From Heteronotia binoei (lineage: Eukaryota), in NCBI RefSeq assembly GCF_032191835.1, contig NC_083232.1, forward strand, positions 97,154,001 through 97,209,226: a stretch of DNA of 55,226 bases. The letters are read 5' to 3'. The notes below the pieces were generated by a model that was not told where the DNA came from, did no database searches, and worked only from the letters and a program-made list of their open reading frames with translations. The translations under genes and the position numbers were made by a program. Positions 1-55,226 of this stretch are shown here, piece by piece (position 1 is the first letter of the stretch; each line of letters begins with the position of its first letter).

Positions 1-81
1 CAGCTAAAAATAGACAGATGAACCAGAGAGTGCTCTGCTTGGATACAAACCCTCCATGACAGAAGGAGTCGGACGGTAGCT

Positions 82-986
82 ATGCGCTCTCTGCGGTTCA
101 TAAGTGCGGAGGCTCTGGTATCCGACACGCAGCGGGTCAGGAGGAATCTCGGCAGTGTTGCACACAATCTTTTCCCCCTGCTTTTCAAGGCCGGTTTCTT
201 GCAGGAGCAGGGCGACGTGATCCATGACCTAGTAGAAAACTGGCCGCTGCCAGAACTGAACATCGGGAGACTGCTGGGCAGGACAGCAGATCACGAGGAA
301 GACCTCACCAGCAGAGCCTGCTTTGTGTGTTTGTCCAGCTGTCTGGCTGGTCTGAGAGACTATGTGCTGAATTGTTCCTCTCCCTACGCCAAGCGACTCA
401 AAATGGTGGACCTCACGGGCATCAAAGATGTGGAAGTTCAGCTCTGCAAATGTCAGAAGACGCTGGGGCGCTGGGCCAGGACGGAGATGCTCTGCAAGAT
501 CTGCTTCGATCTGCTTATTGAGATCCAAAGACGCCAGCTTGGCCCCTACGTTTCCGAGATTTCTGTCGATGTTCTCGTCAATCTTTTTGTGACAGAGAGA
601 AGCTATGAGCTGGCTGTCCAGGCCTTGTTTTTGAGGCACCACAGCCCCCTGAAGATTCACTGCGTGGCCTTCAGAGCAGACAACCTGGCCCCGCGCAAGC
701 TCTTCTACATCATCAAGCTTGTGGAGCCCTCTTTGCTGCGCCGGTTCGAAGTGGTCCATAATGTGCGGCTGGAAATGGAGCACCTGCAGGTCCTGCTGAA
801 TAACGTCCACTTCCCTCAGCTGACGGCCCTCATGCTCCCAGCGAGGACCTTTGACGTGAGGAGATTTGCTCCGGAGGACGAAGCCACCCTGGCGAGCACT
901 GGAGAAAAGCTAAGCCAGATGACCCAACTGACGGAGCTGAGCCTGCCGTTTTCCACCCTCACGGGAAGGATACGCAAACTGCTCAG
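82..986 (+). CDS. LRRC14B: Leucine-rich repeat-containing protein 14B (PRAME/LRRC14 family), coding exon 1
   Basis: ORF begins MRSLRFISAEALVS and contains LFPLLFKA and DLVENWPL, matching my recollection of LRRC14B. Donor CAG|GTAAGT at 986/987 (phase 2). Position beside CCDC127-SDHA matches known vertebrate synteny. Confidence 0.93.
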
Positions 987-1067
987 GTAAGTTGTTTGGG
1001 ATAATCCTTACTGGTGTGGTAGATTGCCTCACAACAGAACAGTTGTTGTAGGAGTGGATGATGGTAT

Positions 1068-1165
1068 AGAATCATAGAGCTGGAAGGGACCTCCAGCGCC
1101 ATCTAGTCCAACCCCCTGCACAATGCAGGGAACTCACAAAGACCTCCCCCTACATTAACAGGATC
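1068..1165 (-). mobile_element. Short CR1 3' end (others near 33790-33930 +, 43845-43980 -, 52876-53090 -, 53762-54120 -)
   Basis: ATAGAATCATAGAG.TGGAAGGGACCTCCAG...TCTAGTCCAACCCC, as at the 3' end of the large CR1. Confidence 0.75.
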
Positions 1166-1633
1166 ACAGGGTAGTCATGGAGCTGCTGCCCCTTGAGGAA
1201 AGTTAAGGTCATGCGGCTGGAACAGTATTTACAAATGAAAACGCAGAAAGGTAAAGTCATTTTCTGTTGTCCTCTGCTAAGTCAAGCCCCTGGTCCATGC
1301 AGCTTTGTATTATTTAGGTACTGTAATAGCAGTAGCTTGCTAAGACTTTGGGCAGGGGCGTTTCTTGGCCCTATTAATGGTTCCTTATATTATGTTCATC
1401 TTACTGAAGATCAACAGACCCAAAATTAAGTAGTTGAGGTCATGCCTGAGCAGGGATTTGAAGCCAGTTTTCCTGGGGGCAAGGCCATAGATATATTCTG
1501 GGGGAGGCAGAGAGCTGTGATATGTTCCTGTGGAGGGGTTCTCTTCCATATTTTGGCGTTCAGGTGCAGTAGGGGCTGGAGTCTGCTTAAATGTTTTGAA
1601 AAATTATATAAGCATTTGTGTATCTGAGCCACA

Positions 1634-1923
1634 AGAGCCCGGTGGTGCAGAGTGGTAAAGCTGCAGCTCTGCAGTCCAAGCTCTGCTCCCAAGTTTGATC
1701 CCGATGGATGCTGGGTTCAGGTAGCCTCAAGGTTGACTCAGCCTTCCATCCTTCCGAGGTCGGTAAAATGAGTCCCCAGCTTGCTGGGGGGAAAGTGTAG
1801 ATGGCTGGGGAAGGCAATGACAAACCACCCCATAAAAAGTCTGCCGTGAAAACATTGTGATACGATGTCACCCCAGAGTCGGAAACGACTGGTGCTTGCA
1901 CAGGGGGACTATCTTTACCTTTT
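1634..1923 (+). mobile_element. Sauria-type SINE (tRNA head, BovB-like tail)
   Basis: tRNA-like head, tail CCCCAGAGTCGGAAACGAC...CTTTACCTTT, 13-bp TSD TATCTGAGC(C/T)ACA at 1621-1633 and 1924-1936. Confidence 0.85.
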
Positions 1924-1974
1924 TATCTGAGCTACACATATGAACACATTTGAAGCTGCCTTACACCAGATCAG

Positions 1975-2147
1975 ATCAAGATTGATATTGTCTACTCAGA
2001 CTGGCAGCAGCTCTCTGGAGTCTCAAGTAGAAGTCTTTCACATCAGCTGGTGCCAGAACCATTTTTAACTGGAGATGCCAGGGATTGAACCTGGGACCTT
2101 CTGAATACAAAGCAGAGGCTCTTGCAGTGAGCTGCAGATCCTCCCCT
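1975..2147 (-). mobile_element. tRNA-derived SINE, second family (another copy at ~52125-52295)
   Basis: B-box (GGTTCAATCCC on the minus strand). Both copies share TGTCTACTCAGACTGGCAG. Confidence 0.65.
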
Positions 2148-2241
2148 GACATTTTGGATGCTGATCGCTGAACAGAAAGACATGCTGGGACACAGACTGT
2201 ACTGTTGTGTGCAGAATCTGTGTTTGGCTTCATTACTTAGG

Positions 2242-2388
2242 TTTCTTCAGTTTGAGAGTACTTTGTCTCAAAACGGTGATTCTTGATGCGGATTCAGGGG
2301 GGTGGCTGTTTCAGTCTGAATCAGCCGCCCCCCTGAATCTGCATCAAGAATCACCGTTTTGAGACAAAGTACTCTCAAACTGAAGAAA
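2242..2388. repeat. 147-bp near-perfect palindrome (73-bp arms, 1-nt spacer)
   Basis: 2242-2314 is the reverse complement of 2316-2388 with 3 mismatches. Confidence 0.95.
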
Positions 2389-3795
2389 GACCAAAGATTG
2401 AGTCCAGTGGCACCTTTAAGACCAACCAAGTCTTATTCTGGGCATAAGCTTTCGTGTGCATGCACATTTCTTCGGATACATTGAAACAGAAGTTATCAGC
2501 CATTAAATATCAGTAGAAGGTGTGAAAGTGTTGCCAGGAAGGGCTAATTAGAGTCAAGATGCAGAAGTGACTGAGCAATAAATATAGCTAAGACTGGATG
2601 AAAGCAACTGGTAAGACCAGTGAGAGCCAGTTTGGTGTAGTGGTTAGGTGTGCGGACTCTTCTCTTGGAGAACCGGGTTCAATTCCCCACTCCTCCACTT
2701 GCAGCTGCTGGAATGGCCTTGGGTCAGGCATAGCTCTCGCAGAGCTGTCCTTGAAAGGGCAGCTGCTGTGAGAGCTCTCTCAGCCCCACCCACCTCACAG
2801 GGTGTCTGTTGTGGGGGAGGAAGATAAAGGAGATTGTGACCACTCTGAGACTCTGAGTATAGGGCGGGATATAAATCCAATATCATCATCATCTTCTTCT
2901 TCTTCAGCTCTCCTCAAAACAGCATCATCAGTAACTTACAATCTCTAGTCTACTGGATAATTAAAGTTCTCTTTCACAAGTACTGGAGGCAAACCTTTTC
3001 TTGCCCATAGAACCCCCCCCCCCAGTCTTAAACAATTCCTCACCCACAATAATACATCTAATCTGAACATAGACATTGGTACCAGAACTTGCAATAAACC
3101 CAGATGCGAACTTTTCTGCCACATACACCCAGACAACATAACCACTGGACCTATCAGCATCAACTACGCCATCTCAGGCTTATTCTCTTGCTCTCCTTCT
3201 AACACTGTGTATGCCACTGAATGCCAGCAATGCCCTTCAGTTCTCCACACAGGGCAAATAGGTCAAACCCTACACCAAAGGATAAATGAGCACAAATTTG
3301 ATATCAAGAATCACAAAACTGAGAAACCTATAGGAGAACACTTCCAGGACATTCAGTGGGTGACCTCAAAGTAGCTGTTTTATTACAAAGGAATTTCAGA
3401 AATAGACTAGAATGGAAGACTGCTGAGTTACGGGTTATTACAATACTCAGGACAGTGGAACCCCCAGGACTTAACAGAGATATCAGTTTCTTATCTCACT
3501 ACACATGCTAATGTCATTCAGCTCACACATCTGTAAACGCCTGTATTATGCTGTATGCTAATTTGCTGCTATTCACAGATCTTACCAATTGCCTTCATCC
3601 AGTCGTAGCTATATTTACTGCCCAGTTACTTATGCATCTGAGCTCTAATTAGCCCTTCCTGGCAATACACTCCCCTGCATCTACCTATTGGTAATTGTTG
3701 GTGATTTCTGGTTCACTGTATCTGAAGAAGTGTAAAAGCTTATACCCAGAATAAAACTTTGTTGGTCTTAAAGGTGCCACTGGACTCAAACTTTG
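2389..3795 (+). mobile_element. Penelope-like retroelement remnant with GIY-YIG endonuclease and inverted pLTR ends
   Basis: Hand translation of ~3120-3510: SNTVYATECQQCPSVLHTGQIGQTLHQRINEHKFDIKN...PPGLNRD (one frameshift near 3345). ~2395-2495 is an inverted repeat of ~3705-3795. A SINE interrupts it at 2622-2905. Confidence 0.8.
2622..2905 (+). mobile_element. Squam3-like SINE (tRNA head, L2-like tail)
   Basis: GAGAGCCAGTTTGGTGTAGTGGTT A-box head, GGTTCAATTCCC B-box, GGGCGGGATATAAAT end, (CTT)n tail. More than 12 copies in the window. Confidence 0.9.
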
Positions 3796-4392
3796 TTCCC
3801 CTCAGTACAGGGTCTACTGTAAGCTCCAGGAGGATTGGCTACATCAGGGGGTGTGGCCTACTCAGGTTTGGATCTGCATGGTTTTGAGGAGGGGCAAAAT
3901 CAAAAAATGATGCCCCCTTACGGGCCATTCTATCTTATGGTCCCATAGAATACAATGGACTCCATACCCAATTTGGCGCCCTCCCCCCTCTATCAGTGCC
4001 CGGAGCGAGCACCCCCCTCTGCTCACCCCTAGATTCGGCCCTGGGTCTACTATGCAAAGGAGTTCCTGCTACAAAAAAAGTCCTGCTGGTAGTGGCGGAA
4101 ACTGCCAAGTTGCAGCTGACTTATGTTAACCCCATAGGATTTTCGAGGCAAGAGAAGTTCCAGTGTGGTTTGCCATTGCCTGCCTCTGCATATTCCTTGG
4201 TATTCTCCTGCCCAAGTACTAACCAGGGTTGACTCTACTTAGTTTCTGATAACTATGCTGGGATAACTGAGGGGATTGTGGTTTACTTCCCTCTCCACAG
4301 CTGCTCTCATTCTTTAAAGGTTTATCTTGATTTGATCATACTGTTCTAACCAATGAACCAATCAAGAAAATCAAGAAATAGCATGACCTCCA

Positions 4393-4658
4393 GAGAGGCA
4401 GTTTGGGGTAGTGCTTAAGTGCCGGACTCTAATCTGGGAGAATCAGGTTCGATTCCCCACTCCTCCACTTGCGGCTGCTGGGATAGCCTTGGGTCAGTCA
4501 CAGTTCTTGAAAGAGCTGCTTTCTCAAGAGCAGTTCTCAAAAGAGCTCTCTCAGCCCCAGCTGCCTCACAGGGTGTCTGTTGTGGGGAGCGGAAGGGAAA
4601 GGAGATTGTAAGCTGCACGAAGACTCTGAGTGAAGGGCAGGGAATAAATCCAATCTCC
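4393..4658 (+). mobile_element. Squam3-like SINE
   Basis: Same family by direct comparison. Confidence 0.85.
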
Positions 4659-4749
4659 AGTCTCTCCCTCCTCCTGTTCTTCTTCGTCTCCTCCTCCTCC
4701 TCCTCCCAGGTAAGGACCAAAGAGTCTGAGGTCTCTTACAGCCCATTGG

Positions 4750-5350
4750 GACCTGATTTGGATGGCCCAGGCTAGCCCACTCTTGCCAGATCTCAGAAGC
4801 TAAGCAGGATCAGCCCTGGTTAGTATTTGGATGGGAGACCACCAAGAAAGCCCAGGGTCATGATTCAGAGGCAGGCAACGGCCAACCGCCTCTGAAGGTC
4901 TCTTGCCCTGAAGACCCAGTGAAGTTGCTATAAGTCAGTTGTGAAGAAGATATTGGATTTATATCCCACCCTCCCCTCCGGAGAGTCTCAGAGCGGCTCA
5001 CAATCTCCTTTCCCTCCCCCACCCCACAACAGACACCCTGTGAGGTAGATGAAGATATTGGATTTATATCCCGCCCTCCACTCCGAAGAGTCTCAGAGCG
5101 GCTCACAATCTCCTTTCCCTTCCTCCCCCACAACAGACACCCTGTGAGGTGGGTGGGGCTGAGAGGGCTCTCACAGCAGCTGCCCTTTCAAGGACAACCT
5201 CTGCCAGAGCTATGGCTGACCCAAGGCCATGCTAGCAGGTGCAAGTGTAGGAGTGGGGAATGGGGAATCAAACCCGGTTCTCCCAGATAAGAGTCCGCAC
5301 ACTTAACCACTACACCAAACCAGCTCTCTAGTTGTGACTAGATGGCAAAA
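4750..5350 (+). mobile_element. 5S rRNA-derived SINE, split by a Squam3-like SINE (minus-strand relatives near 4120-4250, 14385-14505, 14730-14865, 48585-48878)
   Basis: 4789-4840 GATCTCAGAAGCTAAGCAGGATCAGCCCTGGTTAGTATTTGGATGGGAGACC resembles the internal part of 5S rRNA, followed by a non-5S body. Confidence 0.75.
4945..5329 (-). mobile_element. Squam3-like SINE with a tandemly duplicated 3' part
   Basis: Two tail units (4945-5050, 5051-5140). 8-bp TSD AGTTGTGA at 4937-4944 and 5330-5337. Confidence 0.9.
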
Positions 5351-5576
5351 AAGGAAACCCCATTGGCACTATGATTTTGTGTCTATAATCCTGCCTCTCA
5401 TTTCTCATATGTGAGTTTTAGTGATGTCAACAAAACCTACCTTCACTGATGACACAGGTGCATCCATTGTGTATAGGGTAATTGTATATTCAATGATGAT
5501 TTAATAAATATCCAGTGGGGGGTGGGGTTTGTAGATTTTTACCTTTGCATTACCCTTGCCTTTGACTTTTTTTCAG

Positions 5577-6222
5577 CCCATTGAAAACCCCTCTGAAAGT
5601 GCTGGATGTCTCTAACTGCTCCTTAAACCATGCCGACATGGCATATTTAGCCAACAGTCTTCATTCTAACCACCTGGAAGTTCTAGATCTCAGCGGACAT
5701 GATGTGACAGACCTTTACCCATCCACCTTCTTCAAACTTCTGAACCACTCGTCTCACACACTGAAGAGCCTCACCCTCGAGGAGTGCAACATTCAAGACA
5801 TCCACGTCAACATGCTGGTTTTGGGACTGGTCCCCTGCCGGAAGCTGGAGGAACTGAAGTTCCTCGGAAATCCTCTATCTTCTCGAGGGCTGAAGTGCCT
5901 TTTCAATATTTTCGTTGACTTTCTTAGGCTGAAATATATTGAATTCCCAGTTCCGAAAGACTGTTATCCAAACGACATCAGTTACCCAATTAATGAAGCC
6001 GATCTTTCGAAATTTGATCGCCAGAAATATGAGAGGATAGCGGAAGACCTTCACATGATTTTGCTGGAGGCAAAGCGTGACGACATCAAGGCTTCCACGC
6101 CGCTCTTTGGCAGCTACGATGCAGCAGTGCAGGAAACGGGGAATGAACTGGGATCCTTTTTGCTGAAGTCCTTCAGAGACGCCCTAGAGAGCTTCAGTAG
6201 GGCACTCCAGGAAATTAACTGA
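5577..6222 (+). CDS. LRRC14B: LRRC14B coding exon 2 (LRR repeats, stop)
   Basis: Polypyrimidine tract and TTTCAG| acceptor at 5576/5577. AG+C rebuilds a Ser codon, giving SPLKTPLKVLDVSNCSL. LRR motifs LxxLDLS/LxxLxLxxN. TGA at 6220-6222. Joined CDS is 905+646=1551 nt, 516 aa. Confidence 0.93.
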
Positions 6223-6349
6223 AGTTTAAAGCTGACAAGCGGCACTTTTCCAATCCGTGAATCAAAGTCAAGCCTTCATTAGTTGCTGTTGTTCAGATAG
6301 GCTGCCCTAAATGCATTATCATGGCATTCTCTTGCACAAGCACAACTGA

Positions 6350-6355
6350 AATAAA
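6350..6355 (+). promoter_or_regulatory. Candidate polyadenylation signal of LRRC14B
   Basis: First AATAAA after the stop (128 nt downstream), just before a SINE. No transcript support. Confidence 0.4.
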
Positions 6356-6381
6356 GAAGGAACACTTCCTCTTCTCCTCTG

Positions 6382-6629
6382 GAGAGCCAGTTTGGTGTAG
6401 TGGTTAAGTGTGTGGACTCTTATCTGGGAGCACCGGGTTCGATTCCCCACTCCTCCACTTGCACCTACTAGCATGGCCTTGGGTCAGCCATAGCTCTGGC
6501 AGAGGTTGTCCTTGAAAGGGCAGCTGCTGTGAGAGCCTTCTCCAGCCCCACCCACCTCACAGGGTGTCTGTTGTGGGGGAGGAAGGGAAAGGAGATTGTG
6601 AGCCGCTCTGAGACTCTTCGGAGTGGAGG
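6382..6629 (+). mobile_element. Squam3-like SINE running into the gap
   Basis: Family match. Confidence 0.9.
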
Positions 6630-6775
6630 NNNNNNNNNNNNNNNNNNNNNNNNNNNNNNNNNNNNNNNNNNNNNNNNNNNNNNNNNNNNNNNNNNNNNNN
6701 NNNNNNNNNNNNNNNNNNNNNNNNNNNNNNNNNNNNNNNNNNNNNNNNNNNNNNNNNNNNNNNNNNNNNNNNNNN
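6630..6775. other. Assembly gap (146 N)
   Basis: N run starting inside a SINE 3' end. Confidence 1.
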
Positions 6776-8457
6776 GCTTTCCAGTAATTTCTCAGTCTAA
6801 TACATCTATCCCTCTATCCTCATGAAGCTGTTTTTAACCCCAATCTGTAAACAAAATGGAGGTACCTCTGACATGCCTAGTAGCAGTTTGGAAATGTAAT
6901 TTAGATTGTAGAAATCATGCTGTGAGGAGACACCCTCTCTCCAGTGCTACTCTCCAGAACCTATTTGGTGTATCTCTCCTTTAAATAAATATGTTGGAAG
7001 AATCGATCAGAGATGTCCTACATTGCATCTGGTTTGGTTTATCTAGCTATCGGCATTTCTTATGAAGGGTCACTTTATATAAATATTGGATTTATAGATT
7101 CAGGTGGTCTATAGGATCAGGTAGGTAGCCATGTTGGTCTGAAGCAGAAGACCAAAGCTGGATTCCAGGGGCAACTTTGAGACCGACGCATTCTGAGTAT
7201 TAGCTTTTGTGAGTTTTGTTTTGTTGCATTCATCGCTCAGTGGTTTAACCCAGGGCCAGTGGTGTTCTGTCTTGGGGTGTAGGACAACTGCTGGGGATGG
7301 CCCTAAAATTGCACTTAAAAAAACCAACAGAGGAAGTATGTGCTGTACATCTGGGGAGAGGGGAGGCATGAAATTAAAAGAATTAAATTTAACAGGAGGG
7401 GTGGCAAAGGTTAATTAAAGAGTAGGCCGTTGCTGCAGGAGAAAGGAAGAGAGAGAATCACAGTTGGATTTCATTGGCTTTTAATTGTAATTCTCTATTT
7501 TCTTTGCCAGTATTCCTGCCCTTGAATGTTGCAGGGGTCAGTGCCCACCCTGTCAAGAATGGGAATAATGTCACCCTTTCAGTGTAACCCTTGTTGGCAA
7601 ACAAAGGCCTGGTCCCACTACTGTCTCTCTGGTCACAGAACAGTTGTTGCACACACCGTTCATACCTAAAACAACTTTTATTTAAGGGTGGGGAAAGGAA
7701 ATAGGAACAGGGAGCGTGATATCTTTGCTTACGGCATTTTTAAGCCTCCTTTCTCTTAAAAAGCATTTAATCAGACTTTCGACTGAAATGTTGTTAGCAG
7801 TAACCCAGTCAGGTCTTTTTTTTATTATCAGAAACATACAGGAAAGCAGTTCCAGCTGGCTTGGCCTCAGGGGATGTGGCCTAACATGCAAATGAGTTCC
7901 TGCTGGAATGCAAAAGAAGCCCTGACCCCAGTAATGTATAGACTAGTCCCAAAGTCAGTGCAAGGAATGAAATATATCTCCTTAGTCTCTGGGGTCAAAT
8001 GAGAAGGAGCTGGAAGCTCTCTTTGGATTTTGGCAGGTGAGCATAAGTCTCTTGCTGTAGAAGAGTCATTGTCAATGTGGGATGCTTACAGAAGTCTCCT
8101 TTCTGTCACAGTGATAGAAGTTCCACTGGAGTTGAAGAACTAAAGTGCCCCAACTCCAAAATGGCTGCTCTTCTACTCACCAGCTTCTTAACCACTCCCA
8201 GGGTTTCCAGCCTCTAGTTTGGGGCATGGAGATCGCTCAGGATTACAGATGATCTTTAAATGACATAAATCAGTTTCCCTGGAGAAAATGGCTGCTTTGG
8301 AGGGTGGACTCTGTAACTCTGCTGGGGTCTCTCTTCTCTCCAGGCAGTTCCCCCAAATCTCCAGGAATTTACCAGCCCAGAGCTTGCAACCTTAATATTG
8401 TTTTTTCCTCAGGGACAATGGTATTTCTCCAGTAGAAAGCCCAGCCTCTCTAGATAG

Positions 8458-8727
8458 GAGAGCCAGTTTGGTGCAGTGGTTAAGTGTGCAGACTCATATC
8501 TGGAAGAGCCAGGTTTGATTCTCCATTCCTCCACTTGCAGCTGCTGATGTGACCTTGGGTCAGTCATAACTCTGTCAGAGCTGTTCTCTCAAGAGCAATT
8601 TCTCTCAGAGCTCTCTCAGCCGGGCCCCATCTACCACACAGGGTGTCTGTTGCGGTAAGGGAAAGGAGCTGCTCTGAGTCTCCAAGTGAAGGGGAGGGGT
8701 ATAAATCCAATCTCCTCTCTTCTTCCT
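8458..8727 (+). mobile_element. Squam3-like SINE (diverged)
   Basis: Family match. Confidence 0.85.
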
Positions 8728-9502
8728 CAGAAATAACTCAGCTCTGTCCATGGGTTTCTCCTACACTGGATCTCAATCTCTCTCTCAATGGCAAACCTGT
8801 CAGCTCCTCCCCCTTTCCCTCTTGCTAAAAATCTCAAAGCTCTCTAAATTCCCCTTCCAGTTGGAGAGAAACATGTTCCTAAATCTGGATCTACTCTTTA
8901 AGCCCCGTGCCTGACCACAGCAAGTACCAAAACATGGCATTTTTTTGCAGTTACAAAATGTGTGAAACATGTTCCCAGCAAGAACTCATGTCAAGTAAAA
9001 TTAATACTACTGAAAGAGAATGTTAATCCTTTCTATTTGAGATGGACACAACATACGCTTTTGTCAATTATATAAAATGCAGACATTCACCAGATCAGCT
9101 TAGCATTGAAGGCACAGTGATATACAGAGGCTGAATTTCTGTCCATCATGTAGCTGGTGAAGAGACAGAGCCTTCTGTGTCAGGGGAAAAGATGGCGCGC
9201 CTAGAACATCCTATTAGGTTATGTGGTGTTTTTATCTAACAATGAGGAGGGAAACGGAAGGGGGACCTACTTTATTAATAATAGTCTTTTTAAAAATCTA
9301 GCACATAAAGAGGAATCCTCTAAGACGATGGTGTCTTTCATTAAGTAGAAGATAAAACTGATGCAAAAAAATCAGAACGAGACGGGGAGCCACTTAAAAA
9401 GGTCAAATGCACAGAAAATACAAAATTTTTCGGCAATCAAGACAATTGACAAGGCAATCAAGACTAAAAAACGTAGTCGAAGGCACTTTCTAAGCTTAGA
9501 AG

Positions 9503-9680
9503 CAACAAAGTTTGAGTCCAGGGGCACTTTTAAGACCAACTAAGTTTATTTCTGGATATAAGCTTTTTTTTGTACACACACGAAAGCTTATAGCAGAATA
9601 AAACTTTGTTGGTCTTAAAAGTGCCCCTGGACTCAAACTTCGTTGTATTGTTTCTGACCAACACGGCTGTCCACCTGAAT
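9503..9680. mobile_element. Penelope pLTR-derived palindromic element (related fragments near 7130-7210, 13730-13850, 14150-14310, 14510-14605, 30240-30320, 35905-36005, 48935-49055, 50680-50840)
   Basis: Shares GAGTCCAG..GCAC.TTTAAGACCAAC...AAGCTTT with the pLTR of the 2389-3795 element. Arms 9503-9566 and 9583-9645 are inverted. Confidence 0.75.
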
Positions 9681-9686
9681 CTAAAC

Positions 9687-10196
9687 TAGGGTTGCCAAGC
9701 CCAATTTAAGAAATATCTGGGGACTTTGGGGGTGGAGCCAGGAGACTCTGGGGGTGGAGCCAAGATCAAGGCTGTGACAAGCATCATTGAACTCCAAAGG
9801 GAGTTCTGGCCATCACATTTAAAGGGACGGCACACCTTTTCAATGCCTTCCTTCTGTAGGAAATAATGAAGGATAGGGGCACCTTCTTTTGGGGCTCATA
9901 GGATTGGACCCCCTGGTCCAATCGTTTTGAAACTTGGAGGGGCATTTTGGGGCGAGGCACTAGATACTATACTAAAATGTTGGTGCCTCTACCCCAAAAA
10001 ACAGCCCCCCCAGAGCCCCAGATACCCGCGGATCAATTCTCCATGATTTTCTATGGGAATAAATCTCCACAGGGAACAACAGAGTTCCCAGCAGACATTT
10101 CCCTCCCCTCCCCCCCGCTTTCTGATGACCCTGAAGTGGGGGGAGGGCCTCCAAACTGGGGGATCCCCTGCCCCCACCTGGGGATTGGCAACCCTA
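9687..10196. mobile_element. hAT-type MITE, 510 bp
   Basis: TIR TAGGGTTGCCAA...TTGGCAACCCTA, perfect 8-bp TSD ATCTAAAC (9679-9686, 10197-10204). Confidence 0.9.
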
Positions 10197-10581
10197 ATCT
10201 AAACCTAGAAAGGTTTTGCCTTTAGACACAGAAAGGTCAGGCTGGTTGCATTTGACCTTTTTGCCAGCCCTTCCCCCTTTAGGAAACATAGAGAACCCTC
10301 TGGGATGTTTTAGTTTTTTTAAAAAGGAAAAGTTGTTTGGAACATTCAGCTCCTGTAGAGATAACCTTTTTAAACAGTTAACTTTCCCAGTGACAGAGCT
10401 GGGATTTACGGGTTTGTGACCACTTCACGGCTGGTTTTCAGGGAGAATGTCTGAAACCCTAACAGTGAGAGAGTCCGGGAATCCGGAGACTTGATCCTGG
10501 GTTGCTGCCTTGGTCTGAGGTAAACACCCCAGGCTCTGGCCCAAAAGGTCGATGAATAGACCCCACAGAGAGCTGGTCCAA

Positions 10582-11519
10582 AGGGTTGCCAACTCTGTAA
10601 TAGTAAGTTCTTGGAGATTTGGGGATGGGGCTTAAGTAGGGGAGGGGAGATTAGTGGCTAGGGCTGCCCAGCTCCGGGCAGTGGTTGGGAGATCTCCTGG
10701 GATTACAACCGATCTTGAGGCAACAGAGATCAGTTCTGCTGGAGAAAATAGACACTTTGTAAAGTGAACTCAGTGGCATTATACCCTATGGAAGTCTGTC
10801 CTTTCCCCAAACCCTGCCCCGCTCCCAGATCTCCAGGTAGGGTTGCCAAGTCCAATTGAAGAAATATCTGGGGACTTTGGGGTGCAGCCAGAAGATTTTG
10901 GGGGGTGGAGCCAGGAGCAAGGTTGTGACAAGCATAATTGAACCCCAAAGGGAGTTCTGGCCATCACATTTAAAGGGACTGCACACCTTTTAAATGCCTT
11001 CCCTCCATTGGAAATAATGAAGGATGGGGCCACCTTCTTTTGGGGCTCATAGAATTGGACCCCCTGGTCCAACCTTTTTGAAACCTGGAGGGTATTGTGG
11101 GGAGAAACACTGGATGCTATGCTGAAAATTTGGTGCCTCTATCTCAAAAACCAGCTTCCCCCCAAGCCCCAGATACCCACATATCAATTCTCTATTATAC
11201 CCTATGGGCATCAGTCTCCATAGGGAATAATAGAGTGCCCAGCAGACATTTCCCTCCCCTGCTTTCTGATGACCTTGAAGCAAGGGGAGAGGCCCCAAAC
11301 TGGAGGATCTCCTGCCCCCACCTGGGGATTGGCAACCCTATCTCCAGATATTTTTCAGCCTGGAGCTGGCAACCCTAGGAGTGATGCTCAGCAGGTTATA
11401 ATGCCATAGAGTCCACTTTCCAAAGGAGCCATTTTCTCTGTGGGAACTGATCTCTGTTACCTGGAGACCAGTTGTAATTCTGGGAGATCGCCAGGTCCCA
11501 GCCGGAGGTTGGCAACCCC
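10582..11519. mobile_element. Three nested hAT-type MITEs (outer 10582-11519, middle 10659-11377, inner 10838-11340)
   Basis: Three pairs of AGGG(T/C)TGCC...GGCAACCC termini. The inner copy is the same family as 9687-10196 and has TSD TCTCCAG(G/A). Confidence 0.75.
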
Positions 11520-14500
11520 AGGCCCATGGCGTCTTCCAAGGCAGTGCCCTGCTCATCGTGTCCAGCGGCCTGGCCTGCTGAATGGTGTCAACCTCCTATT
11601 TTTGTAATCCCAGCAGGCAGCAGAAACAAGAGACATGTCTAGTGCCTCTCGGACTGCTGGTTCTGGGTGGGTGGGGAGGGCTCACGAGTTGTCCAGGCCA
11701 GTCTGTTTTAGGACAGAGGAGCGAGAAAACACAGCTGAGGGTGTATGCACACGTGTGTCTGTGTGAGGGAAAGAGAACAAGGTGCTGGTGAGAGATTAAA
11801 TTACGACCTTCTGATTTGAAGGGTTTCATTATTTCTTCCCTGCGTAAGGTCATCATCACAGGCGACGGTTGTCTGTCTCAGGAACAGTGACAAGCAGACT
11901 TTTCGGAAAAGGATCATGTGTGAGGAGAAGGGTTGTCAGTCTCCAGGTGGTACCTGGAGAGCTCCCAGCATTACAACCGGTCCCCAGGTAACAGAAGAGA
12001 AAATGGCTGCTTTGGAAGGTGAGCGCTATGGCAGGTTACCCCACTGAGGTCCCTCCCCTCTCGAGACCACCCCCCAAATCACAAGATGCTTCTTAACCCA
12101 AAGATGACAGCCCTCGCAAGCAGGGTGTTCTATTTCGTTTCTAAAATCCTTCTTATATGTGGGAGATTTAGAGCAACTTAACAAAACAACCAGTGCCGTT
12201 TGTTACAGAAGTACAGCCAGTAACTGCCCAAGGGCCATAGAGAGATCATGAGAGAGAACTCTCCCCAACTCCCTCATTTCCCTCACAGACGTCACTCGCT
12301 GGCCTCACTGGGTGCCCAGTTCTGTGTTGGAGGTTTTGGGGGTGGGGCCTGAGGATGGTGATGTTTGGGGAGAGGAGGGGCCTCAGCAGGGTATAACACC
12401 CCAGACTCCACCCTCCAAAGCAGCCATTTTCTCCAGGGGAACTGACCTTTATTTTTAATGTATTTTATTAATTATTTTATTCTATTTTTAGCCCGCCCTT
12501 CCCGTAGAAAAGGCTCAGGGTGGGTTGCATCATAAAAACAGTCAACAGTAAAAGCAGTAAAAGACCAATTTAAAATATACAAAATCTAAAATTACAAAGA
12601 CTAAGATGGCAGATTCGTAATCTGGAGATCACTTGTCATTCCATGAGAATTCCAGGTTCCACCTGGAGGCTGGCAACCCTACCGGACTGAAAAGTCTTCC
12701 CCCTCTAATCCATTTAAATAGGCCCCGTTTTGTTTTCAGGCACAAGAAGTTGCAACAGGGTCTCCACTGGGGGGGAAAGGTAGGTGTATAAATGAGGTAG
12801 ATTGATTAAAATAAATTAGACAGCAGTTATGCCCACAAGGGTGGGGCAGACGGGTGTCATGTTAGTGTGCCACCCATGAATTCCACTGGCGGAAAGATTA
12901 CTCTGTTCAGACAGCCAAGAGACTAAGAAGGAAAACAAAATGGCCATTCTTTCTTCTGTTTTTGTTCGGGGGGGGGGGGTCTAGTTTGGAATCTTGACAG
13001 CCCCAGCAAAATGGATGTGTCAGGCTAGTAGTCCCAAACGCCACATTCTTTCTCAGTTAGTCACCCAAAGACATTTACGTCTGAACGCCCCTGAGGATCC
13101 AGCGTGCCAATTCATCTTATCGCCCACCAAGTGATTCATAAATATAAAAATAGGTCCACTAAAATACTTAAGTAGCGGTAATCTGAACCGAACTCCCACA
13201 ACAAAACGAGATCAAAAAATTAACACGTTGCGCCTCCGGCCGAGGGGGATTTTTTTTTTGCTTATTCATGGTAGAAAGCCACATTTTGCAATGCCAGTTC
13301 CTTTGCTAAAAAGCCCTGACACCGTGCAAGTCGGGGTCCTCAACTGCGATGTAGAAGAGCGAGATGATGCCAAGAAGGAAAGCTTCTCTTTGCTGTGGGA
13401 AGATCTGACTCTGGAAGAGAGACGGCAGGAGAGGTACAAGCCCAGCACTCTCATTTATCTGGGTGGGGTGGGTTTTTTTCAAAATTATTTTTGCAGTAGA
13501 TTTTATAACATTTGAATAGGATTTATCGTCGTTTTAGATTTGTTTTAGTTTGTGCTGAGGCCCAACTGAGCCCAGTTAAAAGAACGATAGTGAAAGAGAG
13601 ACGATTGAGAAATACTCATTGTTCCTTTCAATGGTTGTCCATGATTTAGGGGAATGATTTTATAGCTCAGAATTTTAGAGATGGCTTGATTAAGATTTCT
13701 CAGACTGACAAGAAGTTCGATTTCAGGTGGGTCTGAAGCAATCAGAGTTTGAGTCCAGGGACACCTTTAGGACCGATGTAGTTTCATCCTGGGCATAAGC
13801 TTTTGAATTAAACTTTGTCGGTCTTTGTTGGTCACTGGACTCAAAATTTTGTCCTATGACAAGAAGTTACTTTGCTGTGCTTGGCTACCGTGAAAAAAGA
13901 AAATTGTCCATTAAGTTATTCTACAGATCTGAAGAAACCCGTAATAGGCATGGAACAATTAAACTCTGTGTGAATCAGCAGGTACTTTAGTGCGTGTGTG
14001 TTGGAAAGTGGTTTCTCTAGACCCTCGTCTTTGTGATGCTTCTTTCATCCAGACAAATCAATGCATTTGTCTGCTACTGCTGTTTCAAAAGCATGTGTTG
14101 GGAGCCAAGTTCCAGAGGGTAGCTGTGTTGACCTGTAGCAGAAGAGCTAGATTGGAGTCCAGTACATCTACAAGACCAAAAAGACGTAGGGGCGGGGGGG
14201 AGAAATAAACTTTTGAGAATCAAAGCTCTCTTTGTCAGGTACGTGCAACAAAAGAAGCTTTGACTCTCAAAAGTTCATATCCTGAAAATTTTGTTGGTAT
14301 TTGGGTGTCATTTCGACCACTGGTGGCACACCTGTGCTGGTGGCCTGGAGGATATTCAGGGAGGTGGCTGAATAAAACCTCCCCCGCCTCCTGACTGCTG
14401 GTATTCCAAGCAGGTCTCCCTTCCAAGTATTTGCCAGCATCAACCCTGTTTAGCTTCCAAGATCTAATGAGATCGGACTTGCCTGGGCTATCTGGGTCAG

Positions 14501-15258
14501 GGCTAACCTTGTTGGTTTCTGAGGAATTGAACTTGGGCTCTCAAAAGCTCATACCCCCAAAATCTTATCCATCTCTTAGGTGCTGGTGGGCTTGAATCTA
14601 GCTGTTAAAGAGCAAAATGACTTCAAGAGAACCATCAAATAAACAGGTGATCAGGTTTTCATAAGCTGAGATGCCATTAGTACTCTGCTTCGATTGGTTT
14701 GTGGTAGGAAGTGCTGTAAAGTCACAGCTGACCCTGAGGGGTTTCCAAGGCAAGAGCCCTTTGGAGGTGATTCGCCATTGCCTGCTTCTGTGTTGCAACC
14801 CTGGTATTCCTTGGAGGTCTCCCTCGCCTGGGCCAACCCTACCTAGCTTCTGAGAACTGAGATTGCTTTAGTAGAAAATTTTTTAAAATAGGGATCAAAA
14901 TAATCATGCAGCATTGCTTAAGCATGAGAAGAGATCAAGCAGATCGAGATGTGTTTCCAGATAGTGTAATATATATTGCTAACAAGGCCAGGGTCTGAAT
15001 GGATCTTAATTTGTAGGGAAAAGACAATTTCTACATTGTTGTTCTGTAGATAAAAGATTGTTGCCTACAACTAAGTCACACCCTTGTTTAAGGTGGGTTC
15101 CATACCAGGACCATATTTTGACATGGAAGAGAGAAGACAGATGAGAGAAAAGGGGAGAGAGTCAAGAGATTGAGAGGAAAAGTAAAAATAATATAGAAAA
15201 TAAATCAAAAGTTGGCTCCTTGTTGCAGATTCTGATTTTAACTTCCATCAGTCTATAG

Positions 15259-15394
15259 CAGGGGTGGCCAATGGTGGCTCTCCAGATGTTTTTTGCTTAC
15301 AACTCCCATCAGCCCCAGCCAGCATGGCCAATGGCTGGGGCTGATGGGAGTTGTAGGCAAAAAACATCTGGAGAGCTACCATTGGCCACCCCTG
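15259..15394. mobile_element. Palindromic hAT-type MITE (136 bp)
   Basis: CAGGGGTGGCCAA...TTGGCCACCCCTG. The whole element is an inverted repeat. Same family as 47418-47554. Confidence 0.85.
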
Positions 15395-18300
15395 GATAGA
15401 GATTCCAGAAGGGGATTTATTTGCTGCAGCCAACATGATAAAGTCTTGTGGCACTGTAAAGATTTGCCGATTTATTGTGGCACAAGCATTTGTGAGCTTC
15501 TAAAGAATGCTTAAATTAATGCATTCAGGTGGTACAGAGAGATATAACAAAACCTACAAACAGCAGAAGCAGGTCCGGCTTACCCATTAGGCAAACCAGG
15601 CATTTGCCTAGGGCACCAGGGGAGGGGGCACTGAACTGGGCTCTACCCCCCTCCTGGTACCCAAGACAAATGCCTAATTCCTCCCTCTGTTACCACTTGC
15701 CCCTCCCTCGCTTCCCTAGTGCCGTGCTCTGCTGCCTGCTACCACCACCACCACCCCCGGTGTGCTCAGAGGAGCACCACTAGGCTCGGCCCATCCTACT
15801 TCGATGCAGGCATCTGAGCGTTCTCTCTTAAGACAGCGCCAGAGGAGGCTTCACTCTTCCTCCCTTCCAGTTCCGGAAAGGAGGGGGAAGTGAAGCATCC
15901 TCCAGCGTTCTCTTAAGAGAGAATGCTCAGATGCCCAGACCATGTCAAAGTGGGCAGGGCTCCTCTGAGTTCACTGTGGGGGGGGGGGGGCGACAGCGAG
16001 CATGGTGCCATGTTGCAGAGCTGTGGAAGGAGGGAGGGGCGGCAGTGGGGCAGCCCGACCTGGGGTGCATGTGCACATAGGGCCCCCGGGGGCACGGGGC
16101 AGTGGGCAATGAATCTACCTGAGGGGCCACGCGCCCCAGGGCTAGCTCTTAGCAGAAGGGTGCATGTGGGAATGGGGTGTTGGGTTCTGGCTCTTTTCAC
16201 GTTGTGAAAATACATTCCATTAGCTTAGTGTGAGTTTACATTTTCTACAGGACCACACTGCTGGAGTGGAACAGTGCCTGTCGTGAGAGGTATGAAACAC
16301 AGCATCAAGACACTTTCCTTGTACAGCGATCTCCTACAATGAAGATACAAATGGGAAGGCCTGGGAAAAAATTGAAAATGTATCACCTTCCCTACAAGAA
16401 TGTGCTCCCAGTACCTTTGTTTATACCGAGCAAACTACCGAGTAAGCATCAGTACGCACCCCAAGAACGCAAGTTCAGAACCGAAATCTTTGTGAATACC
16501 CCCACTGCCAGGGAAAGAAAGGTCTAATGGACCACAAGGGCTCTTCAGACCCCCAAACCAAGTTTTCAGAGTTCCAGCCTTCTAACTCAAAGAAAGGCTT
16601 GGGCCCAGCATTGCCCTGATTAGCAGCACACCATAGCTAGGATGTACTTGGGACATATTTAGGGTGGGTAGCTTTAAATGTTTTGTCAGGGTAGGCTGCT
16701 CCAATGAAGCTGTTTCAGAATGAAATTATCCCAACTTCAAATGATTTCTCCGCGAGTCTCTCTCTGGTGCCTGCCCGGCAACTAGTCACAGCAAATCGTG
16801 GTTTTGGAACTGGATGGGAAAGTTTGACTCCGGGCACATTCAAACTGCACCCAGTGCATTCCATGAGAACCTTGCCATGCAGACCATTCAGAACAATAAG
16901 TAGTATAAACTTCCTTTGCCAGGATCCAAATATTCTGGAAGGGAGGAAGAGGTTTTGCGTTCAGATTCCATGAGGATCTAGCTCCATGTTCTCCTGCCAA
17001 CCCTAAACCAGCGGATTCATTTAATTTGAATTAATTTAGAAATCACAGTCTTCAGTTTGTATTCAAGAATATTCTGTACCTAGAAAAAGTAGAATTTTCT
17101 TCAGTCATCGCAGCTGAGTAAGCGTGGCGAGATGATGAAATCAACACCACTTATGATTATGATCTAAAAACAGAAACGTTACAGTATGCCAAAAACAGGC
17201 AAGGGGGTCCAAATTGCTTATGAACAATTATCTGTTAGTTATTCAAAACATTTATTAGCTACCTTTCTCCCTTGCAGAACTCAAGGCTGTTTATGAGATA
17301 AATGAAACTGTGAAAATATATTAAAACAAAATGAATAAAACAGTCATGAAAAAAACCATGTAAAAGGTCACGATTTAAAAACTCTAATTAGGGCTGCCAA
17401 TAAATAAAAATAAAGCAGTCCAATGCAGGCCTAAGTAAAGTGGTCTTCAAGGAGGGGCCCCGGCACACCTCTCTGGGGAGGTGGTTCCATAGCTGTAAAG
17501 GTTAAACCAATCCAAGAAGACTCTTCGGGGTGACAGAGAATGAAGATGTGGCCAAGGAAACGAATGTTGTTAGGAGCTCCATTACATTAAGTGGTTGATA
17601 TAAATGACAGAAGTTTCCAGGCTGCTCAGGTTTACACGAGGGACTGTCTGGTGCCTGAGCTGCTCCAGAAGTCTGGTTCTGTGCCCATCGTGCCTCAGAG
17701 ACCTTGGGGATATTTAGTGCCTTGCAAACATCATTATTCTACAGCACCATCTTTTAAGACATGACATATCTTGCAAATAGCATTGCAGGGTCCAGAATCA
17801 CAACCCTTCTGACCTGCTCAGTGACACCGCCTCAGAATCCCGAGGGGTCAGTGACTGCAGGGGCCTGGACTGACCTGGCACAGTGCAGAAAGAACCACCC
17901 ATGCTCAATGCCTCCTCGGTGCCAGGGGCCGCATTGCCCAACCCTATCGGGAAGCCTCACCACCAGCTTCAGAAATATTTACTGAGCCTCCACCGGGCAG
18001 GATTCCAGCCCTGTAGTCACCCAGGACCCTCTCCCAGTATGTGGGAAGGTTGGCGGCAGAAGGCCTGGGCAAAATGGCACAGAGGAGGTGGAGTTCCAGG
18101 CTGCATGCGCACACCCGGATAGAGCTAGAGAGCTGAAGGTGATTCCTTGCCCGATCCTGGCCTTCTCAGGAATTTCAGAACCTGTGGGCAATGAAGCTGG
18201 GCCCAGTGATGTCCCAGTCTACTGAAGCCGATGCCTGGAAAGACAACCTTGCTGGATGGCCACTTCACAAGGCTCAGCCCTTGCCTGCTGGAGCCAGCTC

Positions 18301-18875
18301 CAAACCCTGCTTCATGATCGTCTGCAGGCAAGTCCCTCCTCTTGAGTAAACCCAGAGAACCTTGAGCCCTGAGCACACCTGGTACAGAAGTGACAGAAGA
18401 TACTGTGATCTGCTATTTTACAGAAGCCTGAAAATGGATATATCATGCCTTGCGGCAAAGGTTCCCAAACCACGGATCAGAACCCAAAAGTGGACTGCAG
18501 TTCTCATGTACGTGGATCATGAAGCCAGAAGGGAAGAGGAAGAGATAGGGTGATCTAGAAGTGTGGGAGGTGTAAGGGCAAATTTCAGTTTGCTTGCATT
18601 ATAGCCATAAAATACAGCTTTTTTTGCACAGTAATTATATATATGTAGAAATACGAAGCATGAAAAACAGAATCTAAATTTGGTTCAGGGTTAACTGGTG
18701 TGAGATTCTTGCATTTTATGTGAAGGAGGGGGAAGTAACGTGGATGTGCTTGAAGGTTCAGTTTGGAAGTAGAATCCACTTCAACGTTTTAAGTCCACTG
18801 CGTGATAGAATGCAGAGCAAGTGAAGAGAGAGGCCCAAAATGTGGAAAGAGTGTGGGTGACAAAGTTGGATAAAA

Positions 18876-19407
18876 GAGAGCCAGTTTAGTGTAGTGGTTA
18901 AGTGCGTGGACTCTTATCTGGGAGAACGGGGTTTGATTCCCCACTTCTTCACATGCACCTGCTGAGGTGACCTTGGGTCAGCCAAAAGTTCTCTTCAAGG
19001 CTGTTCTGGGAGAGCCCTCTCAGCTCCACCCACCTCACAGGGTATCTGTTGTGGGGAAGAGAAGGGAAAGGAGATTCGTAAGCTGCTGAGACTCCTTTGG
19101 CTAGCTAAGGGTGTGGTATAAATCCAATCTCTTCTCTTGAGATCCAGTTTGGTATAGTGGTTAAGTGTGCAGACTCTTATCTGCAATAACCAGGTTTGAT
19201 TCCCCACTCCTCCACGTGCACCTGCTGGAATAGCCTTGGGTCAGCCATAGCTCTCGCAGGAGTTGTCCTTGAAGGGACAGCTTCTGTGAGAGCTCTCTCA
19301 GCCCCACCCACCTCACAGGTTATCTGTTGTTGGGGAGGAAGGTAAAGGAGATTGTGATCACTCTGAGACTCAGAGTGAAGTGGAATATAAACCCAATATC
19401 TTCTTCT
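18876..19407 (+). mobile_element. Two head-to-tail Squam3-like SINEs (18876-19138, 19139-19407)
   Basis: Two complete head-to-tail units. Confidence 0.85.
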
Positions 19408-20637
19408 AAAAAGAGGGAGGTGAAGAAGGTCCAGAGAGAGAGAAGGAAGGGTGAGAGAGAGCAGGTGAGCACCAACAATGACGAAAAGGAGACAGAAAAT
19501 GGACGGCATCTTCAGGGCTGTGGTTGAAGGACTGAAAGAATAATCCTAAAACAAGATGTTGGGAACAGAAGTGATGTGGGGTTTTAGGGTTTTTTTGAGT
19601 TCATAATAATTGAAGTGACTTCTTGTTGTTTCTGTTATGTTACAGAGTAATGGGAAGGGAGAAATAAATAAATAACAGCCTGATTCACTGCCAGCCGGCC
19701 TCACCTCTTTTGTGGCTGACTGAGCCCCCAGGTATTGCAGGCGCTCTGGTTGTAAATGATATTTATTGTCCATCAGGAGGGGGTAGACAGTCTGCCCTCA
19801 GGGAATTGGAAAGTCCAGCACACATCAGGATGCTTGGGGGGGGGGGGGTGGAGATAGCCAAGTAACCCTGACCCTGCTTCTGCTGGTGGGAGCCAAACTG
19901 AAGTATGAACTAAGAAGTATGGATTGGAGATGATCTACAAAGATGCTTTCTAATATTTTCACCCCCCGAACTGTCAATGGTTGTTCCCCTCCATGAGTTG
20001 GTAGGATTAATAAAAGATGTGGTTCTCACATTGCATTTGTCTGAAGTGCTGCAGGATGGATCTGCCACATTTACCATCTTGCTGTAGCCCCTGCGTTCCT
20101 CAGATGTCCAAACACAGATACTGATAAAGGCCAATGATGCACTGGCATTTCCCCTCATTTTTATTGTGCACGTCCATCGGGTTTTCTTTTTTGTTCTGCT
20201 TTGATTTTCTTCCTTTTAGTGTTCACTTCACTTTCTAGTTGCCGTTTCCTCGAGTTTTCTGAGAGTGTTTTTGTGCAGATTTTCCCCTTGTTTTGCTTCC
20301 AAGCTGAAGGAGAAGCATACGGATTCCCTTGGATCCCCCCTCCACCCTTTTGCTGCCCCTCAAAGGTCACTCCCTGGCCCACATTGAGGTCATTCTGCCC
20401 ACTCAGCACTTTCCACCATCCTCCCTCCTTCATCAGTGTACAAGCTCCATTGATTACTTTCCTCATCTTGAATTTTTAATTTTTTTCTAACAAGCGGCAT
20501 GAGTCTAGTGATATGAGACTATCACTAGTTTTTGATTGCAGAATTTAAAAAAAAAAACCAACAATGGGGGAGAAGTGTAAAAGGAGCTGGGCAAGGTTTA
20601 GTTCCCTGCTGGTATTGACTTGAAAGAGGGATTGGAG

Positions 20638-20927
20638 AGAAGATGATGAAGAAGAGATTGGATTTATATCCCGCCCTATACTGTGAATCCCAGAGTCTCA
20701 GAGCGGTCACAATCTCCTTTACCTCCCCCCCACCCCCGCAACAGACACCCTGTGAGATATGTGGGGCTGAGAGAGCTCTCCAAGAAGCTGCCCTTTCAAG
20801 GACAACATAGCTTTCAAGGAGAGCTATGGCTGACCCAAGGCCATTCCAGCAGCTGCAAGTGGAGAAGTGGGCAATCAAACCCGGTTCTCCCAGATAAGAG
20901 TCCACACACTTTACCACTACACCAAAC
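20638..20927 (-). mobile_element. Squam3-like SINE
   Basis: Reverse-complement family match. Confidence 0.85.
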
Positions 20928-21237
20928 AGGCAAATGGCAGCATCCTCAGTGCCAAAAAAGGGGGGGATTTCACTGCTGCATGCGGACAAAATAAAGTGTG
21001 TGGACAAAATTCGTCAGCATGGAATGAATTGACATGGGATGTAAAGAGGGGTGGGGGCACTGGGATGAAAAGCCTAAAATTTTGGAAACATTTTTCCTTT
21101 AATGCTTTAGTAAACAAAGGGGTTTTTTTTTGGGGGGGGGGGGGAGGGGAGAACCATTTTGGCAGTCTCTGGAAGTCTAACATTAAAATGGTGGCTGAGC
21201 CTCACGGACTTTCTGCAAACCGATCAACTTAAGAATC

Positions 21238-21821
21238 TGTCACGGGCTGGGGCCGGGTCAGGCAAAGTCCAGGGGCAGTCCAAGGTCTGTAGCCGGTGAG
21301 CAAAGAGGGTCCAAGGCGCCAAAACCAAATCACAGTCCAGGCATCGCAGGTCAGAGGTTCAGAAGCCAAAGTCAGGGGGTCCAGAAGTCAATGCCAGAGT
21401 CAGGGAGTCCAGAAGCCGAAGTGGATGCTAGAACGTCAGGTAAGTGACTAGTTGCTTCCACAAAGCCTCCTCCCAAAGCCCACAGCTATATAGCCCTCTG
21501 CTGTCTGTTGCCCATTTGGGCTAATTGCTGGCTCAGAGAGGCAGCCAGGATCCTGCTGAGACTCAAGCACCCTCACTCCTAGAAGGGCCAGAATCCTTTC
21601 AAAACTCAGGGCTCAGGGAGCGTCTTGCTTGTGAGCATGCCGCCCTCCTCCGATCCCTGAGGTCCTGACGGAGGCGGTCACGCACACGAGCCACCTGAGA
21701 GGGCGAAGCAGGGGGGCTTGGATCTTCTCCAGCAGGAGGCAGGGGCACTGGTGCAGGTGGCAGGGGCACAGTTTCTTCTGCAGGCTCAGCTTCTTCTGCA
21801 GGGTCCCCAGCACCCATGACA
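21238..21821. mobile_element. Solo LTR (584 bp)
   Basis: TGTCA...TGACA inverted ends, perfect 5-bp TSD GAATC (21233-21237, 21822-21826), internal TATATA. Confidence 0.85.
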
Positions 21822-24800
21822 GAATCACTTGGGGATCGATCCATTTGGAGGAAAGAGCGCAGTTGGCACAGGAGAGGCTTACAAAAACTGCCCACATCAC
21901 GACCAGTGGGCAGGATCAAATTAAAGAATCACGAAGAAAAAACCCATGCAGATTTGCAAAGAAAGGCAGGAGATGAGTATCACTGCGCAGCTGCTCTACG
22001 GCATTGGCCAGAGTTCCTTTATTTTCAACAAGACTAAAAAAGCTCTCGAGAGCGTCTGCCAGAGGACTCCTCATAAACTGCGGCACTGTGCAAAAACGTG
22101 GTGGAGTTGCAGCCAACTTTGCACAGGCGTGTGCATGCATGCACACATGCTATTTAAGCGAAAGCAGGAAAGGAGTTGTTAGGGAAAAAGTAAATTTCAT
22201 CATGAATCTCTCTGTGTGGGGAAAAGGAGGTAGAAAGCTAAGGTGTGAATCCATCTCCCGTATCTTCTCACTTTGAACCCTGCACGTCTGAAACAAAATT
22301 AGCAGCTACAAATAACAGACAATGAGAAATCATAGAGTTGGAAGGGACCTCCAGAGTCATCTAGTCCAACCCCCTGCACAATGCAGGAAACCCTCAAACA
22401 CTTCCCCCTAAATTCACAGGATCTTCATTGCTGTCGGATGGCCATCTAGCCTCTGTTTGAAAACCTCCAAGGAAGGAGAGCCCACCACCTCCTGAGGAAG
22501 CCTGTTCCACTGAGGAACCGCTCTACGGTCAGGAAGTTCTTCCTAAAGTTGAGCCGGAAACTCCTTTGATTTCATTTCAACCCATTGGTTCTGGTCCTAC
22601 CTTCCAGGGCCACAGAAAACAATTCCACACCATCCTCTCTGGCAGCCCTTCAAGTACCTGAAGATGGTGATTGTATCCTCTCCAGGATGAACAGCCCCAG
22701 CTCCTTCAACCTTTCCTCATAGGACTTGGTCTCCAGACCCCTCACCATCTTCATCACCCTCCTTTGGACCCATTCCAGCTTGTCTATATCCTTCTTAAAA
22801 TGTGGTGCCCAAAACTGAACACAATACTCCAGATGAGGTCTTACCAGAGCAAAGCGATACCATCACATCATGTGATCTGGACACTATACTTCTGTTGATA
22901 CAGCCCAAAATTGCATTTGCCTTTTTAGCCACCGCATCACACTGTTGACTCATGTTCAGCGTATGATCCACTAAGACCCCTAGATCCTTTTAGCACATAC
23001 TACTGCTAAGACAGGTCTTCCCCATTCTATAACCATGCATTGGATTTTTCCTACCTAAATGCAGAACTTTACATTTATCCCTGTTAAAATTCATTTAATT
23101 GGTTTTAGCCCAGTTTTCCAGCCTGTATCCTGTTTCTCTCTTCTTCTGTGTTTGCAACCCCTCCCAATTTAGTATCATCTGCAAATTTAATAAGCATTCC
23201 CTCTATTCCTTCATCCAAATCACTGATAAAGATGCTGAACAAAACAGGTTCCAGGACAGATTTTTGAGGCACTCCACTTGTCACTCCTCTCCAAGAGGAT
23301 GAGGAACCATTCACAAGCACTCTTTGGGTGCAATCTGTCAACCAGTTACAGATCCACCTAACGGTAACAGGATCCAAACCACATTTTACCAACTTGTCAA
23401 CAAGGATAGTGTGTGGAACCTTATCAAAAGCCTTACTGAAATCAAGATAAACGATGTCTACAGCATTCCCCTGATCCAGCAAGGGAGTCACTTTCTAAAA
23501 AAAAGAGATCAGGTTAGTCTGACATGACTTGTTCTTGAGAAAACCATGCTGGCTCTTAGTAATCACATCCATTCTTTCTAAATGTTCCAGGACCTACTGT
23601 TTGATTTGTTCTAAAACTTTTCCAGGTATAGACATCAAGCTGACGGGTCGGTAGTTACCCAGATCCTCTTTTTTCCGCTTCTTGAAGATGGGGACAACAT
23701 TCGCCCGCTTCCAATCTTCGGGCACCTCTCTTGTTCTCCAAGGATTCTCAAAAATAATAGCCAGAGGCTCAGAAATTATATTCACAAGCTCTTTTAGAAC
23801 CCTTGGATGCAATTCATCTGGCCCTGAGGACTTAGTTTCATTTAAAGAAACTAGGTGTTTATGTACTACCCCTATGCTGATCCTGGGTTGGAACTTCATA
23901 CTCTCCTTATATGTTCTGTTTTTGCCATGTTGAGCACCGTTCCCCTCAGAAGAGAAAACTGAGAAAAAGTAGGAATTGAGCAGTTCTGCCCTCTCTTCAT
24001 TACCCGTTACAATTTCACTTTCTTGCCCTCGCAATGGGCCTACCAAGTCCTTGCTCTTTTTCTTACTCTGAACATAAGAAAAGAACCCTTTTTTGTTGTT
24101 TTTAGCATCTTTGGCCAGCCTAAGCTCATACTGAGCTTTAGCTTTCCTAACCTTTTCTCTACAAGCATTGATTTGTTTACATTCATCCTTGGTTATAAGG
24201 CCCTCCTTCCAATTCCTAAAGGAGTCTTTTTTATTTCTCAAGTCTTTAGACAGCTGTTTATGGAGCCACTTTGGCTTCTTTAGACTTTTTCCATTTTTTC
24301 TTCTCATAGGAATCATCTGTGATTGCGCTTTCAGTATTTCATTTTTAAGAAACTCCCACCCCTCCTGAACCCCCTTCCTCCTAAGTATTTCTGACCATGG
24401 GATTTTACCCAGCATAGTTCTAAGTTTATCGAAGTTTGCCTTTCTGAAATTCAACCCATAAGTCTGGCTACGGATAGCTTTTCCCTTCCCTAAGACTGTA
24501 AATTCCAAAATCACATGGTTACTACTGCCCAGGGTGCCCACTATTTCCACTTCTTCAATCAATTCTTCCTTGTTGATGAGAATCAAATCCAAGATAGCAG
24601 ATCCCTTTGTTTCCTTCTTCACTTTCTGGAAAAGGAAGTTGTTAGCAAGACAAGTCAGGAATCTATTTGACTTTTCATTTTTAGCAGAGTTGGACTTCCA
24701 ACAGATGTCCGGGTAATTGAAATCTCCCATGATCACTGTATTCCTTCTCTTGGAGAATTTTGCAATCTGCTGTAGAAGTATCTCATCCAAGTCCTCTGCC

Positions 24801-25127
24801 GGACTTGGTAGTCTATAGCAGACTCCCACAATAATATCACTGTTGTTTCTTACTCCTTTATTTTTACCCAGAGACTCTCAACTGAGCTGCCATGCTCCGA
24901 TTCACGTATTTCCTCACAAGAATATACCTCCACATATACTGCTATGCCTCCGCCCTTTCTCATTTGCCTGTCCCTTTTAAATAAGTTGTACCCCTGAATC
25001 CTAATATTCCAGTTGTGAGTATCATCCCACCACATTTCAGTAAGGCCTGTTATATCATAGTCTCCCTCCTTTATTAGGACTTCCAGTTCCTCCTGTTTGT
25101 TTCCCATACTCTGTGCATTAGTGTAGA

Positions 25128-28100
25128 ATATAGTGTAGAATATCGACATAGCAGCTCTCAGTGAGGTCCGTTTCCCTGAGGAAGGTAGTCTTCAAGAACA
25201 CGGTGCTGGCTATACCCTCTACTGGTCGGGTAAGTCAAAGGCTGAGAGCCGCCTTTCTGGTGTTGGCTTCATGGTCAGGAACTCCATTGCCTCCAAACTT
25301 GAAAACCTGCCAACAGGTCACTCAGATCGCATCATGTCCATGCGCCTCCCACTTCAAAACAAGCAGCATGCAACACTGTTCAGTGTGTATGGCCCAACCC
25401 TTCAAGCAGATCCTGCAGAAAAGAACAAGTTCTATGCTGATCTACGCAACCTCGTACGGAAGACCCCTACAGAGGACAAGGTGATCATCCTTGGCGACTT
25501 CAATGCCAGAGTAGGTAAAGACTCGGAAGCCTGGAAAGGAGTACTTGGCAAACACGGCATTGGCAACTGCAATGACAACGGGCGCCTCCTGCTAGAATTC
25601 TGCATGGAGCACCAGCTCACCATCACCAACACTATCTTCCAGCAGAAGAACAGTCTGAAGACAACCTGGATGCACCCACGGTCCAAGCATTGGCACCTTA
25701 TCGACTACATTCTGGTGCGCCAGAGAGACCTTCGAGATGTCTTACACACCCGAGTAATGCCCAGCGCAGAATGTCATACGGATCATCGTCTTGTACGCTG
25801 CAATCTCCGTCTTCACTTTAAACCCACACCCAGGAGAGGAGGTATCCCTCGGAGGAAGTTTCAGGTTGGCAGCCTCCAGTCAGCCGAAGTTAAAGCTGCC
25901 TTCCAGGCAAAACTCCAGTCAAGAATTGAGGACCCCAGTTGCCCCACAGACCCTTCTCCAGAAGCACTCTGGGAACACCTAAAAACTACCGTCCTGCAGA
26001 TCTCTGAAGAAGTCCTCGGGTTCTCCACAAGGAAGAACAAGGACTGGTTTGATGAGAACAATCAAGAGATCCAAGAATTACTGGCAAAAAAGAGATCTGC
26101 CTACCAAGCACATCTTGCTCAGCCCTCCTGTCCTGGGAAAAAAGCAACCTTTCGCGCTGCATGTAGCAACCTCCAGCGCAAGCTTCGAGACATTCAGAAC
26201 GAGTGGTGGACCAAGCTTGCAGAGAGAACCCAGCTGTGTGCAGACACTGGTGATTTAAGAGGGTTCTACGAAGCCCTGAAGGCAGTATATGGTCCATCAT
26301 ATCAGGCTCAGAGTCCCTTGCATAGTGCAGACGGCCAAGTGCTCCTCACAGACAAGGCATCCATACTGAACCGGTGGTCGGAGTATTTTCAGGTTCTCTT
26401 CAGTGCCAACCGCGTAGTTCAAGATTCAGCAATCCACCTCACCCCACTTCAACCGGTGAAAACAGAGTTGGATGAGATCCCCACCCTAGAAGAGACTGTT
26501 AAAGCCATCAAGCAACTGAAAAGTGGCAAGGCAGCGGGAGTTGATGGAATTCCACCAGAGATCTGGAAGCATGGGGGCACAGTACTACATAGCTCACTTC
26601 ACAAAGTACTTGTCACCTGCTGGGAACAAGGCAAATTACCACAGGACTTTCGCGATGCAATCATCATCACCCTATACAAGAACAAAGGGGAAAAGTCAGA
26701 CTGCTCCAACTACCGGGGGATAACCCTGCTCTCCATCGCAGGCAAAATCCTTGCCAGAATACTCCTGAACAGACTGGTGCCCACCATTGCAGAAGAACTC
26801 CTCCCAGAGAGCCAGTGCGGCTTCAGAGCTAACAGGAGCACCACTGACATGGTATTTGTTCTCAGGCAGCTCCAAGAGAAATGCAGGGAACAGAACAAGG
26901 CTCTGTATGTGACTTTTGTCGACCTTACCAAAGCTTTCGATACCGTTAGCAGGAAAGGCCTGTGGCAAATCTTGGAACGTTTAGGATGTCCCCCAAGGTT
27001 CCTCAGCATGATCATCCAGCTACACGAAGACCAGCGAGGCCAAGTCAGACACTGCAACGACCTCTCGGAGCCCTTCCCAATAGGCACAGGTGTAAAGCAA
27101 GGCTGCGTTCTCGCGCCAACTCTCTTTACGATCTTCTTTAGCATGATGCTCCAAAGAGCCGCAGTAGATCTAGATGATGACGATGGTGTATACATCCACT
27201 ATCGCACCGATGGCAGCCTGTTCAACCTGAGGCGACTAAAGGCCCACTCCAAGACAATGGAAAAACTCATCCGAGAGCTACTGTTTGCTGATGATGCTGC
27301 ACTCGTCTCCCACTCGGCATCAGCTCTGCAGCATATGACGTCCTGCTTTACAGAGGCTGCCAAGCTATTCGGCCTAGAAGTTAGTCTGAAGAAGACAGAA
27401 GTTCTCCACCAGCCTGCACCCCAGGAAGATTATCACCCTCCCTGCATCACTGTGGGTGAATCAGTTCTGAAGACAGTCCAGCAGTTCAGCTACCTGGGGT
27501 GCATCATCTCCTCAGATGCCAAGATCGACAAGGAGATTGACAACAGGCTGGCAAAGGCAAACCGTGCCTTTGGCCGACTGCACAAAAGAGTGTGGAGCAA
27601 CAAGCATCTGAAAAAAGGCACAAAGATCAATGTTTACAAAGCGGTTGTGATGACAACCCTCATCTACGGCTCCGAATCGTGGGTTTTATACCGTCATCAC
27701 CTGCGACTCCTTGAGCGCTTTCATCAGCGCTGCCTTCGCACCATCCTCAACATCCACTGGAGTGACTTTGTGACCAACACTGAAGTCCTCAAGAGGGCGG
27801 AGGTTACCAGCATCGAGGCACTGCTGTTGAAGACGCAGCTGCGCTGGGCAGGGCATATTTCTAGGATGGAAAACCACCGCCTTCCCAAGATTGCCCTGTA
27901 TGGCGAACTCTCCACCGGCCATCGAAATAGAGGGGCACCAAAGAAGAGGTACAAGGACTCCTTGAAGAAATCCCTTAGCACCTGTCACATCAACCATCAC
28001 CAGTGGTCTGACCTAGCCTCAGATCGCAAAGCATGGAGGCACACCATCCACCAGGCTGTCTCTTCCTTTGAGAACGCACGCATAGCTGGTCTTGAGGACA

Positions 28101-28284
28101 AAAGGAGATTGAGGAAGAATCGCACTGCTACAGGACCAACCCTAAATCAGACTTTTCCCTGCAGCCGCTGTGGCCGGACCTGCCTGTCCCACATTGGTCT
28201 TGTCAGCCACCAGCGAGCCTGCAGCAAACGTGGGCTATTGCACCCTTCTTAAATCTTCGTTCGCGAAGCCAAGCCGAGAGAGAG
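25128..28284 (+). mobile_element. 5'-truncated RTE-clade LINE
   Basis: TSD AGTGTAGA (25120-25127, 28285-28292), ~25-nt 3' UTR and (GA)n tail. Confidence 0.93.
25142..28252 (+). CDS. RTE ORF: APE endonuclease, reverse transcriptase, C-terminal Zn-finger-like motif (N-terminus truncated)
   Basis: Open from IDIAALSEVR (25142) through GDFNAR, TDHRLV, QCGFR, DLTKAFD, GVKQG, LFADD to CSRCGRTCLSHIGLVSHQRAC. No stop or frameshift in 1036 codons. Confidence 0.9.
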   Translation: MDIAALSEVRFPEEGSLQEHGAGYTLYWSGKSKAESRLSGVGFMVRNSIASKLENLPTGHSDRIMSMRLPLQNKQHATLFSVYGPTLQADPAEKNKFYADLRNLVRKTPTEDKVIILGDFNARVGKDSEAWKGVLGKHGIGNCNDNGRLLLEFCMEHQLTITNTIFQQKNSLKTTWMHPRSKHWHLIDYILVRQRDLRDVLHTRVMPSAECHTDHRLVRCNLRLHFKPTPRRGGIPRRKFQVGSLQSAEVKAAFQAKLQSRIEDPSCPTDPSPEALWEHLKTTVLQISEEVLGFSTRKNKDWFDENNQEIQELLAKKRSAYQAHLAQPSCPGKKATFRAACSNLQRKLRDIQNEWWTKLAERTQLCADTGDLRGFYEALKAVYGPSYQAQSPLHSADGQVLLTDKASILNRWSEYFQVLFSANRVVQDSAIHLTPLQPVKTELDEIPTLEETVKAIKQLKSGKAAGVDGIPPEIWKHGGTVLHSSLHKVLVTCWEQGKLPQDFRDAIIITLYKNKGEKSDCSNYRGITLLSIAGKILARILLNRLVPTIAEELLPESQCGFRANRSTTDMVFVLRQLQEKCREQNKALYVTFVDLTKAFDTVSRKGLWQILERLGCPPRFLSMIIQLHEDQRGQVRHCNDLSEPFPIGTGVKQGCVLAPTLFTIFFSMMLQRAAVDLDDDDGVYIHYRTDGSLFNLRRLKAHSKTMEKLIRELLFADDAALVSHSASALQHMTSCFTEAAKLFGLEVSLKKTEVLHQPAPQEDYHPPCITVGESVLKTVQQFSYLGCIISSDAKIDKEIDNRLAKANRAFGRLHKRVWSNKHLKKGTKINVYKAVVMTTLIYGSESWVLYRHHLRLLERFHQRCLRTILNIHWSDFVTNTEVLKRAEVTSIEALLLKTQLRWAGHISRMENHRLPKIALYGELSTGHRNRGAPKKRYKDSLKKSLSTCHINHHQWSDLASDRKAWRHTIHQAVSSFENARIAGLEDKRRLRKNRTATGPTLNQTFPCSRCGRTCLSHIGLVSHQRACSKRGLLHPS

Positions 28285-30469
28285 AGTGTAGAGACATCGG
28301 AATCCACGTTTTATGCATCCCGAGGGTTTGGTTTCCGTACAAGCCTGCAAGTTAACATTACCTAGCGTATGCGCCACTCTCTGCAAATCCTAAATGTTCT
28401 TATTCCCAGTTTCTGGCATCATACAAGGCTTTGAATTACTGTCTCGCTCCCCCATTCAATTTAGTTTAAAGCCCTCCTTATTACCGTAGGTTAGCAAGGC
28501 TGTTACCACGCACCCTTTTCCCTACCTCCATAAGGTGCAAATCTTCTCCCAATAGACCACCATCTTGAAAGTGTAAACTGTGGTCTTCTGACGACACCAT
28601 CGACGTAGCCAGTATTCTTCTTTCTCGTCCTAAGCCACGGCCTTCAACAGGAAGCACTGATGAGAACACAACCTGTACGCCCAGCTTCTTCACCTTCTAA
28701 CCCAGAGCCACATAGTCTTTTCTAATACGTTCAGGGCTATGATGGGCAGTATCATTTGTTCCCACGTGGATCAGCAAGAAAGGATAGTAATCCGTGGGCT
28801 TGATAAGTCTTCCAATCCTTTCTCTCACATGCTGGATGCGTGCACCCGGCAGACAGCAGACATCTTGGGATGACAAGTCCGGTCGGCACACTTTGGGCTC
28901 CACCCCTCTGAGCAAGGAGTCTCCAATCACCACCACCTTCCTATATTGGGGAGCAGAAGCTCCAGGCTTCTTATCCACAGGATCCTGAGAAACTTTGTTC
29001 AAGCTTTGTGGAGGCTGGAGAAGTAGGCCTTGTTCCAATGGTTCAAAATCAGTTACTGTGGGGAGATTCTGGAACCTATTGTTGAGCAGCAGGGGCTCAG
29101 AACATCTCCTGATTTACTTTGGGTTTGAACAGATAACCAAGGGTATAAGTTTAGAAATTTATTTACTTTATATCCTGCTTTTCTCCCCAGTGGGGTTCCA
29201 AAGTAGAGCAACTCTCCCAGTGAGCTTGGAGGGCAGAAGTAGGAATTCAAACCTCAATTTCCCAGATCCTAAGCTGACACTCGAACACTAAGCCATGCTG
29301 GCATATCTCCACAGGTCATTTTTGCTGATTTCTCTCCTTCCACTGGAGGCTCCTGAATTATGCTCAGTAGTACCAGAACCACGGGGACAGAATCTTATGG
29401 GGCACAGTTGGTTGCAGGAGGGAAGGACAGGTGTGGGAAACTTCCATTTTGCAAGTCTAAACAATGCCTGCAATTAGTTATGCATGATGCTTTTTTTGAC
29501 ACTGTTATTCACTTATCCCTGGTCATATTTTGTGTTGCTTTTGCAATTTTAAAAATCAGTATTTGCAAATGCAAACTTGAAATGTATAAAAAACCCCCAG
29601 GAACTCTGTCACTTCCCAGACTGACATCATCAATTGTGGCATGGAGCCATCTGCTGGCTGTAGGAACTGCACACTTGTTCCTCTGGCCCCTCGGAAATTC
29701 TTCTCTTCTAAATAGTTTCAAAAAGGGTTTTATCAAATGCTGCTTATATATCAGCTGCAGCGCTTCTGAAGTGCTGCTATAGTTGACTAGACCACACTGA
29801 GATACCTTCCAATTGGCAAAGTTTAGTGCCATGCCTACGGCGGCTTCATATTTCTGAAGCTATATTCAGAAATGGGTTGTGTGTTGTTGTAGTGATGTAT
29901 CCAAGGCAGAAGTAAACAGATGCAATTCTAGAAGCCTTAATTTTTGAAATCTTGCTCTTTCATGATGAGTTCATAAATTGTATTGCAACACTCTCATTTA
30001 ATGAATACCGTTCAGGAAGGAAGACTACCCCAGCTGCACAGTCAAAATGATTCAGATGCTATAAGGAAAGCTAAAACGGGAGAGAATTCATGCTATACTC
30101 CACAAAGAAAAGCTAGATTTAAGTCCAGTAACACGAGACTTACAAGATTTTTTTTGGGGGGGGGGGGGAGATAAGCTTTTGGAGTTAAAGCTTCCTGGGA
30201 GGGCGGGATATAAATTGAATAAACCTAACATAACCTTCATCTGTTGTTGGTCTCAAAGGTGCGAATGGACTCGAATCTAGCTGTTCTACTGCAGCCCAAC
30301 ACGTCTACACTCTGAAACTACCTACAAATGATGTTCTCTTGGCTGTGTGGGAACTGTCATTGTTGCTTTATTTACACCATGCCAGGCACTCTGTGCAAAG
30401 ATCTCAGAGCTCTGCCCCAGTGAGCTTACACTCAAAAATAACTGAGGGAAGAGGGACAAGACAGGGAAG

Positions 30470-30692
30470 AAGAAGAGATGGGATTTATACCCTGCCCTTC
30501 ACTTGGAGTCTTGGAGCAGTTTATAATCTCCTTCCCTTCCTCTCCTCAATAGACACCTCATGAGGCAGGTGGGGCTGAGAGAGCTCTGAGAGAACTGGGA
30601 CTGCCCCAAGGTCACCCAGCAGCTGCATGTTGAGGAGTGGGGAATGAAACCCAGTTCTCCAGTCCACTGCTCTTAACCACTACACCCAACTG
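30470..30692 (-). mobile_element. Squam3-like SINE (older)
   Basis: Reverse-complement family match. Confidence 0.75.
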
Positions 30693-33059
30693 GGAAGGGT
30701 TGGGATAGGCAAAGGTAATGAAGAACAGATGCGAATATGCTTACATTGCATTGCAGCTGGTGAAGACTGGGGGCATCAAGCAAAGCCTTTACGGAAAGAC
30801 AGTTCACTTAATTTCAGGGAGCAGGTGGGCATTCTGCACAACGGACAGCAGCCCCAACGAACTAGGCTCTGGGGGTGTCAGAAGCTACCTGTGTTACGTA
30901 TCAAGAGGGGGACGGGTGCCAAGTTAATTGTGTCCCTGCATAGTTGCCCAGGGGTTATTTGCAATAGTGTAGCATGCTGTAATGATTGAGAAACTGAGCT
31001 ACAAATCAAGAAGTCCAGAGTTTGAATCTCACCCCTGCCAACAGTTTACTAAGCAGCATCAGCTCCACCTCGACCTTTGATATGGAGGTAACTCAAAAGC
31101 ACAATATAAATGTCAAGACTATTACTACATTGAAGAGACAGTGAGCTCAGTTGTTTTATCTGGCACAGATAATGTTAACTTCTGCAGTTAAAGCACTTGC
31201 AAGATTTTATTGGGTCACAATAATTTATTTCAACAATTACTGTAAAGGAAGCAAAGGTTTATTTGCACCAAATAATCTTATGCCAACAGGAACAAAAATA
31301 CAAAAGGTTCAAGCCACTGTTTGAAGGGTAGCGGAAATACAGAAGATGGCACAGTAAGAGGTTATTTACTCTTCAACAGAAGTCACTGACAAAATTGTAA
31401 TCCATAAAACAAGTCCTGCATCTTTAAAAAAAATTATATAATTCTGCTACCAATTAGTCTCATAATCTTTCTATAAATAACATTTAGAAATCTTCTAAAA
31501 AGCAGAATAAACTTGACCTGGAAGCAAACTTCAGTTGCAAAACTGAAATAAGGACCCTTTGCATTCCAAGTAATACATTTTGGGGGAAATCCTCATACCT
31601 AATTTTCAACTAACCTCCCAGAGCACTGAAAAAAGAATCTAAATTCAAGTGCCTTACAATGATTTATGGATTTGTCTTTTATATATTAACAGCTTAACAA
31701 GTGCTGATAATTACGTGATCAGACATGGCTTGTATTTCCCTGTAGCTGTTTCTTAGCTTCAAGATTAAAGGCTTATGCTGAGACAGGAACAAGCTAATAT
31801 CCTATTGAAATTCTAGGATGATGTCAAGTTGTATTTCTTCAATATTATTCTGCTTTTAAAGTCCCAATCTACCTTTTGAAATTGTCATAGTTCAGCATTT
31901 CAACAAAATTGTGGTGGAATGTCAGCTTCCCTGTTCAGTTTTGCCATGTATTTTGTAAAGTGGGTGTTGTGCTCTAATGTAATCTATGCACAGTAGAAGA
32001 ATGTATATTTACTTCTGTATTACACTAAATACTTTTGTTATTTTTCATGAACTAGATCTGAGGATCTCTTTAAGCCCTCCATTTTCATTTGGCTAGTTTT
32101 TGTTAGTGGTAACGAGAACAACACACATTTTGTCTTTGATATTTCAAAAGATTTTCCATGCATTTTGATGAACTTGCTTCTCTTGTCATCAAAAACAATT
32201 TGCACAATGAGAAACACCAGGGGCTCATGGTTATATTGCATCTATGTTTACTTTTTACACCACCTTGACCAATTCTCTGGAGAAGTGCTGCAGACATTTC
32301 CCAAATAAGTAATAATGGAAATGTCAAATACATTCATGGCTGTACTTCCCGTGAACCTTTAAAGTGATACCATAACTGCCTAGAACGTTTGTGTGATCTT
32401 GGATCCTGTCACTGGAAAGAGGACAACTGCCACTAAGCTTTTTACAACACAAGTCACCTGATCTGAATAAGTACATGTTTTCTTTTAAATTTGTTGGTAA
32501 AATCTGAAAAAACCCTAGAATAACAGTCATGTTTTGAGAGCTAAAGGATAAATATGCATAACTACTTAATTATCTGTAAGCTTTCAATCAATGTGCCTGC
32601 ATACCCCTTTGCCTGTTGAAAATGCTGCCTTAAGATAGTCGGCAAGTGCCATCAAACTGATGTACTGATGCCATAATAACCTGTATACTTGATATTTGTT
32701 TTAAACGTAAAGTTGGGTGAAAGCAAAACCAAACATGAAATGTCAGTTTCCAAACATTATCCTAACATGAAAACATCAGGAAGTACCAGCAGATCTAATC
32801 TAGATCATTTTCTCTAGGACTGTATACTGTCCTGTCTCTAGTCTGTTATATCCTGGCCTCCTTTGGCATTTGTGATCATCTGAAATTTTTGTTTAGCAGC
32901 AAATAGTCTGAACAGGGAAAAACACAAGCCATTAGTACATGGCAAAACCGCACACAGGCATGAAGTGATAAAGCAGGATATCCCCCAGACGAAAGGCCTC
33001 AAAACAAACTTGCAAACAAGTCTACAAAAGTTAAACAGCCTGTGCAAGCACCTAGTCCT

Positions 33060-33308
33060 TACTGACTCAAGGGGCGACATCCCATATTTTCTTGGAAGGC
33101 TTTTTTACGAGGTGGTTTGCCCCTGCCTTCCCCAGTCACCAACACTCTACCCCCCCCCCCCAGCAATCATGTTAGCAACCTCAGAAGATGGAAGGCTGAG
33201 TCAACCTTGAGCCAGCTACCTGAACCCAGCTTCCGCCGGAATTGAACTCAGGTCGTGAGCAGAGCTTGGACTGCAGTGCTGCAGCTGACCACTCCGCACC
33301 ACGGGGTT
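33060..33308 (-). mobile_element. Sauria-type SINE, second copy
   Basis: Reverse complement aligns by eye to 1634-1923 (GAAGGCTGAGTCAACCTTGAG core). Confidence 0.75.
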
Positions 33309-35123
33309 TACTAGTGTATAGATTTCCTTGCAGTCCACTTGCCAACACATACTTGTGTTAGGCATTTGGGACGCAAAGGAAGATAATTCCCTCTCTTGTT
33401 CTTTGTAAAAGGTGCTCTCCCTGGGCACCTGGAGGAGTTCCAGATGGGCAGCCAGTTATAGAATGGGAAGTCACTGTGATTACTCTGTAAGAAACCACAG
33501 TACTTGGCACTTGCTCAGGGGTGGTTTAATTGCTGCTTCACACTCTCCAGAGTTGCCCTGCCATTCAAAGCAACTACTGAGCTGTAGGGCAAATAAATGG
33601 ACATCTGCTCATGCTTTGTGGAGAAACAAGCTCCCACTATCAGACAGGAAAGTGGTTTAAAGCATGATTTCAGAGTGTGCTGCAAAATCTTTTGTTTTGT
33701 TTACTTACAGAAAACATGATGGTTTTGAAATTATACAATGTATTCTCAGAAACTAGTCTGTTGGCTTAACCCAGTGACTTGCTAAGGGGAAGTTACAAGG
33801 TAACAAAGAAGGTTTCAGCTTTACAATAGGGTTTCACCTAGAGACAATCTGAGGAAGGATTTCCTGCATTGTGCAGGGGGTTCGACTAGATGATCCTGGA
33901 GATCCCTTCAACTCCATGATTCTATGCTTAGGATTATCAAGTACTGAATGTGGTTGGACAACACAGGCACCAATCAGAATGAAGCCTGGCAACTGTCAGC
34001 AGTTGATTGGTTGGAACCTTCCTGAGCAGGTCTATAAGGAGAGCGAAAAAGAGAAGGTGCTCACGCCAGGCAGGCAGCTGGAAGAGAGAAGTAGAAATCA
34101 ACAGCTTTAGAGAGCTGGACTGATAAGAACCTAAAGGCCAGGAGAAGGAGCTCAGGCAGCCCAGGGAGGGGCTAGAAGAATGGAACCTGAACCTGAGATG
34201 GGTAGAAAGCCTCGGAAGACTCCAAGGTGATTTGATTCAACTGACTTCAAGTATCAAAAGGGTGAAAGAGCTTCTAAGTGAAGCTGCAAGGCCAACTGGG
34301 ATGTCTCCGTCCACATGGCAGTAAGTGGGTGAAGTACTGGCTGGGTGGAGGAATAGAGGGATTTTGCTATCTGTTTCAAAAGGCACACTGACTCCTGGAG
34401 CCTCATCGTAGTCCTTTAAAAAGGGAGAAGGTTGGTTATAAATTTGATCCGCAGCCTTTATCAAATAAACATTTTCTTCTGCTTACATCCCATCCACGGG
34501 TCTCTCCAGGTTCTCAACCTTACTGAGTTCTTCCCATTTGGTTTGTACATCCCATCCGTAGCTGTACTCATTTTCCATCACTGTCCTTACCTGACAGTGA
34601 GAATAATAGAGCAAAGGACAGTAAGAGAAAACAGAATAGTCTAATTTCCAAGGAACATGATTAGGGAGAGCGGATAAAACTTAAAACTCCTGGAAGTCTT
34701 ACCAGGTTGTCACGAGGCTGACAAAGCATTTTTTCAGCTAGTGTCATATCTATTTTGCTTCCACATGGGCCCTGTGAAGCAACATTTTTGCCCAGTTTAG
34801 ATCACAAACGGTGCGCGAACCTGAGATGCTGTTATACAGCATCTCAGCCTTAAATAGATAGATAGAATTAGGATAGTTGCTTCCAAGCAGAGTGGAAAAA
34901 AGGGTTGCCATGCAGGTGATGGGAGCTTCAAGTCCTATCCTTTTTGAGTCCTAAGAAACGCTTAACTGACACACAGCATTGTAGTGCTACCTTATCGCGA
35001 CCATTCAAAGGAAGTGGCAATGAATACTTAAGAAGACACAACAGCAGGTGACTGTGGTGGGAAAGCACAAGAAAATCAATATGCTCACCAGAAGAACTCA
35101 CTTGTAACTGACACTGAGAGCCA

Positions 35124-35794
35124 CTAATTTCCCAACAAGGCCTTCTCCACCCTCTTGAACTTCTTAAGTTCTACAGACAATTCCCAGTATCGGAGGTACA
35201 GCCACATCAGCCTTCCATTCCGACGTTTATTGGTGTTTAGCAAGTTGCTGCAATAGGTATCGTGCCTAAAGATATCTTTCAAGCCCATCTCCATGCCCAA
35301 GTCCAAAGCAATTGGATCAGTTGCTGCTCTAATTAGCAAATTTTTCTCAATTTCCAGTCGCCGGTTTCTGGGAAGCATGAGGCTGCAGTAGATCTCCTGC
35401 CTTTCGGTGAGAGTTTCTTCAAACTCCTTGAGCAAAGCGCCAGCTCTCTTTTGCCACTCTGCTTCTTTCTCCAGACAGCTCTGGTACAAAGCGCCAGCGG
35501 CCCCAGAATGCTGCAGGATCTTTCTTTCTTGTTCCAGCTGGGCATGCTCTTTTTCCAGGGTTCTTCTTTCCTCCACCAATTTACGGCTCTGGGAGACAAG
35601 GGCTTCACGGTAACTTGACGTTCTGTTCCGTTCTTTTTCCAGTTCTAGCTCTAAGTGGGCAACCGAACGGCGATTTTCAATAATTATGTCACGGTATTTC
35701 GATTCAAGCTCTCTTTGTACTGTTGACAGTTTTTGATAGAACTTTTTCCTTTCATTTTCTATCTCCTTCTGCGACTCTCTGGACCAGATCCATC
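35124..35794 (-). CDS. CCDC127: Coiled-coil domain-containing protein 127, last coding exon
   Basis: Acceptor TTGCAG|GA at 35795/35794. Reads (R)WIWSRESQKEIENERKKF...LTERQEIYCSLMLPR...NGRLMWLYLRYWELSVELKKFKRVEKALLGN*. Frame stays open upstream of the ORF-track start. Confidence 0.95.
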
Positions 35795-37195
35795 CTGCAA
35801 TTCATGAGACATAATCCACATGTAAAATTAAATGAAAAACAAACTTCTCATGATAATACTGATACATCATACACAAAGATAGTTTCAGAGGGCAGCTATG
35901 TTGATCTACGGTAGAACAGCTAGCTTTGCATCCAGGAGCACCTTAGAGACCAACAAATTTCTGGGGTATGAACTTCTGAGAGTCAAAGCTCCCTTCATCG
36001 GATCTAGCTCTCACAAATCAGTACCTTCAAAACCTCCTTTATCAAGAAATACAGTCACTTGTTTGAGATAGTTGCTGGCATGAGCCCAGATTCACTAGAA
36101 TATCTGAAGGACTGCTGCGACAGAACAAGTACAGAAGTGTACCATAAAGGTTCAGCAATCAATCAAAACTGTTTTGAATTACTCAATAAGATATATGGTG
36201 GGAAAAGTCAAGGTCTGATGTGGGAGTCTGTTGGAAGAAATTCGATTTTAAAGGCTGAGACTGACATGTTAATCTTAACAGGAGTGTGAATTAGAGATTT
36301 ATGGAAGATATCAGAGCTTTGGTTCAACTTACCTGGGGTATTATAAGAGGCCCTGGAGTGTAATTCAGTTCTGGCAGAGTGCCCTGTTGATGTTATAAAC
36401 CTGTCTGAGTTTTCCTGGCACGTTTTGTTTCAATCTTAACATCCCACAACTCCTTCCTCAATTGTGTACGTTTTACTGAATTTTTGTTGTTCATTGTAAA
36501 AAGAAACCATCTTGTCACTGTCAATTTTACCTCCGTTATCCATTCAGGAGTAGGTGGGTTATGCTCAGGCCTAGATCTTATTCCTCAAACTCAGTTTTCT
36601 CTCTTCTGCCCATTGGGAACCCTGGTGTGGTGGGGTTGGCTGGCAATTGTGACGTGGAGAGATGATCCTGTGAAGTGGCGTTTAGCTCCCAAGGAATCCA
36701 TCACAACCGCCTTGCCCTGTATTGATCTGCCTGCTGACGGGTCAATTCTTCCTCTCCTAAGGGCACCTTCTTTCTGGGAGGCTCAGTTTCTGTTACAGCT
36801 TCAGCCTTCTGTGTGGTAGTACCCACTCTGTGGAATAACTTTCTAGAGATGTGATAAGTGCCTTCTCCAGTTAGGGTCTAGAAATTGTGTAAGGCTGAAC
36901 ACTTTAGGCTTCGGACTGCTTGCTGTGTTTTTCCACCACGCTGTTCAGGCAACATTGCTCAGGGATTTCTGATCTGTTTAAACATTATGCCATTTTATGT
37001 TTGACAATACCTTATGTGCTTTCTGCAAGTCATCTTAAGCACAAATAAAGGTGGGATATAATTGAAGGAACAAACATTTCTATAGAGTTGCTGGATTAAA
37101 CAAATTGAGGCCTACTGGTGCAAATCCCTACCAAGTTAGTACATTCGATAAATTGTAAGATAATGAGAAACTCTTTTATTCCAAATATGACTTAC

Positions 37196-37316
37196 GGAAG
37201 GCAGCCAGTCCCAGCATTGGAACCAACAAGGCATAATTCCATTTGCTGCCATGGCCTCCATCGTCCCGGGCATTAGGGTGGATGTTCCAACTGGGAGGCT
37301 CATTTAAATTATTCAT
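37196..37316 (-). CDS. CCDC127: CCDC127 first coding exon (121 nt)
   Basis: Translated by hand (missing from the ORF track): MNNLNEPPSWNIHPNARDDGGHGSKWNYALLVPMLGLAAF+C, donor C|GTAAGT at 37196/37195. Phase 1 matches the GA start of the next exon. Likely acceptor GAAG| at 37325/37324. Total CDS is 792 nt, 263 aa. Confidence 0.95.
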
Positions 37317-39047
37317 CGACAAACCTTCAAATTAGGAGAAAAGAACTCTTAGGTATCCAATAAATTGGCTGTAAAAGACACAATTACATGTATAGTTTGG
37401 TATTATGACTCCAATGCCATGAAAACCCAGAAATAGGGTCACCAAGTAGTGGGAATTTGTGTGGAAAGGTTGCCGTAAAGATAGGCTATGTAACTGAGTG
37501 TTATATGTTATAACCACAGAAACACTATCCTCTGATTCTCTTGGCCCCTGCTTTCTCCATCTCTCCTTCCTTCAAGTGTCTTTCTTGTGGCCCGATGCCC
37601 GATCTACCTTCTTCCCTTTGTTACTACTCTGTTCCTGTCCCTTTAAACCAACTCCTTCCTCCTTTAATTGACCTTCCTTTCTCACATTCTCATTCACTTC
37701 TAGCCAATCCACACAGATGCTTCTCTTAACACATTTTTGTGAAAATAATCATGGCCACAGGCATGGGTAGAAAGAGAGGATTGATCTACTGGCTGCAGAT
37801 GTTACCAAAGTGTTCATGTCTGAATATTTATTTGAGATTCTTCTCACTGATTTCTAGGAGTAAGAGGCATTCAAAGGACTTTTTCTCAAATACATCGGTA
37901 TATAAAAAACCTGGGCCCCCAACACACAGCTTGCCACCTTCGCCTTCATCTCATTTTTGCAATGGCACCTCCTCTACCAGAAATAGGAAAAGAAGGCTAT
38001 CATACACTAGAGAGAGAGAGAGAGACTACATAGCCACCTTTATTTGCAATTGCAATATTTTTGAATATTCATTGCAATATGTTAAATAAGCATGAAAGTC
38101 AAAGAAATGAAAGGTAATGAGGAGAGGGGCTTACCTGCAATTCTTCAAGAGTACAGCAAAATTTGGTCACTCCAAAAAGAAGAGAAGCGTCTTGATCAAA
38201 GCCATCCTAGAATTAAAGCATCTTAACATTTTAATATTACGTTAAATTAATCCACCATTGCATTATTTTTGGAAGCAATAATAAAATATTATAACACTGA
38301 AGTTTGAATTCATTTCAATGAAAAGCCCACAAGCTTTTCACATGCTATCAAATACGAGAGATCCGAGTCTCAAACAAACCATTTGAAACATTTAAAATTT
38401 TAACATATAGAAACTTCTTGTTTGCATGGCTGTAGCATATGATAAAAATACAATCAAATAATATTAGAATCAGAAATGGTCATATGTGATTAACCACAAC
38501 TCTTGTCCTTAAGTACATTTTCACCAAGTTGGCATTTGTAGCATTTTAAGAAAGGCAAGTTATACAACTCAGAGTTGCTACGAAGTCCAGGTGCTAGGTT
38601 ACCATGGCCCCTAGAAATTTCATTGCCACGCCTAGTATTTTCAACATAGGCAAGCCTTTCCTTTCTTAGCTCGGTAGTTGTCTTTCTGCCTTGTTGTAAT
38701 TAAAGGGATTCTGCTCACTTTAGAAAGCTTCATAAAGTTTCTAGGGTCAGGGCATAGATATTCATGTCCTGAAAAGGCATAAATATGTAACTTTCCTACT
38801 GCATTATGGAACCTCAAGTAAGAGAAGCTGGAGCCCTGAAGACATATATATCATAAGAATGGGTTCATGGAGATCCTAGTGATCATATTTATGAATTAAC
38901 GTCTAGATCCTACTTGATATATGTAACAGCAGTTCTGTGCATCTTCAAACATGGGATTTTATATCCAAGTTAGCTTTTTCTTGTTGTGAAGGGAACTAGA
39001 CTACCCTTATAATTTATACAATACAACATCATGCTGTTAATAAAATT

Positions 39048-39326
39048 GAGAGCCAGTTTGGTGTAGTGGTTAAGTGTGTGGACTCTTATCTGGGAGAACT
39101 GGGTTTTTTGATTCCCCACTCCTCCACTTGCACCTGCTGAAACGGCCTTGGGTCAGCTGTAGCTCTGGCAGAGGTTGTCCTTGAAAGGGCATCTGCTGTG
39201 AGAGCCCTCTCCAGCCCCACCCACCTCACAGGGTGTCTGTTGTGGGGGAGGAAGGGAAAGGAGATTGTGAGCCGCTCTGAGACTCTTCGGAGTGGAGGGC
39301 GGGATATAAATCCAATATCTTCTTCT
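39048..39326 (+). mobile_element. Squam3-like SINE in CCDC127 intron 1
   Basis: Family match with intact tail. Confidence 0.9.
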
Positions 39327-40139
39327 AATATTACAAAAAAAACACACCCTATGATGAGATCAGGGTTAATTTTGTGGTAGTAATAATCAGAATATTAAAA
39401 TGCAGAACCCTGAAGCTTGAAAAATGACCAGTCTGTCTGCTAAATTTCTGGGCTGGTTCATAATCAAAGAAAAGTTGTCACAGCTTGACGAAGAGGAGGA
39501 GGGAACGTTCATGAAATAACTAGGGCAACTTCCATCTTGACATCAATAGATTCTGAAGTATTTCTTCTGAAAAGAGTCACTTTTGATCACCCAAAATAGG
39601 CATGAATGGATCATATCATAACCCACGCATTTGCTTAGATTCTCACTAGAGATAATCTGTACAGTGAGAGATGTAGCACAAGGTCACTTCACCCTATTGG
39701 ACCAGGAGGCTTTCTTCTCACATGACAGCTCATCACTTGGCAGTTTGGAGGATGCATTTAAAGTTGCTTTCTTTCCACCACCACCACCCCACTCCGCATC
39801 TATTTGCCTTCCTTCCTTCCGGTTCTCAACCATCTGACGTTCATGTCTTGTGGCTCTCAAACATCTGAAATTTATTCAATGTGGCTCTTAGGTTAAGCAA
39901 GTTTGGCTACCCCTGCTCATAACAATCCTGCGAGGTAGGCCAAGGAGAAGAAAGCAACCGGGCCAAGGTCAGGTGGAGACTTTTGCATGGCTGACTGTAA
40001 ACAGATGCCCTGCAAAACCTTCCCTGAGGAGACCCGCCAGGTTTTGCGATGCCTTTGCAACACCCTCTCCCTGCTCCCCTTTGGCCCTCCAGCGGGGCCC
40101 CAGGCACTGAGGGTGAAGGAACCGCCTGGGCTGTACCCA

Positions 40140-40640
40140 GGATTTTTTTTGTAGAACAAGCCCAGCAGGAACTTATTTGCATTCTAGGCCACACCCCCTG
40201 ATGGCACCATTGTTCCACACAGGGGTTTTTTTTGTGGGGAAAAAACTCAGCTTGAACTCATTTGCATATTAGGCCACACCCCCTGATGGCACCATTGTTC
40301 CACAGGTTTTTCTTAGAAAACGCTCAGCAGGAACTCATTTGCATATTAGGCCACATCCCCCGATGGCACAATTGCTCCACACAGGGGGCTTTGTAGAAAA
40401 GGCCCAGCAGGAACTTATTTGCATAATAGGCCACACCCCCTGATGGTACCACTGTTCCACGCAAGGTTTTTTTTCCAGAAAAAGCTCAGCAGAAACTCAT
40501 TTGCATATTAGGTCACACCCCCTGATGGCACCATTGTTCCACGCAGGGAGCTTTTGTAGGAAAAAAGCTCAGAAGGAACTCATTTGCATATTAGGCCACA
40601 TCCCCTGGCACCAAGTCAGCCAGAACTGTGCTCCTGCTCA
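40140..40640. repeat. Tandem array of six ~80-bp units, each with ATTTGCAT
   Basis: Octamers start at 40175, 40260, 40337, 40417, 40499, 40582 (spacing 85, 77, 80, 82, 83). Confidence 0.95.
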
Positions 40641-40971
40641 AAAAAAGGCCCCGGCTGTACCACTCCGGACTGCGGGAGGGACTCAAGCAATTAGAGGCCC
40701 GAAAATCCTCACTCAGAAAGCGAGCACGTCAGAAAAGACGAGCCTAAAGGCCCGTTGTTCTTAACCTGCCAATGTCCCTGAAATGAAATTCTTTTTCTCC
40801 TGCATTATAGAGGAGAGAGGTCGTTTCATTCCCCACCCCCCCCGCTCTGAGTTGGTGCGGCCCAAGTCCAGCCCGGGCGCGGGGGAAGGGAGGGCTTCTC
40901 AGGGCCACTGACCGCTCCCTTTACGGCCCCGAAGCGAAGCGGCCCCCTCACGCGAGCAGGTTTCTCCTCAC

Positions 40972-41030
40972 CGGTAAGGACAAGGGCCGCGAGAACTTCT
41001 GAGGAAACGCTTCTCCCGCCGCCAAGTACG
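40972..41030 (-). other. CCDC127: Putative non-coding first exon of CCDC127
   Basis: Donor CCG|GTGAG at 40972/40971 inside the CpG island (alternative GTGAG donor near 40951). The 5' end is a guess. Confidence 0.45.
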
Positions 41031-41165
41031 CTTCATTGCGCCTGCGCGGACGCCCCTCTCCCGCGGGTGGGGCGGAGCGAGTCACTCCGTCATCCCGTCG
41101 GGGGAGGCGCCTCCTTCGCGCACGCGCAGTCTGCTGAGGGCCGACCCGCTGCCGGCAGGGGCGAA

Positions 41166-41219
41166 ATGGCGGCGGCTGTGAGGGGGTGGCGGCGGCGGCC
41201 TTGGCGGGCCCTTCGCTGG
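41166..41219 (+). CDS. SDHA: Succinate dehydrogenase flavoprotein subunit, exon 1 (mitochondrial targeting peptide)
   Basis: GAAATGG start context, MAAAVRGWRRRPWRALRW (Arg-rich, no acidic residues), donor TGG|GTAAGT, phase 0. Confidence 0.85.
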
Positions 41220-41529
41220 GTAAGTGCGCGAGCAGCCCTGGCAGCAGGGGACGGGGCCACCCTCTCCGGCGGGAGGAGCGAAGAGGCTCGGCCGAGGGAA
41301 CCGGGTCTCGCTTGCTCTCCTTCCGAAGGGCTCATTAGCTCCCCGCTTAGTTCTCACGACGCCCCCGTGAGGTAGGTCAGGCTCGCCCAAGGTCACGACT
41401 GCGCTTTGTGGTGGAGGGGGATTCGAACCCGCAGCTCTCCTCCTCGCGGCTGCAGACCTCCCTCGCCCGCCTCTTCCCTCCAAGGAGCTCAGGAGAGGCT
41501 GCTTCCACCCTCACAGCAACCCTGCGAGG

Positions 41530-41742
41530 GAGAAGAAGATATTGGATTTATACCCCGCCCTCCGCCCCGAATCTCAGAGCGGCTCACAATCTCCTTTCCC
41601 TTCCTCCCCCACAACAGACACCCTGTGAGGTGGGTGGGGCTGAGAGAGCTCTGACAAAAGCTGCCCTTTCAAGGACAACTCCTGCAAGAGCTATGGCTGA
41701 CCCAAGGCCATGCCAGCAGCTACAAGTGGAGGAGTGGGGAGG
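41530..41742 (-). mobile_element. Head-truncated Squam3-like SINE at the edge of the CpG island
   Basis: Reverse-complement family match. Confidence 0.8.
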
Positions 41743-42499
41743 TGAGGCCATTTCTGGCTGGCTGATAGAATTACCCTTGGTAGGAAATCTGTCATCTCCA
41801 TCTCTTCTGTAGGTAGATAATGCCATGAGTGAATACTTCCTTTTTAGGGGAGGGGGAGAATTCTCTGTATGTGGAAAGCTAAGTGTTGGGAAGAATTATT
41901 CTAGCAAAGCTTTTTTTTTGTGTCTTGCTATTTTTCTGTGTGAAGAATTTCCCCCCGTGGAGCAGCATTTACAGAATTGTCCTAAGCAGATCTACTCAAA
42001 ATCCACCTGAAGTCTACTCACTAGGGCTTACTCCCAGGAAAATGGTCTTAGGAATGTACTGTTAATCATGTAACTATCTTCTCTACAGTGGTACACATGG
42101 GTTTATATCCTTGTCAAGAATTGGGTCTGTATCTAGTTGGGTATGTGAGATGTCAGGTTCTTGTGCCAAGAAAAAGTACTCTTCTCATGCACCAGAGACC
42201 TAAGTTTGGTCTTCCTTGTGACATGCAAATGGTCAGGTAGTGAAGTTTATTTAGAGGCACATGAATATTGTACTACTCAAAACAGCTTTCACACAGTAGG
42301 TGTTCCTTCCGTTTCTGATAATCAGTGCAGAAGTGCAAATATTTATGGAGGAACTAATAGTAGCACGTGCCTGTGAAACTTAATCCTGACAATGCAGAAG
42401 TTCTCTGGGTTAGTAGAAAGGAAGACCAGGGGCTTGAGATAATCTCCTGTCTCGGATAGAGTTATACTCCTCTTGAAAAGGCAGGTTCACAGCTTGAGG

Positions 42500-43000
42500 G
42501 TGCTACTTGACACAGCAGTCTCCTTTGAAAACCATGTGCCTGGAATGTTTTTGCTCAGCTTTGACTGCTGCATCAGTTGCATCCGTTCTTGGGTGGGTCA
42601 GTCAGATCTAGCCACAGTGACCCATGCATTATTAGTTACATCCAGACTGGACTAGTACAGTGTGATCTAGTTCGGGCTACTTTTGAAGAGTGTTTAGAAG
42701 CTGCAGCTTGTTCAGAATCCTGTGGCTAGACTGCTGTCGGGGCCGACTACTGGAGGACATACAACCCCAATGCTGCAGCAATTTCACTGGCTGCCAGTCT
42801 GCTCCAGAGCCCAAGCCAAAATGTCGTTTTTGACCTTTAAAGCCCGACATGGCTCAGGAATGGCGTTATCTTCTCCTGTCCCACCAGTCGAAGCAGCTCT
42901 CTTGACGGGTACGCATGAAGGGGCTTTTTCAGTGGCAGCCCAACAGAGGTGGGCCTGGTTCCCTCATTTTCAGTCTTTAGGCAGCAGTAGAAGGTAGCCT
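42500..43000 (+). mobile_element. Old L2 RT fragment (others near 17240-17600 -, 50080-50350 +, 51150-51395 +)
   Basis: Degenerate SRLD...KLQLVQN..ARLL...HWLPV, similar to the C-terminus of the 44442-46685 ORF. Confidence 0.7.
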
Positions 43001-44229
43001 TATTTAGGACTGAATTTTATTAAATTAATTCTAAATTGTGATTTTTAAAAATGGGGTTTTATGTACTTTATGTTGTGTATTGCATTTGTGTTGTCAGTGT
43101 CAAGCATTAGATCTCAAAGTAACCAGTCCTTGAATTGTGAAACAAAGTTTGGTTTATTGATAATCCATGTGGCTCAGCCGAGCTAGGTATTGGAACTGAT
43201 ACAGTGTAACAGTAAAATGCATACTTAAAGATGGCACATCAAAGGTTCTATAAACAATTCTACATTCTCTAAACAATTCTACATTCACGTGTGAAACTTC
43301 TCACTGTAACTTCCTTATCTCTACTGGTTGGCGTGTCCTGGGTTCCAGCCTTGCTGGTGTGGGAATTAGTCCCAGGAGGTTTTATCTTCTATGAGTACAT
43401 TCCTGCATTTGTTAGTAAAAGCGAAAGGAGCAGGGGCGGGGTTTGCTACTTTGATGTGCATAGCTCAATTCATGGTTAGTACCATTTCTATATTCTGGCA
43501 ACTAAAATCAGAAAGGAATAAACAATGCTTGACAGTCAGCCTTTCTAAGGAAAGAAAAGACAGCTGATAAATGTTTTAAAGAAATAAAATAAGTGCAAGT
43601 GTTGGTGGCTTAATAGCTGCTTCCCCAAAGGGCTGCGTGAAAGAGTAGACACAAGCACAGAGCCTTGAATTGACCGTTTGAGGGTGCCCAAGATTGTTTT
43701 TTTTGCTTGCCTCAGTGCTTTAAGATGCAGTTGCCATAGAACTGATACATTTCCTCAGCCAGAGAAAGCACATTACAGTGCTTTGGTAACTGCCATCATG
43801 ACTTACTCTTTGTTCCTCTGACATTAGAGAGCATACAGATTCAGCCACCGTAAATACTGAGCCCTGTTGGATCAGACCAATAGTCCAAGTCCAGCATCCT
43901 GTCTCACACAGGGGCCAGCCAGTTCCTCTGGAGGACCACCAACAGGATGTAGAGACCAAGGCCTTCATAAGAACATCAGAACAATGACTGAAGTGTGACG
44001 TGAAAGAGGTTTACAAAATTATGCATGGGATTGAGAAGGTAGAGAAAGTACTTTTCTTCCTTTTTCACAAAAGAACTCATGATGAAATTGATGAGCAGTA
44101 GATTTAGAACAGATAAAAGGAAGTAATTCTTCACACAAAGAGTAATTAACATGTAGAATCCACTACTGCAGGAAGTGGTGGCAGCTACAAACATAGCTTT
44201 AGGAGGGAATTGGATAAACATATGGAGTA

Positions 44230-47200
44230 ATGTAATGTAATGTAAAATTTTATTTATATCCCGCCCTCCCCGCCGAAGCAGGCTCAGGGCGGCTAACAGC
44301 ATTTCAGGTAAACAATAGTAATAAAAACATTAAATTCACATTAAAATTCACATTAAAATCAGTCAATAATCAATAATTAATTAAAACATTCCTAAGTCAA
44401 CATTGGCGGTAAACGTTACTAATCTGGCGGTAAACATTAATTCAGTTATTGGTGAACGCCTGTTTGAAGAGGGCGGTCTTGCAGGCCCTGCGGAACTGGT
44501 CTAAGTTCCGCAGGGCCCGCACCTCCTCTGGGAGTTGGTTCCAGAGTTGTGGGGCCGCAACAGAAAAGGCCCGGGTGCGGGTGCTTTGAAGTTTAACTTC
44601 TTTTGGCCCAGGGATATTCAGTCTGCTTTTCCCCACTGACCTCAGTGCTCTCTGGGGCTCATATGGGGAGAGACGGTCCCTCAGGTAGGTCGGTCCTTGG
44701 CCATATAGGGCTTTAAAGGTTATGACCAGCACTTTGTACTGGATCCGGTATACGATTGGCAGCCAGTGCAGTCCGCGCAGCCCTGGCCGTATATGCTCCC
44801 ATCTTGGGAGACCAAGTAGCAGCCTGGCCGCCGCGTTCTGCACTAGCTGCAGCTCCCGGGTCCGGTACAGAGGCAGCCCCATGTAGAGAGCGTTACAGTA
44901 GTCCAATCTTGAGGTGACCGTCGCGTGGATCACCATTGCTAGGTCCTGACGCTCTAGGAAAGGGGCCAGCTGCCTCGCCCGCCTCAGGTGGAAGAAGGCT
45001 GATTTGGCAGTGGCTGTTATCTGGGCCTCCATTGATAATGAAGGCTCCAGTAAGACGCCCAGGCTCTTTACCCGCTGCGCCGTCTTCAGCGGCGCCTCGT
45101 CAAAGGCCGGGAGAGATATTTCCTTCCCCAGAGTGCCACGACCCACATGGAGAACCTCTGTCTTCGCTGGATTTAACTTCAGCCCACTCAGTCTAAGCCA
45201 CGTTGCAACAGCCCGCAAAGCCTGATCCAGGTTCCCCGGGGCGGAGGCGGGCCGGCCGTCCATTAGTAGATAGAGCTGGGTGTCATCTGCGTATTGATGG
45301 CAACCCAGCCCAAATCTCCGGGCAATCTGGGCGAGGGGGCGCATATAGATGTTGAATAACATCGGGGAGAGAACTGCTCCCTGGGGCACCCCACAGTCTA
45401 GTGTGCGCCTCTGGGATCGCTCACCCCCAATCGCCACCCTCTGTCCCCGACCCATGAGGAAGGAGGAAAGCCATTGTAAGGCTAGCCCCTCAACCCCTAT
45501 GTCGGCGAGGCGGTGGATCAGCAACCGATGGTCGACTGTATCAAACGCAGCCGACAGATCTAATAACATCAGTATTGCCGCACCGCCTCGATCCAGTTGC
45601 CGCTGGAGGTCGTCCACCAAGGCGACCAGGACCGTCTCCGTCCCGTGGCCCGGTCGGAAGCCAGACTGGCACGGGTCTAAGACAGAAGCGTCATCTAGAA
45701 ATCTCTGTAGCTGTAACGCCACTGCCCTCTCGATAATTTTACCTAAAAATGGTAAATTGGACACCGGTCGGTAGTTTGCCAATTCGGCCGGGTCTGCTGT
45801 AGGTTTTTTCAAGAGGGGCCGGACCAAGGCCTCTTTCAGAGGCGCTGGAAAATGCCCCTCTAAGAGGGATCTATTTATGATGTCCTGTAGAGGACATCTA
45901 AGCTCCCTCTGGCAGGATTTAATCAGCCAAGAGGGGCAAGGGTCCAAATCACATGTTGTTGGGCGAGCAGCAGAGAGAATTCCATCGACTTCCTCCAGGC
46001 TGAGTGGGTCGAAGTGGTCCAGTACTAAATCTGAAGACAGGCGCGGAGCCTCAGTTTCACTTACTGTGTCTAATGTGATAGGCAGGTCTTGGCGGAGCGA
46101 TGAGATTTTATCTGCAAAATATTTCGCAAATGCCTCACAGCCTATTTCTAATTCCCTAATATTTGGTTTGCCTTGTGGCAATGTTATAAGATCTCCAATT
46201 ACTCTAAACAATTGTGCTGGGCGCGATTTTGCAGATGCAATCTTGGCTGCGAAGTATTCTTTCTTTGCAGCCTTGACTGCCATCTCATAAGACCTCATAA
46301 GCGTTCTATAGGATGTTCTCGTCGCTTCGTCCCGAGTATGCCTCCACCGTCTCTCTAGTCGTCTGAGCCCTTGTTTCAGCTGGCGTAACTCCAAGGTATA
46401 CCATGGTGCCAGCCTCTTGCGAGGGCGCAGAGGGCGCCGAGGTGCAATTTCATCGATAGCCCTGGATAGCTGGCCCTGCCAGACTTCCACCAGGTCATCG
46501 AGAGAATTGCCAGTGGGCCAGGGATCCCTCAGGGCTGTTTGGAACCGTTCCGGGTCCATCAAGCCCCGGGGGCGAGCCAAAATAGGCTCTCCGCCCATAC
46601 AGGGTTGGGGCAACGTCTCCATACGGGCCTTAAGGGCTAGGTGGTCCGACCATGGAACCGCTTCAGCCGCGATATCGTTCACCAAAATCCCGGATGCAAA
46701 GATCAGGTCTAATGTGTGCCCGGCCTGATGCGTGGGAGTTGAGAGAGCCCCAGTGTCGCCATGGAAGACACTAGGTCCATCGCCTGAGTGGAGGCCGTGT
46801 CATCGGCATGGACATTGAAGTCACCCAGGACCATAAGCCCCGGGAACTCCAATGCCCAGCCCGCCACTGCCTCCAATAGTGATGGTAAGGCGCTGGCTGG
46901 TGCGTTGGGCGTACGGTACACCAGCCAGATCGCCAACCCCTCTCCAACATCCCACGTCAGGCCGGCACATTCAATGCCATCGATCCTTGGAGCCGGGAGA
47001 GCCCGAAAGGTGTAATCCTCCCGTATGAACAACGCTACCCCTCCCCCCCGCCCGTTATTCCGTGACTGGTGAAAGACCGAGTAGCCTGGGGGGGTCATCT
47101 GGGAGAGAGCTACTGTCTCTCCGTCCCGCACCCAGGTCTCGGTCACGCAAGCCAGGTCCACATCCTGTTGGAGTAGAAACTCCTTGAGGGTCGAGGTCTT

Positions 47201-47303
47201 GTTGTTAATAGACCTGGCGTTGCATAACACCAGTGACGGAGACGGGCATTTCCTCTTGGTCCCACTACCTACCACCGTTGGGATGGGAAGTAGACTAGAA
47301 GAA
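44230..47303 (-). mobile_element. L2-clade LINE, nearly complete ORF2 with one frameshift
   Basis: Endonuclease (CNARS, VTETW, GDFN; 46709-47275) and RT (QSGFR, DLSAAFD, GVPQG, YADD; 44442-46685). (CATTA)n tail on the element strand. TSD GGAGTA (44224-44229, 47304-47309). Confidence 0.93.
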
Positions 47304-47417
47304 GGAGTAGAGGTCTGTCAGTGGCTATTAGCCACAAGGTTATAGATGGATCTCTGTCTGGGGCAGCAATGTTCTGTATTCTTGGTGTTTGGGGGGGGCA
47401 GTGGGAGGGTTCTAGAA

Positions 47418-47554
47418 CAGGGGTGGCCAACGGTAGCTCTCCAGATGTTTTTTGCCTACAGCTCCCATCAGCCCCAGCCATCAGCCATACTGGCTGGAGC
47501 TGATGGGAGTTGTAGGCAAAAAAACATCTGGAGAGCTACTGTTGGCCACCCCTG
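47418..47554. mobile_element. Palindromic hAT-type MITE
   Basis: Same TIRs, TSD TTCTAGA(A/G). Confidence 0.85.
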
Positions 47555-47644
47555 TTCTAGAGTTCTGGCCCCAGTGGTGGACTCCTGATGACACCTGGGC
47601 TTTGACCACTGTGAAACCACGTTGGACTGGATGGGCATGGCTTC

Positions 47645-47909
47645 TGTTTGGTGTAGTGGTTAAGTGTGTGGACTCTTATCTGGGAGAACTGGGTTTGATT
47701 CCCCACTCCTCCACTTGCAGCTGCTGGAATGACCTTGAGTCAGCCATAGCTCTCGCAGAGTTGTCCTTGAAAGGGCAGCTGCCGTAAGAGCTCTCTCAGG
47801 CCACCTACCTCACAGGGTGTTTGTTGTGGGGGAGGAAGATAAAGGAGACTGTGAGCCACTCTGAGATTCAGGGTGGAGGGCGGAATATAAATCCAATGTT
47901 GTCTTCTTC
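47645..47909 (+). mobile_element. Squam3-like SINE
   Basis: Family match. Apparent donor of the 112-bp copy at 48679-48790. Confidence 0.9.
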
Positions 47910-50455
47910 TTATGTCCATCAATCTGAAACAATTCTGTTTGAGGCCAGCGTGAGCTCCTTCCAGCTTCTGATGCTAAACTCTCCTGGGCCCCTTCTCCCC
48001 TTAGAGCTTTTGTTCTTCCTCATTGGTAACCAAGGCTGCTTTGTGGCACCTGGCAAGCAGACCTGTCTGTATCCTGCAACTTGTCTGCATTGATTGAGTG
48101 ACAGAAGGGGCTGTAGGTCTTGCTGGTGGTTGCTGCGGTAACCAAGAATCTTGAGAAGGATGCAGGTTGACAGTTGGCCGTGGGACTTTCTGAGCTGAGC
48201 GGAAGCATCTGTTGACTGAAGAAGGAACTCTCTCATGAGACTCATGTTAAATTGAGGGGAGGGGGGATTGATATGGCATTTCAGTGTTGCTCCTCTCACT
48301 GTTGGCCAGCAAGAATTGTTACAGTCTATTCTCACTGCTCCAGAAATACTGACGGAGTGTGTAGCATAATTTTAAAACACACAACGGCATTGGAAGTTGG
48401 AGGTAGCTTTGCAGGGTCCAGAAGCTTGAGACGCAGCTGTCTAATCCAAGGTTGTGAGTAGCCGCTCATCTGATTTTTGGTGGTGTGGGTGAGAATTGTT
48501 TCCAGGCAAGCGTGCTGAGAAACTTTGCAAAGAGCTTGGATTTTGTGGAGATGCGGGCTATGGTGGTGGGAAGCGCCACCAAGTTGCAGCCGGCATATGG
48601 CGACCCCGTAGGGTTTTCAAGGCAAGAGACGTCAGAGGTAGTTGGCCATTGCCTGCCTCTGTGTAGTGACCTACAAATAGTTGTCCTTGAAAGGGCAGCT
48701 GCCGTAAGAGCTCTCTCAGGCCACCTACCTCACAGGGTGTTTGTTGTGGGGGAGGAAGATAAAGGAGACTGTGAGCCACTCTGAGATTCACACACTATTG
48801 TCACTACTAGCCAAGGCTTAGCTTGCTTAGCTTCCAAGAGCTGATGAGATTGAACTAGCCTGGGCCATCCAGGTCAGGACAACAAATGGACTAGCAAAGA
48901 TATTTGTAAGCTAGTAGAACTTTTAACACCAGCAAAGTTTGATTCTGGATATTTGAGTCTACCCAGAATAAAACTTAGTTGGTCTTCAAGGTGCCGCTGG
49001 ACACAGACTTTGTTCTGCTGCTTCAGACCAACATGGCTGCCCACCCAAATCTGTAAGCTAGGAATACTTGTGAACTTCCAGCATGGGGACTCTAATGTCA
49101 TTTTCTGTTTTGCTGAATAAAGGCAGGCTGTATCTGTAGACATGAGATGGGAGACTCTTTCCATCCGATACCTATATTGACAAAGTAGATTGCTCTGGTC
49201 AGTTTTGCTGGTGTTGATACCTCCTTTTCTAACCTCTGAGGAATGGCGAATTAAAGCTATTACAAATATATGCCTGCAAAATGTAATAGATAAAAGAGCT
49301 GGAGCCGTGTACTATCAACGGCCTTTGTTATAATCTAAGAAAATCTTATGCTGCCCAGTGGCACTGCAGGAGGACAAAAAAAAAAAAAAAGATCTGTCTT
49401 TAGCTAACAACTTATCCTTAAAATTTGTGACCTTAATTCTAGCCAGTACTTAATATTAGACATTTTAACAATTAAGAAGTCCCTTAAAGGATTTTGAACG
49501 GTTTGTGTACTAAGTAAAGGTTTTCTTTTCTGTATTGTAATGGAGTTGGTTGAATCGTACTAAGCAATAAAACAAAAGTAAAGTTATGTTAACATTATCT
49601 TAGCAAATAGAATGACAGTAAAACATAATGGCAAATGTCATGAAATGAGACTTTGTATCAAAGGATTTGTTTGTGTTGCAATATATTTTGTTCCTGCTCT
49701 TCTGGTTTAGGGCTTGGGTCATATTCTGCAGATTAAACTTTAAAGATGGCTGTTCTATACTGGCATATTAATTTCATCTGGGCAACGTGTTCGTGTTTTG
49801 CGCCACAGAGATCTCATTCTTTTAGTTGAAATAAAAACAAGTATAACTGATGTTTGGTCTTGCCCCTTCCCTCATGCAGCTTTTCTTGACAATAGTGTGT
49901 GGAAGCTTTACCTGTTGAATTTCTGCCTGCTATTCAGTTCCAGTAAGTTATGTAGTCATGCTTAATAGACAAGCTGGTAAATTCCATGATAGTCTGACAG
50001 AACATGCATTCGAGGTTACCGATAACTTTGGGTGAGTGTACTTTGAAGGCTGTGTGTGTATCTATAACACAATATTGAACAGCCATCTGAGTCCCCTTCT
50101 TTGGCTACTTCTGCCTTCTGTTAGGCAGGTGACTGGCAACCCAAAAGAGGGTCTTTTTGGTTGTGGCACCAAAATTGTGGAACTCCCTCCCATGGCTTAT
50201 TGGTCTATCCCCTTCTGTCTCTTTCTCCCCCATGGTTGAAAATTGTTCCGTTTGGCGTTTCCTCAATTACCTCTTCTTCCTGTCCTGTGTTTTAAAATCC
50301 TACTTTTGAATGTGTTTGTTTTGGGTTTTAACTGATTTTATGATAGGATGTATAATGTTCTGCTTTTAATTGTTAACCTCATTGACAATACAGTAATGAA
50401 CATCTCGAGTGGGACCATTCTTGTTAATTTCTCCTTTTTTTCCTTCCTTCGGCAG

Positions 50456-50542
50456 GGGCCAGCGGCTTGCCAGATCCTTTCTCGTAACTTCCACTTCACA
50501 GTTTATGGAAAGAAAAGTGCATCCGCTAAAGTATCAGATTCA
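50456..50542 (+). CDS. SDHA: SDHA exon 2 (87 nt)
   Basis: CAG| acceptor, GPAACQILSRNFHFTVYGKKSASAKVSDS, donor |GTAAGT. Same length as human exon 2 as I recall it. Confidence 0.92.
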
Positions 50543-51395
50543 GTAAGTTCTGCTTTCTCCTGATTTCTCTGTCCTGTTGTGCTACATGAAAAGGCAAAAA
50601 AAACCTTTGGTCACACTTGCTCCTCTAAGAAAGTGTCACCAACTGACGATCCTGGGATAGCTCATTTTTAAAATAGATTCAGGTGGCTATAGCTGTGTTG
50701 ATCTGAAACAATAGAAAAAGGTTTTGAGTCCAGCGGCACCTCTAAGACCAACAAAATTGTATTCTGGGTATAAGCTTTCATGTGCATGTGTATCTGAAGA
50801 AGTGTGCATACACGCCAAAACTTATACCCAGAATAAATTTTAATTTTTAAAATATAATATAATGGTCTAGTTTTTGGGTGTTGTGCACAATAATGCACGC
50901 TAGCTAAATTGCTAGAGCAGAGCTCAACAAAATCTAGCTGCCAACTCTCTAAAGACTGGAATGAGACTGGCTTCTAAATACTTGAGCTGGGTTGTAGAGC
51001 TAAACGAAGTTTTGTCTCACGCATGAAACCACATAGGAGGCTGCTGTATACTGAATCAGGCACTGATGAAGCCTTCAGCTGCTCAGGTTCGGCAGGGTCA
51101 TGTGCCCTCCTGCTGACTGTTGAATGGAGCGTGATAAAACACAGACATGAAGCTGCCTTAACCAACCAATCTGCCCACCAACATCTTTTGGCCATCTCTG
51201 GCCCAAAGGATGTCTGTCTGGCCTTGACCAGGGCCACGGCCTTTTTGGCCCTGACTCCAACCTGGTGGAATCAACTCCCTATGGAGATACGGGCCCTACC
51301 GGATTTGTTACCTTTCTGTATGATCTGTAAGACGGAGGTGTTACGCCGGGCGTTTGGTTGAGGCAAGTGGGCGTCTTTCTCCTCATTGCCTATAC

Positions 51396-51720
51396 CAGGG
51401 GTCCTCAAACTTTTTAAATAGGGGGCCAGTTCACTGTCCCTCAGACCGTTGGAGGGCCGGACTGCCATTACTGTACAAGGCCGCGGGCCGTCAGTTCTCC
51501 GTCTTCTGCATCTCTCTCCCTTCCCCACACCACACACCCCGGCCTAGGAACTCACCTCACCTCGGTATCACCTCACACTCTGTCTCCGCCGCCTCAGCCC
51601 AGTGCTGGAAGTGTGCGTTGCTAACACGAGTTTAGGTCGAACGTCACTTCTGGTCTGATTTTGCCATAACCCGGCGGGCCGCATAAACGTCCTCAGCGGG
51701 CCGCAGTTTGAGGACCCCTG
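51396..51720. mobile_element. Non-autonomous hAT (Charlie/OC1-like) element, 325 bp
   Basis: TIR CAGGGGTCCTCAAACT...AGTTTGAGGACCCCTG, perfect 8-bp TSD GCCTATAC (51388-51395, 51721-51728). Confidence 0.9.
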
Positions 51721-51836
51721 GCCTATACCATCTGCTATCCTCCCCCACAGTGATCTGTTATCTGAATTATTATATCTGGGCCATTGATTATATTCCAACC
51801 TGCACTATGAGCTTGCCCGCCTTTGTTATATAGTAC

Positions 51837-51837
<1 letters not shown>

Positions 51838-51902
<65 letters not shown>

Positions 51903-51960
51903 TTTATTTTTATATCCCGCCCTCCCCCGCCAAAGGCGGGCTCAGGGCGGCTCACAGACA
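51838..51960 (-). repeat. (AAT)~21 microsatellite forming the tail of a short L2 3' end
   Basis: Pure AAT run 51838-51902 next to TATATCCCGCCCTCCCCCGCC...CTCAGGGCGGC. Confidence 0.9.
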
Positions 51961-52372
51961 TGGAATACCATGATTTAAATAAAACAATGTAGAATGTTGT
52001 TTGCTTTTAATTGTATTTTATTGGTTTTATTGTATTTGACTGGTATTGTATTGTATTTGATTGGTTTTGAGCCCATTTGGGAAAGGGTGGAATATAGATT
52101 TACCTAAATAAATAAATAAATATTATCAAGGTCAGTCTTGTCTACTCAGACTGGCAGTGGCTCTCCAGGGGTCTCAAGCTGAGGTCTTTCCCCTCGCCTA
52201 CTGCCTGGTCCTTTTCACTGGAAATGCCAACGATTGAACCGAGGACAATCTGCATGCCAAGCAGAGGCTCTACCTCTGAGCCCCAGCCTCTCCCGAAGGC
52301 CTGTGCTAGAGGTTTCATTTTCTGGGGCATTGTAGATGCCGCGAGAGTTCATCTTTATTTCTCCTTCTCTAG

Positions 52373-52630
<258 letters not shown>

Positions 52631-52649
52631 TAGAGGTCAGTTGCTAACA

Positions 52650-52875
52650 GTTTGGTGTAGTGGTTAAGTGTGCGGACTCTTATCTGGGAGAACCGGGTTT
52701 GATTCCCCACTCCTCCACTTGCACCTGCTGGAATGGCCTTGGGTCAGCCATAGCTCTGACAGAGGTTGTCCTTGAAAGGGCAGCTGTTGTGGGGGGAGAA
52801 GATATGGGAGATTGTAAGCCGCTCTGAGTCTCTAATTCAGGGAGAAGGGCGGAGTATAAATCTGCAATTCTTCTT
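52650..52875 (+). mobile_element. Squam3-like SINE with an internal deletion
   Basis: Family match. Confidence 0.85.
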
Positions 52876-54278
52876 AAGAACATGAGAAGAGCCCTGCTGG
52901 ATCAGACCAGTGGCCCATCTGGTCCAGCATCCTGTCTCACACAGTGGCCAGCCAGATCCTCTGGGGGTCAAACAACAGGGCATGGAGGCCGAGGCCTTCC
53001 CCTGATGTTGCCTCCTGGCTCTGGGATTCAGAGGATTAGTGCCTCTGGATGTGAAGGTCCCCTCAGTCACCATGGCTAGCAGCCATTGCTGTCCGTGGAC
53101 CTGATTCTGGTTTCCTAGGCTTCAGTCATCTATTTTGCGGTGGGTTTCATTTTGCTGAGAGCCAGCATGGTGTAGTGGATAGAGGGCTGGACTAGGACTC
53201 TTGTGTGTCTTGGATTCAGATTCACACTTCAGCCTTGGAAGTGCACTGGGTCACCTTGGCCCTGTCACAAACTCTCAGCCTGGCCGACCCCACAGGATTG
53301 TTGTGAGCAAATGGAGGAGGGGAGAATGATATTCTGAGTCACAGCTGTGGGGAGAAAAGTGAGATATGAATGAATGAATGTATTGTAAATGCAACTTGCC
53401 CCTCTGAAGCCTGATTCTCTTCCAGGTAGTTAACTGATATCTGGGTTTTACTAAGCCATAATTCCTTCCACACAGTCAACTAGGGGTTGGAGGGAAGGAC
53501 CTCTTCCTGACATGTGACTTTTCTCTTTGTAGTGATTCTCCCCTCCCCCCCCCAGTAAAGGAGGGGGGACCATGTAAGCCTCCTGTGCTGGCTCGAGTAG
53601 TAGCAGAAGTTGCTGGTGTTTCTATTAAAAGTAAAATAACATTCCTGGGCTTGTTTAAAGTATTAAAATGCCACTGCAAAAATGATACAATGGAACAAAA
53701 TTCATGAGGTTGCTAAACTCTTTTGGATGTCTGGCCCTGAACACATTGATTTGTTTGAAGCAGAGAATAGAGCTGGAAGGGACCTTAAGGGTCATCTAAC
53801 CCAACCTCTGTACAATGCAGGAAATTCACAGTGACACCCCCCCCCCCCAAAAAAAATCCCTCACTGACTCCTCTGGGCACAAAACCTCCAGGATCGTATC
53901 CAGGGCGTATCTCTCCTGGAGGAGAATTTCTTTCGGACCCCAGAGTGGCAACCGGTCTTATCCTGGGCATCTAAGAAAGCTGAGCACGGACTCATCCCTT
54001 CCCACCCTCCCTCTCATGACCTGCCTGAGTCTGCTTGGGTTCATAAAACTTTACTGTTTAAAGAATGGGCCAGCTTTTCTTAAATGAGAGCAACAGTTGC
54101 AAAGTGGCTGCCGCAGATGATCGGAAATCGGCCATTTTAATCTGCCAATGATATGAATGACAGGCCCTTTAAAGTATTTCTCAACGGTGGCTGGACAAAC
54201 CCATTTTTGCATTCAGGGGCAGAGAGGAACTGAAGGCTCGATATTGCAGGTGGGCCAACGTATGCTTTTACTTTCCAG

Positions 54279-54422
54279 GGAGGAATCAATGCTGCTCTGG
54301 GGAATATGGAAGAAGATAACTGGCGGTGGCATTTCTATGACACCGTGAAAGGCTCGGACTGGCTGGGGGACCAGGATGCCATTCACTACATGACGGAGCA
54401 GGCCCCTGCTGCGGTTGTCGAG
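54279..54422 (+). CDS. SDHA: SDHA exon 4 (144 nt); the rest of the gene lies beyond the window
   Basis: [51 protein letters not shown]|...|GTATGA. Confidence 0.98.
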
Positions 54423-54544
54423 GTATGAGTAGTAAGATGTTAAATGGGAGCTCTGGCTTTAAAAAGGCCTTTTGGGACTATATTAGTTGTTAAAATAAGC
54501 ACATATGTCTGAGTCTGTAACCCATTCTTGTATGGCATTGCTGC

Positions 54545-55226
54545 TAGGGTGGCCAGACCGTCCCGGTCTCCCGGGAAAGTCCCGGTTCTGGCCCCCAATT
54601 CCCGGCTCCCGGGCTGGCTATACCGGGACCATTAGAGGTCCTGGTTTAGTCAGCCAGAGAGCCGGGGGCCGCGCGCGCGGGCGGGGAAGGCGGCGAGTGA
54701 GGGAGGGAGCGTCCCTGCGCGTGCGCAGGGCAATCGTGGCGGGCCCTGCGCATGCGCGGGGACGCTCCCTCCCTCACTTGCTGCCTTCCCCGCACGCGGG
54801 CCTCCAGTGCAGGCGGAGGCCGGGGAGGGCGTCGGACAGGCCGGCGCTGGTCGCTGGAGGGCCTCCAGCGACCAGCGCTGGCCTCTCCGACGCTTCCCCG
54901 GCCTCTGCCACCGCCGCAGCGCCCCGCGCGCGGGCCTCCAGTGCAGGCGGAGGCCAGGGAGGGCGTCGGAGAGGCCGGCGCTGGTCGCTGGAGGGCCTCC
55001 AGCGACCAGCGCCGGCCTCTCCGACGCTTCCCCGGCCTCCGCCACCGCCGCAGGGAGTGCAGGCGGAGGCCGGGGAGGGCGTCGGAGAGGCCAGCGCTGG
55101 TCGCTGGAGGCCCTCCAGCGACCAGCGCCGGCCTCTCCGACGCCTCCCCGGCCTCTCCGCCGCCCTGGAAGCAGGTAAGCAGGGCAGGCAGGGAGGGAGG
55201 GGGCCGAAAGCGGGGGGCGGCGGCTG
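54545..55226. mobile_element. GC-rich element starting with a hAT-like terminus and containing tandem long hairpins (incomplete at the window end)
   Basis: Starts TAGGGTGGCCAGACCGTCCCG. Four inverted-repeat units. The other terminus is not in the window. Confidence 0.6.

What the first reader, a model, noticed from the sequence alone, without database searches (positions are those of the whole stretch)
40140..40640. Six-unit octamer/KLF/SOX motif array beside the CCDC127-SDHA bidirectional promoter
Seen: six ~80-bp tandem units lie in CCDC127 intron 1, about 350-900 bp from the shared promoter. ATTTGCAT is perfect in 6/6 units while the A/T-tract spacers vary in length and sequence. GGCCACACCC is perfect in units 1, 2 and 4 (one change in the others). 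CCATTGTTC is perfect in units 1, 2 and 5. A related single repeat at ~4040-4085 has ATGCAAAG instead of the octamer. Established: these strings are POU-octamer, KLF/CACCC and SOX consensus motifs, and homotypic clusters can act as enhancers. Inference: local amplification of a repeat fragment may have built a lineage-specific POU/KLF/SOX module next to a complex II gene. Caveat: the SOX and octamer sites are ~25 nt apart, so this is not the canonical adjacent Sox-Oct composite, and the motifs may simply be inherited from the parent repeat.
Basis: partly seen in the sequence, partly recalled or inferred. Interest (0 to 1): 0.7.

Follow-up and report, generated by a model that had tools for sequence, protein, structure and literature searches.

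The report
Transposon-borne octamer repeat array near SDHA
The six-unit motif array next to the gecko SDHA/CCDC127 promoter is real, but it is the inside of one small cut-and-paste transposon that landed there only in the Heteronotia lineage and brought its "binding motifs" with it, so it is an ordinary repeat insertion and not a demonstrated enhancer.

Summary
There are 5.7 tandem units of about 80 bp at 40145-40607, with ATTTGCAT perfect in all six, and they lie in CCDC127 intron 1 about 0.3-0.9 kb from the shared CpG-island promoter.

The array is not a locally built module:
- It fills a 516-bp element (40138-40653) that starts with CAGG plus a T-run and ends with an A-run plus GGCCCCG.
- A perfect 8-bp target-site duplication, GCTGTACC, flanks the element. 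This 8-mer occurs only at these two places in the window.
- The window is Heteronotia binoei, 100% identical to its public assembly.
- Gekko kuhli and G. japonicus have a clean empty site with a single copy of the 8-mer.
- Paroedura, Eublepharis and Sphaerodactylus also lack the element.

The octamer and CACCC strings belong to the repeat family:
- A single-unit copy at 7810-7924 carries them.
- A related Gekko element carries them too.
- Hundreds of RNA contigs from close relatives carry them, and some of these span two units at other loci.

The octamer's invariance is no more than chance gives (permutation P=0.54).

Best reading: a hAT-like MITE with internally multiplied head units, neutral until shown otherwise.

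The scan had already noted transposon-derived tandem arrays, and one "octamer minisatellite", elsewhere in this genome. I did not test whether those are the same family.

Interest is low.

The parts
40130..40137 (+). Left target-site duplication GCTGTACC
   Evidence: The 8-mer occurs only twice in the 55,226-bp window, and each copy abuts one end of the element. Gekko kuhli and G. japonicus have a single copy at the orthologous site.
40138..40653 (+). 516-bp non-autonomous hAT-like transposon (MITE) that holds the whole array. The 5' end is CAGGA plus a T-run plus GTAG. The 3' end is an A-run plus GGCCCCG.
   Evidence: Sequence read. In contigs from other loci the element ends with an A-run, G, then CCCTG, followed by unrelated flanks (loose ends at 40647). 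It is absent from five other gecko loci.
40138..40219 (+). Unit 1 (head CAGGA..., octamer 40175-40182, CACCC box 40187-40196, SOX-like 40207-40215)
   Evidence: Alignment A1; motif hits.
40220..40302 (+). Unit 2 (octamer 40260-40267, CACCC 40272-40281, SOX-like 40292-40300)
40303..40381 (+). Unit 3 (octamer 40337-40344; CACCC box with one change; SOX-like site with two changes)
40382..40461 (+). Unit 4 (octamer 40417-40424, CACCC 40429-40438, SOX-like site with one change)
40462..40543 (+). Unit 5 (octamer 40499-40506, CACCC with one change, SOX-like 40531-40539)
40544..40653 (+). Unit 6 fused to the family's normal 3' tail and right terminal repeat (octamer 40582-40589, CACCC with one change, no SOX-like site)
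   Evidence: The tail aligns with the 3' half of the single-unit copy at 7810-7924.
40654..40661 (+). Right target-site duplication GCTGTACC
7810..7924 (-). Single-unit copy of the same family (115 bp). It has a perfect octamer and GGCCACATCC, and is flanked by ACTGGGGT / ACTGGGTT at 7925-7932 and 7802-7809.
   Evidence: (nhmmer E=1.6e-11).
3780..4085 (-). Copy of a related family (CCTTTGCAT variant plus GGCCACACCC). It is split by a nested 181-bp MITE at 3863-4043, which has the 8-bp duplication AGTAGACC/AGTAGGCC.
40800..41600 (.). CpG island holding the head-to-head CCDC127 (minus) and SDHA (plus) starts. This is context only and not part of the element.
   Evidence: Composition. SDHA ORFs. 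RNA contigs and splice joint. The block is conserved in other geckos.

Best explanation
The array is the interior of one non-autonomous cut-and-paste transposon, most likely of the hAT superfamily (a MITE). It inserted into CCDC127 intron 1 in the Heteronotia lineage after that lineage split from Gekko.

The element consists of six head-to-tail copies of the family's 5' part. Each copy holds the terminal CAGGG/T-run head, the octamer, the CACCC box and about 20 further bases. The array is closed by the family's ordinary 3' tail and right terminal repeat.

The POU, KLF and SOX-like strings are part of the family consensus. The transposon carried them in. They were not assembled or kept at this promoter.

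Inferred steps:
- The multiplication happened in a master copy before this insertion, by slippage, unequal exchange or faulty gap repair.
- Because every unit keeps its own left-end motif, the transposase could use any of them. That would explain why family copies differ in unit number.
- At this locus the element is most likely neutral intronic DNA.
- If it has any effect on SDHA or CCDC127, that effect would be a young, Heteronotia-specific side effect of six Oct/KLF-type sites placed 0.3-0.9 kb from a CpG-island promoter.
For: **Shown: it is a transposon insertion.**
- A perfect 8-bp direct repeat, unique in the window, abuts both ends.
- G. kuhli (L012 8357-8364) and G. japonicus (L011 6534-6541) have a single copy of the 8-mer, with both flanks contiguous.
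- Paroedura, Eublepharis and Sphaerodactylus loci have no match to the element.
- The window is 100% identical to H. binoei assembly locus L010, and the CCDC127 exon matches at 222/222 residues.

**Shown: the motifs come from the family.**
- The single-unit copy at 7810-7924 has its own 7/8 duplication and carries the octamer and CACCC box.
- A related G. japonicus element has the same head, octamer and CACCC box.
- In Logan contigs of four runs from close relatives, array positions are hit by tens to more than 100 contigs per run.
- 14-25 contigs per run end with the canonical CCCTG and then run into unrelated flanks.
- Several contigs at about 80-87% identity span two units.
- One recurrent contig has a SINE inserted exactly in the unit junction (all).

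**Shown: no sign of selection.**
- The units are 82-92% alike.
- The octamer's invariance is not beyond chance.

**From the literature.** The features 8-bp duplication plus YARNG ends define lizard hAT families (PMC3014272). MITEs with internal tandem repeats are a described class (PMC3879986).
Against: - No genome-wide census was possible. How common multi-unit copies are in H. binoei rests only on short RNA-derived contigs from close relatives.
- The terminal inverted repeat is short and imperfect (about 13-14 nt). This copy's ends are mutated: CAGGA on the left, CGGGG on the reverse complement of the right end.
- No autonomous partner was found, so the hAT assignment rests on duplication length and end motif.
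- In-situ expansion after insertion is not strictly excluded.
- Neutrality is inferred from lack of conservation and from the family origin. There are no chromatin or expression data. Six perfect octamers this close to a promoter could still be bound.
Confidence: 0.8

Rival explanations
1. Local amplification. A single-unit MITE inserted here, and its 5' part was then multiplied in place by replication slippage or unequal exchange.
For: - The only other family copy in the window has one unit.
- Tandem expansion of transposon pieces is reported as common in gecko genomes (PMC10702118), and other notes of this scan say the same for this genome. I did not test those notes.
- The empty site shows insertion of the element, not the number of units it had on arrival.
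Against: - The array starts at the element's very first base, so every duplication would need a breakpoint exactly at the terminus.
- The same unit-to-unit junction (…ATTGTTTCACACAGGGC plus T-run) and two-unit stretches occur in contigs from other loci.
- The units differ by 8-18% while the 8-bp duplication is still perfect.
Confidence: 0.17
2. Co-opted regulatory module. The transposon-borne array of six Oct sites with CACCC and SOX-like sites now works as a Heteronotia-specific enhancer or modifier of the SDHA/CCDC127 bidirectional promoter.
For: - There are six perfect octamers and three perfect CACCC boxes within 516 bp, 0.3-0.9 kb from the CpG island.
- Nominally there are fewer changes in motif columns than in the other ungapped core columns: 6/153 against 19/190 cells, Fisher P=0.04. 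The test was post hoc.
- It is established knowledge that transposon-derived site clusters can act as enhancers.
Against: - Five other geckos run the same promoter pair without the array.
- The motifs are family consensus, not locus-specific gains.
- The permutation test shows no excess conservation of the octamer.
- KLF-like and SOX-like sites are mutated in half of the units.
- The SOX and Oct sites are about 25 nt apart, not adjacent.
- The family is abundant, so some copies near promoters are expected by chance.
Confidence: 0.08
3. Assembly artefact or chance similarity: the array is not real sequence.
For: None found. The only other copy of this locus available (L010) is the same assembly, so it is not independent.
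Against: - The units are diverged (82-92%), not collapsed or duplicated reads.
- The element has intact ends and a duplication that matches the empty site of two other species.
- Family contigs from independent runs match it.
Confidence: 0.01

Closest known systems
Non-autonomous hAT elements / MITEs of lizards (Novick et al., Anolis carolinensis, PMC3014272)
   Same: It has an 8-bp target-site duplication, ends of the YARNG type (family consensus CAGGG), a short terminal inverted repeat and no coding capacity. It is small, with many dispersed copies.
   Different: No autonomous partner or transposase match was found. This copy's own ends are mutated. The listed Anolis families have other terminal repeats. 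Here the element's 5' end is itself multiplied.
Tandem-repeat-containing MITEs (DTC84 of the clam Donax trunculus and pearl-type elements of oysters, PMC3879986)
   Same: It is a short mobile element whose body is an array of up to about 5-6 core repeats that vary in number between copies, held between end sequences.
   Different: In DTC84 the repeats sit in a central region between left and right cassettes, and the duplication is AA. Here each repeat includes the left terminal motif, the duplication is 8 bp, and the host is a vertebrate.
SINE-derived satellites of squamates (PMC10702118)
   Same: Pieces of an interspersed repeat are turned into short tandem arrays. These are especially diverse in geckos, and their units are about 80-90% alike.
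   Different: Those arrays derive from Squam SINEs (retroposons) and are not bounded by a transposon's inverted ends and 8-bp duplication. This unit is not SINE sequence.
Sox-Oct composite enhancers and octamer/CACCC promoter modules of vertebrate genes
   Same: It contains perfect ATTTGCAT, CCACACCC-type and CATTGTT strings, in several copies.
   Different: The SOX-like and Oct sites are about 25 nt apart, not adjacent. The module is not conserved at the locus. The strings come from a repeat consensus. No binding or activity data exist.

Membership tests
hAT-superfamily non-autonomous transposon (MITE) | 8-bp target-site duplication | tested here: met
   GCTGTACC lies on both sides and is unique in the window. 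Two Gekko species have a single copy at the empty site. The second copy at 7810-7924 has ACTGGGGT/ACTGGGTT.
hAT-superfamily non-autonomous transposon (MITE) | Terminal motif YARNG and short terminal inverted repeats | tested here: inconclusive
   The family consensus ends are CAGGG...CCCTG. This is seen in units 2, 4 and 6 (units 3 and 5 begin CAGGT and CAAGG), in the copy at 7810-7924, and in contig loose ends. This copy reads CAGGA and ...CCCCG. The inverted repeat is only about 13-14 nt and imperfect.
hAT-superfamily non-autonomous transposon (MITE) | Shares ends with an autonomous element that encodes a hAT transposase | not testable with these tools
   No H. binoei sequence beyond the window could be fetched. 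No hAT transposase ORF is in the window.
MITE (general) | Short, non-coding, with many dispersed copies in different flanks | tested here: met
   The elements are 516 bp and 115 bp and have no ORF of note. Tens to more than 100 contigs per run hit each position. 14-25 contigs per run leave the 3' end into unrelated sequence.
Tandem-repeat-containing MITE | Internal array of core repeats whose number varies between copies | tested here: met
   There are six units here and one at 7810-7924. Contigs skip 92-331 bp of the array, and other contigs span two units.
Conserved cis-regulatory module of the SDHA/CCDC127 promoter | Present at the orthologous position in related species | tested here: not met
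   It is absent from G. kuhli, G. japonicus, Paroedura picta, Eublepharis macularius and Sphaerodactylus townsendi. The promoter block and the exon 2 block do align in the two Gekko species, Paroedura and Eublepharis. In Sphaerodactylus only the exon 2 block aligned at the threshold used.
Conserved cis-regulatory module of the SDHA/CCDC127 promoter | Motif positions evolve more slowly than their surroundings | tested here: not met
   An invariant run of 8 columns is expected by chance (P=0.54). The nominal Fisher P of 0.03-0.04 was post hoc and treats related units as independent.
Canonical Sox-Oct composite element | SOX and octamer sites directly adjacent (0-3 bp) | tested here: not met
   The octamer ends at 40182 and the SOX-like site starts at 40207, about 24 nt away. 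The spacing is the same in the other units.
Functional enhancer (any kind) | Open chromatin, factor occupancy or reporter activity | not testable with these tools
   No chromatin data were available. RNA contigs only show that family copies occur inside transcripts.

The most novel reading that the evidence does not exclude
The family is a 'many-headed' hAT MITE. Each tandem unit keeps a usable left end, so the transposase can mobilise versions with different numbers of units. In this way the family has seeded ready-made octamer/CACCC arrays across the Heteronotia genome. The copy in CCDC127 intron 1 is bound by POU/KLF factors and measurably changes the output of the SDHA/CCDC127 promoter in this lineage only.
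Probability: 0.07. Interest if true: 0.5.

Novelty: new member of a known kind. Interest (0 to 1): 0.18.

Why it matters
Mainly as a caution and as a clean example. In a repeat-rich genome a striking homotypic motif array beside a promoter can be a single transposon insertion, and one orthologous empty site settles that.

The locus also offers a natural experiment with known polarity. Heteronotia has six Oct/CACCC units 0.3-0.9 kb from the promoter of a housekeeping respiratory-chain gene, and Gekko has none. The question of whether transposon-borne site arrays change nearby promoters could be tested here.

The head-multiplied build of the element is a small addition to the known link between MITEs and tandem repeats, in a vertebrate.

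Tried and rejected
**Searches for further family copies.**
- Exact-pattern scans found nothing related. The metagenome scan gave 0 hits. The viral scan gave 1 hit and the bacterial/archaeal scan gave 6, all of them 18-mer chance matches in bacterial or viral contigs.
- A full-text search for the core string in papers gave 0 hits.

**Attempts to obtain more H. binoei genome for a family census.**
- The large protein search with the LINE reverse-transcriptase ORF returned no Heteronotia proteins. In hindsight it was not worth its cost.
- The exact look-up of the intact LINE ORF2 was not on record.

**Other checks with no result.**
- The Rfam scan of 37000-42500 gave only chance-level hits, so no snRNA-type gene lies behind the octamers.
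- The ESM Atlas look-up of CCDC127 gave nothing usable.
- A higher-order repeat (trimer or dimer duplication) was considered. Pairwise unit identities of 0.82-0.92 show no clear pattern, so I make no such claim.
- The scan's own notes gave nothing by sequence or nearby place.

**Limits and rules.**
- Only one read-laying run was allowed, and all four runs were kept as contigs. Depth therefore cannot be read as copy number.
Exons were searched one at a time, by reference.
- The N stretch at 6630-6775 was left untouched.

Full report
**1. The observation**

Tandem Repeats Finder reports one array at 40145-40607, with period 80, 5.7 copies and 80% matches. It also reports the array with period 162 x 2.9.

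- ATTTGCAT occurs six times in the array.
- GGCCACACCC is perfect in units 1, 2 and 4 and one change off in units 3, 5 and 6.
- CCATTGTTC is perfect in units 1, 2 and 5.

The window holds 8 octamers against 2.65 expected, and 7 of them lie in copies of one repeat family.

The genomic setting is also right:
- A CpG island with 65-76% G+C spans about 40800-41600.
- SDHA runs rightwards from it. The exon 1 ORF has its ATG near 41166. Exon 2 lies near 50500. Exon 3, at 52394-52540, matches FAD_binding_2.
- CCDC127 runs leftwards. Its last exon, 35127-35801, matches CCDC127 proteins of all tetrapods.
- RNA contigs from four public runs join 37322 to 38133 with GT..AG on the minus strand. They also cover 40926-41076, which fits a non-coding exon 1.

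The array therefore lies in CCDC127 intron 1. The exon 1-exon 2 joint itself was not among the rows shown.

**2. What the array sits in**

Reading outwards from the array shows that it fills a bounded element, 40138-40653.
- The left end is CAGGA plus a T-run plus GTAG.
- The right end is an A-run plus GGCCCCG.
- Both ends abut the 8-mer GCTGTACC, which occurs nowhere else in the 55,226 bases.

Each of the six units begins with the same head as the element itself, CA[AG]G, a T-run, then G.AG (alignment A1). Unit 6 runs into a 3' tail that is not repeated.

A second family copy at 7810-7924 on the minus strand is 115 bp long.
- It has one head, one octamer, one GGCCACATCC and the same kind of tail.
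- It ends in an A-run plus GACCTG.
- It is flanked by ACTGGGGT/ACTGGGTT (nhmmer E=1.6e-11).

A copy of a related family at 4085-3780 on the minus strand has CCTTTGCAT plus GGCCACACCC. It is split by a nested 181-bp element with its own 8-bp duplication.

An 8-bp duplication and YARNG-type ends are the features used to define lizard hAT families (PMC3014272). The inverted repeat here is short and imperfect, and I could find no autonomous partner. I therefore give "hAT-like" at about 0.75.

**3. Orthologous loci**

The CCDC127 exon is identical (222/222 residues) to the Heteronotia binoei protein. Locus L010 from that species' assembly is 100% identical to window 36900-41500. The window is therefore H. 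binoei.

I fetched the CCDC127-SDHA loci of five other geckos: Paroedura picta, Eublepharis macularius, Gekko japonicus, G. kuhli and Sphaerodactylus townsendi.
- The exon 2 block aligns in all five. The promoter block aligns in the two Gekko species, Paroedura and Eublepharis, but not in Sphaerodactylus at the threshold used.
- The element aligns in none.
- In both Gekko species the alignment runs up to 40654 on one side and resumes at or below 40137 on the other.
- At that point both read ...GGAGT GGTACAGC C..., a single copy of the 8-mer on the opposite strand (L012 8357-8364, L011 6534-6541).

This is a textbook empty site. The whole 516 bp, array included, is a transposon insertion made in the Heteronotia lineage after its split from Gekko.

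The SINE at 39048-39326 is likewise missing from the G. kuhli site. This part of the intron has simply collected insertions.

**4. Where the motifs come from**

The octamer and CACCC box are present in three other places:
- the single-unit copy at 7810-7924;
- a related element in G. japonicus (L011 17196-17271), with the same CAGGGG...TTTTGTAG head, ATTTGCAT and CCACACCCC;
- the family as seen in Logan contigs of four runs from close relatives, whose CCDC127 exon differs from the window by only 2-3 letters in 128.

In those runs (all):
- Array positions are hit by tens to more than 100 distinct contigs per run.
- The "other letters" at the array's private changes give back the family consensus, for example CACACCCC at 40601 and ATATTAGG at 40426.
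- 14-25 contigs per run end in CCCTG after 40647 and then run into unrelated sequence.
- Several contigs at about 80-87% identity span two octamers, for example 40137-40277, 40219-40355 and 40468-40615.
- One recurrent contig has a SINE inserted exactly in the unit junction (...CACCATT | SINE | ATTGTTTCACACAGGGC plus T-run).

So both the motifs and the unit-to-unit junction are family properties seen at other loci.

Because all four runs are kept as contigs, depth is not copy number. I cannot say what share of copies is multi-unit.

**5. Is there any sign of selection on the motifs?**

In the ungapped 60-column core, 20 columns vary. The octamer is the longest invariant run (8 columns). A run that long arises in 54% of column permutations.

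The nominal Fisher tests were chosen after seeing the data and treat related units as independent. They give P=0.03 for the octamer against the rest and P=0.04 for all motifs against the rest.

The "variable spacers" are the T-runs and A-runs, which change length easily. The KLF-like and SOX-like sites carry changes in half of the units. The units are 82-92% alike, with no clear higher-order pattern.

**6. Mechanism**

Shown:
- The element is an insertion with an 8-bp duplication.
- It is lineage-specific.
- The motifs and the unit junction come from the family.

Inferred:
- The multiplication took place in a master copy before this insertion. The array starts at the element's first base, which in-place slippage would not be expected to hit. 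The same junction also occurs elsewhere.
- Because each unit keeps a left-end motif, use of alternative left ends could produce copies with fewer units.
- The copy here is neutral.

The enhancer idea is not excluded, since six perfect octamers lie 0.3-0.9 kb from a CpG island. Nothing supports it beyond the strings themselves, and five geckos run this promoter pair without the array.

**7. Comparison with known kinds, and novelty**

The element fits two described kinds: non-autonomous hAT elements of lizards (PMC3014272) and MITEs with internal tandem repeats (PMC3879986). It parallels the SINE-derived arrays described for geckos (PMC10702118).

The one unusual detail is that the repeated unit includes the left terminus. 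I found no description of this family: the string search gave nothing, and I had no access to Dfam or Repbase. I file it as a new member of a known kind.

Earlier notes of this scan report many hAT MITEs and transposon-derived minisatellites in this genome, and one "octamer-motif minisatellite". I used these as leads only and did not test them.

**8. Verdict**

Interest is low (0.18).

Noticed in passing
window 3863-4043 (minus), inside 3780-4085: A 181-bp MITE (CAGGGCCGAATCT...CCAAACCTG) is nested in a copy of the related CCTTTGCAT family. Its 8-bp duplication is AGTAGACC/AGTAGGCC, and it separates that copy's octamer-like site from its CACCC box.
   Followed up: partly
window 39048-39326 (+): A high-copy tRNA-headed SINE lies in CCDC127 intron 1. 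It is absent from the orthologous G. kuhli site (L012 about 9819-9825, flanks contiguous), so it is also a Heteronotia-lineage insertion. About ten further copies of this SINE lie in the window.
   Followed up: partly
joints: array positions 40282/40359/40521 joined to 39045-39067, and 39319 joined to 40145: Contigs from three runs join the octamer/CACCC module, via TGATATCACC, to the 5' start of that SINE. Another joins the SINE's 3' end, via ATTGTTTCACACAGGGC, to the next unit's T-run. This is either a SINE-split array copy at another locus or a composite subfamily.
   Followed up: no
window 25271-28252 (+): There is an uninterrupted 993-aa LINE ORF2 with endonuclease and reverse-transcriptase domains, running from ATG to stop. 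It may be a young or active LINE copy. It is not on record as a called gene.
   Followed up: partly
window 44442-47275 (minus): A second LINE copy lies in SDHA intron 1. It has a 747-aa RT ORF and, in a separate frame, a 188-aa endonuclease-like ORF. Its best named relatives are Podarcis and Anolis RT proteins at 60-67% identity.
   Followed up: partly
window 82-990 and 5581-6222 (+): Two large ORFs look like exons of a leucine-rich-repeat gene downstream of CCDC127. It is probably LRRC14B, by position and from memory of the human locus. Only the second ORF gave LRR Pfam hits.
   Followed up: partly
L011 (Gekko japonicus) 17196-17271: A related element has the same head, two octamer-like sites (ATTAGCAT and ATTTGCAT) and CCACACCCCCTGA. 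This shows that the motif module predates the Heteronotia family.
   Followed up: partly
window 39753-39915: A further dispersed repeat lies just upstream of the array. It is hit by more than 100 contigs per run at about 85% identity. The adjoining stretch 39918-40137 is orthologous to Gekko sequence. The repeat was not identified.
   Followed up: no
window 6630-6775: A run of 146 N (assembly gap or masked). It was left as it is.
   Followed up: no
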